Shown here: one piece after another, positions 1-64,000 of the stretch
Layout of the letters: every line of letters begins with the position of its first letter
Numbering within the stretch: the stretch's first letter is position 1
Assembly (NCBI GenBank): GCA_965213675.1
Contig: OZ243916.1
Span: 2,816,001-2,880,000, forward strand
Reading direction: 5' to 3'
Length of the DNA: 64,000 bases
Source of the DNA: an uncultured Candidatus Binatia bacterium
GTDB taxonomy: Bacteria > Desulfobacterota > Binatia > UBA9968 > JAJDTQ01
Program-made: the position numbers and the translations under genes
Notes under the pieces: model-generated
Database searches by the model: none
Told to the model about the DNA's origin: nothing
What the model saw: only the letters and a program-made list of their open reading frames with translations

Positions 1-1014
1 ATTTCCAACTACCTGGGCCGTCTCGACGGCGAACGGAAGGCCGGACCGTGGGGCGAGAAGCTCAACCTCCAGCTCACCCGGCTCCAGGAACTGCGCTACG
101 GGGAGAACCCGCACCAGAGCGCGGCCTTCTACGCCCACGGCGACGGCTCGGTCCCGTCGGTGGCGCGGGCGACGCAGATCCAGGGCAAGCAGCTTTCGTT
201 CAACAACATCCTGGACGCGGACGCCGCCCTGAGTACCGCGCTGGACTTCACCGAGACCACGGCCGTGGCCATCAAGCACACCAACCCGTGCGGCCTGGCC
301 ACCTCCGAGATCTCGCTGGCCGACGCCTTTCGCAAGGCCAAGGCCGGCGACCCGGTATCCATCTTCGGCGGCGTCATCGCCCTCAACCGGCCGGTGGACG
401 CGGAAACCGCCGAGGAACTGAAGCAGATCTTCCTGGAGATCGTCATCGCCCCCTCGTTTACCCCCGAAGCCCGCGAGATCCTGTCTTCGGCCAAGCGTCT
501 GCTCAACATCCGCCTGCTGGAGATCGACATGACCCCGGCGGTGGACACGGCCCACGACCTGCGCCGGGTGCATGGCGGGGTGTTGTTGCAGGACTGGGAC
601 CACAAGCCCATGGATGTCCGCGCATGCAAGGTGGTCACCCAACGCCAGCCCACCGACGACGAATACCAGGCCTTGGGCTTCGCCTGGCGCGTGTGCCACC
701 ACGTCAAGTCCAATGCCATCGTCTTCACCTCCAGTGACCAGTTGCTGGGAGTCGGCGCCGGCCAGATGAGCCGGGTGGATTCCGCCCAACTCGCCGTCAC
801 CCGCGCCCGGACCCACGGCCTCGACCTCGCCGGCTCGGTGGTGGCGTCGGACGCTTTCTACCCCTTCCGGGACGGCGTCGACGCCGCCGCCAAGGCCGGC
901 GCCCGCGCGGTCATCCAACCCGGCGGCTCCATCCGCGACGAAGAGGTCATCGCCGCCGCCAACGAACACGGCCTGGCCATGGTGTTTACGGGGGTCCGGC
1001 ACTTCCGGCATTAG
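1..1014 (+). CDS. purH: Bifunctional AICAR transformylase/IMP cyclohydrolase (5' truncated by window edge)
   Basis: Frame open from base 1; motifs [50 protein letters not shown]. Confidence 0.97.
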
Positions 1015-1053
1015 GAGCCTCGCGCCCACAGGGACCCCTCCCATTCCGGAACC

Positions 1054-2325
1054 ATGAACATTCTCGTCATCGGAAGCGGCGGCCGTGAGCACGCGCTGGT
1101 CTGGAAGCTCGGCCAGAGTCCGCGAGTGGACAAGCTCTACTGCGCGCCCGGCAACGACGGCATGAGGCAGCAGGCGGAGCGGGTGGACATCGGCGCGGGT
1201 GACATCGAGAAGCTGGCGGACTTCGCCGCGCGGGAGGCCATCGACCTCACGGTGGTGGGACCGGAGCAGCCGCTGGTGGCAGGCATCGCCGACCTGTTCG
1301 AAAGCCGGGGCCTCAAGGTGTTCGGTCCCGGCCGCGAAGCGGCGCGACTCGAGGGCAGCAAGGCCTTTGCCAAGGAATTGATGCGAGAGAACGGCATCCC
1401 CACCGCGGCGTGCGAGATTTTCACCGATCTCGACGAGGCACGTCGCTACGTGGCCCAAGACCGGCCGTGCGTGGTCAAGGCCGACGGCCTGGCCGCGGGC
1501 AAGGGCGTTATCCTGTGCGCGGGCCGGGCCGAGGCGGAAGCGGCCCTGGACGACATCATGGGACGCAGGGTCTTCGGCGCGGCGGGTGACCGGGTGGTCA
1601 TCGAGGAGTTGCTGGCGGGCGAGGAAGCCTCGTTCATGGCGCTGATGGACGGCAATGATTTCCTGCCGCTGGCCACCTCCCAGGACCACAAGCGCGTCTT
1701 CGACGGCGACGAGGGACCCAACACCGGCGGCATGGGGGCGTACTCGCCGGCGCCGGCGGTGGACGCCGGGGTGCATGACGCGGTGGTGGAGCGGGTGCTG
1801 AAACCGTTGGCGGCCGGGCTCAAGCGTCGCGGCCTCGTGTATCGCGGCGTCCTCTACGCCGGGATCATGATTACCGGCGACGGCCCCAAGGTGCTGGAAT
1901 TCAACTGCCGTTTCGGCGACCCGGAGTGCCAGCCCCTCATGATGCGGCTCCGGTCCGACCTAGCGGCGCTGCTCATGGCCACTGCCGAGGGCCGGTTGCG
2001 GGAAGCGGCCGCGGAATGGTCCGATCAGGCGGCGGTGTGCGTCGTGCTCGCGTCCGCGGGCTATCCGGGCGCGTATCCAACGGGCATCGAGATCGACGGC
2101 CTGGACACGCTCGACGCTTGGGAACGGGGCTGCGCTTTCCACGCCGGCACCACGCGCCGGGAAAACCGCTGGTACACCGCCGGCGGCCGGGTGCTGGGCG
2201 TCACCGCGCTGGGAGACACCATTGCCGCGGCCACGAGGGAGGCCTATGAAGGCGCAGGCAGGATCGCCTGGGACGGCATGCACCACCGCCGGGACATCGC
2301 CGCGCGCGCCATGGAGCGCCGCTAG
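1054..2325 (+). CDS. purD: Phosphoribosylamine-glycine ligase
   Basis: GSGGREHAL, LEGSKAFAK, KADGLAAGKGV, GPNTGGMGAY, EFNCRFGDPE; follows purH. Confidence 0.97.
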   Translation: MNILVIGSGGREHALVWKLGQSPRVDKLYCAPGNDGMRQQAERVDIGAGDIEKLADFAAREAIDLTVVGPEQPLVAGIADLFESRGLKVFGPGREAARLEGSKAFAKELMRENGIPTAACEIFTDLDEARRYVAQDRPCVVKADGLAAGKGVILCAGRAEAEAALDDIMGRRVFGAAGDRVVIEELLAGEEASFMALMDGNDFLPLATSQDHKRVFDGDEGPNTGGMGAYSPAPAVDAGVHDAVVERVLKPLAAGLKRRGLVYRGVLYAGIMITGDGPKVLEFNCRFGDPECQPLMMRLRSDLAALLMATAEGRLREAAAEWSDQAAVCVVLASAGYPGAYPTGIEIDGLDTLDAWERGCAFHAGTTRRENRWYTAGGRVLGVTALGDTIAAATREAYEGAGRIAWDGMHHRRDIAARAMERR

Positions 2326-2347
2326 TGTGGTGTCTGGTTAATTCGCG
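2322..2347 (+). mobile_element. Solo terminal repeat of an IS/MITE (CTAG-ended, IS630-like), overlapping the purD stop codon
   Basis: CTAGTGTGGTGTCTGGTTAATTCGCG; exact reverse complement at 46636-46661. Confidence 0.6.
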
Positions 2348-2538
2348 AACGCGGAACCATGCCCTGAACATCCGCGAGACATAATCCTCGCCCAACCCGC
2401 CGATGAGCAGCTTGGCGCCGAGAAACAGCGGGTTGCCGATCAGTTCATCGGCCGCCTGCCAGTCCAGTTCGCTGTCGCCGTGCACAAGGCACGAGACGAG
2501 GGCCTCCGAGGGCGGCGGCTCTCTCGATATTACCGCGT

Positions 2539-2961
2539 CTAATTGCAGGTCGAGGTTGCCGAACTTGGACTACCGATATTGTATGCCGTTGGGTAAGGGG
2601 GGGCGTTACTGCATGCGCTATTACCGGATGTCGCGTTACAGGTAGCCTCATTGGTGTTATCGTTGGACGTCTGAATCGTTATCGTGTGCGAACCCTTGTT
2701 TGTCAAATTGCAAGGAAAGGAAAAGTGGAAGTCAGGCTGCAGCCACCAGTAACGATCATAACCGGCCCATCTGACAAGGACTAGCACTGCATGACCCGGA
2801 TCCGGACTGAGAGATGCTTTAAATTTTACATCATCGCCGGGAAAGACCTGTGATGTATTCGCTGTGATAGTCGCACTCGGCGTAGTCTGCGCCATTGCCG
2901 GGTATGTCAGCATTCCGAACACCAGCGTGGCCAACGCGGCCATCGTCAGTTGTCGTATCAT
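2539..2961 (-). CDS. Secreted small beta-sandwich (Ig/Calx-beta-like) protein, Cys-containing
   Basis: Signal peptide ending AMA-Q; Thr/Ser/Asn-rich; C-terminal YNIGSPSSAT; AGGAGG upstream; visibly lower GC than flanks. Confidence 0.6.
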   Translation of the reverse strand: MIRQLTMAALATLVFGMLTYPAMAQTTPSATITANTSQVFPGDDVKFKASLSPDPGHAVLVLVRWAGYDRYWWLQPDFHFSFPCNLTNKGSHTITIQTSNDNTNEATCNATSGNSACSNAPPYPTAYNIGSPSSATSTCN

Positions 2962-3308
2962 TGGTTACCTCCTTGTTGACCCGATAGATCCTCAGGGAAG
3001 ATCTGAACAAGTCCATTAACGTAGAAGTGCCTCAGCGTCGTATTTTAGTACAGCACAGGGGGGAGGGGTCAAGACAAAAGTTGGCTTTCCCGCCTTTCGT
3101 GTAAGCGCGACAGCCTTTACTCACACGGAGTCACCGAGCTACGCGTTTCCTTCGCTTCGATGCTTCGGGTGACTCGGTTTTCGTCGATCCTGATGCTATG
3201 ACTCGGACAGACTCCCCGGCAACGCGGTGGGACATCTCCGGCGAGAGGCGCCGTGCAGCCGTGCAGGGAATGGCAGTTCAAACCGACGATTGAAGGAGGA
3301 AACACACA

Positions 3309-3821
3309 GTGGCGGATCAGAGTCCGAAAGTTGCGATATTGATGGGCAGCGATTCCGACCTGGAGGTCATGAAGGAGGCCGCAACTCGGCTGGAGTCCTT
3401 CGGCATCCCGTACGAGATGCACATATCGTCCGCGCACCGCTCCCCGGAGCGGACCCACGCCTATGCCAAAGGCGCGGCGGACCGGGGCATCGAGGCGTTC
3501 ATCGTGGGTGCGGGCGCGGCGGCGCATCTGGCGGGGGTGGTGGCGGCGGTCACCACCCTGCCGGTGATCGGCGTGCCGCTGAGCGCGTCGGCGCTGAACG
3601 GCATGGACGCGCTGCTGGCGACCGTGCAGATGCCGGCGGGGGTGCCGGTGGCGACCATGGCCATCGGCAAGGGCGGCGCCGCCAACGCGGGCATCTTCGC
3701 GGCCCAGATCATCGCGCGGCAGGACCCGGAGTTGTCGGCCCGGCTGGCCCGCTTCAAGGAGGAACTGGCCGCGGGCGTGGAAGCCAGGGACGCCAAACTT
3801 CAGGAAAGCCTGAAGGCCTAG
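3309..3821 (+). CDS. purE: N5-carboxyaminoimidazole ribonucleotide mutase
   Basis: [36 protein letters not shown]; AAGGAGG upstream of GTG start. Confidence 0.96.
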
Positions 3822-3834
3822 CCGGGGACGCGCG

Positions 3835-5139
3835 ATGGCCAAGATTTTCCCCTTCCGGGGGCTCACCTATGATCCCAACAGCGTCGGCGATCTTTCCTGC
3901 GTAATGGCGCCGCCCTACGACGTCATCTCGCCCGAGCACCAGGCGGAACTGTACGAGCGCTCCCCGCGGAACGTCGTGCGCATCGACTTCAGCCGCGACC
4001 CCAGCCCTTACGCCACGGTGCCGCAACGCTTCCAGGAATGGCAGGATGACGGCACGCTGGTGGCGGAGGAGGCCCCGGCCATCTATTACCTGAGCCAGGA
4101 GTACCGGCTTCGGAACGGCGTCGTGCGGGAGCGGCGCGGCTTCATCGCGCTGGCCGCCATCGAGGACTTTGGCGACGGCGCCATCCACGGGCACGAGGCC
4201 ACCCTGGCCGAGCCCAGGGAGGACCGCCTGAAACTGATGCTCGCCTGCGACGCCCAGTTCAGCTCCATCCTGGCGCTCTACTCCGACGAGAAGCCCACCC
4301 TCACCGACGCGCTCTGCGCGCATGTCCGCTCCCAAGAGCCCAAGATCGAGGCGGAGTTGGGAGAGTTCGGCGTCTCCCGGCTGTGGGCGGTGACGGAGCC
4401 GGCGCTCATCGGCATGGTGCGGGAGGCCCTGCGCGAGCGCGCGGTCTTCATTGCCGACGGACATCACCGCTACGAGGCCGCCTGCAACTACCGGCGCCGG
4501 CGCCTGGCGGAGCGGCCCGGCGCCACCGGTGACGCGGGATTCAACCGGGTGATGATGTACTTTGCCAACCTGAACGAGGAGGGCGTGGTGATCCTGCCCA
4601 CCCACCGGCTGGTGCGCGAAACGCCCGCGGCGCGCCCCGCGGATCTGGCGGCGAAGCTCCGGCAGTCCTTTCACGTGGAGGCATTCCCACGGGACCCGGG
4701 CGGGCGGCGGCGGTTCCTGGAGGCGCTCGAACACCCGAAGGACGGCGAGCGCGTGATCGGGGCCGCCTTCAGGGACGATGAGCGCTACCTGGCCCTGCGG
4801 CCTCGGGACGCCAACGCCATGGAACGGTTGGCGCCGGAGATGAGCCCGGAACTGCGCGGGCTGGATGTCACCACGCTCCACGTGCTGCTCATGGAACACG
4901 TCCTCGGCGTGTCCACCCGCGACGCCGTCAACACCGATGCCGTGTCCTACACCCACGACGCGGAAGAGGCCCTGGCCGAGGCGGAGGCGGGGCGCTGCCA
5001 GGCCGCGCTCATCCTCAACCCGCCGACGGCCGGCGAGATGATCGCCGTCTCGCTCAAGGGCGAGAAGATGCCCCAGAAGTCCACCTATTTCTTCCCCAAG
5101 CTGGTCACCGGGCTGGTGATCCGCAAGGTGGAAAGTTGA
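3835..5139 (+). CDS. DUF1015 family protein
   Basis: FPFRG, PPYDVI, HEAT, IADGHHRYEAA, MPQKSTYFFPK. Confidence 0.88.
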   Translation: MAKIFPFRGLTYDPNSVGDLSCVMAPPYDVISPEHQAELYERSPRNVVRIDFSRDPSPYATVPQRFQEWQDDGTLVAEEAPAIYYLSQEYRLRNGVVRERRGFIALAAIEDFGDGAIHGHEATLAEPREDRLKLMLACDAQFSSILALYSDEKPTLTDALCAHVRSQEPKIEAELGEFGVSRLWAVTEPALIGMVREALRERAVFIADGHHRYEAACNYRRRRLAERPGATGDAGFNRVMMYFANLNEEGVVILPTHRLVRETPAARPADLAAKLRQSFHVEAFPRDPGGRRRFLEALEHPKDGERVIGAAFRDDERYLALRPRDANAMERLAPEMSPELRGLDVTTLHVLLMEHVLGVSTRDAVNTDAVSYTHDAEEALAEAEAGRCQAALILNPPTAGEMIAVSLKGEKMPQKSTYFFPKLVTGLVIRKVES

Positions 5140-5183
5140 AAATGACACGTTGCTGTCCAACCGGAGACGCAAGGAACACGACC

Positions 5184-6179
5184 ATGTCCAGATTGCACTT
5201 GACGCTGGCGTGCGGCGACTACGACCGCACCAAAACACTGCAGGACGGCTCGCTGAGCCCCGACGGCATCGCCCTCAACTACCTGCCGATGCAGGCGGAG
5301 GAAATCTTCTGGCGCATGGGGCACCACCAGGAGTTCCACTCCTCGGAGATGTCGCTGGCCAATTACATCACCATGACGTCGCGCGGCGAAAGCCCGTTCA
5401 CCGCCATCCCCGTGTTCCCGTCGCGCTATTTCCGCCACTCCTGCGTGCTCGTCAACACCGACCGGGGCCTGGACAAGCCCGAGGACCTGAGCGGCAAGCG
5501 CATCGGCGTGCCCGAGTATTCCATCACCGCGGCGGTGTGGATACGCGGCTTCCTGAACGATGACTACGGGGTCAAGGCCAGCGACGCCGAGTGGTTCACC
5601 GGCGGACAGGAAGTCCCGGGGCGCAAGGAGCGCATCGAGCTACGGCTTCCGCCCGAGATCAAGGTGCAGCCCATTCCGCCGGACCGGACCCTGAACGACA
5701 TGCTCGACAAGGGCGAGATCGACGCGCTGGTCACCGCGCGCATTCCGTCGTGCCACGCCGCCGGCGCGCCGCACATCCGCCGCCTGTTCCCCGACTTCAA
5801 ATCCGTGGAGATCGACTACTACCGGCGCACGAAGCTATTCCCCATCATGCACACCGTGGTCATCCGCAACGACGTCTACGAAGCCAACCCGTGGGTGGCC
5901 CGAAGCCTCTACACCGCCTTCTGCCAGTCCAAGGACGACGCCATCGACCGCATGAACATCAACAACACCATGGCCAGCACCCTCCCCTGGCTCCAGGCCG
6001 AGATGGCCCTCCTGCGCGACGTCTTCGGCGACGACTGGTGGCCCTACGGCATCGAACCCAACCGCCACGTCATCGAGGCCCTCACCCGCTACATGGGCGA
6101 ACAGGGACTGCTGGGGGATAAGGTCCCCACCGTGGAGGAGTTGTTTGCGCCGACGCTGATCGGGGATTACCGGCTGTAG
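5184..6179 (+). CDS. 4,5-dihydroxyphthalate decarboxylase-like / periplasmic-binding-fold protein
   Basis: LTLACGDYDRT, AIPVFPSRYFRH, IGVPEY, FPIMHTVVIR, WPYGIEPNR. Confidence 0.8.
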   Translation: MSRLHLTLACGDYDRTKTLQDGSLSPDGIALNYLPMQAEEIFWRMGHHQEFHSSEMSLANYITMTSRGESPFTAIPVFPSRYFRHSCVLVNTDRGLDKPEDLSGKRIGVPEYSITAAVWIRGFLNDDYGVKASDAEWFTGGQEVPGRKERIELRLPPEIKVQPIPPDRTLNDMLDKGEIDALVTARIPSCHAAGAPHIRRLFPDFKSVEIDYYRRTKLFPIMHTVVIRNDVYEANPWVARSLYTAFCQSKDDAIDRMNINNTMASTLPWLQAEMALLRDVFGDDWWPYGIEPNRHVIEALTRYMGEQGLLGDKVPTVEELFAPTLIGDYRL

Positions 6180-6303
6180 GGTCCGGCAGGTCCTTCCAGC
6201 CCTGGCAACATCGGAGGGAAAGAGAAGAGGTTGCCGGAGAAGGGGATCACCGAGGAGAAGGCGTGACGGCCGCAGGCGGGATTGACGGGAGCGGGGCGCC
6301 GCC

Positions 6304-6732
6304 ATGAACCACATGACCCGCGGGGAGGCAGCCTTCGTTCGTCAGGCCCGGGTAGGAGTTCTGGCCACGGTGGACGAGCGCGGCCAGCCGCTCAACGTCC
6401 CCTTCTGCTTCGCCTTCGACGGCGCGTGCCTGTACTCGCCCATCGACGAGAAGCCCAAGGCCGTCGCGCCGCGGGAACTCAAACGGCTCCGCAACATCCG
6501 CGCCAACCCCCGCGTCTCCGTCGTGGTTCACCGCTACGACGACGAGGACTGGTCCCGGCTTGCCCACGTCATCATCCAGGGCGAGGCCTCCCTGCTGGCG
6601 GAGGGGGACGCCCACCGCCAGGCCGTCCGGCTGCTGCGCCGGAAATACGCCCAGTACCGCGCCATGGCCCTGGATGCACGGCCCGTCATTCAGATCCGGG
6701 TTCTCCGTTGCATCCGTTGGGGCAGCATCTGA
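6304..6732 (+). CDS. PPOX-class F420-dependent oxidoreductase (Rv0121/TIGR03668-like)
   Basis: ARVGVLATV, VPFCFA, IDEKPK, LKRLRNIRANPRVSVVV, DEDWSRL, KYAQY. Confidence 0.85.
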   Translation: MNHMTRGEAAFVRQARVGVLATVDERGQPLNVPFCFAFDGACLYSPIDEKPKAVAPRELKRLRNIRANPRVSVVVHRYDDEDWSRLAHVIIQGEASLLAEGDAHRQAVRLLRRKYAQYRAMALDARPVIQIRVLRCIRWGSI

Positions 6733-6761
6733 TTTCTCCGGCCCGGCGGCAGCGGATCAGG

Positions 6762-7346
6762 CTACGCCACGTCCTTGATGGACGACACGCCGGTGGCCTT
6801 CATCATGCGTTCCAGGAAGGCGTGCACGTGGGTGTAGCCGGCGTCGAGTTCGCGGTCCAGGGCGGTGTAGAGGTAATGGAGCTGGGCGTAGATGGAGATG
6901 TCGGCGAGGGTCATGCGGCCGAAGAGGAAATCCCTGCCGGAGTAGAGCAGGTCGAGATTCTCCAGGTGGACGGCGAGCCCCTTTTCCGCCTGTTGGATGT
7001 CCTCGTCGGTCTTGGCCCGCCGGAAGGCCATGACCGCGGCGTTGAGGTCCTCGTCGGCCCAGTCCTCCAGCATCAGGCACAGTCCCTTGTCCGAGGGATT
7101 GTCCGGGTAGATGGAGGGCTCGGGAACCTTCTCTTCCCAGTACTTGGCCAGGACGGTGGAATCCTGGACGCACCGGCCGTCGATGTCCATGGTGGGGACC
7201 TTGCGCTGGTTGGAGAACGCGATCAACGATTCCCGGTTGTCGGCGCGCACGTCCACCACCTCGTAGGGAACCTTCTTCATGGTGAGAACCACGCGAAGCT
7301 TCTCGCAGAACATCGAAGTCCTGGAGTTGAAGAGCCTGTTTGCCAT
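6762..7346 (-). CDS. Glutathione S-transferase family protein
   Basis: SMFCEKLR, KVP, QDSTV, MTLADISIY. Confidence 0.85.
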   Translation of the reverse strand: MANRLFNSRTSMFCEKLRVVLTMKKVPYEVVDVRADNRESLIAFSNQRKVPTMDIDGRCVQDSTVLAKYWEEKVPEPSIYPDNPSDKGLCLMLEDWADEDLNAAVMAFRRAKTDEDIQQAEKGLAVHLENLDLLYSGRDFLFGRMTLADISIYAQLHYLYTALDRELDAGYTHVHAFLERMMKATGVSSIKDVA

Positions 7347-7606
7347 GGGGATGCCTCCTTGTGCCGCTCAAGCGGCGGGTAAACGTTGCGCGTGCGGGGT
7401 GTGCTTCCGCTTTGTGTCCGAGGTCCGTGTGTTCGCCGTGCCGGCGGAGCAATCCAGCGCGCGGCAGGGCATGCGGACTTCACATAGAACGTCGCCGGTC
7501 AGGCGTCAACTGGCCGGTTTGTGCTAGTGTCGTGTTTCTGAAATACGTGGACGCAAGTGTGAAGGGTACGCAAGCGTCAAGGGCAGAATGGCGGGGGGTA
7601 TCGGCC

Positions 7607-9055
7607 ATGAGCGAAATCCATTTTGTGGACACGACGTTGCGCGACGGGCAGATGAGCCTCTGGGCCACGCGCATGCGCACGGGGATGATGCTGCCCATCG
7701 CCGTGCGCATGGACCGGGCGGGCTTCGACGCCATGGAACTGATGTCCAGCATCTTCCTCAAGAAGCTGGCCCGGGACCTCCGGGAGGACCCCTTCGAGCG
7801 GCTGCGCCTGATGGCGGCGAAGATGCCCAACACGCCGCTGCGCATGACTTCCGGGCGCTTCAACGCCTTCGAGGTGACGCCCTTCTCCCTGTACGAGCTC
7901 TACCTCCAGCGCATGCGCGCCAACGGCATGCGTCAGGCGCGCATCTCCGACGAGTGGAACGACTTCGATGGCTGGCGCGACAAGGTACGGACCGCCCGGG
8001 AAGCCGGGCTCGAACCCATCGTGAACCTGATCTACTCGGTATCCCCCAGGCACACCGACGCCTACTACGCGGAGCGGGCGCGCCAGGCGGCCACGCTGGA
8101 ACTGTCGCGCATCTGTCTCAAGGACCCGGGCGGCCTCATCACTCCGGACCGGGTACGCACCTTGGTGCCGCTGGTGCTGGAGAACGTCAACGGCATCCCG
8201 TTGGAGTTCCACACCCACTGCACCACCGGGCTGGGGCCGCTGTGCTGCGTGGAGGCCATCAAGCTCGGCGTCACCATCGTCAACACCGCCCTGCCGCCGC
8301 TGGCCAACGCCTCGTCCAACCCGTCGCTGTACAATGTGGCCGCCAACGCCCGCGCCCTGGGGCACGCCACCGCGGTGGACGAAGCGTCGCTGCACGCGGT
8401 GTCGGAACACTTCACCCGCATCGCCGAGCGCGAGGGCCTGCCCCTGGGGCGGCCGGTGGAATACGACCACGGCCAGTACCTCCACCAGGTGCCCGGCGGC
8501 ATGTATTCCAACCTGCGCCACCAACTGGAAAAGGTGGGACTGGAGCACAAGTTCCCGGAGGCGCTGGAGGAATGCGGCCGGGTGCGGGAGGAGTTCGCCT
8601 ATCCCATCATGGTGACGCCGCTCTCCCAGTTCGTGGGCAGCCAGGCCGCCATCAACGTCATCGTCGGCGAGCGCTACGCCCAAGTCACCGACCAGAGCAT
8701 TCTCTACGCCCTGGGCCTGTGGGGCGAGGAAGGCAGCCGGCTCATGGACCCGGAGGTCAAGGACAGGATTCTCGCCCGGCCGCGCGCCCGGGAGCTGGCG
8801 CGGTGGCAGCCGCCGCAACCGTCCATCGCCGAGATCCGCAAGGGCTTCGAGCCGGGCCTCTCGGACGACGATCTGCTGCTCCGCTGGCTCATCACCCAGG
8901 ACGAGTTCAACGCCATGCGCGCCGCCGGCCCGGCCACTCCGTACACCGGCAACGGCGTGCTCGGCCTGCTGCAAAACCTGCGCGGTCACAAGGCCAACCA
9001 CGTGTACATTCAGAAACCGGGACTGAAGCTGGCGCTGCAGGGGTCAGCGAATTGA
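7607..9055 (+). CDS. Pyruvate/oxaloacetate carboxyltransferase-like subunit (PycB/OadA family, no biotin domain)
   Basis: VDTTLRDG, LKDPGGL, HTHCTTG, HQVPGGM, YPIMVTPLSQFVG. Confidence 0.82.
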   Translation: MSEIHFVDTTLRDGQMSLWATRMRTGMMLPIAVRMDRAGFDAMELMSSIFLKKLARDLREDPFERLRLMAAKMPNTPLRMTSGRFNAFEVTPFSLYELYLQRMRANGMRQARISDEWNDFDGWRDKVRTAREAGLEPIVNLIYSVSPRHTDAYYAERARQAATLELSRICLKDPGGLITPDRVRTLVPLVLENVNGIPLEFHTHCTTGLGPLCCVEAIKLGVTIVNTALPPLANASSNPSLYNVAANARALGHATAVDEASLHAVSEHFTRIAEREGLPLGRPVEYDHGQYLHQVPGGMYSNLRHQLEKVGLEHKFPEALEECGRVREEFAYPIMVTPLSQFVGSQAAINVIVGERYAQVTDQSILYALGLWGEEGSRLMDPEVKDRILARPRARELARWQPPQPSIAEIRKGFEPGLSDDDLLLRWLITQDEFNAMRAAGPATPYTGNGVLGLLQNLRGHKANHVYIQKPGLKLALQGSAN

Positions 9056-9085
9056 GACAATTGCACCGCAGGGACCTTACGGAAC

Positions 9086-9292
9086 GTCATTCCCGCGGAA
9101 CAGGCCGTGTCAAAACCCGTGAGGCAAAACCCTACGCAATGTCATTCCCGCGGAAGCGGGAATCCAGGGGCGGCTAGTGTGCCCCCACCACTCCCCCTGG
9201 ATTCCCGCTTTCGCGGGAATGACTCTTCGGGGTGGCGCGGCGGGTTCGTTGCCGGGGTGGAGTTTTGACACAGCCTGTTCCGCGGGAATGAC
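9086..9292. repeat. Nested palindromic element (outer IR plus inner REP/dRS3-like doublet)
   Basis: GTCATTCCCGCGGAACAGGCCGTGTCAAAAC...GTTTTGACACAGCCTGTTCCGCGGGAATGAC enclosing GTCATTCCCGCGGAAGCGGGAATCCAGGGG / CCCCTGGATTCCCGCTTTCGCGGGAATGAC. Confidence 0.9.
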
Positions 9293-9347
9293 GTTTCGCA
9301 AGGTCTCTGTCTGACGAGTCTGACACACCTGGCGCGGGAGGCATCCC

Positions 9348-10424
9348 ATGAGCACGAACACGGAAACCGACGCATTCTACCGGGAAGTGGACGAGAAGCA
9401 CCTGGTGCCGCTGTGGAACATTACCGCGAGCGCCCTGCCCGCCGAGCCCAAGTCTCCGGTGAAGGCGCACCTGTGGCGCTGGGCGGACCTGCGCCGGCTG
9501 GCGCGCCAGGCCGGGGATCTCGTGCCCATCGAGCGCGGCGGCGAACGGCGCGTGTTGGGGCTCGTGAACCCGGGGCTGGGCGGCAAACACGCCGCCACCC
9601 GAACGCTGTGGGCGGCCGTGCAGATCGTCAAGCCGGGTGAGATCGCCCCGTGCCACCGGCACACCCCTTCGGCCATCCGCTTCATCATCGAGGGCGACCG
9701 CACCTACACCAACCTGAACGGCGACAAGTGCGTCATGAGCCGGGGCGATCTGGTGCTCACGCCGAGCTGGGACTGGCACGATCACGGCTGCGAGTCGGAC
9801 GAACCCATGATCTGGATGGACGGGCTCGACCTGCCGCTGGTGGGAGATCTCGACGCCGCCTTCTTCGAAATGTATCCGGACCACCGCTTCCCCGTCACCG
9901 ACGTCAACGAGTCGGAGCGGAAGTTCGGCGTGACCCATCTCCGTCCCACTTGGGAGAAGCCGCCCGAACACCGCTCGCCGCTGCTCAACTTCAAGTGGGA
10001 GCCCACCCGCGACGCCCTCCAGCGCATCGGCGAGGGTCCAGCCAGCCCCCACGACGACGTCTGCTTCGAATACCTGAACCCGGCCACCGGCGGCCCGGTG
10101 CTCACCACCATGAGCTGCACCATCCAGAAAATCCGCCCCGGTGTGCGCACCCAGGCGCACCGGCAGGTGCAAAGCTCCGTCTACCTGGCCTTCTCGGGCA
10201 AGGGCTACTCGGTCATCAACGGCCAGCGCTTCGACTGGGACGAGGGCGACTTCTTCGTGGTGCCGCCGTGGGCGTGGCACGAGCACGCCAACGAGACCGA
10301 CGGCGAGGCGCTGCTGTTCGCCATCCACGACACCCCGGTGATGAAGGCCCTTGGCCTGTACCGTGAAGAAAGCTATACAGACAATGACGGTCACCAGGAG
10401 GTCACCGGCGCCTTCAAGGCCTGA
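9348..10424 (+). CDS. Gentisate 1,2-dioxygenase-like bicupin
   Basis: GGERRVL, HRHTPSAIRF, GDLVLTPSWDWHDH, WMDGLDLP, GDFFVVPPWAWHEH. Confidence 0.88.
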   Translation: MSTNTETDAFYREVDEKHLVPLWNITASALPAEPKSPVKAHLWRWADLRRLARQAGDLVPIERGGERRVLGLVNPGLGGKHAATRTLWAAVQIVKPGEIAPCHRHTPSAIRFIIEGDRTYTNLNGDKCVMSRGDLVLTPSWDWHDHGCESDEPMIWMDGLDLPLVGDLDAAFFEMYPDHRFPVTDVNESERKFGVTHLRPTWEKPPEHRSPLLNFKWEPTRDALQRIGEGPASPHDDVCFEYLNPATGGPVLTTMSCTIQKIRPGVRTQAHRQVQSSVYLAFSGKGYSVINGQRFDWDEGDFFVVPPWAWHEHANETDGEALLFAIHDTPVMKALGLYREESYTDNDGHQEVTGAFKA

Positions 10425-10465
10425 TGGGCCACCCGGTATCCGGAAACGCGGAAGGAACCGTAAGC

Positions 10466-10702
10466 ATGGCGAAGTATCTTGAATGCAGCCAGTGTGGCAA
10501 GCTGGCCTTCTACTACGACGGCTACGTCGGTACCGAGAAGCCCTTCTACCTCAAGAATATGATCTATCCGGACGGCACGCAGCCGGAAACACCCCGTTGC
10601 CTCATCTGCAACGACGTGCCGCGCCTGCTCTTCGACTTCATCAAGGAAGACAAGAACCCCCTCCCCACGCGCAAGTCCGCAGAAGAAGCCGCGTCCGAGT
10701 GA
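10466..10702 (+). CDS. Small zinc-ribbon protein (CxxC...CxxC)
   Basis: CSQC and CLIC motifs; host-like codon usage; co-directional with the dioxygenase. Confidence 0.65.
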   Translation: MAKYLECSQCGKLAFYYDGYVGTEKPFYLKNMIYPDGTQPETPRCLICNDVPRLLFDFIKEDKNPLPTRKSAEEAASE

Positions 10703-10732
10703 TGCATCCCGACCCCGTGCCGACCCGCCTTC

Positions 10733-11224
10733 CTACTGCGCGCAATTCACCAGCGTGATCCGGCCGGTGGCTTGGGAGTAGGTGGCGACGCCCGTGCTGG
10801 TCCGGCAACCGCCGTCGACGGTGGCTGTGACGACGAACGTGCTGTCGTTGGCCGTGGTGACGGCGGGGGTAATGTTGGCGCTCTCGGTGTAGCCGAAAGG
10901 GCCGAGGTCGGCGGGGTCATCGGCGTAGGTGTCGTTCTCGAGGTAGTACGCCTCCTGGGCCAGAGCCATGTTGCGGGCATTGGCCTGGGCGTCCGCGTCG
11001 AAGCCCTTGCGCCGGTAAGCCCCGAACTGCGGGATGGCCACCGCGGCCAGAATGCCGATGATGGCGATGACCACCAGCAGCTCGATGAGGGTGAAGCCCG
11101 CGATCCGCGTGGGGACTCGCTTTCCCGACTCCGCCGCCCGCGCCGCGCTCGAGCCGCCATGCCTGCCGGCCACGATGGGGGCGCCCCTCATGACTCCTTT
11201 CGCCGCATCACCGAACATTTTCAT
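10733..11224 (-). CDS. pilA: Type IV pilin (start uncertain)
   Basis: Prepilin cleavage motif G-FTLIELLVVIAIIGILAAVAIPQF; C-terminal Cys pair. Confidence 0.9.
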   Translation of the reverse strand: MKMFGDAAKGVMRGAPIVAGRHGGSSAARAAESGKRVPTRIAGFTLIELLVVIAIIGILAAVAIPQFGAYRRKGFDADAQANARNMALAQEAYYLENDTYADDPADLGPFGYTESANITPAVTTANDSTFVVTATVDGGCRTSTGVATYSQATGRITLVNCAQ

Positions 11225-11239
11225 CCGTGACCCCCTTTC

Positions 11240-12460
11240 TCACTGCACCATGCCGCCCATCTGAAAGATGGGCAGATACATGGAGATGACAATGCCTCCG
11301 AGAACGACGCCGAGAAAGATCATCAGCGCCGGTTCCATGAGCGTGGTGAGCCGCGTCACCGCGCGGTCCACCTCTTCCTCGTAGAAGGACGCAACCCGGT
11401 CGAGCATGGTATCGAGGGCGCCGACACTCTCACCCACGGCCACCATGTGGCAGAGCATCGCGGGAAAGAGGCCGCTGGCCGACAGCAGTTCGGCGAGGGT
11501 CCGGCCCTTCTCCAGCCCGTCGCGGGTCTCCAGGACGGCCCGTTCCAGGACCTTGTTGCCGGCGGTTCCGGCGGTGACGGCGAGGCTGTCCATCAGGGTG
11601 ACGCCGGAGCGGAGCAGGAGGCCGGTGTTGTGGCTGAAACGCGCGAGGGCCGCCTTGCGCCACAGGTCGCCGGCCAAGGGCAACCGCAACAGCCACCGGT
11701 GCACCGCGCACAGGCCCCGCTCGGTCCGGCAGGCCATGCGCAGTGCCAGCGGTACCGCGGCGACCCCGACGAACAGGACCGGGGCATAGTCGTATGCCGC
11801 CTGGCTCAGGGCGATGGTCAGTTCGGTCAGCGGCGGCAGCGCCCTTCCCATGCCCCGGTAGATTTCCGCGAACACGGGGATGACGTAGAGGAGCAGGATC
11901 GCCACCACCGCGGTGGCCACCATGACGATGGCGGCAGGATAGACCATGGCGGTGCGGACCTTGCGTTTGAGCCGTGCGGACCGCTCGATGAACAGGGCGA
12001 GGCGGGCAAGCACCTCGCCCAGGACGCCGCCTCGCTCGCCAGCGGCCACCATGCGCACGAACAGAGTGTCGAACAGACTCGGGTGCCGGGCCATGGCCGC
12101 GGTCAGGGTCATGCCGTTGGACACGTCGAGGCGCAGGGCCTGGAGCGCCTTGCGCACGACGCTGTTCCCGGTCTGATCGGCCAGCACCCCGAGGCATTCC
12201 ACCACGGGCACGCCGGCCTCGATCATCACCGCGAAGTTCCGCGTGAACATGACGATGTCGTCGGCGCCCACCCGGGGCGCGAGCCCGGGGATGGCGATCT
12301 CCCGGCGGAGCCCCTTGCCCTTCTCGCGGATCCCGTTGGGGAGAGGCTGGAGCCGGCGGCGGCGCAACTCGGCTGCCACTGCCGCGGGGTCCGCGGCCTC
12401 CATCTCGCCGCGAAGCAGACGGCCCTCGCGCGTTCTGCCCTTCCAACGATACAGCGCCAT
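11240..12460 (-). CDS. pilC: Type IV pilus inner-membrane platform protein (GspF/PilC)
   Basis: AGERGGVL, AMVYP, VGESVGALDTML, LMEPALMIFLG, MYLPIF. Confidence 0.92.
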   Translation of the reverse strand: MALYRWKGRTREGRLLRGEMEAADPAAVAAELRRRRLQPLPNGIREKGKGLRREIAIPGLAPRVGADDIVMFTRNFAVMIEAGVPVVECLGVLADQTGNSVVRKALQALRLDVSNGMTLTAAMARHPSLFDTLFVRMVAAGERGGVLGEVLARLALFIERSARLKRKVRTAMVYPAAIVMVATAVVAILLLYVIPVFAEIYRGMGRALPPLTELTIALSQAAYDYAPVLFVGVAAVPLALRMACRTERGLCAVHRWLLRLPLAGDLWRKAALARFSHNTGLLLRSGVTLMDSLAVTAGTAGNKVLERAVLETRDGLEKGRTLAELLSASGLFPAMLCHMVAVGESVGALDTMLDRVASFYEEEVDRAVTRLTTLMEPALMIFLGVVLGGIVISMYLPIFQMGGMVQ

Positions 12461-12464
12461 GGCG

Positions 12465-14174
12465 CTACCCGGCGGTGTCCGCGTCGGTCACCCGCAGCGC
12501 CTCCTCGACGGTGGTGACCCCCTGCCGCACCTTGCTCACCGCGGCCTGCCGCAAGGTGCGCATGCCCTGTTCCACCGCCGCGGCCTTGAGTTCCGCCGCG
12601 GCAGCGCCGCGCAGGATCATCGCCTGCAAGTCCTCGGTCAAGGTCATGACCTCGTAGACCGCCACGCGCCCGCGGTACCCCGTGTGGTGGCATTGGGGGC
12701 AGCCGGAGGCGCGGCCGTCCTCGACATCGCGCACCGCCGCCACCGGACCGCTGGCTGCGGACAGGCCGTCCGCCAGCGCCGCGCGCGGCCGGCACGCATC
12801 GCACACCCGCCGCAAAAGGCGCTGGGCCGCCACCAGGCATACGGCGGAGGCAATGAGATACGGCTCCACGCCCATGTCCATGAGCCGGTGCACGCTCGAA
12901 GGCGCGTCGTTGGTGTGCAGGGTGGTGAGAACCAGGTGACCGGTGAGCGCGGCGTTGACCGCGATGCGCGCAGTGTCGGCGTCGCGGACCTCCCCCACCA
13001 TCAGGATATCGGGATCCTGACGCAGGAAAGCCCGCAGGCAGGCGGCGAACGTCAACCCGATGTCGGCATGGGTCTGCACCTGGTTGATGCCCGCCAAGTG
13101 GTACTCCACCGGGTCTTCGGCGGTGGAGATGTTCACGCCCGGCTGGTTCAGCTCCGAGAGCATGCCGTAGAGGGTGGTGGACTTGCCGCTGCCGGTGGGT
13201 CCGGTGAGCAGAATCATGCCCGAGGGCTTGCTCATGGCCCGGGTGAAGAGGTCCCGGTCGCGCGCCTCGAGCCCCAGCCCGTCCAGGCTGGTCACCAGGT
13301 CGGACCGGTGCAGCAGGCGCAGCACCACCTTCTCGCCGAAGCGTGTCGGCAACACCGAAACGCGGACATCCACTTCGCCGCCGGTTCCATCGAGCCGCAG
13401 GCGTCCGTCCTGGGGCAGGCGGTGTTCGGCAATGTCGAGACCGGACATGACCTTGATGCGGGAAGTCAACGCGTGCTTCATCCCGTGGGGCGGGGTCATG
13501 ACCTCCTGGAGCACGCCGTCGATGCGGAAGCGCACGCGCACGCTGTCCTCGTAGGGCTCGACGTGGATGTCGCTGGCGCCGCGCGCCACCGCATCCTGCA
13601 TCAGCGAATCCACCAGCGCCACGACGGTGGTGTCCGAGCCGGGCTTCCGCGCCCGTGCCGGAGACGGCGGCGCCGCGGGGCCGGCGGCGGCCGGCAACTC
13701 ACGCGCGCGCCTCCCGACAAGCCCTGCCGCATCGCCGGCTGCGCCGTTCGACGCGCCGGAGCGCGCATCGAGAATACGCTCGATGGTCGAGGGGCGAACC
13801 AGGGCGGTGCTGACGTCCAGGCCGGTCCTGAAACGGATCTCGTCCACGGCCGCGCGGTCCGTGGGATCGCTCACCGCCACTTCCAGCACCGAGCCCTCTC
13901 GCGCGAACGGGAGCCATTGGCGCTTCCGCAGCAGAGGCAACGGCAGCAGGGCGAAGGCCTCTTCGTCCACATGGGACGGCGTGAGTCCCTTCTCCTCGAT
14001 GCCGAACCGTTCACCGACGAACGCCACGAAACGGCCCTCGTCCATCGCCCCCGCCCGCGCCAGGGCCGCCACCAGACCGCCGTCTTCGCGTCGCTGCCGC
14101 GCCCCCGCCCGATCAAAGGCCTCGCGGCTCACCAACCCCGCGCCCACCAGCAGTTCACCCAGAGAATGTTCCAT
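12465..14174 (-). CDS. pilB: Type IV pilus assembly ATPase (GspE/PilB)
   Basis: ASDIHVEP, LPQDGR, GPTGSGKSTT, EDPVE, LRQDPDILMVGEVRD, TGHLVLTTLH, CxxC motifs. Confidence 0.92.
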   Translation of the reverse strand: MEHSLGELLVGAGLVSREAFDRAGARQRREDGGLVAALARAGAMDEGRFVAFVGERFGIEEKGLTPSHVDEEAFALLPLPLLRKRQWLPFAREGSVLEVAVSDPTDRAAVDEIRFRTGLDVSTALVRPSTIERILDARSGASNGAAGDAAGLVGRRARELPAAAGPAAPPSPARARKPGSDTTVVALVDSLMQDAVARGASDIHVEPYEDSVRVRFRIDGVLQEVMTPPHGMKHALTSRIKVMSGLDIAEHRLPQDGRLRLDGTGGEVDVRVSVLPTRFGEKVVLRLLHRSDLVTSLDGLGLEARDRDLFTRAMSKPSGMILLTGPTGSGKSTTLYGMLSELNQPGVNISTAEDPVEYHLAGINQVQTHADIGLTFAACLRAFLRQDPDILMVGEVRDADTARIAVNAALTGHLVLTTLHTNDAPSSVHRLMDMGVEPYLIASAVCLVAAQRLLRRVCDACRPRAALADGLSAASGPVAAVRDVEDGRASGCPQCHHTGYRGRVAVYEVMTLTEDLQAMILRGAAAAELKAAAVEQGMRTLRQAAVSKVRQGVTTVEEALRVTDADTAG

Positions 14175-14546
14175 GAGGATCTCCTCCCCCGAACCCGTCG
14201 CCCCCCTGGATTCCCGCTTGCGCGGGAATGACGGTTCGGAGCGCCAGTGCCCATTTCGGTCTTGAGCGGCGCATGGACGCTGCCCGTTCCAACGAAATGG
14301 ACACGCCGGCATGATGGTTCGGCACGGTCATGCGCAAACGGTCATGCGCAATTCGTGTCTGCGTTCTACAAGATGAATCGACGGGCCGGCGCGAAACTAT
14401 AGGGGGAAATCCACAGGAACGAGAAAAACCCAGGCGTGGCGGAATCGTCGAAGTGCCGGCCGCATCGAGTTCCGTGCGGGGCGGCAATCCGTGCGCAGCG
14501 CCTCGCACCGCACAGGAAAGGACTCGGGCGCGGGGAGGGGTTACAA

Positions 14547-17284
<2,738 letters not shown>

Positions 17285-17285
<1 letters not shown>

Positions 17286-18604
17286 CAGCGGTCCCTCGTG
17301 CGCGGGTCGATGCGGCGGCGGATCTCGTCCACCAACCGGTCCACCGGAACACGCACCTGAGTCATGGCGTCGCGGTCGCGCAGCGTCACGGTCTGGTCCT
17401 TCATGGTGTCGTGGTCCACGGTGATGCCGAAGGGCGTGCCGATCTCGTCCTGACGGCGGTAGCGCCGCCCGATGGAGCCGGCCTGGTCATAGGTCACGGG
17501 GAAATGCTCCTTGAGGATGTCGCGGATCTCCTGGGCCCGCTCCGGCTGGCCAGCCTTGCGGAGCAACGGGTAGACGCCCGCCTTGAACGGAGCCAGACGG
17601 GGGTCCAGGCGCAGCACCACGCGGCGGTCGCCCTCCACCTCCTCTTCGTCGTAGGCGTCCACCAGAAACGCCAGCAGCGGCCGGTCCACGCCCGCGGAAG
17701 GCTCGATCACGTATGGAATGTAGCGGCTGCGGCTGGCCTCGTCGAAGTAGCTCATGTCCTTGCCGCTGTATTCCATGTGCTGCTTGAGGTCGAAGTCGCT
17801 GCGGTTGGCGATGCCCTCCAGCTCCGACCAGCCGAACGGAAACTCGTACTCCACGTCCACGCACGCCTTGGCGTAGTGCGCCAGCTCGTCGCTGCCGTGA
17901 GGGCGGATGCGCAGGTTTTCGGCGCGAATGCCGTTGTCCACGTACCACTGGAGGCGCGTCTCCTGCCATGACTGGAAGGCTTCCTCGTCCTCCCCCGGCT
18001 TCACGAAATACTCGATCTCCATCTGTTCGAACTCGCGGGTGCGGAAGATGAAGTTGCCGGGGGTAATCTCGTTGCGGAAGCTCTTGCCGATCTGGGCGAT
18101 GCCGAAGGGAAGCTTCTGGCGCGCGGTGTCGAGCACGTTCTGGAAGTTGACGAAGATGCCCTGGGCGGTCTCGGGGCGCAGGAACACGGTGCTGGCGGTG
18201 TCTTCCACCGGCCCCATGAAGGTCTTGAACATGAGGTTGAACTGCCGCGCCTCGGTGAGCGCCCCGCCGCAGTCCGGGCACCCGTCCCCGTTCACGTGGT
18301 CTTCCCGGAAACGGTGATGGCAGACCCTGCACTCCACCAGCGGGTCCGAGAAGCCGGCCACGTGGCCCGAGGCCTCCCACACGCGCGGGTGCATCAGGAT
18401 CGAGGCGTCCAGCCCCACCGTGTCGTTGCGCCCGGTCACCACCGCCTTCCACCACGCCTCCTTGACGTTGCGCTTGAGCTCCACGCCCACGGGCCCGTAG
18501 TCCCAAGTGCTGCCGATCCCTCCGTAAATCTCACTGGACGGAAAGATGAACCCTCTCCGCTTGCACAGATTGACGACCTTTTCCATCGTCGCGTGTTGGT
18601 TCAT
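17285..18604 (-). CDS. glyQS: Glycine-tRNA ligase (alpha2 type)
   Basis: [56 protein letters not shown]. Confidence 0.95.
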
Positions 18605-18650
18605 GGGTGACGTGATACTCCTGTCTACCGTCGAAACTGCGGCCGGCAAC

Positions 18651-19424
18651 TTAACGAAACGGGCCATCCAGAAAGGCCGCGGACTTGAGCTTCTTACTAA
18701 TCTGGTACTGGATAAACAAGGGCATCAGCCCCCGCGCCTCGCGCAAGGCCGGCTGGAGCGACACCGGCGTCTCGCCCCCCGTCCAACCGTGCCGCTGGAT
18801 GCGGACTAGCATGTCCAATGCCGCCGCCGACAGGGGCACCGCTTCCCTGCGATGGTCGCGGCAGTCGCCGCACAGGACGCCGCCGTCGGCCGGGCTGAAG
18901 CCCCAACGGACGTTCCACAGGCCGTTGTCGCGGCCGGGGCCGCCACCGCAGCGCTGGCACCGCTCCAGGATGGGCTGAAAGCCCGCCAGCCGCAGCAGCG
19001 TCAACTCGAAGGCGGTCAGGAACTCCGGCGAAGCCGCGTTTTCCTCCAGGAACCGGAGCCCGGAGCGCAGGTGCTCGAACAGCGACAGGCTGTCGTCACC
19101 GTCCCGCGTCAACTCGTCGGTGATCTCCACGAGGTAGGAAGCGTACGCGATCTTGCCGAGATCCCTGGCGATGGCCCGGAACACGCAGACCCATTCGCAG
19201 GCGTGGACGAATGCCAGCGGACTATGCGGGCGCTCCTGGCAGCGCAACTGCACCAGCGTGAAGGGCTCCAGGACGTTCAGAAACCGCTTGCGGGAGCGCC
19301 TGGCTCCCTTGGCGATGCCGCGGATCTTGCCGAAATCCCGCGTCAGGAAGGAGACGATCTTGTCGGATTCGCCGTAAGCCCAGGACCGCAAAACGATGGC
19401 CGGGCTCGACCGTATCGCCGGCAA
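18651..19424 (-). CDS. recO: DNA repair protein RecO
   Basis: [30 protein letters not shown], CxxC...GGVLCxxC; TTG start inferred. Confidence 0.9.
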
Positions 19425-19569
19425 CGCAACCCCCCGCGACGCCCCGGCCGTTCCTCCCCTCCAGGCGCGCCGCACAAACGTCAAACTCCTGTCACGTATA
19501 CACGAACCCAGCCAAAAAGTCGCGCGGAAACACCCACTTCCGCCCGTTCCGGCGTTTGATTCCGCCACC

Positions 19570-19598
19570 TTGACACGGACCTGATCGGTGATTACCTT
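19570..19598 (+). promoter_or_regulatory. Candidate sigma70 promoter for grpE-dnaK-dnaJ-lon
   Basis: TTGACA-17 bp-TACCTT about 140 bp upstream of grpE. Confidence 0.5.
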
Positions 19599-19635
19599 CT
19601 TTCGGCCGTTGTCCCGGCGGATGCCCTTCTTTACG

Positions 19636-19680
19636 TCATTCCCGCAAAAGCGGCTGTGCCAAGACTCCCGCGGGAATGAC
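19636..19680. repeat. Collapsed copy of the GTCATTCCCGC palindromic element in the grpE leader
   Basis: GTCATTCCCGCAAAAGCGGCTGTGCCAAGACTCCCGCGGGAATGAC. Confidence 0.7.
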
Positions 19681-19737
19681 GTGAGAGGGTAGGAGTGAAC
19701 GTGAGGGGGCGGGAGGGACCGTGAGAAGGGCGCGGAA

Positions 19738-20406
19738 ATGGCTGCCTCGGAAACCGAAAACATGGCGCAAGACAAAGAACCAGTGCGAGAAACGGCAGAC
19801 AACGCGGCGGCCGATGCCGAATTGCAGGACCCGGCGACCGAGCCCGAGCCCCAGGAAGCAGCGGCCGCCGACGCGGCGCCGGAGCCTTCCGAGGCGGAGC
19901 GCTTGACCGAGGAGCTGGCGGCGGCCAGGGAAGAGGCGCGGCGGCTGGAGGACCAGTTCCTGCGGCAGGCGGCGGAGACGGAGAACTACAAGAAGCGCGT
20001 GGCGCGGGAGAAGCAGGACGCCATCCGCTTCGCCAACGAGTCGCTGGTGCGGGATCTCCTGCCGGTCATCGACGACCTCGAACGGGCGATGGCGCACGGC
20101 CTGGGCGACGATAACGGACAGTCCCTGCTGGACGGCGTCATGCTCGTCCACCGGAGCTGCCTCGAAGCGCTCCAGAAGCACGACGTCACGCAGATCACGG
20201 CCAGGGGCGAACCCTTCGACCCGGAGAAACACGAGGCCTTCGCCCAGGTGGAGACCGCCGGACAGGAGGCCAACACGGTGGTGGACGAGGTCCACCGGGG
20301 CTACTACCTGGGCGACCGGCTGCTGCGGCCGTCCCTGGTAAGCGTCGCCAAAGCGCCCGCATCCGAGGCCGGAAACACGGTTGAAAACGACCCGGCCGAT
20401 GATTAG
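19738..20406 (+). CDS. grpE: Nucleotide exchange factor GrpE
   Basis: AETENYKKR, LLPVIDDLERA, FDPEKHEA, GYYLGDRLLRPSLVSV. Confidence 0.95.
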   Translation: MAASETENMAQDKEPVRETADNAAADAELQDPATEPEPQEAAAADAAPEPSEAERLTEELAAAREEARRLEDQFLRQAAETENYKKRVAREKQDAIRFANESLVRDLLPVIDDLERAMAHGLGDDNGQSLLDGVMLVHRSCLEALQKHDVTQITARGEPFDPEKHEAFAQVETAGQEANTVVDEVHRGYYLGDRLLRPSLVSVAKAPASEAGNTVENDPADD

Positions 20407-20447
20407 ATTCCACGGCGACAGACATCGTATGAGCAAGGAGACCTGAT

Positions 20448-22370
<1,923 letters not shown>

Positions 22371-22502
22371 GAGCCTGCGGCGCAGGCTCCCACGACCCGG
22401 CACTGCGGAAAACGTCACGGCGCGATTTCCCGGAGGGCGACCGCCGGTCCCCCCAACACGCAGCAACGCGGGCGGTCCGCACGCGCCCGGCGGGAATCGA
22501 TA

Positions 22503-23618
22503 TTGGACAAAAAGGACTACTATGAAATCCTCGGCCTGAGCCGCAACGCCGGCGAGGACGAAATCAAGAAGGCGTACCGCAAGCTCGCGCTGCAGTACCA
22601 TCCGGACCGGAACCCGGGCGACAAGGAGGCGGAGGAGAAGTTCAAGGAACTGTCCGAAGCCTACCAAGTCCTCTCCGATCCGGAGAACAGGTCCAAATAC
22701 GACCAGTTCGGCCACGCCGCGTTCGGCGACGCGGGTCCGTTCGCGGGCGGCTTCGACTTCACCGGCAGGTTCGAGGACATCTTCGGCGACATCTTCGGAG
22801 ACTTCTTCGGCGGGTCGCCGCGCGGCCGCACCCGAAGCCGGGCGCAGCGCGGCGACGACCTGCGCTACAACCTCGAAATCACCTTCGAACAGGCCGCCTT
22901 CGGCACCGAGAAGAAGATCAAGATCCCGCGTCACGGGCCATGCGACGCGTGCGCGGGCAGCGGCGCCGAGAAGGGTACGGCGCCACAGACCTGTCCCGGC
23001 TGCAAGGGTACGGGACAGATGGCCTTCCAGCAGGGTTTCTTCACGGTGTCGCGCACCTGCAGCCAGTGCGGCGGGCAGGGCCGGGTGATCGCCAACCCGT
23101 GCGCCTCGTGCGGCGGCGTGGGCCTCACCCGCAAGTTCCACACCATCAACGTCAAGATCCCGGCCGGTGTCGATTCGGGATCGCGTCTCAAGCTGCGCGC
23201 CGAGGGCGAGGGCGGCGTACGCGGCGGACCGCCGGGGGACCTGTACGTGGTCATCCTGGTGCAGGAGCATCCGATCTTCGCGCGCGACGGACAGGAAGTG
23301 ATCTGCGAGATGCCCATCAGCTTCGTCCACGCCGCCCTCGGCGCGGAGATCGAGGTGCCCACGCTGGAAGGCAAGGTCAAGATGAAGATCCCCGCCGGGA
23401 CCCAGTCCAACGCGGTGTTCCGCCTCAAGGGCAAGGGCATCAAGCACGTGCACGGGAGCCACCGCGGGGACGAGCACGTGCGCGTGATCGTGGAAACGCC
23501 CACGCGCCTGACCGGGCGCCAGAAGAAGCTCCTGCAGGAATTCTCCGAAGCAGGCGGCGACGACGGCCAGCCTATTGCAAAAGGGTTCTTCGAGAAGGTA
23601 AAGGAACTTTTCGACTAA
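22503..23618 (+). CDS. dnaJ: Chaperone DnaJ
   Basis: HPD motif, G/F-rich region, four CxxCxGxG repeats. Confidence 0.97.
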
Positions 23619-23627
23619 GGATCATTG

Positions 23628-26087
23628 ATGGAAGAATCCGACAGGGATACCGACGCGCTGGTCGACGACCGGCCCGTGAGCGAGATCCCGGACATCATAC
23701 CGCTCCTCCCCATCCGGGACATCGTCATCTATCCGTACATGATGATCCCCTTGTTCATCGGCAGGGAGATGTCCATCAACGCCGTGAACGAGGCACTGGA
23801 GCGCGACCGGCACATCTTCCTCGTGGTGCAGAAGGACGCCACCGAGGATGAGCCCGCGGCGGACGACCTCTACCGCGTGGGCACGGTGGCGACCATCCTG
23901 CGCATGCTCAAGCTCGACGACGGCCGGGTCAAGATCCTGGTGCAGGGGATGACCAAAGGCATCCTCCAGGAGTTCATGCGCCAGGAGCCCTACTTCGAGA
24001 CGCGCATCGAGAAGGTCATCGAGCCCCAGGTCATCGAGGTGTCCATCGAGGTCGAGGCGCTCATGCGCAACGTCAAGGAGAAGATCGAGCAGATCCTCAA
24101 CCTCAAGAGCCTGCCGCCGGAGATCGTCATGGTCACCGACAACGTCGTGGACCCCGGCATCCTGGCCGACCTGGTAGCCTCCAACCTGCGCCTCGAGATC
24201 GAGGAGAGCCAGGCCATCCTCGAAATCTACGAGCCGGTGGAGCGGCTGCGAAAGGTCAACGAGCTACTCACCCGGGAGCTCGAGCTGGCTACCATGCAGG
24301 CGCGCATCCAGAGCCAGGCCAAGGACGAGATGAGCAAGACCCAGCGGGAGTACTTCCTGCGGGAGCAGCTCCGGCAGATTCATCAGGAGCTTGGCGAGGG
24401 CGACGAGAAGACCGAGGAAATGAACGAGCTCAAGGCCCAGCTCGACAAGGCCGGCATGCCGCCGGACGTCAAGAAGGAGGCCGACAAGCAGCTCAAGCGG
24501 CTGGAGCAGATGCATCCGGAGTCGTCCGAGTCTTCCCTCGTGCGCACCTACCTGGACTGGATGGTGGAGCTTCCCTGGAGCGTCCGCACCGACGACAACC
24601 TCGATCTCGGGAAGGCCAAGCAGGTTCTGGACGAGGACCACTTCAATCTGGAGAAGATCAAGGAGCGGTTCCTCGAGTACCTCGCGGTGAACAAGCTGCG
24701 GAAGAAGATCCGCGGCCCGATCCTGTGCTTCGTCGGACCTCCGGGGGTGGGCAAAACCTCCCTGGGAAAGTCCATCGCGCGCGCCCTCGGGCGCAACTTC
24801 GTGCGCATCTCGCTGGGCGGGGTGCGCGACGAGGCGGAAATCCGCGGGCACCGCAGGACCTACGTGGGCGCCCTGCCCGGCCGCATCGTCCAGGGCATGA
24901 AGCAGGCCGGCTCCAACAACCCCGTGTTCATGCTCGACGAACTGGACAAGGTCGGCAACGATTTCCGGGGCGATCCGTCCGCGGCGCTGCTGGAGGTGCT
25001 CGACCCGGAACAGAACCACGCCTTCAGCGACCACTACCTGAACGTTCCCTTCGACCTCTCCAGCGTGCTCTTCATCTGCACCGCCAACCTGCTCGACACG
25101 GTGCCGCCGGCACTGCGGGACCGCATGGAGGTCATCAACCTCTCCGGATACACCAACGAGGAGAAACTGGAGATCGCGCAGCGCTTCCTGGTTCCGCGGC
25201 AGCGCCAGGAGTCCGGCATCTCCGCCGAGCTGCTGGACATCTCGCCGGACGCGGTGCTGCGCATCATCGAGCAGTACACGCGGGAGGCCGGGCTGCGGAA
25301 CCTGGAACGGGAGATCGCCGCCATCTGCCGCAAGGTCGCGCGCAAGGTGGCCGACGGCCGCAGCGTGCGCACGCGCATCACCCGGCGCAACCTGCACCAG
25401 TTCCTCGGTCCGCCCCGTTTCCTCACGGAGACCCAGGATCAGAACGAGATCGGCGTGGCCACGGGCCTGGCCTGGACCAGCGCCGGAGGCGAACTGCTGC
25501 ATGTGGAAGCGTCGCTCTCCAAGGGCCGCGGCAACCTGACCCTCACCGGCCAGTTGGGCGACGTGATGCGCGAATCGGCTCAGGCCGCGGTGAGCTATGC
25601 CCGGGCCCAGGCCAAGAACCTCGGACTGGAGGAGAACTTCTACCAGAAGCAGGACATCCACATTCATGTGCCGTCGGGCTCCATCCCCAAGGACGGCCCC
25701 TCCGCGGGCATCACCATGGGCACGGCCCTCATCTCCGCGCTGACCCGGCGGCCGGTGAGCCGCAACGTCGCCATGACCGGGGAAATCACGCTTCGGGGAC
25801 GGGTGCTGCCCGTGGGCGGCCTGAAGGAGAAGTGCCTGGCGGCTTTCCGCTCCGGCGTCCAGACCGTCGCCATCCCCTTTCAGAACCAGAAGGACCTGGA
25901 GGAGATTCCGCGCCCGCTGCGCAACAAGCTGAACTTCATCCTGGCGCGGGACATGAACGACGTGCTCGCGGTGGCCTTCGACGACAAGCTTCCGCCCACC
26001 GTGCCGCCTGCGGTCAAGCCCAGGAAGACCGCACAGCGCACGCCCCCCAAGGGCGGCAGCGGCAAGACGGTGCCGGCGAATGCCTGA
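23628..26087 (+). CDS. lon: ATP-dependent protease La
   Basis: [39 protein letters not shown]. Confidence 0.97.
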
Positions 26088-26161
26088 GCGGGGTCGCACG
26101 CCAGGAGCTTGCGCCGCAGGAGTTCCCGAAACCCGCCCGCATTCCAACCACTTCAGACAAC

Positions 26162-26328
26162 CTAGGAGCCTGTCGGGTTTATCAAGAATCTGCTGCGAGG
26201 CAGGGAAATGGGTCCATTTCCGGTTGGATTTTCGTCCAATATTACCAATATTCTCCTCAAATCCGCCCGAAAATGGCCTCCATTTCTCTGCCTCTCGCTA
26301 CGATTCGATAAACCCGACAGGCTCCTAG
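26162..26328. mobile_element. MITE, about 167 bp, CTAG-flanked
   Basis: Perfect 22-bp terminal IR CTAGGAGCCTGTCGGGTTTATC / GATAAACCCGACAGGCTCCTAG; AT-rich internal palindrome; no coding capacity. Confidence 0.85.
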
Positions 26329-26450
26329 GGTATGTTGCCGACTTGTTGCGACCTGACTCACCGGTTTTGCGGGGTCCACGGAAACGCTTGCTGCCACGTC
26401 GTTTTGGAATCGATCCACCAGAGGCCGATCAGACGCAAAGCCACACGCCC

Positions 26451-27491
26451 ATGAGACTCCGCGATCTGGGAGAATTCGGGCTCATCGACTTGATCCAAAG
26501 GAACACCCCGCGCCGGCGCGGGGTCCGGCTGGGCATCGGCGACGATGCCGCCTGGGTGACCACTGCCGGGGACTCGCTCCTGTTCACCTCGGATCTGCTC
26601 ATCGAAGGCATCCACTTCAAGCGCGAGTGGATCCCGATGCAGGATCTCGGGCACAAAGCCCTCACCGCCAGCCTGAGCGACATCGCCGCCATGGGCGGAC
26701 GCCCGGCGTTCTTTCTCCTCTCGCTGGCCCTTCCCGACATCGACACCGGCGACGCCGCCGCCCTGATCGAAGGCATTCAGGCACTGGCCGCCGAGCACCG
26801 GTTGGCGCTGGTGGGGGGCGACACCTGCGCCGCCGACCGGTTGACCCTCGACGTGTTCCTCGCCGGCGAGGCGCCCCACGGGGCGGTGACCCGCGCCGGC
26901 GCCCGGGTGGGCGACGACATCTACGTCACCGGCACCCTGGGGGACTCGGCGCTGGGGCTGGCGCTGCTCTCGGAGCCGCGCCCCAAGGCGCCGGCAAAGG
27001 ACCGGAACTACCTCATTCAGCGGCACCACCGCCCCAGCGCGCGCGTAAAGACCGGCCTGCAACTCGCCCGGGAGGGTGTGGCGCACGCCATGATGGACGT
27101 GAGCGACGGCCTCGCCCAGGACCTGGGCCACATCTGCCGGGCGAGCCGCACGGGCGCCGTGGTGCACCAGGCGCGCGTGCCCCTGTCGCCGGCGTTCGTC
27201 CGCGTGGCCGGCCCGGACGACCTCGCGTGCGCCCTCGCCGGCGGCGAGGACTACGAACTGCTGTTCACCGCGGACCCGGACGCGCGCAAGGGCATCGAGG
27301 GCGTCGCCCGCCGCACCGGCGTCCCCATCACCCGCATCGGCGAGTGCGTGTCCCGAAAGCACGGCGTCACGCTGGTGGACGCGCGCGGCGACAGCGCGCC
27401 CCTGAGCGCGGAGGGCTACGACCACTTCAGGGACGCCGAAAGGGACGTCATTCCCGCGAACCCCCAGGTCGTCGACCGGGGGACCGGGTGA
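26451..27491 (+). CDS. thiL: Thiamine-monophosphate kinase
   Basis: LGEFGLI, GIGDDAA, LSDIAAMGG, LVGGDT, MDVSDGL, GGEDYELLFT, GYDHF. Confidence 0.95.
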   Translation: MRLRDLGEFGLIDLIQRNTPRRRGVRLGIGDDAAWVTTAGDSLLFTSDLLIEGIHFKREWIPMQDLGHKALTASLSDIAAMGGRPAFFLLSLALPDIDTGDAAALIEGIQALAAEHRLALVGGDTCAADRLTLDVFLAGEAPHGAVTRAGARVGDDIYVTGTLGDSALGLALLSEPRPKAPAKDRNYLIQRHHRPSARVKTGLQLAREGVAHAMMDVSDGLAQDLGHICRASRTGAVVHQARVPLSPAFVRVAGPDDLACALAGGEDYELLFTADPDARKGIEGVARRTGVPITRIGECVSRKHGVTLVDARGDSAPLSAEGYDHFRDAERDVIPANPQVVDRGTG

Positions 27492-27554
27492 CGGTGGAGC
27501 CGGGCGGGGGGATATGACGGGCGAAGGCGTGCGAATGACGGAATTTGGGTCACC

Positions 27555-28304
27555 ATGGACGAAGGGCAACTCACAGAACTCCTGAACGGCGTCGGCCGCG
27601 GCGAGGTCGCCGTCGACGAGGCGCTGAAGCGGTTGCAGCACCTTCCCTTCGAGGACCTGGGGTTCGCCAAGGTGGACCATCACCGGGCCTTGCGCCAGGG
27701 ATTCCCCGAGGTCATCCTGGGCGAAGGCAAGGAAGTGGCGGACATCGCCGCCATCGCCCGGGCGATCCGCAAGCGCGCAGCAAACGTGCTCATCACGCGC
27801 CTGTCCGGGGAAAAGATGGACGCGCTCAAGCCGCGGCTTCGGGGCTTCCGCTTCCATCGCGAGGCGCGCGCCGCCACGTGGCGCGCCAAGGATGCGCCGC
27901 TCACGGGCAAGGGGACCATCGCGGTGGTGTGCGCCGGCACATCCGACATCCCCGTGGCGGAGGAGGCCGCGGTCACCAGCGAAGTCATGGGCAACCAGGT
28001 GGAGCGGATCTACGACGTGGGCGTGGCCGGCCTGCACCGGCTGCTGGGGCACCACCGGCAGCTCACCGAGGCGGCGCTGCTCATCGTCGTGGCGGGCATG
28101 GAAGGCGCGCTGCCGAGCGTCGTGGCCGGTCTGGTGCGCCGGCCGGTCATCGCGGTGCCCACCAGCGTGGGCTACGGCGCCAGCTTCCACGGCCTGTCCG
28201 CGCTCCTGGCCATGCTCAATTCGTGCGCCGCCGGGGTCACGGTGGTGAACATCGACAACGGCTTCGGCGCCGGCTACGCCGCGTCGCTGATCAACAGGGA
28301 TTGA
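27555..28304 (+). CDS. larB: Nickel-pincer cofactor biosynthesis protein LarB (PurE-like)
   Basis: AKVDHHR, GFPEV..GEGK, AGTSDIPVAEEA, DVGVAGLHRL, AGMEGALPSVV, VVNIDNGFGA. Confidence 0.9.
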   Translation: MDEGQLTELLNGVGRGEVAVDEALKRLQHLPFEDLGFAKVDHHRALRQGFPEVILGEGKEVADIAAIARAIRKRAANVLITRLSGEKMDALKPRLRGFRFHREARAATWRAKDAPLTGKGTIAVVCAGTSDIPVAEEAAVTSEVMGNQVERIYDVGVAGLHRLLGHHRQLTEAALLIVVAGMEGALPSVVAGLVRRPVIAVPTSVGYGASFHGLSALLAMLNSCAAGVTVVNIDNGFGAGYAASLINRD

Positions 28305-28306
28305 AT

Positions 28307-28735
28307 ATGGCGGATGAGGAAAAGAAATACCGGGTCTTGCGACGGTCGTCGGAGTTGAGCGTCCGGCTCACCGGTGATTCCGTGCCACAGGTGCTGGCGG
28401 ACGCGGGGAACGCGCTCTTCGATCTGCTCGTGAACCTCGACGCCGTGGAGACGCGGGAAAGCGTCACGGTGGAGGCCGAAGGCGTGGACCACGACGACCT
28501 CATGATAAACTGGATTCGGGAATTGCTCTACGAGTTCCAGGGGAGCGGCTACGTGCTGAAGGAGTTCGCCATTCACGAGGCCGGCGAGTTTTTCGTGCGC
28601 GCGGAGGCCCGCGGCGAGAAGTTCGATCCCGACCGCCACGAAGAGCGCGAGGCCATCGCCGCGGTGGACGAGCGTTCGAGTCACTTGGGGAAGATGGGCG
28701 ACCAGTGGACCGCCCAGGTGGGCTTCGAGTTGTGA
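28307..28735 (+). CDS. Archease-like protein with degenerate conserved motifs
   Basis: DDLMINWIRELLY, ARGEKFDPDRH typical of archease; canonical HTAD and KAVTYH motifs absent. Confidence 0.7.
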   Translation: MADEEKKYRVLRRSSELSVRLTGDSVPQVLADAGNALFDLLVNLDAVETRESVTVEAEGVDHDDLMINWIRELLYEFQGSGYVLKEFAIHEAGEFFVRAEARGEKFDPDRHEEREAIAAVDERSSHLGKMGDQWTAQVGFEL

Positions 28736-28814
28736 GAGAGGACGGTGCCGGTCATGCGGCGTAAGCGGGATGCGGTGAAGCCTCCGCGCTTCCGGGGAAG
28801 AGCCGGGGCTGTCC

Positions 28815-30179
28815 ATGCGTTCTGAGTACGATGGCTGTTCGCTCATCGCCGACCCGATCCACCGCTACATCCCCTTCACGGTGCCCGCGAAGCCGGGCGA
28901 GGTTACGGAAAAGGACCTGATCGACTCTCCCTGGTTCCAGCGCCTGCGCTACATTTTCCAGCTCCAGAGCGCCCGCTGGGTCTACCCCTCCGCCGAACAC
29001 AGCCGGTTTCAGCACTGCCTTGGAGCCATGCACCTGGCCGGGGCCTTTGCCCGCGGGTTGTACCCGTCGCTGCGCGAGGTGCTGGGCGACGCCTGTCCGT
29101 CCGCCAACTACGTGGAAGAGTACATGCGCGTCATCGGACTCTTGCACGACGTCGGCCACGGCCCGTTCTGCCACTTCTTCGACAACCACTTCCTCAGCAA
29201 GCACGGACTGATCCACGAGGACATCTCCCAAGTCATCATCCGCGAACACTTGGGCGAAGTCATCCGCGCCATCCGCCGCAGCCCGTCGGGCCCCTTTGCC
29301 GCGGGCGAGGAACTCGACCCGGACGAGATCGCCTTTCCCATCAAGAAGGACTCCGACGACGATCCCGCGCGCCCGCGCTGGGTGCGCTTCCTGCAGCCGC
29401 TCACCAACGGCATCTTCACCTTCGACAATCTCGACTACGTGTCGCGCGACTCGTACATGTGCGGCGTGGCCATCGGCCCCGTGGACCGCCAACGGCTGAT
29501 GTACTACACGTTCATCTCGCCCAAGGGGCTCACGCTGCATCGCTCCGGCGAGGGCGCCCTCACCATGTTCCTGAACGCGCGCAAATACCTCTACGAGAAC
29601 GTCTACTTCCACCGCACCACCCGGGCCATCGACGCGCACCTGCAGGAGCTGTTTCCGGAAACCATGCGGCAGATCGCTCCCGGGAATCCCCTGGAACACA
29701 TGGACCGCTATCTGCACCTGACGGACTGGTCGCTCCTGCAGGAGGTGTCCGGCTGGCGCCGGCACGGCACTCCGCTGGGACGCGAATGGGGGCGCATCCT
29801 GGACCGCAAGCTCAAGTGGCGGCTGGCCTACGAACGAAGCCTCGCGGGAGCCGAGCTCGACGCCGGGCTCGACGCCATCGGCGTGGATGACTGGGAGGCG
29901 CGCGTGCGCGACGCGTTGCCCGCCGATCAGCGCGGCCTGGTCTTCCGCGTGGACATCGCCAGCCAGGATTCGCGCCCCGAGAACCCCATGGCCATGGGCA
30001 AAAAGCAAATCCACACCTACGACCCCTCCAGCGGACACGTCACCAAGGAAACCATGGCCGAGCTCTTCGCCTACATCCCGTCCAAGATCGTCAAGTTCCG
30101 CGTCTTCGCCCTGGACCACGCCCACGACCGTCTGCTGGCCGCCGCCACCGAGGAGGTGTTCCAGAGCGCCGGAAAATGA
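28815..30179 (+). CDS. HD-domain phosphohydrolase (SAMHD1/dNTPase-like)
   Basis: DPIH, FQRLR, HSRFQHCLG, LLHDVGHGPFCH, DNLDY..RD, VYFH. Confidence 0.88.
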   Translation: MRSEYDGCSLIADPIHRYIPFTVPAKPGEVTEKDLIDSPWFQRLRYIFQLQSARWVYPSAEHSRFQHCLGAMHLAGAFARGLYPSLREVLGDACPSANYVEEYMRVIGLLHDVGHGPFCHFFDNHFLSKHGLIHEDISQVIIREHLGEVIRAIRRSPSGPFAAGEELDPDEIAFPIKKDSDDDPARPRWVRFLQPLTNGIFTFDNLDYVSRDSYMCGVAIGPVDRQRLMYYTFISPKGLTLHRSGEGALTMFLNARKYLYENVYFHRTTRAIDAHLQELFPETMRQIAPGNPLEHMDRYLHLTDWSLLQEVSGWRRHGTPLGREWGRILDRKLKWRLAYERSLAGAELDAGLDAIGVDDWEARVRDALPADQRGLVFRVDIASQDSRPENPMAMGKKQIHTYDPSSGHVTKETMAELFAYIPSKIVKFRVFALDHAHDRLLAAATEEVFQSAGK

Positions 30180-30226
30180 GTATCGGCGCCTCGCTCAGGT
30201 GTTTTTCCGGTGGGGTTGGACCATTC

Positions 30227-31108
30227 TCAACGTTTCCACAGCCACCCCACGGCGTGGGTGCCGAGCACCAGCCCGCAACCCAGGGCGACCATGGTGGGGC
30301 CCAGCGGAAGATCGAAGCGGTAGCAGACCGCGAACCCCGCCACGCCGATGCCGGCGCCCGCCAGGGAGGCGGCGATGAAATAGGGTGCCATGCGCGATAC
30401 CAGAGGCCGCACGGCGATGGGCGGCAGCACCAGAAAGCCGAAGGTGAGCAGCGGCCCGGCCATGATCACGCCCAACGCCACGGTGACGCCGGCCAGGAGA
30501 TAGAGAAGGAGGTCCCAGACGGCGGCGTTCCCCTTCAGAAGGACCGTGAGGTCGCGATCGAACGATGAGATCAGCAACTCGCGGCGAAACAGGATCAGGC
30601 ACGCCATCACCACCGCGTAGACGCCGCCCAGGGTCGCGAACTCGGTCCAGGACAACACCACCGCCTCTCCCTTGACGAGGCTCAGGATCGCCACGTCGCC
30701 GAAGGGATGGAACGCCACGAAGAGGACGGAGAGCGACCCGGCCAGAGCGTAGACCACGGCCAGGCGGATCTCCGTGCCGGCGGCGCCGCGCCGCTCCATC
30801 AGGCCCAGCAGCACCATGCCGGCGAAGGTGAACAGCAACGAGCCGCCGTAGGCGAGCAGGCGCTCGACCTCGTGGGCGTCGCCCGACGTATGGCCCGGAT
30901 GCGGCACCAGCCCCACCTCATGCGCGAACAACGAGAACGCCACCCCCGCGGCCGCCAGTTGCGGCAGGGTCAGGCCCAGCAGCACGCTGCGCCTCAGCAC
31001 CAGGAAGCCTCCGACCACCGGACAGACCAACCCCAGGACGATGCTTCCGACCACTGCGGGAAACAGCACGAAGGAAGGGTGCAGGATTTCCGCGAGGGCG
31101 CCCGCCAC
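30227..31108 (-). CDS. Metal (Zn/Mn) ABC transporter permease
   Basis: Multi-TM; GGFLVLRR, SFDRD, GPLLTFGFLVLP, DLPLGP. Confidence 0.88.
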   Translation of the reverse strand: MAGALAEILHPSFVLFPAVVGSIVLGLVCPVVGGFLVLRRSVLLGLTLPQLAAAGVAFSLFAHEVGLVPHPGHTSGDAHEVERLLAYGGSLLFTFAGMVLLGLMERRGAAGTEIRLAVVYALAGSLSVLFVAFHPFGDVAILSLVKGEAVVLSWTEFATLGGVYAVVMACLILFRRELLISSFDRDLTVLLKGNAAVWDLLLYLLAGVTVALGVIMAGPLLTFGFLVLPPIAVRPLVSRMAPYFIAASLAGAGIGVAGFAVCYRFDLPLGPTMVALGCGLVLGTHAVGWLWKR

Positions 31109-31119
31109 GTCCGCTCACC

Positions 31120-31788
31120 CTACGCCGGCTCTTGCAAGCCGCCGTTGGAGGCACGGATCACGCGTCCACAGGTCCGGTCCAGGATCTCGCCGTCGTGGCT
31201 GGAAAGGACGATGGTCATCCGCGAGCCGTGGTTGAGGTCCACGAGTTGTTGTGCGATGTCTGCCTTGGAGTCCCGGTCGACGCCGGAAAACGGCTCGTCG
31301 AGAAGTAGCAGGGCCGGCTCCATGGTCAAGGCCCGGGCGATGAGAGCCCGCTGCCGCTGTCCGCCGGAGAGGTGCGCGAACACGGTCCGGCCCAGGCGGC
31401 CCAGCCCCACCCGATCAAGGGCCCTGTCCACCCGCCGTCTCTCGTCTCCGGAGAACAGCCGCCAGGGTCGAAGCCGCCCGTAGGCGCCCATGGCCGCCAC
31501 CTCCCACACGCTCAACGGAAAGTAGGCGCTCAGGGAATCGTTCTGGGGTACGTAGCCGAGCCGGGTGCGCGCGAGGTGGCGTTCCACTCTGCCGCCACGC
31601 AGCGGGAGCAGGCCCAGCATGGACCGGAGGAGGGTGGTCTTGCCGGACCCGTTGGCCCCCGCCAGCCCCACGAAGTCGCCAGCATGGATCTCCAGGTCGA
31701 CTCCTTCAAGCACCGGCTCGGCGCCGTACCCCAGACACGCGCCATGGAGGGCGATGACCGGATGCGCCGGCGCGGCCCCCTTGATCAC
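31120..31788 (-). CDS. Metal ABC transporter ATPase
   Basis: GANGSGKTT, GYVPQ, LSGGQRQR, LLLDEP. Confidence 0.92.
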   Translation of the reverse strand: MIKGAAPAHPVIALHGACLGYGAEPVLEGVDLEIHAGDFVGLAGANGSGKTTLLRSMLGLLPLRGGRVERHLARTRLGYVPQNDSLSAYFPLSVWEVAAMGAYGRLRPWRLFSGDERRRVDRALDRVGLGRLGRTVFAHLSGGQRQRALIARALTMEPALLLLDEPFSGVDRDSKADIAQQLVDLNHGSRMTIVLSSHDGEILDRTCGRVIRASNGGLQEPA

Positions 31789-32711
31789 GGACCGGCGGCT
31801 TTCGACAGATGCGTGACCAGGTAGTCGATCAAACCGATGTAACTGTCGACGCCGGGCCGCCCGCCCACGTACAACGGAATGTGCGCCAACCTTGCACCCG
31901 TCTCGCTGGCGACGCGCTTCGGTACCCGGCTCGGATAGGTCCCGTACACCACCAGCGGGACCTTCGCGGCCTTCATCCGCTCCACCAGTTGGACGATGTG
32001 CGCGGGCGTCGGCCCTATGCCGGACGCAATCTCCAGGGTGTCGAACTGCCGCATGCCGTAACGCTTGGCGAAATAGTTGAGCGTGTCATGGTAGCTGACG
32101 AACCGGATGCCGTTGAGGCTCCGGGCGTTCCTCTGCCACTCGGGTATGCGCCTGTCCAGCTCCGCCAGATAGGCCTTCAGGTTCTCCATGAAGAAAGGAC
32201 GGTGCTCGGCGTAGGCTTTCGACAGGCCCTCCGCAACGTTCCGCGCGATGAGCTTGCCCAGGACCGGGTCCAGATTGTAGTGGGGGTTGCCCATGGGATG
32301 GACGTCGCCTCCCTTGCGCGAAAGAGTCTCCGGCATCCCCAAGGGCACGACTCCGGTGGATGTATCGATATAGCCGATCCCTCCGCGTGATACTCGCGGG
32401 TTGTCGGCCACGTCGAGCAAGGCCGGCAGGAACGAATGCTCCAGCGTGAGCCCCATCAACACCACCGCATCCGCGCGGTTGAGCAGGGTGACCATGCTCG
32501 GCTTCACCTGAACGCTGTGGATATCGCGGACGCCCAGGGTCAGGCTCTTGACCGACACCCGGTCCCTGCCGATCTGCCGGGTGATGTCGGCCAAGTCCGG
32601 GATCGTCGTGATCACCCGGATCTTCTGGGCCGCCACGGAACCCGAAAGTATCGAAACGAACGCCAGCGTGGCGACGAACGCCCCCAACTGCTTCGCGGAC
32701 ACGCTCTTCAT
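31785..32711 (-). CDS. Metal ABC transporter substrate-binding protein (ZnuA/TroA family)
   Basis: Signal peptide, DIH, GDVHPMGNPHYNLDP, YHD..YF. Confidence 0.9.
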   Translation of the reverse strand: MKSVSAKQLGAFVATLAFVSILSGSVAAQKIRVITTIPDLADITRQIGRDRVSVKSLTLGVRDIHSVQVKPSMVTLLNRADAVVLMGLTLEHSFLPALLDVADNPRVSRGGIGYIDTSTGVVPLGMPETLSRKGGDVHPMGNPHYNLDPVLGKLIARNVAEGLSKAYAEHRPFFMENLKAYLAELDRRIPEWQRNARSLNGIRFVSYHDTLNYFAKRYGMRQFDTLEIASGIGPTPAHIVQLVERMKAAKVPLVVYGTYPSRVPKRVASETGARLAHIPLYVGGRPGVDSYIGLIDYLVTHLSKAAGP

Positions 32712-32722
32712 GAGAAGTCCCC

Positions 32723-34219
32723 CTAACGCCGCTCACGAAAGCCATGCGTATGGCTGCCGAACACGGTGGTCCACTGAAGGTAGAACTGAGCGCCGTCGTT
32801 CCCCGATGCCGCTCCGCCGACGTCATCCTTACCGTGGGTATACTGCAGACGCAGACGGTTGAACTCGCTGGGCGACCAGGAAATGTAAGGCGACACGCTC
32901 TGCGTCTTGTTGTTGGGATTCTCCAGGTCGGGCGCGGAATCGAGCATCAGCCCTAGACTCCAACGGCCCTGAATCTCCGGATTGAGATTCCACTCCGCGT
33001 AGGCATAGCCGCCGCGGGCGGTGACCCGCCCCAAGTCATGGAACGTCTGGCGGTTGCTGAACCACTCGCCCGCGAGCGTGAACCCCTCATAGAAACCCGC
33101 AACCAGAGGCCGGTGCCGGAGTGTCACGTCGAGACCGAGCAGAGAGCGCTCGCTCCGTTCCTCCTCCATCTCCATCCTTGGCGTGAACGCCAACGAGGAA
33201 CCCACTTCGAAGTTCCAGGTCTCGCTCAGGTCGAAATAGGCATGCACCCGGCCCAGGTAGGTCAGGTGGCTGAGGAAGTGCTGGCCTCCAGAGGCGCCGT
33301 CCTCCGCATGTTCCTCGCCGTGGTCGTCATGTTCCTCACCGTGATCGTCATGATCCTCGCCGTCGTCGTCGTGATCCTCGCCGTCGTCGTCATGATCCTC
33401 GCCGTCGTCGTCATGATCCTCACCGTGATCGTCATGATCCTCGCCGTCGTCGTCGTGATCCTCGCCGTCGTCGTCGTGATCCTCACCGTGATCGTCGTGA
33501 TCCTCGCCGTGATCGTCATGATCCTCGCCGTGATCGTCGTGATCCTCACCGCCGTGCGCGTGGGAATGGCCGATTTCGTTGAACACGCCACCCGTGGCGG
33601 CCAGGTAGAACGGTGTCGGGAAGAGATAGCGCCATTGGACGCCGGTGCCCAAGGCCTCCCCGCCCACCATGCGGGTAAGAGACAACGGCGCATTGACGAA
33701 CGGGAGCTCGTGCTGATGAAACTGCGCCAGGCGGCCGAAATCCGCGAAGAACCGGCCGGCGGTGATGTTGACGGGCAGAGCGGTGGTTTGCACGGCCGCC
33801 TCTTCGATCTCGACCCCACCTTCCGAGCCGGTGATGAACGTATAGGCCCTGGCGTACGGATCTATTTCAGCCGACAGTCCGACCTCCAGCGTCCGGAACC
33901 TGAACTCTCCGTCGCTGTCACCCCTGTGTTCGAAAGTGGTGTCGAGGGACGCCCCGATGGAAGGATTCAGGATCGAGGGGCTCTTCTGAATCGATTTCAC
34001 CGACTGCTCCACCGAATCCACACGGGCGGCCTCCGCCTTCTTCTGCTCGAGCTCGTCGATGCGCTTCATCAGCCGGCCCATCTCCTCCTGCATCGCCTGC
34101 AAATTCTTCTTGAGCGCGTCCACCGGCTCTTGCGCCCCAGCCGGCGCCGCCAACCCGCAGGACAGCAAGAGCGCGAGGCACCCGGCAAACAACCTCTCCA
34201 TCACGAAAACCCGTCCCAT
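32723..34219 (-). CDS. Outer-membrane beta-barrel (metal-uptake porin-like) with His/Asp-rich insert
   Basis: Signal peptide, coiled coil, IDPY, IEEA, FGRL..FHQHELPFV, SEFNRLRLQY, terminal FGSHTH; first gene of the metal ABC operon. Confidence 0.8.
   Translation of the reverse strand: MGRVFVMERLFAGCLALLLSCGLAAPAGAQEPVDALKKNLQAMQEEMGRLMKRIDELEQKKAEAARVDSVEQSVKSIQKSPSILNPSIGASLDTTFEHRGDSDGEFRFRTLEVGLSAEIDPYARAYTFITGSEGGVEIEEAAVQTTALPVNITAGRFFADFGRLAQFHQHELPFVNAPLSLTRMVGGEALGTGVQWRYLFPTPFYLAATGGVFNEIGHSHAHGGEDHDDHGEDHDDHGEDHDDHGEDHDDDGEDHDDDGEDHDDHGEDHDDDGEDHDDDGEDHDDDGEDHDDHGEEHDDHGEEHAEDGASGGQHFLSHLTYLGRVHAYFDLSETWNFEVGSSLAFTPRMEMEEERSERSLLGLDVTLRHRPLVAGFYEGFTLAGEWFSNRQTFHDLGRVTARGGYAYAEWNLNPEIQGRWSLGLMLDSAPDLENPNNKTQSVSPYISWSPSEFNRLRLQYTHGKDDVGGAASGNDGAQFYLQWTTVFGSHTHGFRERR
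33299..33550 (-). repeat. In-frame 21-bp tandem repeat, about 12 units, encoding GEDHDD(H/D)
   Basis: Repeated GATCCTCGCCGTCGTCGTCAT-like unit on + strand. Confidence 0.95.
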
Positions 34220-34262
34220 CAGCGTCTCCCTTCTGCTTACAGAGCTCGATACCCGACACTTT

Positions 34263-34289
34263 ATTAATAAGAAAATATCAATTAGTCAA
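34263..34289 (-). promoter_or_regulatory. Candidate promoter and Fur-family operator for the porin/ABC operon
   Basis: Minus strand TTGACT followed by AT-rich imperfect palindrome ATTGATA-N6-TATTAAT between the divergent porin and Fur-family genes. Confidence 0.5.
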
Positions 34290-34494
34290 CCATTATGACG
34301 TCGCATATAAGGCATTTGGTGATAAGATGTACTTGGTACTAGCAGGAGTATATCAATATACTGGCGGGTCTGGACGGGTGTGGCCGAAAGGACCTCCTGC
34401 TTTGCATGTCCGAAGCCCAGTGGTGTACAATCGGTGGCCTCTTATTTAGGAAGAGGACGGAACGCACCGCCCGCGGCAGGATCGGGAGACTCCC

Positions 34495-34929
34495 ATGACC
34501 GACGAAAAACGCCACGCCGAAGAAGCCGCTTCCCAGCATCGCCCCCGCGCCAAACGGCGGACACGGCAACGAAGCGTCATCCAGCGGGTGCTGCTGGAAG
34601 CCAACCGGCCGCTCAGCCCCCACGACATCCTCCAGGCCGCGCAGGCCACGGCGCCCGGACTGGGCATCGCCACCGTCTACCGCGCGATCCACACCATGAT
34701 CACAGAGGGCACCCTGGTCGCCGTGAACATTCCCGGAGAGGCTCCCCGCTACGAGACCGCGGGAAAGGAACACCACCATCACTTCCAGTGCCGGACCTGC
34801 GACGACATCTTCGACATCCAGGGTTGCCCGCCGGCCATCCAGCAACTCGCCCCCAAGGGTTTCCGGCTCGAAGGCCACCAGGTCGTGCTCTACGGCGTGT
34901 GCCCCCCGTGCACGGGAATGCCCGCGTAG
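34495..34929 (+). CDS. Fur-family transcriptional regulator
   Basis: TRQR, GIATVYR, HHHHFQCRTC, YGVCPPC. Confidence 0.92.
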   Translation: MTDEKRHAEEAASQHRPRAKRRTRQRSVIQRVLLEANRPLSPHDILQAAQATAPGLGIATVYRAIHTMITEGTLVAVNIPGEAPRYETAGKEHHHHFQCRTCDDIFDIQGCPPAIQQLAPKGFRLEGHQVVLYGVCPPCTGMPA

Positions 34930-35080
34930 ACAGACTTGCGTTTCCCCATACGATGACGTATCGCGGGATGACGTATCGCGGAAGTGGTTCTTGCGACCCG
35001 CTCACTCGCTTTGCCTTCGCGGCACGGCCCTTGGCGGGTCAAGGCCAGCCGTGCCGTGAACCCCGCCACAGGAGACCCAT

Positions 35081-35587
35081 ATGAGCGCCCTGCGTATCGA
35101 ACAGGAAGGAATGCCGGCACAGGAGCTGGATTTCCGGCAACTCGCGGAACTGGACGGCCAGATCGCCGACGTCGGCGCACTGATCCCGGGCCGGGTCGGC
35201 GGCGCGGTGACGCTTCAGGCCGTCCTCGACCGGCTCAATCCGGACCGGGACCTCGACCACCTGACGGTGGAGTCCACCGACGGCGGCTTCGCCGCCAGCG
35301 TGCCGCTGGAGGCGCTGCGTCACGCGGTCATCGCCTACCGCGCCGGCGACGAGCCGCTGCCCCGGGACAAGGGCGGGCCGCTGCGGTTCCTGATCCCCGA
35401 CGACGAGGGCTGCGCCACCGGCGGCGCCGACGCCTGCGCCAACGTAAAGTTCGTGGGCACGCTGCGCTTGACCAGGGGGAAGGGCAAGGACACGCGCCCT
35501 GCCACGCCGCGACAACACGCCGGCCTGCACGAGCGCGAACGGCAAGAGGGACGCCAAGGGCCTACGCCGCAGAAGATGGATCGTTGA
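35081..35587 (+). CDS. Molybdopterin-binding oxidoreductase domain protein (sulfite-oxidase fold fragment)
   Basis: STDGGFAASVPL, PLPRDKGGPLRFLIP, ANVKFV. Confidence 0.7.
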   Translation: MSALRIEQEGMPAQELDFRQLAELDGQIADVGALIPGRVGGAVTLQAVLDRLNPDRDLDHLTVESTDGGFAASVPLEALRHAVIAYRAGDEPLPRDKGGPLRFLIPDDEGCATGGADACANVKFVGTLRLTRGKGKDTRPATPRQHAGLHERERQEGRQGPTPQKMDR

Positions 35588-35615
35588 ATTGTCACGCCCC
35601 CGGATCGTCATGATC

Positions 35616-35837
35616 GTCATTCCCGCAGAACAGGCTGTGTCAAAGGTCGCCTGGACAAGAACTGGCACCAAACCCCCGAATCGTCATTCCCGCGGAAGCG
35701 GGAATCCAGGGGCGAGGAGAGGTGAAACGGGCGTACTCCCCGCCTCTCCCCGCCTGGATTCCCGCTTCCGCGGGAATGACGTATTCGTTACGTCCTGGTC
35801 TGCAGTGTTTTGACACGGTCTGCTGCGCGGAAATGAC
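35616..35837. repeat. Nested palindromic element (same family as 9086-9292)
   Basis: GTCATTCCCGCAGAACAGGCTGTGTCAAA...TTTGACACGGTCTGCTGCGCGGAAATGAC with inner REP doublet. Confidence 0.88.
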
Positions 35838-35864
35838 GAAACCCGGGCCGAGAAAGGAAACTGA

Positions 35865-37001
35865 ATGGCTTCACTCAAGGACAAGTACGCGATCGTGGGC
35901 GTGGGACACTCGGCCTTGGGCAAGGTGCCGGAACTGAGCGACTACGGCCTGCAGGTGACGGCGGTGAAGGCCGCCCTGGACGACGCCGGCCTCACGAAGA
36001 ACGACGTCGACGCGGTCCTCACCCACAGCCACCTGCTGGGCGCGGTGCGGGTGCACCACCAGAATCTCTCGGAGCGGCTGGGCATCGACTCCGCCTTCGG
36101 CGTTTCGCTGTCGTCGGGTGGGGCGACCTCATGCCTCATGGTGCAGGTGGCCGCGGCGGCCATTGAGGCGGGTTTCTGCAAGACCGTGCTGTGCGTGCAC
36201 GGCGACAAGGGCGCCACCCGCAAGACCGTGAGCCGGGGCGAGGGCGGCGGCGAGTTCGGTCCCGAGTACGGCCTGTTCGGCGCCGCCGGGCAGCACGCCT
36301 TCGGGCTCACCCGGCACATGCACGAATACGGCACCACCCACGACCACATGGGCGCCATCGCGGTGGCCTGCCGCAAGCACGCGCAACTGAACCCCGTGGC
36401 CGCCATGCAGGCCGACATGACCCTGGAGGATTACCACAACTCGCGCTGGATCGTGTGGCCGTTTCACCTGTTCGACTGCTGCCTACGGAGCGACGGCGCC
36501 GCCGCGGTCATCGTCACCTCCGCCGAGCGCGCCAAGGACATGAAGCAGCGCCCCGTCTATGTCACGGGCATGGGCCGCGCCAACAACTCCCGCGGCTACA
36601 TATGGGGCGACCACATGACCGAGCTGGGCGCCAAGGAGTCCGGCGCCCAAGCGTTCGCCATGGCCGGCCTCAAGCCCGCGGACATCGACACCGCGCAGAT
36701 CTACGACTGCTTCACCTACATCCTCATGGCCACGCTGGAGGACTACGGCTTCTGCAAGAAGGGCGAGGGCGGCCCGTTCGTGAGCGGCGGCCGCATCGAG
36801 CTGGGCGGCGAACTGCCCACCAACACGTCCGGCGGGATGCTGTCCGAGTGCTACATCGAGGGCATGCTCCAGATCGTCGAGGGCGTGCGCCAGTTGCGCG
36901 GCGAATGCGGCCCGCGCCAGGTCCAGGACGCCGAAACCGCCATCATCAGCGGCAACGGCGGCAACGCCGTGTGCCACTCGACGCTGATACTGCGCAATTG
37001 A
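35865..37001 (+). CDS. Thiolase family protein (SCP-x/lipid-transfer type)
   Basis: AIVGVG, LFDCCLRSDGAAAVIV, IYDCFT, PTNTSGGMLSE, EGVRQLRG. Confidence 0.9.
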   Translation: MASLKDKYAIVGVGHSALGKVPELSDYGLQVTAVKAALDDAGLTKNDVDAVLTHSHLLGAVRVHHQNLSERLGIDSAFGVSLSSGGATSCLMVQVAAAAIEAGFCKTVLCVHGDKGATRKTVSRGEGGGEFGPEYGLFGAAGQHAFGLTRHMHEYGTTHDHMGAIAVACRKHAQLNPVAAMQADMTLEDYHNSRWIVWPFHLFDCCLRSDGAAAVIVTSAERAKDMKQRPVYVTGMGRANNSRGYIWGDHMTELGAKESGAQAFAMAGLKPADIDTAQIYDCFTYILMATLEDYGFCKKGEGGPFVSGGRIELGGELPTNTSGGMLSECYIEGMLQIVEGVRQLRGECGPRQVQDAETAIISGNGGNAVCHSTLILRN

Positions 37002-37012
37002 CCGGAGAGCCG

Positions 37013-37178
37013 AGGAGCCTGCGCCGCAGGGATTCGCGAAAGCGAAAATTCGCTATCGCCGTCCCTTCGGTCGGTCGATTGAGGAGAATATCAGGTCATA
37101 TTTGACGAAATCGAGCGGCCGAAGAGACGGATGAGAGCGGATTTGCAGCCGTGAAGTCCTGCGACGCAGGCGTCCTAG
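37013..37178. mobile_element. MITE related to 26162-26328
   Basis: Ends AGGAGCCTGCGCCGCAGGGA / TCCTGCGACGCAGGCGTCCTAG; shared core TGAGGAGAATAT...ATATTTGACGAAATC; similar length. Confidence 0.7.
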
Positions 37179-37278
37179 GGACGCAGGTCGCAGGAGCGAA
37201 GCATTATCCGACAAGGCGACACGGACGAAGGAACGCCCGTTGCCGCCGGGAAATGCAGAACGATAGAGGGAGACCGCC

Positions 37279-37686
37279 GTGAGCGACTACGCCAAACCGA
37301 TTCCGACCCCGTCCGAGGACTCCCGGATCTACTGGGAAGCCACGAAAAACCACGAACTGAAGTTGCAGCAGTGCCGCGTGTGCGGCGCCTTCCGATTCCC
37401 GCCCGCCGAGGTGTGCCCCGAGTGCACCTCCGACGCGTACGACTGGAAACCCGTCTCCGGCAAGGGCCGCGTTTTCTCATTCGTCATCTACCACCGCGCC
37501 TATCAACGCGGTTTCGCGGACGAGCTACCCTACGTGGTGGCCGTCATCGAGCTTGACGAGGGACCGCGCATGCTCTCCAACGTCACCGGCTGCAAGCCCG
37601 AGGAAGTGCGCTGCGACATGCCCGTGGAGGTGGTCTACGAGGACATCACCGACGAAGTAAGCCTGCCCAAATTCCGGCCGGCGTAA
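37279..37686 (+). CDS. DUF35 Zn-ribbon/OB-fold thiolase partner
   Basis: QQCRVCG..FPP..CPEC, SGKGRVFSF, PYVVAVIELDEGPRM. Confidence 0.9.
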   Translation: MSDYAKPIPTPSEDSRIYWEATKNHELKLQQCRVCGAFRFPPAEVCPECTSDAYDWKPVSGKGRVFSFVIYHRAYQRGFADELPYVVAVIELDEGPRMLSNVTGCKPEEVRCDMPVEVVYEDITDEVSLPKFRPA

Positions 37687-37718
37687 ACCGCGAGAGATCT
37701 GCGGCGCCCCCCTCTTCC

Positions 37719-37985
37719 GTCATTCCGGCGAAACAGTCTGTGTCTAAACTCCAGAGGCACTACGTAACAGAACGTCATTCCCGCGAAAGCTTGCCCTCGA
37801 CCCCGATCGGGGGCGGGAATCCAGGGGCGGTGGTGGGGCACTGCAACGGCGTTTCCCCGCCTCGCCACCCCTGGATTCCCGCTTCCGCGGGAATGACTTC
37901 TCGGGGGTTTGGTGCAATTCTTGCCCGGTGACGTTTTGACACAGCCTGTTCCGCCGGAATGACGGAGCAGGGGCGCGGGAATGAC
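37719..37985. repeat. Nested palindromic element with extra internal insert
   Basis: Same outer and inner IRs as 9086; inner REP interrupted by TTGCCCTCGACCCCGATCGGGG, also seen inverted near 50385-50410. Confidence 0.88.
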
Positions 37986-38020
37986 CGTGATGGGGCCTGT
38001 TGCCGCAAAGGAGAACAACC

Positions 38021-39436
38021 ATGTCCTATCGCGACCTGAGGGAGTGGCTGGAGCAGGTGGACGCCATGGGCGAGTTGCGCCGGATTCCCGGCTGCGACTG
38101 GAACCTGGAGATCGGCGCCCTGGCGGAGATGGCCGGGCGCGGTCAGGACGCCTCCGCGCTGCTGTTCGACAACATCAAGGACTACCCCGAAGGCCACCGG
38201 GTGCTGGTGGGCATGGTGGAGTCGCTCAAGCGCGCGGCCCTCACCACCAACCTGCCCACGGACATCACCCGCAACGAATTCATCGCCGCCTGGAAGGAAC
38301 GCCTCAACAACCCCAAGCTGATCCCGCCGGAGTACGTGGACGAGAGCCCGCTCTACGAGAACGTGTTCACCGGCAAGGACGTGGACGTGCTCAAGCTGCC
38401 GGTGCCCAAGTGGCATGACGAGGACGGCGGTCGCTACATCGGCACCGCCCACGTGGTCATGACCCAGGACCCGGACGAGGGCTGGGTGAACATGGGCACC
38501 TACCGCACCATGGTCCACGAAAAGGACCGCCTGGCGGTCTACATCTCGCCGGGCAAGCACGGCCGCATCCACCGCCAGAAGGCCTTCGACCAGAACAAGC
38601 CCCTCAAGGTGGCCATCTCATTCGGCCAGGACCCGCTGCTGTTCCTGCTGTCCTCGCGGCAGATCCCTTGGGGTGAGCAGGAGCTGGACTACGCCGGCGG
38701 CATCAAGGGCGCGCCCATCGACGTCATCCGCGGCGAGTTCACCGGCCTGCCCATTCCCGCCCACGCCGAGATCGCCATCGAGGGCGAGATCATGCCCGAC
38801 GAGACCCGCGACGAGGGCCCCTTCGGCGAGTGGCCCGGCTATTACGCCAGCGGCTCGCGCCAGGAACCGGTGGTGCACGTCAAGAGCCTGATGTACCGAA
38901 ACAACCCCATCCTCACCGGCTCGCCGCCGTTCCGGCCGCTGCCCGGCGCCGACGGCTGCACCTCGCTGATACGGGCCGCGTTCATCTGGGATTCCATGGA
39001 AAAGGCGGGCGTCCCCGACGTCACCGGCGTCGCCTGCTACCAGAACCGCTTCTTCACCGCCGTCTCCATCCGCCAGCGCTACCCCGGCCACGCCAAGCAG
39101 GCCGCCTTGATCGCCAGCCAGAACCACACCGGCGCCTACCTCGGCCGCTACGTGGTGGTGGTGGACGACGACATCGACGTCGCCGACCTGAACGACGTCG
39201 TGTGGGCCATGTGCACCCGCTGCAACCCCGCCGACTCCATCGACATCCTGCGCCGCACCTGGAGCGGCCCCCTCGACCCCATCATCCCCCGCGACCAGAA
39301 AGGCCACAACTCCCGCGCCATCATCGACGCCTGCCGCCCCTACGAATGGATCAATGACTTCCCGCCCGTGTCGGGAGCGAGCGCGGAGCTGAAGGCGGAG
39401 GTGCTGGAGAAGTATGGGGGGTATTTGAAGGGGTGA
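38021..39436 (+). CDS. UbiD family (prFMN-dependent) decarboxylase
   Basis: DLREWL, DGGRYIGT, NMGTYR, EGPFGEWPGYY, VVVVDDDID, AIIDAC. Confidence 0.93.
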   Translation: MSYRDLREWLEQVDAMGELRRIPGCDWNLEIGALAEMAGRGQDASALLFDNIKDYPEGHRVLVGMVESLKRAALTTNLPTDITRNEFIAAWKERLNNPKLIPPEYVDESPLYENVFTGKDVDVLKLPVPKWHDEDGGRYIGTAHVVMTQDPDEGWVNMGTYRTMVHEKDRLAVYISPGKHGRIHRQKAFDQNKPLKVAISFGQDPLLFLLSSRQIPWGEQELDYAGGIKGAPIDVIRGEFTGLPIPAHAEIAIEGEIMPDETRDEGPFGEWPGYYASGSRQEPVVHVKSLMYRNNPILTGSPPFRPLPGADGCTSLIRAAFIWDSMEKAGVPDVTGVACYQNRFFTAVSIRQRYPGHAKQAALIASQNHTGAYLGRYVVVVDDDIDVADLNDVVWAMCTRCNPADSIDILRRTWSGPLDPIIPRDQKGHNSRAIIDACRPYEWINDFPPVSGASAELKAEVLEKYGGYLKG

Positions 39437-39505
39437 GGGAGGCGCAGACGTCACTTCACATTATACTTCACATAGCGTAAGCTGGGAGAGAGAAGCTCGG
39501 GCGTC

Positions 39506-40312
39506 ATGACCACGACATTGCCACCCCCCATGAGTGGCGCTTCGCCCGCCGAAGTGCCGCTTCCGCATGCCCCCTTGGAACGGGTCATCGCACAGGTCCG
39601 GTTCCCAACGATCCTGTCCATTCGCAATCCTGAAAAGGTGGCGACCTTCCAGGAGAAGATTCGGCGGACATACCCCGTCTTGAATCAGGAACAGGTCCGC
39701 CGAGTAGTATTGAATGCGGATCAGCCGGCATCGGATCCCAAGATTCAGGAAGATGTCGTGTGGCGTTTTAGCGACCGGGATCGCAAGTGGCGGATTTCGC
39801 TCGCTACGGACTTCGTTGCACTGGAAACGACAAGCTACGACAACCGTCAAGATTTCTTGACACGCCTGCGGTCAATCGTTGGTGCTGTCGAAACAACCAT
39901 GAACCCGCAAGAGGCGTTCCGTCTCGGGGTACGGTACATAGATCGGATTACGGGTCCCGCCCTGCGGGACATTTCAAAGTTTATTCGGCGGGAAGTCCTG
40001 GGTGTTTCCTTGTCTCCTATTGGTGCCGCGGCTCAAACCGTACTGACGCAAACGCAGTTCCGTGCCGAGGAAGGATCACTCCAGGCCCGCTGGGGGCTCT
40101 TACCTGCGAACGGTACCATCGATCTGGGCACTCTCGAACCCATAGACGAGCCCTCTTGGATCCTGGATCTGGACATGTCCTCGACTGAACCCCTGGACTT
40201 TTCCGCCGACATCCTAGGCAACGCGGCGGAAAAGTTTGCCGCACGCGTCTATTCAGTATTCCGCTGGATGGTGAGCGCCGACTTCTTGCGTTTCTATGGA
40301 GGGCAACCATGA
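39506..40312 (+). CDS. TIGR04255-family protein (module 1, gene A)
   Basis: LPHAPLERVIAQVRF, WRF, ALETTSY, RLGVRYID, ILDLD, FRWMV; foreign codon usage. Confidence 0.8.
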   Translation: MTTTLPPPMSGASPAEVPLPHAPLERVIAQVRFPTILSIRNPEKVATFQEKIRRTYPVLNQEQVRRVVLNADQPASDPKIQEDVVWRFSDRDRKWRISLATDFVALETTSYDNRQDFLTRLRSIVGAVETTMNPQEAFRLGVRYIDRITGPALRDISKFIRREVLGVSLSPIGAAAQTVLTQTQFRAEEGSLQARWGLLPANGTIDLGTLEPIDEPSWILDLDMSSTEPLDFSADILGNAAEKFAARVYSVFRWMVSADFLRFYGGQP

Positions 40313-40977
40313 GTCTGCCAGGGGCCGTGGCACTCAACATCGCAACTTCTGCTGGTGGCGCAATGCAGAGCCAGCCTAGGTTTGGGCGAGTCAGCGTGCG
40401 TGCGGACTTTGCCGAGCCGGCAACTATAAGCTCCTACGATTCCGTCGTGTTTTGGCCGGAAACACTTGCCAACCCCTCGCTCCCGATCCTGCTCCATGGA
40501 AAACCCGAGGCTGTACAACACGGGCGGAGTGTTGCGGAGATCCGACGCCTTTCAGGCCTGACGTGGGACGAACTGGCTGGTCTCATGCACGTCTCACGAA
40601 GAAGTCTTCACCATTGGGTTAGCGGGAAACCGGCTAGCGCTGAACACCAGACGCGACTGCAGCGGCTTCTTGGAGCGCTACGCCGTCTCGACCGGGGCGA
40701 CAGCTCACAGAATCGGGCGCTGCTCCTTGCGCCCGACGACACGGGAACGCTTTTGCTGGACTTGCTTAAAGCCGGACAATACGACGCCGCGGTGATAGCC
40801 GTTGGAGAAGCAGCGCCGTCGCGTCTTTCCCCGAGTACCGAACTGAGTGCGACGGCGCGAGCATCCCGTATCCCGCCGGCTCCAGCGGCTCTTGTCGACG
40901 CCAAACAGGATCGCCCCAGCGGTTCACATCGAGCGGTAGTCAAGAAACCGTTGAGGCACCCTAAGCCCGGCGTCTAG
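40309..40977 (+). CDS. XRE-type HTH protein, antitoxin-like (module 1, gene B)
   Basis: IRRLSGLTWDELAGLMHVSRRSLHHWVSGK; ATGA overlap with gene A. Confidence 0.75.
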   Translation: MSLPGAVALNIATSAGGAMQSQPRFGRVSVRADFAEPATISSYDSVVFWPETLANPSLPILLHGKPEAVQHGRSVAEIRRLSGLTWDELAGLMHVSRRSLHHWVSGKPASAEHQTRLQRLLGALRRLDRGDSSQNRALLLAPDDTGTLLLDLLKAGQYDAAVIAVGEAAPSRLSPSTELSATARASRIPPAPAALVDAKQDRPSGSHRAVVKKPLRHPKPGV

Positions 40978-40984
40978 CCAACCC

Positions 40985-41863
40985 ATGCCGTCCTTGCGTG
41001 CCGAAGACGTAACGCGCATCGATAGGGCGCTCCGATCTTGGCGCCAAGGGGATGTGGCCTTTGACGAGGATGTCTTCTTCCTCCATTTGGCCGACTTGCG
41101 GACACCACTCACGAATGAAGCGCAAGAGACCGCCAAGGCCCGCACTGACTCCGGCGAAGGCATGGCGGTGGAAGGCGTGGCTAGCGTAGTCTCCGGAGTC
41201 GTTCTTGTGACCCAAACGTGTGATATCGTGCGTTCGTGCGCCGAGCGACCCTATGTCGACGTGTCTCCACTGATCAAAGTTTCCGGACCTTTCCTCAACG
41301 ACGTCCGCCGGTTACGCCGCCCTGCCTTTGCACATGTGCCTGCGGTGGAAACACAAGGGCTTGTTGCTGACCTGGATCGGACCATGACCCTAGAAAAAGC
41401 GATTATTGCCGCTTGGGAACGGACACCCGGCTGGAGCACAGACGCGGAATCCCGTGCGTTCGCCGAGGCACTCTCAAGGAAACGAGCCCGGTTTGCCTTT
41501 CCAGACGACTTTGTCGCCGCCACCCAGCGCCTACAAGCCCACCTCAAGAGGCGACACAATCGTCAGAGCAGTGAGGGTGCTCACCTCCAGTCGCTTCGTG
41601 AAATTCGCGTCCGTGCAGCTCCATCTTGGGATGACCCTGCCGTGAGCCTGTTCCTATGGTTCGTGAAGGAAGCCGACCCGCCAGGGTTCGACCCCAAGTG
41701 GGACGCCTATATCGACAAGTGGAAGGACAGACTCGATGTCACAGGTCGATTCGCCGTCGATGGCGCGATCGTTTGCAGCCTGGAGGATATGACTGCGCAG
41801 GACTACGTGGAAAGCGATAGGCTAGATCTGGATCAGTTGTCCTCCCTCGACTCGCATCGGTAA
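40985..41863 (+). CDS. Hypothetical protein with putative PemK/MazF-like N-terminal domain (module 1, gene C)
   Basis: WRQGDV, VVLVTQTCDIV, V.VSPL, LVADL, RFAFPD; fold assignment by motif resemblance only. Confidence 0.6.
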   Translation: MPSLRAEDVTRIDRALRSWRQGDVAFDEDVFFLHLADLRTPLTNEAQETAKARTDSGEGMAVEGVASVVSGVVLVTQTCDIVRSCAERPYVDVSPLIKVSGPFLNDVRRLRRPAFAHVPAVETQGLVADLDRTMTLEKAIIAAWERTPGWSTDAESRAFAEALSRKRARFAFPDDFVAATQRLQAHLKRRHNRQSSEGAHLQSLREIRVRAAPSWDDPAVSLFLWFVKEADPPGFDPKWDAYIDKWKDRLDVTGRFAVDGAIVCSLEDMTAQDYVESDRLDLDQLSSLDSHR

Positions 41864-41925
41864 CGGCTTGTGCTTCTCGCCCCACATGGCCTTACAAAAT
41901 AGAATTCAACTTCTAAACTACAAGT

Positions 41926-42233
41926 GTACTCGCTCGAAGGATATTCTCCGTTCTGCGTGCCCGGCTGGAGGACTATCCTGCCGTCGCCCTCGTCGGCCCC
42001 CGACAATGCGGTAAGACAACTCTGGCCCTCTCGCTGGGCGGCCGATACTTCGACCTCGAACAGGAGACCGACCGGCTTCGTCTGGATCTTGCTTGGGAGG
42101 ACGCCACTGCTGGACACGATCTCGTCGTTTTGGACGAGGCTCAGGCTTGGCCCGCTGTTGCAGCGAGTATTTGGAACGGGGTCCGCAGGTGGTGTGCGAC
42201 TTGGAGGGGATGCTGGCGTACATTGAAGGTTAG
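41926..42233 (+). pseudogene. Internally deleted AAA_14-DUF4143 ATPase
   Basis: Unlisted frame reads AVALVGPRQCGKTT...VVLDEAQ (Walker A/B), joined out of frame to terminal EYLERGPQVVCDLEGMLAYIEG*; no start codon. Confidence 0.75.
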
Positions 42234-42622
42234 TTAGGGGCTTACGAACAAGTCATTCCCGGGGAACAGGCTATGTCAAAACGTCGCCCGAACAAGACTT
42301 CGCGCCAACCCCTCGATTCGTCATTCCCGCGGAAGCGGGAATCCATGGGTGGGGAGGCGGGGATCAGGTTGGCGGCAACCGGAAAACGTCGGTCTCGGAA
42401 TCAGCCGTCCACAACGTGCCCGTATCGATATCGAACCACCAGCCGTGCAGCGTAAGAGCGCCCTTTTCCACTCGATCCTGAATCCACGCGTAGGACCGGA
42501 GGTTTGCCAATGACCTGAGCACCGATCGCTGCTCGGCCGCAGTCGCCGTTTCCGCGTCCGTGCGCTCGCGCTCTGAGCCCTCCGCCAGCACCTCCCGGCA
42601 CGCTCCGTCCGCCAGCGCCACC
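42160..42622 (+). repeat. 463-bp direct repeat, copy 1
   Basis: Matches 46695-47157 at constant offset 4535; about a dozen mismatches, mostly in the first 120 bp. Confidence 0.95.
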
Positions 42623-43029
42623 CAAGGCCCAAGGCACTCGAACGGCGGCGGTTCCTGCCCTCGCGCCGCATCCATCGCCGCCTTGATGCCCCCGCAGTGG
42701 GAATGACCGCATACTACGACGTGGGAGACCCCGAGCGCCTTGACGCCATACTCGACGGCCGCCATCACTGCGTACGCGGTCGCGTCGCCCGGACGCCGAG
42801 GGGGCACGAGGTTGGCGACGACGCGAACCACGAAGATGTCTCCGGGACGCGCACCGAAGATCAGAGCCGGGTCTACGCGCGAGTCGCTGCAGGCGATCAC
42901 CAAGACCGCAGGCTCCTGGCCTTGCGATAGCTGCGCCATGAGAGAGCGGCCGCCGCTGTATTCGGTCCGCCGGAACATACGGGCGCCGGCCAGCAGCGCG
43001 GACAAGCTGTCTTTACGACTGTCGTTCAC
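42364..43029 (-). CDS. Beta-class carbonic anhydrase
   Basis: GQEP, IACSDSRVDP, PGDIFVVR, VCGHSHCGG, LHGWWFDI. Confidence 0.92.
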   Translation of the reverse strand: MNDSRKDSLSALLAGARMFRRTEYSGGRSLMAQLSQGQEPAVLVIACSDSRVDPALIFGARPGDIFVVRVVANLVPPRRPGDATAYAVMAAVEYGVKALGVSHVVVCGHSHCGGIKAAMDAARGQEPPPFECLGPWVALADGACREVLAEGSERERTDAETATAAEQRSVLRSLANLRSYAWIQDRVEKGALTLHGWWFDIDTGTLWTADSETDVFRLPPT

Positions 43030-43170
43030 GGTCTTGCCCCTTTACGAGTTGCCGGCCTCGTACATGCAATGAGAGGTCTTTCGCAAACCGGCGCTGTTGT
43101 GACGATGCGATACGCGTCCGAGGCAGGGTGAACCCGGGGCGGTTCAGAACTTGATGCGCTGGATCGTTTC

Positions 43171-43233
43171 TCACTCGAACAGGTCCGCATGCGTCCCTGT
43201 CCTGACAAGCGTTACGGTTTCCTCCTTACGCAT
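43171..43233 (-). pseudogene. YafQ-family toxin remnant (20 aa)
   Basis: MRKEETVTLVRTGTHADLFE*; start overlaps the antitoxin 3' end; RTGTH.DLF is the YafQ C-terminal signature. Confidence 0.75.
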
Positions 43234-43504
43234 CGTCCAGATCGTCGTCGTCCAGATCCGCCATCAGCTCTTTCACACTGTTGTAGCTCTCAAGCCCTTC
43301 CCCGGTACGGGCCTGACGGATGGCCTCGCGCGTCTCTGTATTGGGAATCCGGACGGCAAACGGCAAGCCCTTACATAGGGCGACCTGCTTGTAGAATAGC
43401 GTTATGGCCTCGGTTGCGGACAGGCCTAGCGTAGAAAACACCTTCTCCGCGTCTTGCTTCAGGTCAGGTTCCACACGGGCACGAATCATTTCAGTCTTGG
43501 CCAT
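43226..43504 (-). CDS. RelB/DinJ family antitoxin
   Basis: MAKTEMIRARVEPDLK, LGLSATEAI, GLPF, IPNTETREAI. Confidence 0.9.
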   Translation of the reverse strand: MAKTEMIRARVEPDLKQDAEKVFSTLGLSATEAITLFYKQVALCKGLPFAVRIPNTETREAIRQARTGEGLESYNSVKELMADLDDDDLDDA

Positions 43505-44073
43505 CGCAGACCTCCATGATTTCATGTGTACCACATTCGAGGAACGTCACAACGGTTGACTTCTCAAGTACACACGAGCCTCAACTGATGCCCCCCATTG
43601 ACAGAGCGCACGTCGTCGTGGAGCCATGGAAACAGACGACCTCGGATTGCGCCTTGTGGAACTCCGCGGCCGGAACCTTGAACTGGTCGAGCGACGGATC
43701 TTGAAACGGCAGTCGCAGGCCGGTATCAAGCTGGGTCAGATGCCGGTGGCCGAAAGACGCGACTATCCGCTCGACGAGGACTTGGTGTCGATGCTAGGGT
43801 TGCTTCCTCGTGCGCTCGCCCCGATGCGCAGCCAGGACAACTGCAGGCGGTTGCCACCGGTATTGGAGCCATGGGGCGCGCGGAAGCGGCGTGCTGGCTC
43901 GGCGGCGCCCTGCACCTCAAGCATCCGCAACGAGTCCTGACTGCGTTCCTGCTGACCGAGCCGCCGTCGCGCAGCAGATCGTGAACGTAGGCGCCGTGGT
44001 CGAGACGAGACATACAGGTCAGGACCCCGGTTCCACCCTGCACGGCCCGGCGTGATCGGACAGGAGGAGCGGT

Positions 44074-44766
44074 ATGCGAATTGAGCCAGAAGTCGATGGG
44101 GTAAGCATCGTCTTGGTGGGTAATTTCAACCCGGCCATTTTCACGCCAAGCTGGTTTGCATTGTACGACTTGTTGCCGAAGAGCGTTGCGGACAGCGCGG
44201 AACTGGGAATCGCTCACCCAGAGATCACGCAATTTCGCGCCGACTGGCTCACTTTTGAGGTCAGCAAGGACACGTTCAAAGCTGAAACCCTGCTGGCACC
44301 CCACATACGGGTGCGTGATCTTGTGGTTCGCGTTCTTAAGGAATACCTATATCATGCGCCCTTGAGGGCATTTGGAATCAATCGCAATGTCCATTTCCGG
44401 GTCCCGGATTTCAGCGCAAGGGACCGGATTGGCAGGACGCTGGCGCCGGTAAAGCCGTGGGGCGCTTGGGGTCAGCGCCTCGGTACAAGCGGTCATCAAG
44501 GGGGCATGATATCTCTAACCATGAGACAAGCAACCGTCGAAGGAAGGCCTGCCGATGATCAGATCAACGTGACGGTGCAACCGTCGAACCGCATCGTCGA
44601 AGCGCCTGGGGTGTATGTAGGCATCAATGATCATTACACAGCTAGTGAGGCGGATGGACCCGGAAGCGGCAGGCGGCTGATGGAGATTCTGGAACAAAAC
44701 TTCGACAACTCGGTTGCGAGCGGAGAAAAGATCATCGACCACATTATGTCATTGAGTGAGCATTAG
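44074..44766 (+). CDS. Divergent TIGR04255-like protein (module 2, gene A)
   Basis: SIVLVGNFNPAIFTPSWF, LRAFGINRNVHF, VYVGINDHY; AGGAGG RBS; relationship to gene A1 inferred from size and motif layout. Confidence 0.6.
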   Translation: MRIEPEVDGVSIVLVGNFNPAIFTPSWFALYDLLPKSVADSAELGIAHPEITQFRADWLTFEVSKDTFKAETLLAPHIRVRDLVVRVLKEYLYHAPLRAFGINRNVHFRVPDFSARDRIGRTLAPVKPWGAWGQRLGTSGHQGGMISLTMRQATVEGRPADDQINVTVQPSNRIVEAPGVYVGINDHYTASEADGPGSGRRLMEILEQNFDNSVASGEKIIDHIMSLSEH

Positions 44767-44777
44767 GAGGTTTGTTC

Positions 44778-45383
44778 ATGCTTCACGGGGGGCAAGCCGT
44801 AGCTGTGGACAGCACGGATGCGTTTGATGAAGACAGCGGACATAGGTCCGATATTTTGACGCAAGTATCGCTTCGCGTTGCATCAGCGGTGGCCGACGCT
44901 TGGTTGGCGCGGGGGAATTACATCAGCGGATCGTTCCGAACCAGCACACCGATGAAACCAGCGTCGGACGAAGACTACACCGGGCATCCGCAGACCGCCG
45001 ACGGAAACGCCCCGATCCAGGGTCTACCGCCTCGGGCGCGACGGGTGCAATCCGCCACGTTCCATGCGCTGCAGGAATGGGAAGGGTATGTTCTGGCTAT
45101 CGGCAAGCACGATCTTGAGGCACGCCTCATCGATATTACAGCGGGCGGGAAGTACGAGGGTGAGGAGGCAACTATCCCCCTCCTGGAGATATCGGCCCAT
45201 GATGCGGAAAAGCTCCGGGTCGGTGGCGTCTTCCGCTGGGTGATCGGATACGAACACACAATAGGAGGAAACAGAAGGCGAGTGTCCCAGATTGTCTTCC
45301 GAGATCTTCCTGCGGTCACGAAATCCGATCTGCGAGACTCTGAAGAATGGGCCCGCAATATGTTCCAGTCGCTCAATCCGTGA
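44778..45383 (+). CDS. Hypothetical protein, low-complexity N-terminus plus beta-rich (OB-like) C-terminal domain (module 2, gene B)
   Basis: ALQEWEGYV, LRVGGVFRWVIGY, SQIVFRDLP; AGGAGG overlapping the gene A stop. Confidence 0.7.
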   Translation: MLHGGQAVAVDSTDAFDEDSGHRSDILTQVSLRVASAVADAWLARGNYISGSFRTSTPMKPASDEDYTGHPQTADGNAPIQGLPPRARRVQSATFHALQEWEGYVLAIGKHDLEARLIDITAGGKYEGEEATIPLLEISAHDAEKLRVGGVFRWVIGYEHTIGGNRRRVSQIVFRDLPAVTKSDLRDSEEWARNMFQSLNP

Positions 45384-46462
45384 CAGCGATCAACCTACCT
45401 CCGGCCAACGGTGAACTTGAAATCACCCTCTTCGGACCCGGCTATGGGGAAAGCATTGCTTTGCACATCGGCGACGGCTCTTGGGTTCTCATCGACTCCT
45501 GCATTGGCCCGGGCGGCGAACCGCGAGCGCTACAGTATCTGACGGACCTCGGTGTCGATCCGGCCCGTGACGTCGGCCTGATCGTCGCTACCCACTGGCA
45601 TGACGATCACATTCGGGGCATGGCCGAACTGGTGACGGCCTGCAGCAACGCCGTTTTCTGCTGCGCCGGCGTACTCTGCAAAAAAGAGTTTCTTGGTATG
45701 GTCGGAGCCCTGGAGCGTCGGGGTCTTCCCAGCACCGGTTCGGGCGTACGGGAACTCTACAAAGTCTTTAATAGACTCAAGGGACTCAAGGCAACAGCAA
45801 CTTTCGCCATCGCCAGCCGCATCATCCACGCCCAGGGCTCCTGCGAAATCCGGTCCCTCTCGCCACACGACAAGGAGTTTGTCAGCTTCTTGAGTGAGGT
45901 CAGCAGCCTGATTCCGGGCCAGGGCGAGACCAAGCGCCGAATTCCCAGCCTCACACCCAACAAAGTTTCTGTCGTGTTGTGGATCAATATCGGGGATGTC
46001 GCGCTACTGCTCGGTTCCGACATGGAGAAACCGGGTTGGGGCGACATCCTCCACAGCACGACCGGACCGACGGGGAAAGCGTCGGTGTTCAAAGTGCCGC
46101 ATCATGGGTCGGAGAATGCGGACGACCCAGGGGTGTGGCAAAACATGCTGGAAACCGAACCCTGGGCTGTAGTGGCGCCCTGGCGCCTGGGCGGGCGGAT
46201 TCTGCCGAACCCACACGACGTGCAACGCATCCTGTCCTTTACTGCAAACGCCTACTCTACGGTGTCAAGCAGGCAGCTTACCTCATCACCGACACGGAGA
46301 CACCGCATGGTCGACAAGACGATACGGGAATCCGGAATCCAACTTCGGTCCGTGCCGGTGTCGCACGACGCCGTCCGGCTGCGCAGGGTGGCGGGAAACC
46401 AGGCACAATGGCGGGTCGAGCTCTTCGGCTCGGCATGTGCGCTGAAGGATTTTGCTGCGTAA
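45380..46462 (+). CDS. Metallo-beta-lactamase-fold hydrolase, ComEC/Rec2-like putative nuclease (module 2, gene C)
   Basis: GPGYGES, LIDSC, THWHDDHIRG, LLGSD, FKVPHHGS; GTGA overlap with gene B. Confidence 0.82.
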   Translation: MTAINLPPANGELEITLFGPGYGESIALHIGDGSWVLIDSCIGPGGEPRALQYLTDLGVDPARDVGLIVATHWHDDHIRGMAELVTACSNAVFCCAGVLCKKEFLGMVGALERRGLPSTGSGVRELYKVFNRLKGLKATATFAIASRIIHAQGSCEIRSLSPHDKEFVSFLSEVSSLIPGQGETKRRIPSLTPNKVSVVLWINIGDVALLLGSDMEKPGWGDILHSTTGPTGKASVFKVPHHGSENADDPGVWQNMLETEPWAVVAPWRLGGRILPNPHDVQRILSFTANAYSTVSSRQLTSSPTRRHRMVDKTIRESGIQLRSVPVSHDAVRLRRVAGNQAQWRVELFGSACALKDFAA

Positions 46463-46562
46463 CGTGGCTCTGTCCGACAAGCAGTCCGATTCTCCAACAC
46501 CGTGCTCTTGCCTCTACACATCCGGTAGGTGACGGCGTAATTCGCCGTTGCCCGGCTGAGTA

Positions 46563-46661
46563 CTGTCTCCCGTGGTACCCGCCACTGCTCGTCATCGCGC
46601 CTTGCCGACGACAAAAAATCCTCCGCAGATTATGACGCGAATTAACCAGACACCACACTAG
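46563..46661 (-). mobile_element. Truncated IS/MITE end, same terminus as 2322-2347
   Basis: 26-bp exact inverted match ending in CTAG; inner boundary approximate. Confidence 0.55.
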
Positions 46662-46768
46662 TGGGCGCCCACCGGCGATTTCTCGTGTGTCAAAGCAGGG
46701 AGTACTTGGAACGGAGTCCGCAGGTGGTGTGCGACTTGGCGGGGATGTTGAAGTACATTGAAGGTTAG
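46658..46768 (+). pseudogene. C-terminal fragment, probably of the AAA-DUF4143 ATPase
   Basis: LVGAHRRFLVCQSREYLERSPQVVCDLAGMLKYIEG*, cut at the CTAG of the element end. Confidence 0.5.
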
Positions 46769-47157
46769 TGAGGGGCTTACGAACACGTCATTCCCGGGGA
46801 ACAGGCTGTGTCAAAACGTCGCCCGAACAAGACTTCGCGCCAACCCCTCGATTCGTCATTCCCGCGGAAGCGGGAATCCAGGGGTGGGGAGGCGGGGATC
46901 AGGTTGGCGGCAACCGGAAAACGCCGGTCTCGGAATCAGCCGTCCACAACGTGCCCGTATCGATATCGAACCACCAGCCGTGCAGCGTAAGAGCGCCCTT
47001 TTCCACTCGATCCTGAATCCACGCGTAGGACCGGAGGTTTGCCAATGACCTGAGCACCGATCGCTGCTCGGCCGCAGTCGCCGTTTCCGCGTCCGTGCGC
47101 TCGCGCTCTGAGCCCTCCGCCAGCACCTCCCGGCACGCTCCGTCCGCCAGCGCCACC
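46695..47157 (+). repeat. 463-bp direct repeat, copy 2 (includes half palindromic element and 3' third of the carbonic anhydrase gene)
   Basis: Direct sequence comparison with 42160-42622. Confidence 0.95.
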
Positions 47158-47160
47158 TCA

Positions 47161-47334
47161 ATCGCACCGGGACCGGATCTGAAGTGGCACATGTCGGAGG
47201 TTGTCGAAGAACGGATCGCGGATAACCGGCCCTTGATCGAACTGCGAGGTAAGAAAGTCATGCTCCCGAACAAGAAGGACATGTTTCCGAGGAAAGACGC
47301 CTTGGAGTGGCGGCTGGAGCACCTTCTGAAATAG
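47161..47334 (+). pseudogene. C-terminal remnant of an HNH restriction-type endonuclease
   Basis: IAPGPDLKWHMS...LRGKKVMLP...PRKDALEWR resembles the tail that follows the HNH motif; begins right at the repeat junction. Confidence 0.5.
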
Positions 47335-47344
47335 GTGCGAGTTC

Positions 47345-48520
47345 TCACGCCCCCCTCAACACCTCCGCCATCTCCCTCACCCCAATCACCTCCACCTCCC
47401 GTGACAGCGGATAGCGTTCCGTTCCCGCGTACACGACGAACGCCTTCTCGGGCCGTACGTCTTCCAGCGCGTTGTAGAAGCCTCGGGTGGGGCGTGGGGC
47501 AAGGCTGTGCTTGATCTCGATGGCCCAGGGGGCGGTGCGGCCGGGGAGCTCCAGGACCAGGTCGATCTCGGCGCCGGCGGCGGTGCGGTAGAAGCTGGCG
47601 AGGGTCCGCCAGGGTGCCACGGCCAGGAGATTCTCGATCACGAAACCCTCCCAGCTCGCGCCCATCACGGGGTGACCGGTAAGGGTGAGCTCGTCCTGAA
47701 TGCCGAGGAGCCCGTGCACGAGGCCGCTGTCTCTGACGTACACCTTGGGCGACTTCACCAGCCGCTTGCGGGTGTTGGCGATGAAGGGCGGCAAACGCCG
47801 AACCAGCAGGAGATCGGTCATGAGATCGACGTACCGGGTGACCATGGGCGCGCTGATGGACAGGCTGGAGGCCAACGCCGAGGCGTTCAGCAGGGATCCC
47901 TGCCCGTGGGCGAGCATCCGCCACAGCCTCTCCAGCGTGGCGGCGGGAACCGGGTACGGCGAGAACTGCGGCATGTCCCGTTCCAGGTACGTGCTGATGA
48001 AGTTCAGACGGTACCCGAGGCTGTCTGCATCGTTGGCGGCGAGAAAGCTCTCGGGGAAGCCGCCGCATACCCACAATCTCCTGAGGGCCTCGTCGTCAGG
48101 CGCTGCTTCGAGAACGTCGAAGGGATGGAGCGCCACGTATTCGATGCGCCCCGCAAGGCTCTCGCTCGACTGCCGCAGCAGGTCCATGGATGCGGAGCCC
48201 AGGATCAGGAACCGGCCCGTGCGCCTGCCCGCCCGGCGGCCTTCGTCGATGAGGCCGCGCAACTCGCGGAACAACTCCGGGGCGCGGTGGACCTCGTCGA
48301 TGATCACCAGACGGTCGGCGTACCGCTCAAGGAAGAGCCTGGGCTCGGCCAGCCTGCCCCGATCCGTGCTTTTCTCAAGGTCAAGGTATACGTTATTGTC
48401 AACGTTGGCGATTTGCCGCGCCAGCGTGGTCTTGCCAACTTGACGCGGGCCGATGAGTGCCACGGCGGCCTGACGACCCAGAGCGACGCGGACGTCTTTG
48501 GCTGCACGGCGCGCGATCAT
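47345..48520 (-). CDS. AAA_14 ATPase with DUF4143 domain
   Basis: GPRQVGKTT, IIDEVH, ILGSAS, ESLAGR, GGFPE, KSPKVYVRDSG, EIDLV..AIEIK. Confidence 0.9.
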   Translation of the reverse strand: MIARRAAKDVRVALGRQAAVALIGPRQVGKTTLARQIANVDNNVYLDLEKSTDRGRLAEPRLFLERYADRLVIIDEVHRAPELFRELRGLIDEGRRAGRRTGRFLILGSASMDLLRQSSESLAGRIEYVALHPFDVLEAAPDDEALRRLWVCGGFPESFLAANDADSLGYRLNFISTYLERDMPQFSPYPVPAATLERLWRMLAHGQGSLLNASALASSLSISAPMVTRYVDLMTDLLLVRRLPPFIANTRKRLVKSPKVYVRDSGLVHGLLGIQDELTLTGHPVMGASWEGFVIENLLAVAPWRTLASFYRTAAGAEIDLVLELPGRTAPWAIEIKHSLAPRPTRGFYNALEDVRPEKAFVVYAGTERYPLSREVEVIGVREMAEVLRGA

Positions 48521-48598
48521 CCTTGCAAATTAAAATGATTTGTTTGGATTTGCAATATTATAAGCAGCGTCTACTCTGCAGTTGATGGTGACGTTTGG

Positions 48599-49072
48599 AT
48601 GTCTCCCTCTTGGATAGCAGCTCTGCGGCGCATCGCCGCCACGTTCGCCTCGAAAGGCCGCAACGTTCGCGGGACCGTAGACGACGACCCCCACGACGGC
48701 ACCCCACCCGACGACGACACCGTCGTCCTCCCCATCGAGGAGGTTTTAGGGGATGGTCACTACCCAAACGATAGCGACCATCTGCCCGACGAAGACACCG
48801 TCGTCCTCCCCATCGAGGACCACATCGACCTCCACCCGTTCGCGCCCCGGGACATCCCGAGCGTGGTGGAGGACTACGTCTGGCAGTGCCACGGGGAGGG
48901 GCTCCGGGAGGTGCGGATCATTCACGGGCGCGGCAAGGGGGTGCAGCGGCGCATCGTGCAGTCCGCGTTGGAGAAGAACCCGCTGGTGGAGTCCTGCCAC
49001 GATGCGCCGGCTGAGAGGGGCGGGTGGGGCGCGACGGTGGCGGTGATTCGTGCGAAGGAGCGCGGAGAGTAG
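48599..49072 (+). CDS. Smr/MutS2 domain protein (start uncertain; duplicated N-terminal segment)
   Basis: IDLH, VRIIHGRGKG, GGWGATV. Confidence 0.8.
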   Translation: MSPSWIAALRRIAATFASKGRNVRGTVDDDPHDGTPPDDDTVVLPIEEVLGDGHYPNDSDHLPDEDTVVLPIEDHIDLHPFAPRDIPSVVEDYVWQCHGEGLREVRIIHGRGKGVQRRIVQSALEKNPLVESCHDAPAERGGWGATVAVIRAKERGE

Positions 49073-49109
49073 GGGACTCCGGGATCGTGCTCGGCACGGC
49101 CGCGGTTCG

Positions 49110-50273
49110 TTACGTCACGATCGCGTCCGTCCAGAGTCGTTCGAGGAAGCGTTTCCAGGGCAATATCCAGATGCCCTCGCTGGTGCGGCGGGGGGCGTCT
49201 TCGTTGCACACAATTACCGCTTGGGACGGATGATGTTCCTCCATGTAGGCGCGCATGGCCCTGAGTTCTTCGGGGCGGACACGGGGGCTTCCCTTGACCT
49301 CGATGGCTATCTCGCCCGCACGGCCGAGGATGAAGTCGCACTCCAGCCCGGACTTGGTGCGCCAGAAGCGTACCGGGAAATCGTACTCGCGATAGGAACG
49401 ATAGGCGAGCAGCTCCATCAGCACGAGATGCTCCAGGGCGCGCCCGAAGTCGGCACCGTGCTCGCGTTCGATCCGGCGCCCGGTCACGTGGCCGGCCACG
49501 CCGACGTCGAACAGGTAGAATTTCGGGGCGCGCGTGATGACCGCGCGTGAGCGGCGCCGGCTGAACGGCTCGACGAACACACCCAGCAGCGTATCCACAA
49601 GTATCTGAAAATACTCCCGCACGGTCTTGGAGTCGACACCGCAGTCCCTGGCGACGTTGCTGTAGTTCAGAAGTTCTCCATGGGAGAACGACAAGGCTTC
49701 GAAAAACCTCGAGAAACCGGCCACGTTACGCGTCAGCCCTTCGTCGAACACCTCCTCCTTCAGATAGTCATCCACATAGCCCGCGAGCGCCCGCCGGTAT
49801 CCCGCCGCGTCGTAGTGCTGCGGGACCAGCCCCCGGTTGAGCGCCCTCAGGAGATCGAATTCCGGCACTTCCGGCCAGGTGAGCGGATGAAGTTCGAAAC
49901 GCCAGGCGCGGCCGCCCAGCAGATTGGCCCGGCCGCGTTTCAGCTTCCTGGCACTGGAACCGCACAAGAGGAAGCTCAACCCTTCGTTCTCGATCAGTCG
50001 ATGAACCTCGTCCAGAACGGCGGGCGCCTTCTGCACCTCGTCGACGATGATGGGGTCGGCCCGCGTCGCTCGATCGAATGCCGCCACGCGCTCGGACAAC
50101 GCCCAAGGCGCCCGCGTGAGTTCCAGCAGAAGCCGGGTATCGAGCAGGTCGAACCGGGCCGCGTTGGGGAAGGTCTCGCGAAGCAAGGTTGACTTGCCGG
50201 TCTTGCGCGGGCCCCACAAAAAGGCGGACTGCCCCCGCGGCAGGTCAAGGCGGAGGGTGCGGCGGTAGTGCAT
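49110..50273 (-). CDS. AAA_14 ATPase with DUF4143 domain
   Basis: GPRKTGKST, IVDEVQK, LCGSSARKL, LLGGRA, PKFYLFDVGV, ECDFI..AIEVK. Confidence 0.9.
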   Translation of the reverse strand: MHYRRTLRLDLPRGQSAFLWGPRKTGKSTLLRETFPNAARFDLLDTRLLLELTRAPWALSERVAAFDRATRADPIIVDEVQKAPAVLDEVHRLIENEGLSFLLCGSSARKLKRGRANLLGGRAWRFELHPLTWPEVPEFDLLRALNRGLVPQHYDAAGYRRALAGYVDDYLKEEVFDEGLTRNVAGFSRFFEALSFSHGELLNYSNVARDCGVDSKTVREYFQILVDTLLGVFVEPFSRRRSRAVITRAPKFYLFDVGVAGHVTGRRIEREHGADFGRALEHLVLMELLAYRSYREYDFPVRFWRTKSGLECDFILGRAGEIAIEVKGSPRVRPEELRAMRAYMEEHHPSQAVIVCNEDAPRRTSEGIWILPWKRFLERLWTDAIVT

Positions 50274-50452
50274 ATTTTCGGATCTCACTCCGAAATAGTC
50301 GGGCTATTTCGGAATATACTCCGAAGTGGCACGCCTTGACAAGGCGTTGGCGGAGGGCCGCGTGGGTTTCCGGGAAGGCCCTCCCGCCCCCGATCGGGGT
50401 CGAGGGCAAGCTTTCGCGGGAATGGTGGTTTCGTCCCGGGGCCTGGTGCCGC

Positions 50453-52918
50453 TCAGTCGCTCTCCTCCGCCTCCCGCACCAGCGCCCTGATGCGGTCGGG
50501 CGTGAGCGGCAGGTCCTTGATCTGGATGCCCAGGGACGACAGGGCGTGGGAGACGGCGTTGGCGAGGGCGGCGCCGCAGGCGACGATGCCGCCTTCGCCG
50601 GCGCCCTTGACGCCGAGGGGGTTGAGGGGCGAGGGGGAGTACTCGGTGATGATGCTTTCCACCGGGGGGATCTCCATGCTGGACGGGAGCGGGTAGTCGA
50701 GCAGGGTGGTGGTGAGCAACTGGCCGTCCTCGTTGTAGGCGAGTTCCTCCAGCAGGGTGCCGCCGATGCCCTGGGCGGCGGCGCCGAGGGCCTGGCCGTG
50801 CACGAGCAGGGGGTTGACGGCGCGGCCGACGTCTTCGAGCACCAAATACCGCAGGATCTCCACCATTCCCGTCTCGGGGTCGACGGCGACGTGCACCAGG
50901 TGGCCGCCGTAGGTGTAGGTGAGGCGGTCGGTGTGGAAGTACTCGGTGGCCTCGAGGCCGGGGGTGTCGCTGCCGGAGAGCCTGCCGGGCTTGGTCATTT
51001 CCAGCAGGTCGCCCAGGTTCAGCAGCGCGCGGCTGGCATCAGCGACATCGCCCCCCGGATTTCCGCGCGGTGCCTCGTACGGGGCAGGCTCTTCCCCGGA
51101 ATGACCGGGGCTGCCCGCTACGGGCCGGTCCGCCCCGGCGTCCGCCTCTCGACCGCCGCTGCCCGCCGCGGGCCGCTCCGTGCCGGCGGCATAGACCTTG
51201 CCAGAACGGAACTCCAGCCCCGCGGGGTCCGTCTCCAGCCGCCTCGCGGCCACCTCCAGCAAGCGTTTCCTGAGCGCCTCGGCCGTCAGGTGCACGGCGT
51301 TGCCGGCCATGACGGTGCCGCGGCTGGAGTAGGTGCCGCCGCCCCAGGGCATGAGGTCGGTGTGGCCGTGGAACACGGTGATCCACTCCATGGGCACGCC
51401 CAGGGCGTCCGCGCAGATCTGCGCCATGACGGTCTCGTGGCCTTGGCCCAGGGTGGCGATGCCCAGGTAGACGGCGACGCTCTCGGGGCCGGTGACGACC
51501 ACGCGCGCGCCCTCGGACGGCCCGAGGCCGGTGTTCTTCACGAACCAGCCGATGCCGATGCCGTGGTAACGGCCGTCCCGCTTCTGCCCCTGGAGGGGTT
51601 TCACCGCGTCGTAGCCGAACCGCTCCAGGGCGGTGGCCAGCGCCCGCGGGTAGTCGCCGCTGTCGAACACGGTGGAGGCGATGCCCGGGCGCGTGGGCCC
51701 CAGGTCGTAGGGCAATTCCTCGGGCTGGATGAGGTTCTTGCGGCGCAGGTCGATGGGGTCCATGCGCAGGTCGGCCGCGACCATGTCGAGCATGCGCTCG
51801 CGGAAGTAACACGACTCGAAGCGGCCGGGGGCGCGGTAGGTGCCCACCCCCATCTTGTTGGTCATGACGCACTCGACGTGGGCCTCGTAGGCGGGGAAGC
51901 GGTACGGCCCGGGCAGCACCGCGGCGGTGGACGCGGGCACCAAGCCGCCGTGGGTGCGGATGTGCGCGCCCATGTCGCCGTGGATGCGCGCGCGCATGGC
52001 CAGGAACGTGCCGTCCCGGCGCGTGGCGATCTCCAACTCGCAGCGCACCGCGCGCGAGTGGTTGGCGGCCATGAGGTGCTCACGCCGGTCCTCGATCCAC
52101 TTCACGGGCCGCCCGAGGGTCATGGCGGCATAGGGAATCAGGTAGTCCTCGGGATAGAACTCGCCGCGGATGCCGAAGCCGCCGCCCACGTCGGGCTCGA
52201 TGAAGTGGATGCGGTGTTCGGGCATCTCCAGCAGGGACGACAGCACCGCGCGGTTGAAGTGCGCCACCTTGGTCATGCCCCACACCGTCAACTCGCCGCG
52301 CCCGGCGTCCCAGGATGCCACGAGGCCGCGGGTTTCCATGGGGTTGCCCGTATGGCGGTGCACGCGCAGGACTTCCTTGCGCGTGTACTCGGCATCGCGG
52401 AACGCTCCGTCCACGTCGCCGAGCTTGATGTCGTAGCCGCCGGCCACGTTGGTGCCCTGTTCCTCGTGGATGAGGATGTCGCCCTTGAGCGCCGCCTCCA
52501 CGTCCGGCACGGCTGGAAGCGGCTCGTACTCCACGTCGATCAAGTCCGCGCCGTCCTCGGCCACGTAACGGTCCACTGCCGCCACCAGCGCCACCGGCTC
52601 GCCCACGTAGGCGACCTTGTCCCGCGCCAGCGGATACTGGAGAAAGCGGTCCAGACCATCCAGCGCGTACATGCGCAGCGGCACCGGCTTCACCCCGGCG
52701 GGCAGGTCCGCGAACGTGAGTGCCGCAGCCACCCCCGGGAGCTTCAACGCCGCCGACACGTCCACCGACTTGATGCGCGCGTGCGCGTGCGGGCTCCGCA
52801 GCACGGCCGCGTAAAGCACCCCGGGGAGCTTCACATCATCGATGAACGTGGCCCTGCCGGTCAGGAACCGGACATCTTCACCGCGCCGTATGGGCGCCCC
52901 GATGTATGTCTGCGTCAC
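50453..52918 (-). CDS. Xanthine dehydrogenase-family molybdopterin-binding (CoxL/CutL-like) subunit
   Basis: RSPHAHA, DVGGGFG, YRAPG, GQGHET, SSRGT, GVKGAGEGG. Confidence 0.92.
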   Translation of the reverse strand: MTQTYIGAPIRRGEDVRFLTGRATFIDDVKLPGVLYAAVLRSPHAHARIKSVDVSAALKLPGVAAALTFADLPAGVKPVPLRMYALDGLDRFLQYPLARDKVAYVGEPVALVAAVDRYVAEDGADLIDVEYEPLPAVPDVEAALKGDILIHEEQGTNVAGGYDIKLGDVDGAFRDAEYTRKEVLRVHRHTGNPMETRGLVASWDAGRGELTVWGMTKVAHFNRAVLSSLLEMPEHRIHFIEPDVGGGFGIRGEFYPEDYLIPYAAMTLGRPVKWIEDRREHLMAANHSRAVRCELEIATRRDGTFLAMRARIHGDMGAHIRTHGGLVPASTAAVLPGPYRFPAYEAHVECVMTNKMGVGTYRAPGRFESCYFRERMLDMVAADLRMDPIDLRRKNLIQPEELPYDLGPTRPGIASTVFDSGDYPRALATALERFGYDAVKPLQGQKRDGRYHGIGIGWFVKNTGLGPSEGARVVVTGPESVAVYLGIATLGQGHETVMAQICADALGVPMEWITVFHGHTDLMPWGGGTYSSRGTVMAGNAVHLTAEALRKRLLEVAARRLETDPAGLEFRSGKVYAAGTERPAAGSGGREADAGADRPVAGSPGHSGEEPAPYEAPRGNPGGDVADASRALLNLGDLLEMTKPGRLSGSDTPGLEATEYFHTDRLTYTYGGHLVHVAVDPETGMVEILRYLVLEDVGRAVNPLLVHGQALGAAAQGIGGTLLEELAYNEDGQLLTTTLLDYPLPSSMEIPPVESIITEYSPSPLNPLGVKGAGEGGIVACGAALANAVSHALSSLGIQIKDLPLTPDRIRALVREAEESD

Positions 52919-53040
52919 GGGCTCTTCCCTCCCCGCCCATGGATACCCGCGTCCCCGTAATGACCATTCGAAATCACCCCGATCAGGCCTTCATGAGGAC
53001 ACGCGCGTTAATGGTGTGCACGGCGGCCGTGCCCGGCGCC

Positions 53041-55449
53041 TCAGAACGCCCAGCGCCAGCCGCCCAGGAAGGTCAGTTCGGGGGCGGCGTCCTTGCGGTG
53101 CCCGGGGCGGTGGCTGTACACGGCGCCCAGGCGAAGCTCACCCTTGGGCAGAGGCCGGAGCCATTCGCCGGAGAAGTCCACCTGCCGGGCGCTCGGGGCC
53201 AGGCCAGCGCTCACCGCGTCGTACGACACCGCCCCGGACTTCGTGCGGCTCACCGGCACGGTCAAGGACGCCCGCCCGCGCTCCACGCGCAGGGGCTGCG
53301 ACACGGAAAGGCGCAGCGTGCCGGCGTGGGCCAGCGCCCGGCTCGCGCGCAGCGTGAACGCGCTGGTGGCCAGCGACGACACCCGGTCCACCAAGCCCGC
53401 GCGCGCGTCGGGCACGACGATGCCCACCTCGGCGTTGACGCCGATGCGCCACCGGCCCAGCGCCGTGTGCGCGTCCAGCCCCAGGAAGGACGTGTCCGCC
53501 GCCAACCCGCCGAACCCACCTTCTCCCACGCTCCCCAAAAGCGTCCTGGGCTCGCCGATCCAGCCGGCCCGCATGCCCCAGGGCGACCCCATGCGCCGCC
53601 AGTTCAGCGCCGCCCCCACCGTGGGCCGCTGTCCCGGCGTGGTGAACGCGGCCACGGACACGCCTCCCCGCGCCGCCAGAGTCGCCTGCACCGCCCCCGC
53701 GGCCAGCGACATGTGGCTGCCCCGGACCTCGGCCGACGCTTCCACGCGGTTGGCGTACAGCGTGATGGGCGCCGCGTCGCCGGCACGACCGCCTCGGTCC
53801 CCCGGCGCGTGGAGCGCGTGACGCGGCTGTGCCGCACCCGCGGGCGCCGCGGCACGTTCCAGGCTGCCCGCGCCCCGGTGTGAGGCAACGGGGTCGTCCG
53901 CACGACCCGGCCACGCTCGGTCGGGCGCCAGGAAGCCCCGCAGCCGCGCCGTCACCGATGGCCCGCCCGCGGCCCCGGCCAAGTCCCCCAGCCGGTACCA
54001 AAACGGCGCTCCCATCCGGTCCAGCGCCATGACCTCCCGCGACGCCAGCGACCGCCGGAGCCCGTCCCCAAACGCCGTCCCCGGGCTGATGGATGTGGAC
54101 AGCAAGCGGAACCCGCCCTGTCCCACGCGCGTGTCCACCGGAACCTCCAGCACCCCCACCGGCGAGGTTGCCGCGCCCAGGTCCATCGATCCCTGGCCGT
54201 AGACGGTCGCATCGGCGTAGAAGCCGGTCTTGTCGGCGGTCTCGAACAACCGGGTCACCAGGTCCGTGTTCGCCAACTGATCGCGGAAGAGTTGCTTCAT
54301 GATGGCGAGCCCGCCGGACACCATGGGGGCGGCCAACGAGGTCCCTCGGGTCTCCAGAAAGTCCCGACTGTCGAAACCACCCACCGCCGGACCGAAATAC
54401 GCGGCGGTGACACCGGCGCCCGGGGCGGCGATGCAGTAGTCCGCGGCCAAGCCGCAACGATTGGAAAAGTAGGCGATCTTCCCGTCGGCCGGGTTCAGGG
54501 CGATGACCGCGATGGAGTGGCCTTGCAGCTCCTCGATGCGTGCCGCAAGCCCCGGCAGAATGTCCACCGACGTGGCGTTCAGCGCCCAATGCGGACAGTT
54601 CTCTGTGGTGGCCGGGTGGCAAAGATCACCGTGGGAGTTGCCCGCCGCCCACACGAGAATGGCCTTTTCCCCGGCGTCCGCCTGGGCCAGAGCCGCGAGG
54701 GTGCTGCCGTAATGGGCGCGCAGGCCCTCCTCGGTATAACCGTCGATGATCCCCTGATAGCCGAAACTCAGGTTCAGGATGTCCACCTTGCGGTCGCCGT
54801 CGCGCCAGGACAGCACCTGCTGGTACAACGCCGTGTCCTCGGCATCCACCAAAGACAACACATCCACGGGAATCGGCCGGTAGATGCCGTCACCTTGGCC
54901 CAGGGTCAGGGCGAACATGGCGATGTCCGCCCCCCAGGCCACGCCGTGGTGGGCATAGGGTATGCCGGTGCGCGCCCCGGCCGCGACGCTGGCCACCGCG
55001 GTTCCGTGGGAAATGCCCTCTTCTTCGGAGCCCGTCTCGTCCACAGCGCCAGGAGTGAACTCCTCGGTGACGGTCCGATTCCCGTTCCCCGCAATGGACG
55101 GATGCTCCAGGTCGATGCCCGTGTCGATGAACCCGATGGTCACGCCCGCCCCAGGCTCGGCCTCCGGCCCCTTCACCAAGGCCAGGTTGCCGTAGGCCTC
55201 ATCCGCTTTGATGTGCGTCAGACCCCACTGGTTCTGAAATCCCGGCGCCTCGCGGTACTTCTCGCTCTCCTCCGCCGCGGCAGCCTTCACCGCCTCGGGC
55301 TCGACGCACTCACCGCCCTGCACCTCGATGCACTTGTCCGGAGCGAGCTGCGAACGTCCGCCAATGTTGCCGCAGCCGGCGAGACCGAGCACCAGAAAAA
55401 GGAGGACGAGAAACGTGAGTGCGGCCGTGAACCGGGAATGGTGTGACAT
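53041..55449 (-). CDS. S8 subtilisin-like serine protease lipoprotein with C-terminal beta-barrel-like domain
   Basis: Lipobox LAGC; catalytic IDTG, HGT, AAGN, GTSLAAP; terminal WRWAF. Confidence 0.88.
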   Translation of the reverse strand: MSHHSRFTAALTFLVLLFLVLGLAGCGNIGGRSQLAPDKCIEVQGGECVEPEAVKAAAAEESEKYREAPGFQNQWGLTHIKADEAYGNLALVKGPEAEPGAGVTIGFIDTGIDLEHPSIAGNGNRTVTEEFTPGAVDETGSEEEGISHGTAVASVAAGARTGIPYAHHGVAWGADIAMFALTLGQGDGIYRPIPVDVLSLVDAEDTALYQQVLSWRDGDRKVDILNLSFGYQGIIDGYTEEGLRAHYGSTLAALAQADAGEKAILVWAAGNSHGDLCHPATTENCPHWALNATSVDILPGLAARIEELQGHSIAVIALNPADGKIAYFSNRCGLAADYCIAAPGAGVTAAYFGPAVGGFDSRDFLETRGTSLAAPMVSGGLAIMKQLFRDQLANTDLVTRLFETADKTGFYADATVYGQGSMDLGAATSPVGVLEVPVDTRVGQGGFRLLSTSISPGTAFGDGLRRSLASREVMALDRMGAPFWYRLGDLAGAAGGPSVTARLRGFLAPDRAWPGRADDPVASHRGAGSLERAAAPAGAAQPRHALHAPGDRGGRAGDAAPITLYANRVEASAEVRGSHMSLAAGAVQATLAARGGVSVAAFTTPGQRPTVGAALNWRRMGSPWGMRAGWIGEPRTLLGSVGEGGFGGLAADTSFLGLDAHTALGRWRIGVNAEVGIVVPDARAGLVDRVSSLATSAFTLRASRALAHAGTLRLSVSQPLRVERGRASLTVPVSRTKSGAVSYDAVSAGLAPSARQVDFSGEWLRPLPKGELRLGAVYSHRPGHRKDAAPELTFLGGWRWAF

Positions 55450-55774
55450 GGGGCCCCCCCTGTGATCTGGCTGTGTTTGAACATCGGCCTGTCCAACGGG
55501 CACTTTATCGAATCATGCAGACTTTGCATAATCCGTCCGTTGTTCAGGACTTCCACGTCAAGGGACGATTCAACGAGAGGGTAACGCTCATCAAACAACA
55601 AGACTCCAATGTTGCAATCGCCGAACAGGATGAGGGATATGGTAAGCAATAGGCAAGGGGCTTTTGGGAAGGGAAAGGGAGCTGCCGCTTACGCTCACGG
55701 TAGGTGAGGTCAAGCGGCAGGCGGTCTCGAAGAGAAAAGGCGAGCCGAAAAATATCTCTGCGAGATGGGAGAGG

Positions 55775-56071
55775 TTAGAGAAATTTGACGAGGGCGACGA
55801 TCAGACCGCCTTGGGCGATCATCCCACCGAACAGCCATTTCACAAGGTCTGCCTTCACCCCCGCGATGGTGGCGACGGTTTCGTGCCGTAAGGCCTCTAT
55901 GCCGGCCTTGGTTTCTTGCCGCAGGGATTCTATGTCCGCTTTAGTGGCGAGGTTGGAGTTGAGGAGAGCGACATGCTCTTCGGCAAGCGTCTCGGCCTGC
56001 TTCTCGGTGAAGCCGCTCTCGGTCAAGCGCTTGACGAAGCGGTGAGTGTCGAAGGCGATGGCCTCGGTCAT
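55775..56071 (-). CDS. DUF1640/CCDC90-like coiled-coil membrane-anchored protein
   Basis: FDTHRFVKRLTESGFTEKQAE, LATKADI, C-terminal KW plus TM helix. Confidence 0.8.
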   Translation of the reverse strand: MTEAIAFDTHRFVKRLTESGFTEKQAETLAEEHVALLNSNLATKADIESLRQETKAGIEALRHETVATIAGVKADLVKWLFGGMIAQGGLIVALVKFL

Positions 56072-56204
56072 AATTTCATAATAGCTATTCCACCGGCGGA
56101 GGACAAGAACCCCGACATCTCCAGCAGCTCCTTGCAACGTTGGGGTAGGGTTACCGAAATATTACGAAACGTCATTGCCCAGCGACGACGAATGGTGAGC
56201 GGAG

Positions 56205-57584
56205 CTAGAACTGCCGCACAAACCGTAGCTCTCCGCTGGTCCTCCGGTAGTCGTAGAGCTGAGCATTGGTTTCCCGGACCTCTCGCACCACGGACAGTTG
56301 CGGGCTGAAGCCGAACAGCGTGAAGCCCCGGTTCAGGACCGACGCTCGCAGCGTCAGGGTCTCGTCCTTTCGCACCACACCGGAAGGTGTATGGGGCGGC
56401 CAGCTTGCTTCGTAGTCCGTCCAGCGGTATCCGGCGGTCCCGGACAGGTTGAACCCGTAAGGCAGCACCAGCGACACACCCGTCTGGAGCCATGTATTCT
56501 CGTTGCGATTGCGCAAGCTCAGCGGCCGGTCCCGGCCGTGCCCGACGGTGAGATTCGCCCGCACGGTCGGCCTGACCACCCAGCTTGTGTTGACGGAAAT
56601 ACTCCTCACGGGGCCGTCCAAGGCCTTGTTGGTGTAGTACCGCCGGTCATGCCAGGAAGCATTGCCGGCCAAGGTGAGCCGCCTCGCCAACCGGTGCCTC
56701 ACCTGCAAGCGCGCTCCCAGGTCAAAGTAGTCCCGCTTGTTGCCGGTCCACTGATTTCGCCAATTGGCCAACACACTGAACTGCGTGCTGCGGGAAGCCA
56801 GCACCCGCGGCCCCGCGTGAACCGACACCAGCAACTTGTTGAACTCGTCCTTCGAGTACTCCCGACTCGACAGGTCCGCACCCATGCGGAGCCGGAGCCG
56901 TTCCCCCACCGGATGGTGGTATTCTCCGCCGCCCCAAACCGAAAGGCCGACCCCCGATGTCGTGAGGTTTTCCGAGTCTCGCCTGAACGGCAGTCCAAAG
57001 ATCTCAATGACCCGGGCGTCCGACTGGCCCCCGATGTTCGTGTCCGGCGCCAAAGCAAAACCCATATTGACGCTCCAGCGCCGGCGTGCCCGAATGCGCC
57101 ACAGGAAACTACGCACGTTGGCAATTACCGGAGCTGGAGGGTCCCCGGCGAGAACGCGCTCGAAGTGTTCCTTGGCGAGATCGTCCTCCCCCAAATTAAA
57201 AAAGGCCCGCGCCAACTCCAGTCGCACCCGCACCAACCCCGGCTCCCCAACCAACAGACCGCGGAACGCCCCAATGGCCTCTTCAAGAAGAACCGCGGCC
57301 TCACCCTCGTCCCGTCCCCCAGACTGTTGGGCGGCCTCCAAGGCAGCCAGACCGCGCAGAAATGCCACGTTCTTATCAAACCCCCGTTCCCGTACCAACC
57401 CCCGCAAAATTGCGAGAGCTTCGCGGTGGCGACCCTGGCTGATTAGGATTCGACTGTTCTGAACACCACGCTCAAAAACCCCTTCCGCCCCCGGAGCCGT
57501 GCGCTCGGGCTGCTGGGCCTCGGCCCCGAACACCCCCAACACCAGAACCGCGATCACTCCGAAGACTACCCTGTTGAGTTCCAT
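56205..57584 (-). CDS. Surface lipoprotein assembly modifier (Slam/DUF560, type XI secretion)
   Basis: Signal peptide, TPR with RVRLELARAFF, APDTNI, beta-barrel, GFSPQL, C-terminal F; adjacent to TbpB-like lipoprotein. Confidence 0.85.
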   Translation of the reverse strand: MELNRVVFGVIAVLVLGVFGAEAQQPERTAPGAEGVFERGVQNSRILISQGRHREALAILRGLVRERGFDKNVAFLRGLAALEAAQQSGGRDEGEAAVLLEEAIGAFRGLLVGEPGLVRVRLELARAFFNLGEDDLAKEHFERVLAGDPPAPVIANVRSFLWRIRARRRWSVNMGFALAPDTNIGGQSDARVIEIFGLPFRRDSENLTTSGVGLSVWGGGEYHHPVGERLRLRMGADLSSREYSKDEFNKLLVSVHAGPRVLASRSTQFSVLANWRNQWTGNKRDYFDLGARLQVRHRLARRLTLAGNASWHDRRYYTNKALDGPVRSISVNTSWVVRPTVRANLTVGHGRDRPLSLRNRNENTWLQTGVSLVLPYGFNLSGTAGYRWTDYEASWPPHTPSGVVRKDETLTLRASVLNRGFTLFGFSPQLSVVREVRETNAQLYDYRRTSGELRFVRQF

Positions 57585-57689
57585 GCCTCGAACTTTCCCG
57601 CTAAATGCAAAGAGGGGGACAGCCAACCGACTGCCCCCCTCTCGCTGCGCCTTCCCTCAAAGGAAGAACTGTTGTTATCGCTTCGTAGG

Positions 57690-60600
57690 TTACGGCTTCA
57701 AATGAGCGCCGAAAGCGCCAACGAAACTTTCCGTTACCGCGTCATCCCCCGAGCCCGTGGTACTGCTGAGACCAAAGGTGCCGGCGGCAGCCTTCGGCGC
57801 GACGTGGGACTCGTCCACGTCCTCGGTATCTGTATCATTTGCCGTAGGGCCGAAAAACGACCCTTCCCATTTACCGTTGAACTTGTAGTGCGCGGCGCCC
57901 GGATCGCTCATCGCGCCCATAACGGCATCACCGCCCGTCCACGTAGCTTGGCCCTCAGTTAGTACAGTCCGCATCAGCAAAATACTATCGCCGTACTCTT
58001 CGCCGTCTACAAATATCCCGTCCACCGAGCCCTCAATCGTTCCCGGCATATCATCCGCCCCGAAGTTCGCCACCAGCGTCGCGGCACCGTCAAAGTATGA
58101 CACCGCCCCGCCAGTCTTGTGATGGGCACCGACGGCCTCTCCGACATATCTGGCTGCGCCCGTAACTTTGTTCGCCACGGGGGCCTCGTATTCCTCCGTG
58201 CCGCCTTTCGCAAACGCCCCGAACGTGTCAAGGCCACTGCTAGCTGCTTCAGCTAGCCATATCCCAAAGAGCAAGTAGTCTTCCTGATCATCGGCCTCGA
58301 CCGCGGTCACGGCACTCCTCGAGCCCGAAAAGCGGTATCCTGACATAGCGCTGACCATTACGGTGTCGTCATCTCCTGTTGTAAATGTCACCGAGCATTG
58401 TACGCCATCTGGACAAGTGAAACGCCCACTGAGATCGGGCGTAGCCTCGTTCTTATCGTCGTCGAAGTCGCCTGAGTAGACCTTGTCGGAAACGAAGCGC
58501 AACTTCTTGATATAGTCCAGATCCTCAAGTTCAATTTCCTTATTGTCGACACGCTTCGCCTGTACCCCAGTAACGGCCGCAATCTGCTTCTCCTTGTCGG
58601 AGAAGAGCAACAACTGGCTGTTGCCGTCAGTAGTGGGACCGGAAACGGAGAACCGATGCCTAAATGCGCCAGGCCCATCCTCTTTGTATTCCACCTTAGC
58701 CTCGTTGTCACCAAAGGTCACACCGGTAACGGTGACACTCGGCTCATCCTCCGTCCCCAGCCACGCTACGGTCCCGCTCACATCTGTACCTCTGTCCGTC
58801 GCCGCCGCCGTCAACGTCAACGCTGCGCCAACCCGCGCCGTTTCCTCCTCACGCAACTTGGCGGCAGTCTTCGTGACGGTATCTCGATCCGTGTCGTACA
58901 TATCCGCAGTAATGTCGTATGCATTCGCCTGCTTGAACAGATCAAGGACATGCTCGCCGGCAGCTTCCACCGCCATATCAGCATAGTTCTCCGCGTTCAT
59001 AGCAGCGGCTTTGGCGCTCAAGATGTCACCATCCGCTTCGCCATCGTAAGCCATCTTCGCATCGTCCCTATGCCCTTCCGCCTCCGTCTGATACGTCATC
59101 GCCTCAGTCGACATCATTGCGCCGGCGGCAGACGTGGAGGCGGCCATAGCGTCGGTACTCGCGTTCATGGCGCGAGTCGCCGCCGCGCGGGCAGCCGTGT
59201 ACGCTTTCATCGCCTCGTCTAGGGCAGCCTTCGCACCTTCCGAGTTCTTCCTCCCTCTCATCGCCTTTTCGTAAGCGTCTTGCGCTCGTTTTACCTCGCC
59301 ACCGGTACCATCCGCACCACCAGCCATGTCCGCCGCCGCTTTAGCGGCGTTGGAGTGCTCCATGGCTTTGTCGGCGGCCGTCTTCGCGGCGCCCTGTGCG
59401 GTCTTTAGCGCGACCGCCTCCCTGTCCGCCCTCAGCCGGTTAGCGATCATCTGATCGTCCTTGGCCTCAGCTTCGCTCTCCGCGGCGTGACCAGCCGCGG
59501 TCTCCGCGGCGGTCAAGTGCGTCTGCGCTTCGGCGGCGGTGGTAGCTCCCTGTGCCTTACTATTCGCCTCCTTGGCGTCGGCATAGTGACCCTCCGCCGC
59601 TTCAGCTGCGAGCACGAGGCGGGCATGAACGTCTCCGCCAACATCCTCGGCGTTTGTCGCGATGGTGCGCGCGGCTTCGGCACTTAGTTTTGCAGCCGCT
59701 TCAGCAGCAGCAGCGTCCGACTTGAGGTCGGCCAACGCCTTCGCATCACTCACCATGCCAGCATACTTATTGGCGTCGTCAAGAGCGTTGTCAGCGTCCA
59801 TCTTGGCGTTCTCAGCATTGCGCTGATGAATCATCGCCACGCTGGACTCGGTGGCGGCCTGCGCCATCCCGTTCGCCGCCTGGGCTGCGGCATGTGCCGC
59901 CATGGCGGCGTTCATTGCCTTAACGGCCTCATCGTATGCATCCGAGCCATCGTCCTCAAGCTCGCTTACAGCAGCCATGGCGTCGTCGTATGCCTTCTTA
60001 GCCGCGGCCTCGGCCTCCTGTGCTTTTTTCTTCGCGTCATCCAACGCCATCCGCTCGTCGTCGCCCGAGCCGGTCACCGCCCCCGCGGCGTTCTCGGCGA
60101 CCTCGCCGTAGCTCATCGCATCATCCCGGGCCGCTTCAACCTGGCCTTGATACATCTTCGCATCCGCCGACGTGGCGGCGGCCTGCGCCTTTGTGTTCGC
60201 GGCCATGGCGGCCATATAGGCGGCCTCGGCCTTGTCCAGGGCGCGCGTCGCTTCCGCGTACTTCAGGGCGTTGCTCGTCGCATCCGCCATCGCGTTATCG
60301 ACGGCCGCCTTCGCCTCGTTGTAGGCCGTCTCGGCTGCCGTTGCCGCGTCATTGGCCGCCATCTTGGCGGCGTTCAGCGCCATGGCCTCGTCGGCCTTCA
60401 TCTTGGCGTCGGCCACCATTCCGGCTTCAGTGGAAGCCTCGTCGCTGGCGGCTCGGGCTGCGTCCCGGGCGCCCTCGGCGGTCCTCTGCGCCTGTTCCGC
60501 CGCGGCGGAAGTAGTCGCGGCTTGCGCGGAGGAGTTCCACCTCACAGCATCCCTGTAGGCCGCGCCGGCCCGGTCGCGCGCGGCCACGGCGGCATTGTAG

Positions 60601-61196
60601 CTGTCCATGTCCGCGTCCTTGTCCGCTTCGATGTCCATTACCGCCTGCTTCGCGTCGTTGTAGGCCGTCATGGCTGCCATTTCCGCGGCCGCGGCCGCCA
60701 TCTGGGCGGCGCTCAGCGCGGTGGCTTCCTGTTCCTGGGCCTGCTTCGCTTGCGTTATGGCCGCAGCGTAACCCTCGGTATCCATCTGTGCCGCCTCGGC
60801 CCTCGCCTGCGCGGCCTCCGCATTGGCCTGAGCAGCCTCGGCCTCGCTTGACGTTCCAGCCGACTGAGCGGCCGCGTTGGCGGCCTTGGCGTCGTCGTAA
60901 GCGGCTGCGGCGCGATGCATCGCGGCCTCGGCGGCTACGTAGCTCGTGTTGTCAGCAGCCTTGTCCGCTTCGGCTCCCATGAAGGCCGTTTTCGCGGCTT
61001 CGTAAGCAGTCATTGCGGCCATCTCCGCCGCGGCCGCCGCATCCTGTGCGGCCTTCAAGTCGGCTGCTTCCTGAACCTCCGCCGGTGTCGGTCCCGGGTC
61101 GGGCTGTTCGGACGAACCACCGCTGCAGCCGTACAGCACCATGGAGAGTACGGCGGCAAGGCAGAGCGCCAACAGTTTGTTAGCTGAAGTAGACAT
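57690..61196 (-). CDS. Large surface lipoprotein: Ala-rich helical repeats plus C-terminal TbpB-like barrel
   Basis: Lipobox LYGC; YLLFGIWL, ARYVGEAVG, ATLVANFG, GKWEGSFFG, AAGTF, FVGAFGA; GGAG RBS. Confidence 0.85.
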   Translation of the reverse strand: MSTSANKLLALCLAAVLSMVLYGCSGGSSEQPDPGPTPAEVQEAADLKAAQDAAAAAEMAAMTAYEAAKTAFMGAEADKAADNTSYVAAEAAMHRAAAAYDDAKAANAAAQSAGTSSEAEAAQANAEAAQARAEAAQMDTEGYAAAITQAKQAQEQEATALSAAQMAAAAAEMAAMTAYNDAKQAVMDIEADKDADMDSYNAAVAARDRAGAAYRDAVRWNSSAQAATTSAAAEQAQRTAEGARDAARAASDEASTEAGMVADAKMKADEAMALNAAKMAANDAATAAETAYNEAKAAVDNAMADATSNALKYAEATRALDKAEAAYMAAMAANTKAQAAATSADAKMYQGQVEAARDDAMSYGEVAENAAGAVTGSGDDERMALDDAKKKAQEAEAAAKKAYDDAMAAVSELEDDGSDAYDEAVKAMNAAMAAHAAAQAANGMAQAATESSVAMIHQRNAENAKMDADNALDDANKYAGMVSDAKALADLKSDAAAAEAAAKLSAEAARTIATNAEDVGGDVHARLVLAAEAAEGHYADAKEANSKAQGATTAAEAQTHLTAAETAAGHAAESEAEAKDDQMIANRLRADREAVALKTAQGAAKTAADKAMEHSNAAKAAADMAGGADGTGGEVKRAQDAYEKAMRGRKNSEGAKAALDEAMKAYTAARAAATRAMNASTDAMAASTSAAGAMMSTEAMTYQTEAEGHRDDAKMAYDGEADGDILSAKAAAMNAENYADMAVEAAGEHVLDLFKQANAYDITADMYDTDRDTVTKTAAKLREEETARVGAALTLTAAATDRGTDVSGTVAWLGTEDEPSVTVTGVTFGDNEAKVEYKEDGPGAFRHRFSVSGPTTDGNSQLLLFSDKEKQIAAVTGVQAKRVDNKEIELEDLDYIKKLRFVSDKVYSGDFDDDKNEATPDLSGRFTCPDGVQCSVTFTTGDDDTVMVSAMSGYRFSGSRSAVTAVEADDQEDYLLFGIWLAEAASSGLDTFGAFAKGGTEEYEAPVANKVTGAARYVGEAVGAHHKTGGAVSYFDGAATLVANFGADDMPGTIEGSVDGIFVDGEEYGDSILLMRTVLTEGQATWTGGDAVMGAMSDPGAAHYKFNGKWEGSFFGPTANDTDTEDVDESHVAPKAAAGTFGLSSTTGSGDDAVTESFVGAFGAHLKP

Positions 61197-61706
61197 CTAT
61201 GCTCTCCTTTTCCCTAGAGTAAACTGAATCGCCATTTCCAATCGCTGCCACGGAGGCAGCGTCACGCCCGCGTTCGACCTGGCCGAAGACGCGGCCCCAG
61301 CCTGCGTCAAGGACCAAACCCTGGTCGCAGCATGTGTCCAACTCCTCGTTCCTTCGCTTTACCGATAACATAAAAAGGACCTTGTCCGGCTTTTGTACCA
61401 CCAAGCGGACCGTACGGCAACCCCCATATTTCGGAAATTTCTGGAAATCGGCGTAAATCCCATTCGCCCCGGAACCTTCGGGACGGGAAGCACTCGTGAA
61501 AACACTGGTGGATCATGGTCGCCACGGAACCCGGAAGTGCAGCAGAGATCAGTGTCTACCACCAAAGGATGGGTTTTGCAAGAAGGAAGTGGCGGCAGGA
61601 AGCAGGAAGTGGCGGCGCGGGGCTGGCGCCTCCGGGGAGACCGTGCCAACGTTTCGCTGGCGCCGGGTCGCCCCGTCATGCGCCACGGTCCCCGTCATGC
61701 GCGGCG

Positions 61707-62183
61707 CTATTTGACCTCCGGCGGCGCCGGAAGCCTGAGCAGGATGGTCTTGATGTCCTGGCGGATGGTCTTGATGTCGCCTTCGACCCGTTCAAAACGG
61801 GAGTCGATCTGCGCGAACCGGTCGTCGACTCGGCGAAATTTCTCGTCCACCAGATCGAACCGGGTGTTCATGACCTCCACCACCGAGTCGACACGGCCGT
61901 CGATCTTGTCATTCAGTTGCCCGATCCGGCTGTCAAACTTGTCGTTCAACAGCCCGATCTGGCTGTCGATCTTCTGATTCAGTTGCCCGATCTGGCTGTC
62001 GATCTTGTCGTCCAGTTGCTCGACCCGACCTTCCAGCCGGTTGATGTCGGGTTTGACCTGGACCTGTATTGCCCATACAGACAGACTCCCCAAGGCCGCC
62101 AACACCGCCACCGTGGCCGTAATCACACCGGAAAATTCCTTGAGTATCTTCACGCTATCCCTCCTTCGAGCGTCTGAAGCCAT
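61707..62183 (-). CDS. Membrane-anchored coiled-coil protein with 11-aa and 7-aa repeats
   Basis: N-terminal TM; KIDSQIGQLNQ / KIDSQIGLLND / KFDSRIGQLND (33-bp DNA repeats); start may be the GTG at 62153. Confidence 0.75.
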   Translation of the reverse strand: MASDARRRDSVKILKEFSGVITATVAVLAALGSLSVWAIQVQVKPDINRLEGRVEQLDDKIDSQIGQLNQKIDSQIGLLNDKFDSRIGQLNDKIDGRVDSVVEVMNTRFDLVDEKFRRVDDRFAQIDSRFERVEGDIKTIRQDIKTILLRLPAPPEVK

Positions 62184-62454
62184 CCTATACTTTCAAGATC
62201 GGTCGATCAAGGTTTTCCTTAGGCTGAAGTCCATCCGCGGCGATGAAATCCGCGGGTTCCGGGAACTCGGCGGAAGGGTCTCCGTGTCCGCGGCGCCAAG
62301 GCGGCAGCCTGGGTGTTGCCGTACCGGGACTTGCGGGTACTTGATTCAGGATCTCGTTTGACTTGTGCCCGCAAAAACCCGATAAAGAGACGAACTTGGG
62401 CCGTCCAGGAGCGGCCGCTTCCCACCGGAATTCACAACGCAAGGAGAAGATCCA

Positions 62455-62670
62455 TTGGCAACCTCCGTCACAGCCCCTATGGTTGGTAAGATATTGAGGA
62501 TCGAGGCGAACCCCGGCCAGGCCGTGGAAGAGGACGATGTGGTCATCGTCATGGAAGCCATGAAGATGGAGATTCCCGTGGTGGCGCCGGCTGGCGGGAC
62601 GGTCAAGGAAATCAAGGTCGAGGTGGGGCAGTCGGTGGAGGCGGGAGAGGATCTCGCCGAGATCGAATAG
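62455..62670 (+). CDS. Stand-alone biotin carboxyl carrier protein
   Basis: APMVGKI, EAMKME biotinylation motif; AAGGAG RBS, TTG start. Confidence 0.92.
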   Translation: MATSVTAPMVGKILRIEANPGQAVEEDDVVIVMEAMKMEIPVVAPAGGTVKEIKVEVGQSVEAGEDLAEIE

Positions 62671-62716
62671 CCACGCCGGCAGGCACGGCTTCGGCCCGGC
62701 GGGATTGAGATCGAAC

Positions 62717-62833
62717 ATGGGCACTTGGGAATTCGGCTTCACGGTGGCGCTGGTGGGCAGCGTCGGCACGCTGGTGGTGCTGTGGCTGCTGAGCCTGCTG
62801 ATTCTTCTCATCAAGAAAATATTTCCTGCATGA
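62717..62833 (+). CDS. OadG-like small membrane subunit (38 aa, not in ORF track)
   Basis: MGTWEFGFTVALVGSVGTLVVLWLLSLLILLIKKIFPA*; single TM between biotin carrier and beta subunit. Confidence 0.75.
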   Translation: MGTWEFGFTVALVGSVGTLVVLWLLSLLILLIKKIFPA

Positions 62834-62901
62834 CGACTCATTTCCTGCATGGTGACTTCCTGCATGGTGACTTCCTGCATGGTGACTTCCTGCATGATGA
62901 C
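62823..62901 (+). repeat. 15-bp tandem repeat TTCCTGCAT(G/A)..GAC, about 5 copies
   Basis: First copy is the 3' end of the oadG-like gene. Confidence 0.9.
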
Positions 62902-62941
62902 TCCGCCCCCGGCTCGTCAGTGTCGCTTCCCTGTTTTTTTG

Positions 62942-63224
62942 GTCATTCCCGCTTCTGTGTTTTTTGAGTCATTCCCGCGAAAGCGGGAAACCAGGAGAGG
63001 TGGGGCGGGACCCCTCCGCCGCCCCTGGATTCCCGCTTTCGCGGGAATGACTCAAACAGGGGGGCGGGGATGACTAGAAAAACAGGGGGGGCGGGGGAAT
63101 GACCAAATACAGAGCGGGGCGGGGATGACTAATACAGAGCGGGACGGGGATGACTGAACAGAGAGGGACGGGAATGGCTGAACAGAGAGGGACGGGGATG
63201 ACTGAACAGAGAGGCGGGGATGAC
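62942..63224. repeat. REP-like doublet followed by about 8 degenerate tandem CGGG(G/A)ATGAC-spacer units
   Basis: GTCATTCCCGCGAAAGCGGGAAACCAGG / CCTGGATTCCCGCTTTCGCGGGAATGAC, then 22-28 bp period repeats. Confidence 0.85.
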
Positions 63225-63301
63225 GGGCCGGGGGGACCGGGAGTGGAATAGCGGGGCGTCACCTTTCATAATTGGCGGGTCTTCACCTTTCACAACACGA
63301 T

Positions 63302-64000
63302 ATGGAATCTGCGATCTTTTCCGGCGTTCTGGGGCTGCTTGACGGCATTACGAACCTGGGGGGCGGCCAGGTGGTCATGATGGCCATCGCGGGGGTGCTG
63401 CTCTACCTGGGTATCGGCAAGGGGTTCGAGCCGCTGCTGCTGGTGCCCATCGGCTTTGGCGCCATCCTGGTGAATATTCCCCAGGCGGACCTGATGGCGG
63501 AGGGAGGCACGCTCCGGTTCTTCTACGACTTCGGCATCCGCACGGAGATCTTCCCGGTGCTGATCTTCATCGGCATCGGCGCCATGACCGACTTCGGGCC
63601 GCTGTTCTCCAACCCCAAAATCATCATGCTGGGGGCGGCCGGGCAGTTCGGCATCTTCCTGACGCTGCTGCTGGCCTTGGGGCTCGGGTTCAGCAAGCTC
63701 GACGCCGTGGCCATCGCGGTCATCGGCGCGTGCGACGGTCCCACCGCCATCTACGTCAGCTCGCGCTACGCGCCGCACCTGTTGGGCGCGGTGTCGGTGG
63801 CGGCCTATTCTTATATGTCGCTGGTGCCGTTGATTCAGCCGCCCATCATGCGCGTGCTGACCACGGCGCGGGAGAAACAGGTGGTCATGGGCATGGTGCA
63901 ACAGAAGCCCGTGTCCAAAACCACGCGCATCCTGTTCCCCATCGTCGTCACCGTGGTGGCGTCCATCATCGCACCCTTGGGGACGCCGCTCATCGGCATG
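63302..64000 (+). CDS. oadB: Sodium ion-translocating decarboxylase beta subunit (3' truncated)
   Basis: FEPLLLVPIGFGAIL, IFPVLIFIGIGAMTDFGPL, GAAGQFGIF, IGACDGPTAIY, AAYSYMSLVPLIQPPIM; could equally be mmdB/gcdB. Confidence 0.9.
   Translation, partial: MESAIFSGVLGLLDGITNLGGGQVVMMAIAGVLLYLGIGKGFEPLLLVPIGFGAILVNIPQADLMAEGGTLRFFYDFGIRTEIFPVLIFIGIGAMTDFGPLFSNPKIIMLGAAGQFGIFLTLLLALGLGFSKLDAVAIAVIGACDGPTAIYVSSRYAPHLLGAVSVAAYSYMSLVPLIQPPIMRVLTTAREKQVVMGMVQQKPVSKTTRILFPIVVTVVASIIAPLGTPLIGM

What the first reader, a model, noticed from the sequence alone, without database searches (positions are those of the whole stretch)
39450..46462. Candidate new tripartite defence/toxin system family: TIGR04255-like gene + adaptor + swappable nuclease, present twice
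Seen: two compositionally foreign, tightly coupled three-gene operons about 2.2 kb apart share one layout. Gene A is a 230-270 aa TIGR04255-type protein. Gene B is about 200-220 aa with a 70-90 aa low-complexity N-terminus and a folded domain (HTH in module 1, OB-like in module 2). Gene C is an unrelated putative nuclease (PemK/MazF-like or MBL hydrolase). Neighbours are TA, HNH and AAA-DUF4143 genes. Known: to my knowledge TIGR04255 is an uncharacterised, sporadically distributed family. In toxin-antitoxin-chaperone systems a SecB-like chaperone stabilises an antitoxin through a disordered tail and senses phage proteins. Inference: A is a chaperone or sensor that binds B's disordered N-terminus, B restrains C, and phage triggers release. 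This would be an order-reversed TAC analogue with exchangeable effectors. Homology of A2 to A1 is by eye only.
Basis: partly seen in the sequence, partly recalled or inferred. Interest (0 to 1): 0.82.

Follow-up and report, generated by a model that had tools for sequence, protein, structure and literature searches.

The report
Three-gene toxin modules with swappable effectors
Two neighbouring three-gene clusters each join a conserved non-enzyme protein to an adaptor and a likely nuclease toxin, and the same layout recurs in many bacteria with other toxins, which points to an undescribed kind of toxin-antitoxin-like phage-defence module.

Summary
Both operons are real, tightly packed and sit in a lower-GC island. 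A1 is a true TIGR04255 protein. A2 is not one by any sequence test, and the fold test could not be run. Each triad is strictly conserved elsewhere: B1 follows A1 in 58 of 58 loci and C1 in 45 of 45 loci with enough sequence; B2 and C2 follow A2 in 79 of 80. Across 30 TIGR04255 loci of the same phylum the third gene changes (PIN 5, PemK/MazF 2, HEPN 1, HicA 1, DUF7689 3, C1-like 2). One natural swap shows the logic: two 85%-identical TIGR04255 proteins have adaptors that share only their first 82 residues, and their toxins are unrelated. Distant A2 relatives head operons with C1-like and HEPN-like third genes, so the A2 family does the same job as TIGR04255, related or not. Module 2 lies inside BREX-related DUF499/methylase loci in 29 of 79 cases, and the window keeps a broken DUF7680 gene from such a locus. 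C1 is not MazF-like; it is a new family. No HNH neighbour was found. No paper or defence library names these modules. Best reading: a TAC-like tripartite toxin system with a new guardian protein.

The parts
39506..40312 (+). A1: TIGR04255-family protein (268 aa), first gene of module 1
   Evidence: NCBIfam TIGR04255 E 7.4e-49, 166.8 bits. 1054 homologues. Only hydrophobic, Pro and aromatic residues are conserved across diverse members.
40309..40977 (+). B1: adaptor or antitoxin-like protein (222 aa). It has a variable N-terminal 70 aa with a short TSAxGxM motif, a central Xre-type HTH (about 72-125) and a basic C-terminal tail.
   Evidence: ATGA overlap with A1. Weak HTH hits. Alignment A6. 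Conservation profile. Follows A1 homologues in 58 of 58 loci with at least 700 nt downstream.
40985..41863 (+). C1: putative toxin of an unnamed family (292 aa) with an invariant TQxCD motif (TQTCDI at residue 76) and many invariant Arg/Lys/Asp residues
   Evidence: No family in Pfam, NCBIfam, PADLOC or PHROGs and no PDB sequence match. Alignment A5. Motif in 32 of 32 members. Present in 45 of 45 loci with at least 1700 nt downstream of A1 homologues.
41926..42084 (+). Fragment of an AAA-DUF4143 gene (N-terminal 57 aa only)
   Evidence: tblastn with the window's own AAA-DUF4143 protein: 49% over residues 1-57.
42160..42625 (.). Direct repeat, copy 1 (467 bp, 97% identical to copy 2). It holds a REP-like element and the 3' end of the carbonic anhydrase gene.
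42364..43029 (-). Beta-class carbonic anhydrase (221 aa), not part of the modules
   Evidence: PF00484 E 3.2e-47
43226..43534 (-). RelB/DinJ-family antitoxin gene (102 aa) with no recognisable toxin partner
   Evidence: PF04221 E 9e-14; TIGR02384 E 2.7e-20. The adjacent ORF 43026-43208 has no family.
43650..43972 (+). Broken DUF7680 gene (two reading frames, N-terminal about 50 residues missing). It is a remnant of a BREX-related DUF499 locus.
   Evidence: PF24728 E 1.4e-9 for ORF 43626-43940. Two tblastn pieces in different frames. An intact DUF7680 gene lies upstream of A2 in 14 of 79 loci, in most of them ending within about 200 nt of A2.
44074..44766 (+). A2: first gene of module 2 (230 aa). 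It belongs to a large unnamed family (GxFNPAIFxPxWF ... HTP..GINR.VHF ... VNDHY).
   Evidence: 675 homologues. 1689 representatives at E<=1e-3. No Pfam, NCBIfam, PADLOC or PHROG family.
44778..45383 (+). B2: adaptor (201 aa from the ATG; 203 from TTG 44772). It has a variable N-terminal ~95 aa and a strongly conserved C-terminal ~105-aa domain of unknown fold.
   Evidence: GGAGG 7 nt before ATG 44778. M3 of the 203-aa ORF (the ATG at 44778) is conserved in at least 90% of homologues. Alignment A7. No family and no PDB match. Naturally fused to A2 in P0242.
45347..46462 (+). C2: MBL-fold hydrolase (371 aa), the likely nuclease effector of module 2
   Evidence: PF00753 E 3.6e-9. Weak ComEC, RTasMBL and LmuA hits. 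HxHxDH in 77 of 79 homologues and HHG in 74 of 79.
46695..47161 (.). Direct repeat, copy 2, with a duplicated carbonic-anhydrase 3' end
47345..48520 (-). AAA_14-DUF4143 ATPase (PADLOC candidate PDC-S01), island neighbour
48599..49072 (+). Smr-domain protein, island neighbour
   Evidence: PF01713 E 6.5e-19
49110..50288 (-). Second AAA_14-DUF4143 ATPase (PDC-S01), at the end of the island
   Evidence: The next gene is a molybdopterin oxidoreductase.

Best explanation
Both clusters are three-component toxin-antitoxin-like (abortive-infection type) modules built on one plan. C is the toxic effector. C1 is a new TQxCD family, probably acting on nucleic acid. C2 is an MBL-fold nuclease. B is a two-part adaptor: its C-terminal domain is matched to the toxin and holds it in check, and in B1 it probably also represses the operon through the HTH. 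B's poorly conserved N-terminal 70-95 residues are matched to A. A (TIGR04255 in module 1, the unnamed A2 family in module 2) is a conserved non-enzymatic guardian that binds B's N-terminal part and so decides whether B stays functional. A trigger, most likely a phage protein or the loss of a partner defence system, disturbs A-B and frees C. Functionally this is a toxin-antitoxin-chaperone (TAC) system. It differs from TAC in three ways: the third component is unrelated to SecB, the gene order is reversed, and the addiction element sits at the antitoxin's N-terminus. Module 2 also acts as an embedded back-up effector of BREX-related DUF499/methylase systems, and the window's copy has lost that host system.

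Shown: operon conservation, toxin swapping, the modular swap in B, the A2-B2 fusion and the mobile or defence contexts. Inferred: A-B binding, B-C neutralisation, toxicity of C and the trigger.
For: (1) The triads are strict units. B2 and C2 follow A2 in 79 of 80 genome loci from many phyla; the one miss ends at a contig end. B1 is present in 58 of 58 metagenome loci and C1 in 45 of 45 loci with room for them, mostly with a 4-nt A/B overlap.
(2) The toxin is swappable. In 30 TIGR04255 loci of the phylum the third gene is PIN (5), PemK/MazF (2), HEPN (1 by Pfam, plus 1 by BLAST cluster), HicA (1, weak), DUF7689 (3), C1 family (2) or one unknown family (4). The second gene has no Pfam family at E<=0.01 in any locus but L089 (a weak HTH_31 hit).
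(3) There is a natural domain swap. The TIGR04255 proteins of L088 and L091 are 85% identical. Their B proteins match only over residues 1-82 (57% identity), and their C proteins are unrelated (TQxCD-like against PemK). L091 and L110, both with PemK, share the C-terminal part of B.
(4) A looks non-catalytic. Across diverse TIGR04255 members only Y111 and F252 are invariant and P23, P57 and F117 nearly so. In 118 A2 relatives only G16, P20 and W27 are invariant.
(5) P0242 is a natural A2-B2 fusion, A2 at residues 1-229 and B2 at 232-431.
(6) Seven distant A2 relatives (hhalign 99.7% to the A2 family) each head small operons. In 4 the third gene hits the C1 profile (E 5e-5 to 3e-4; hhalign 77%). 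In 1 it is HEPN-like (92%). In 1 the second gene matches a TIGR04255-operon adaptor (89%). Controls scored 0.2-0.3%.
(7) The contexts are mobile or defensive. TIGR04255 is on 17 plasmids, and 7 of the 8 viewed show the three-gene layout. It also occurs in P2-like prophages between integrase and portal genes, next to a toxin/antidote pair. Module 2 has a DUF499, DUF7680 or N6-methylase gene of BREX-related type beside it (within 6 kb) in 29 of 79 loci.
(8) The C2 catalytic motifs are kept.
(9) Sporadic spread: TIGR04255 in 43 of 401 genomes and A2 in 12 of 401 genomes of the phylum.
Against: C1 and B2 have no known fold, so 'toxin' and 'neutraliser' are read from position only. A conserved protein binding a poorly conserved tail is not the obvious expectation, although TAC works that way. 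A2 shows no detectable homology to TIGR04255, so the two modules may work differently. Fifty of 79 module-2 loci show no BREX-related neighbour within 6 kb, and only 1 of 20 extended TIGR04255 loci does, so the back-up role cannot be general. The A2-B2 fusion is a single database protein and could be a sequencing or gene-calling error. Five 'QxCD' third genes seen by eye (L087, L088, L107, L109, L111) were not recovered by the C1 profile. The promoter and terminator scans were no better than shuffles.
Confidence: 0.55

Rival explanations
1. A is itself the antitoxin, neutralising C directly or acting on its target. B is only a transcription factor or assembly factor. The plan would then resemble paaR-paaA-parE or other three-gene TA operons with a separate regulator.
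For: B1 carries an HTH (RefSeq names). A is the most conserved partner. No second gene in the TIGR04255 operons hits a known antitoxin family.
Against: B's C-terminal part changes with the toxin while A stays 85% identical. This is what a toxin-matched neutraliser in B predicts and is hard to fit with A contacting unrelated toxins directly. Most B proteins have no HTH.
Confidence: 0.17
2. Module 2 is not an autonomous system. It is a sub-assembly of BREX-related DUF499/DUF7680/methylase systems, for example an extra nuclease arm, and the window's copy is an inactive relic left after that system was lost.
For: Upstream DUF499 in 20 of 79 loci, DUF7680 in 14, a DUF1156 methylase starting 0-46 nt after C2 in 10 (a partial match 123 nt after it in one more). 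The window has a frameshifted DUF7680 remnant directly upstream of A2. The literature describes embedded auxiliary effectors in such loci (PMC12839542, section 35 read).
Against: Fifty of 79 loci have no such neighbour within 6 kb, yet they keep all three genes intact with the catalytic motifs. The triad occurs alone on an Adhaeribacter plasmid. In four loci other genes lie between DUF7680 and A2, so the site behaves as a cargo hotspot.
Confidence: 0.13
3. The two operons are unrelated gene clusters that only share a layout, and the resemblance between module 1 and module 2 is coincidence. Alternatively, both are plain plasmid or island addiction modules with no role in phage defence.
For: No sequence homology between A1 and A2 or between B1 and B2. 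No PADLOC hit for A, B or C1. No phage assay exists.
Against: Distant A2 relatives pair with the same effector families as TIGR04255. Both B proteins have the same bipartite conservation. The contexts include prophage hotspots and BREX-related loci.
Confidence: 0.15

Closest known systems
Toxin-antitoxin-chaperone (TAC) systems (HigBA/MqsRA/HicAB with a SecB-like chaperone; CmdTAC)
   Same: Three genes. A conserved non-toxic third protein is proposed to act on an extension of the antitoxin. Toxins are exchangeable. There is a link to phage defence. (Abstracts seen in the listing: PMC5105189, 10.1101/2024.02.24.581848, PMC11618068.)
   Different: A1 and A2 have no SecB or other Pfam match. The third component is encoded first, not last. 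The extension is at the N-terminus of B, not a C-terminal ChAD. The effectors include an MBL hydrolase and the new C1 family.
Panacea (PanA, DUF4065) hyperpromiscuous antitoxin domain / NetFlax network of type II TAs
   Same: One conserved partner is combined with many unrelated toxin families. An accessory domain is separate from the neutralising domain. (Passages of PMC10440598 seen; abstract of 10.1101/2021.05.07.442387 in the listing.)
   Different: Panacea is a domain inside a two-gene antitoxin. Here the conserved element is a separate protein in a three-gene operon. The main text of the NetFlax paper holds none of the words tripartite, three-gene, third gene or tricistronic.
Auxiliary or back-up effectors embedded in BREX and BREX-related (DUF499-centred, BR/MANTIS) loci; PrrC in a type I R-M locus (recalled)
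   Same: Module 2 lies between the small gene and the methylase gene of DUF499 loci. Embedded HEPN, PIN, OLD-TOPRIM and other effectors are described the same way (PMC12839542, section 35; MANTIS passages).
   Different: That paper's main text never mentions MBL and lists no triad of this kind. Its Supplementary Data S4 could not be seen. Most module-2 loci stand alone.
ComEC-type and defence-associated MBL nucleases (LmuA-MBL, RT-associated MBL, Avs1a, 6A-MBL)
   Same: MBL fold with HxHxDH. Weak profile hits to these models.
   Different: All hits are far below the family cut-offs (for example 6A-MBL 17.9 bits against 220; ComEC 24.4 against 190). The partner genes differ.

Membership tests
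TIGR04255 (NCBIfam) | A1 scores above the curated cut-off (30 bits) over the full model | tested here: met
   166.8 bits, E 7.4e-49, model positions 2-249 of 252
TIGR04255 (NCBIfam) | A2 or its relatives score against the model, or their profile matches a TIGR04255 profile | tested here: not met
   No hit at E<=0.1. 0 of 118 relatives hit. hhalign 0.1-0.5%. Cross hmmsearch best E 0.014 among 270 proteins.
TIGR04255 superfamily by fold | A1 and A2 share a three-dimensional fold | not testable with these tools
No PDB relative by sequence.
Toxin-antitoxin-chaperone (TAC) | SecB-like chaperone | tested here: not met
   A1 and A2: 0 Pfam families at E<=0.1
Toxin-antitoxin-chaperone (TAC) | Antitoxin with a C-terminal chaperone-addiction extension; chaperone gene last | tested here: not met
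   The variable extension is N-terminal in B1 and B2. A is the first gene.
Type II toxin-antitoxin | Toxin of a recognised TA family next to a small neutralising protein | tested here: inconclusive
   Met in other TIGR04255 operons (PIN, PemK, HEPN, HicA). In the window C1 has no family and C2 is an MBL hydrolase. Toxicity was not tested.
PemK/MazF | C1 matches PF02452 | tested here: not met
   No Pfam hit at E<=0.1 for C1. 0 of 32 C1 relatives hit PemK at E<=1.
Metallo-beta-lactamase fold | C2 has a Pfam Lactamase_B match above cut-off and the HxHxDH motif | tested here: met
   37.3 bits against 22.7. HWHDDH at residue 83.
BREX-related DUF499 (BR / MANTIS) system | DUF499 ATPase, N6-methylase and helicase-nuclease in one locus | tested here: not met
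   tblastn with DUF499 and methylase queries found only a broken DUF7680 gene in the window. The genome's one DUF499 match is about 1.9 Mb away.
Any named anti-phage system in PADLOC-DB 2.0.0 or NCBIfam 20.0 | Component models hit A, B or C | tested here: not met
   A1, B1, C1, A2 and B2: 0 PADLOC families. C2 has only weak generic MBL hits. NCBIfam gives no anti-phage model above cut-off.

The most novel reading that the evidence does not exclude
TIGR04255 and the A2 family are two branches of one old superfamily of non-enzymatic guardian proteins. Each holds a two-part adaptor by its N-terminal tail and through it a toxin drawn from at least seven families. They would act as the infection sensors of a very widespread, so far unnamed class of tripartite abortive-infection systems, found on plasmids of clinical Enterobacterales and Acinetobacter, in prophage hotspots and in sponge-symbiont genomes. 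Some would be wired as alarms that fire when a BREX-related restriction system is disabled.
Probability: 0.3. Interest if true: 0.85.

Novelty: new variant of a known kind. Interest (0 to 1): 0.72.

Why it matters
TIGR04255 is annotated in thousands of genomes as a family of unknown function. I found no paper that mentions it ('TIGR04255': 0 papers; 'DUF7689': 0 papers), and no defence library names these operons. If the model holds, it gives this family a function. It adds a second, SecB-independent solution to chaperone- or guardian-controlled toxin systems. It supplies two new candidate effector families, C1 (TQxCD) and DUF7689, and an MBL nuclease triad. It also offers a simple rule for finding new toxins: look at the third gene after a TIGR04255 or A2 gene. 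The natural adaptor swap makes the mechanism directly testable with chimeras.

Tried and rejected
The protein atlas holds neither A2 nor three stored homologues.

Sequence routes to link A2 with TIGR04255 all failed: BLASTP, four profile-profile runs, a family scan of 118 relatives and cross HMM searches. The hhalign alignment is collinear (A2 57-215 with A1 93-257, GINRxVHF over LRYINxI, VNDHY over LDID), but P is only 0.12, so I treat it as a lead and not as evidence.

PDB sequence searches with profiles of A1, A2, B2 and C1 gave nothing usable. Pfam scans of B2 and C1 relatives gave only scattered chance hits. C2 has no tblastn match in the phage collection. The search for longer, fused forms of A1 found none, which is weak evidence. 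Promoter and terminator scans were at chance level. There is no Rfam family or tRNA in 36-51 kb.

The link of L211's third gene to the 'group iv' toxins seen by eye was not supported (hhalign 13.5%). The large ORF upstream of A2 in L013 is an over-extended frame over a DppC permease gene, not a partner. Papers on 6A-MBL, domain-centric discovery and NetFlax describe nothing like these triads in the passages read.

Full report
WHAT IS THERE. Between a UbiD-family decarboxylase gene (38000-39436) and a molybdopterin oxidoreductase gene (50453-52918) lies an island of about 11 kb. Its GC content is 0.55-0.62, against 0.65-0.70 on both sides. It holds the following genes:
- Module 1: A1 39506-40312, B1 40309-40977, C1 40985-41863.
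- A fragment of an AAA-DUF4143 gene (41926-42084).
- A carbonic anhydrase gene and an orphan RelB antitoxin gene.
- A broken DUF7680 gene (43650-43972).
- Module 2: A2 44074-44766, B2 44778-45383, C2 45347-46462.
- Two AAA-DUF4143 genes (PADLOC candidate PDC-S01) and an Smr-domain gene.

The genes within each module are packed tightly. A1 and B1 share ATGA, and seven bases separate B1 from C1. B2's ATG follows a GGAGG eleven bases after the A2 stop, and C2 overlaps B2 by 37 bases. A 467-bp direct repeat (97% identical; 42160-42625 and 46695-47161) carries a REP-like element and the 3' end of the carbonic anhydrase gene. It brackets the segment that holds the carbonic anhydrase gene, RelB, the DUF7680 remnant and module 2. 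No tRNA or Rfam RNA lies in 36-51 kb.

WHAT THE SIX PROTEINS ARE.
- A1 is a clear TIGR04255 protein (E 7.4e-49).
- B1 has only sub-threshold HTH hits. Its relatives keep a central HTH block, a short TSAxGxM motif near the N-terminus and a basic tail. RefSeq names plasmid homologues as HTH regulators.
- C1 has no family in Pfam, NCBIfam, PADLOC or PHROGs and no PDB relative by sequence. It is not PemK/MazF. Its 32 aligned relatives share an invariant TQxCD motif and many invariant Arg, Lys and Asp residues.
- A2 and B2 have no family anywhere.
- C2 is an MBL-fold hydrolase with HWHDDH and HHG. It has weak likeness to the ComEC, RT-associated and Lamassu MBL models.

IS A2 A TIGR04255 PROTEIN? 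Not by sequence.
- BLASTP finds nothing.
- Profile-profile comparison gives 0.1-0.5% probability in four set-ups, including a diverse TIGR04255 profile and an A2 profile widened with distant members.
- 0 of 118 diverse A2 relatives hit the TIGR04255 model.
- Cross HMM searches are empty.

The hhalign alignment is collinear and puts similar short motifs on each other, but it is not significant.

ARE THE TRIADS REAL UNITS? Yes, both of them.

For module 2, a scan of one genome per species found 119 A2 relatives. In the best 80 loci, B2 and C2 follow A2 in 79, and the exception ends at a contig end. These loci come from Latescibacterota, Acidobacteriota, Gemmatimonadota, Alpha- and Gammaproteobacteria, Binatia, Entotheonella, Poribacteria, Dehalococcoidia and others. 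Identity is 47-89%, which with the patchy spread (12 of 401 genomes of the window's phylum) indicates horizontal transfer. The triad is also on an Adhaeribacter plasmid at 26% identity.

For module 1, I examined 80 metagenome loci with A1 relatives (42-52% identity). B1 is present in 58 of 58 loci with at least 700 nt downstream, and C1 in 45 of 45 with at least 1700 nt.

IS THE TOXIN SWAPPABLE? Yes, for TIGR04255. The family occurs in 43 of 401 genomes of the phylum. I looked at 30 loci, 29 fetched plus the genome's own second copy. The gene is followed, usually with overlapping stop and start codons, by a small gene of 80-210 aa with no Pfam family at E<=0.01 (L089's alone has a weak HTH_31 hit), and then by a third gene. 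The third genes were as follows:

| Third gene | Loci |
|---|---|
| PIN | 5 |
| PemK/MazF | 2 |
| HEPN | 1 by Pfam, plus 1 by BLAST cluster |
| HicA | 1 (below the cut-off) |
| DUF7689 | 3 |
| C1 family | 2 |
| One unknown family | 4 |

Five further third genes show a QxCD-like motif by eye, but the C1 profile did not recover them. The remaining loci were cut short or unclear. Second-gene clusters go with third-gene clusters.

On plasmids, 7 of 8 contexts viewed show TIGR04255, then a 190-230 aa gene (named HTH in 4), then a 255-305 aa hypothetical gene. The hosts were Chroococcidiopsis, Acinetobacter, Klebsiella, Rhizobium, Gloeocapsa, Pseudomonas and Vibrio; Kocuria showed only one annotated downstream gene. 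The Klebsiella and Acinetobacter third genes match the C1 profile weakly (57% and 49%). P2-like prophages carry a TIGR04255-like gene plus two genes between the integrase and portal genes, beside a toxin/antidote pair.

HOW THE PARTS FIT. Four observations bear on the mechanism.

First, A looks non-catalytic. Across diverse members only Y111 and F252 are invariant, with P23, P57 and F117 nearly so (TIGR04255), and only G16, P20 and W27 are invariant in the A2 family.

Second, B is bipartite in both modules. A poorly conserved N-terminal 70-95 residues is followed by a well conserved domain (alignments).

Third, there is a natural swap. The TIGR04255 proteins of L088 and L091 are 85% identical. 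Their B proteins match only over residues 1-82 (57% identity). Their third genes are unrelated, one TQxCD-like and one PemK. L091 and L110, both with PemK toxins, share B's C-terminal part. So B's N-terminal part travels with A and its C-terminal part travels with the toxin.

Fourth, one database protein (P0242, 438 aa) is an A2-B2 fusion.

THE TWO MODULES DO THE SAME JOB. The phylum search with the A2 profile also found seven distant relatives (E 1e-8 to 1e-17; hhalign 99.7% to the A2 family). Each is followed by a small gene and then a third gene.
- In four (L207, L208, L210, L212) the third gene carries TQSCDL and hits the C1 profile (E 5e-5 to 3e-4 among 104 proteins; hhalign 77%).
- In L213 the third gene is HEPN-like (hhalign 92% to the HEPN genes of TIGR04255 operons).
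- In L209 the second gene matches the adaptor of the 'group iv' TIGR04255 operons (89%).
- Unrelated control pairs scored 0.2-0.3%.

So the A2 superfamily and TIGR04255 draw on the same pool of adaptors and effectors. This makes them functional equivalents even though homology is unproven.

I clustered the neighbours of module 2 in the 79 complete loci.
- A DUF499 AAA+ ATPase (about 1010 aa) lies upstream on the same strand in 20 loci.
- A small DUF7680 gene lies upstream of A2 in 14 loci, in most of them ending within about 200 nt of A2.
- A DUF1156 N6-methylase starts 0-46 nt after C2 in 10 loci, with a partial match 123 nt after it in one more.
- Another N6 methylase occurs in 6 loci.
- At least one of these is present in 29 of 79 loci.

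DUF499 plus a DUF1156 methylase plus a helicase-nuclease is the BREX-related 'BR' system, of which MANTIS is the studied type-2 example. The published survey describes auxiliary and back-up effectors embedded in such loci: HNH, HKD, PD-(D/E)XK, OLD-TOPRIM, HEPN, PIN and Schlafen. It does not mention MBL anywhere in its main text (PMC12839542, passages and section 35, part 1 of 2, read; MANTIS preprint passages). I could not see its Supplementary Data S4.

The window keeps a frameshifted DUF7680 remnant directly upstream of A2 but no DUF499 or methylase gene, and the genome's only DUF499 match is about 1.9 Mb away. So the window's module 2 probably came out of such a locus. One of 20 extended TIGR04255 loci also has a DUF1156-like methylase and a DUF499-like gene just downstream.

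COMPARISON WITH WHAT IS KNOWN. The closest working analogue is the toxin-antitoxin-chaperone system. It is not a member of that family: there is no SecB-like protein, the gene order is reversed and the extension is N-terminal. The combinatorial use of one partner with many toxins recalls Panacea, but here the partner is a separate protein. Searches for 'TIGR04255' and 'DUF7689' found no paper. PADLOC 2.0.0 and NCBIfam 20.0 have no system model for A, B or C1. I therefore rate it a new variant of a known kind, a tripartite TA or abortive-infection module.

VERDICT. It is wrong or unproven in three details: A2 homology, the C1 fold and the HNH neighbour. What remains inferred is A-B binding, toxicity and the trigger.

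Noticed in passing
window 38000-39436 and L002 2404-3717: Both TIGR04255 operons of this genome begin right after a UbiD-family decarboxylase gene (70 nt and about 130 nt downstream). This may be chance in a genome with several UbiD paralogues, or a preferred insertion site.
   Followed up: partly
window 42160-42625 and 46695-47161: A 467-bp direct repeat (97% identical) duplicates the 3' 260 nt of the carbonic anhydrase gene plus a REP-like element. It brackets the carbonic anhydrase gene, RelB, the DUF7680 remnant and module 2, as if this 4.5-kb block entered by recombination at the carbonic anhydrase 3' end.
   Followed up: partly
window 37854-37963, 35616-35719, 9183-9302, 63013-63051, 14201-14233: Further copies (78-97% identical) of a roughly 110-nt REP-like palindromic element that also lies inside the direct repeat. 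It gives the recurrent 'FPRKRESRGGEAG' ORF translations and a chance miRNA hit in Rfam.
   Followed up: no
window 43226-43534 (-): This RelB/DinJ antitoxin gene has no recognisable toxin gene beside it. The small ORF 43026-43208 has no family.
   Followed up: partly
window 41926-42084 (+): An N-terminal 57-residue fragment of a third AAA-DUF4143 gene lies directly after module 1, so the island has been rearranged.
   Followed up: no
L004, L005, L019, L054 (about 3.5-4 kb between DUF7680 and A2): In these BREX-related loci other genes lie between DUF7680 and the A2 triad, so the gap between the small gene and the methylase acts as a cargo hotspot that may hold further unknown modules.
   Followed up: no
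L083, L090, L092 (third genes); L097, L099, L100, L101 (second and third genes): DUF7689 and an unnamed pair of families ('group iv') take the toxin and adaptor positions after TIGR04255. They are candidate new toxin and antitoxin families. No paper mentions DUF7689.
   Followed up: partly
L002 282-1625 (-): The genome's second TIGR04255 gene is followed by a 274-aa and a 169-aa ORF with no Pfam family. This is a third triad in the same genome with yet another pair of partners.
   Followed up: partly
L003-L082 record titles: Many A2-triad loci come from MAGs of lineages typical of marine sponge symbionts (Poribacteria, Entotheonella, Latescibacterota, Binatia), with 50-60% identity across phyla. 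This suggests exchange within one habitat.
   Followed up: no
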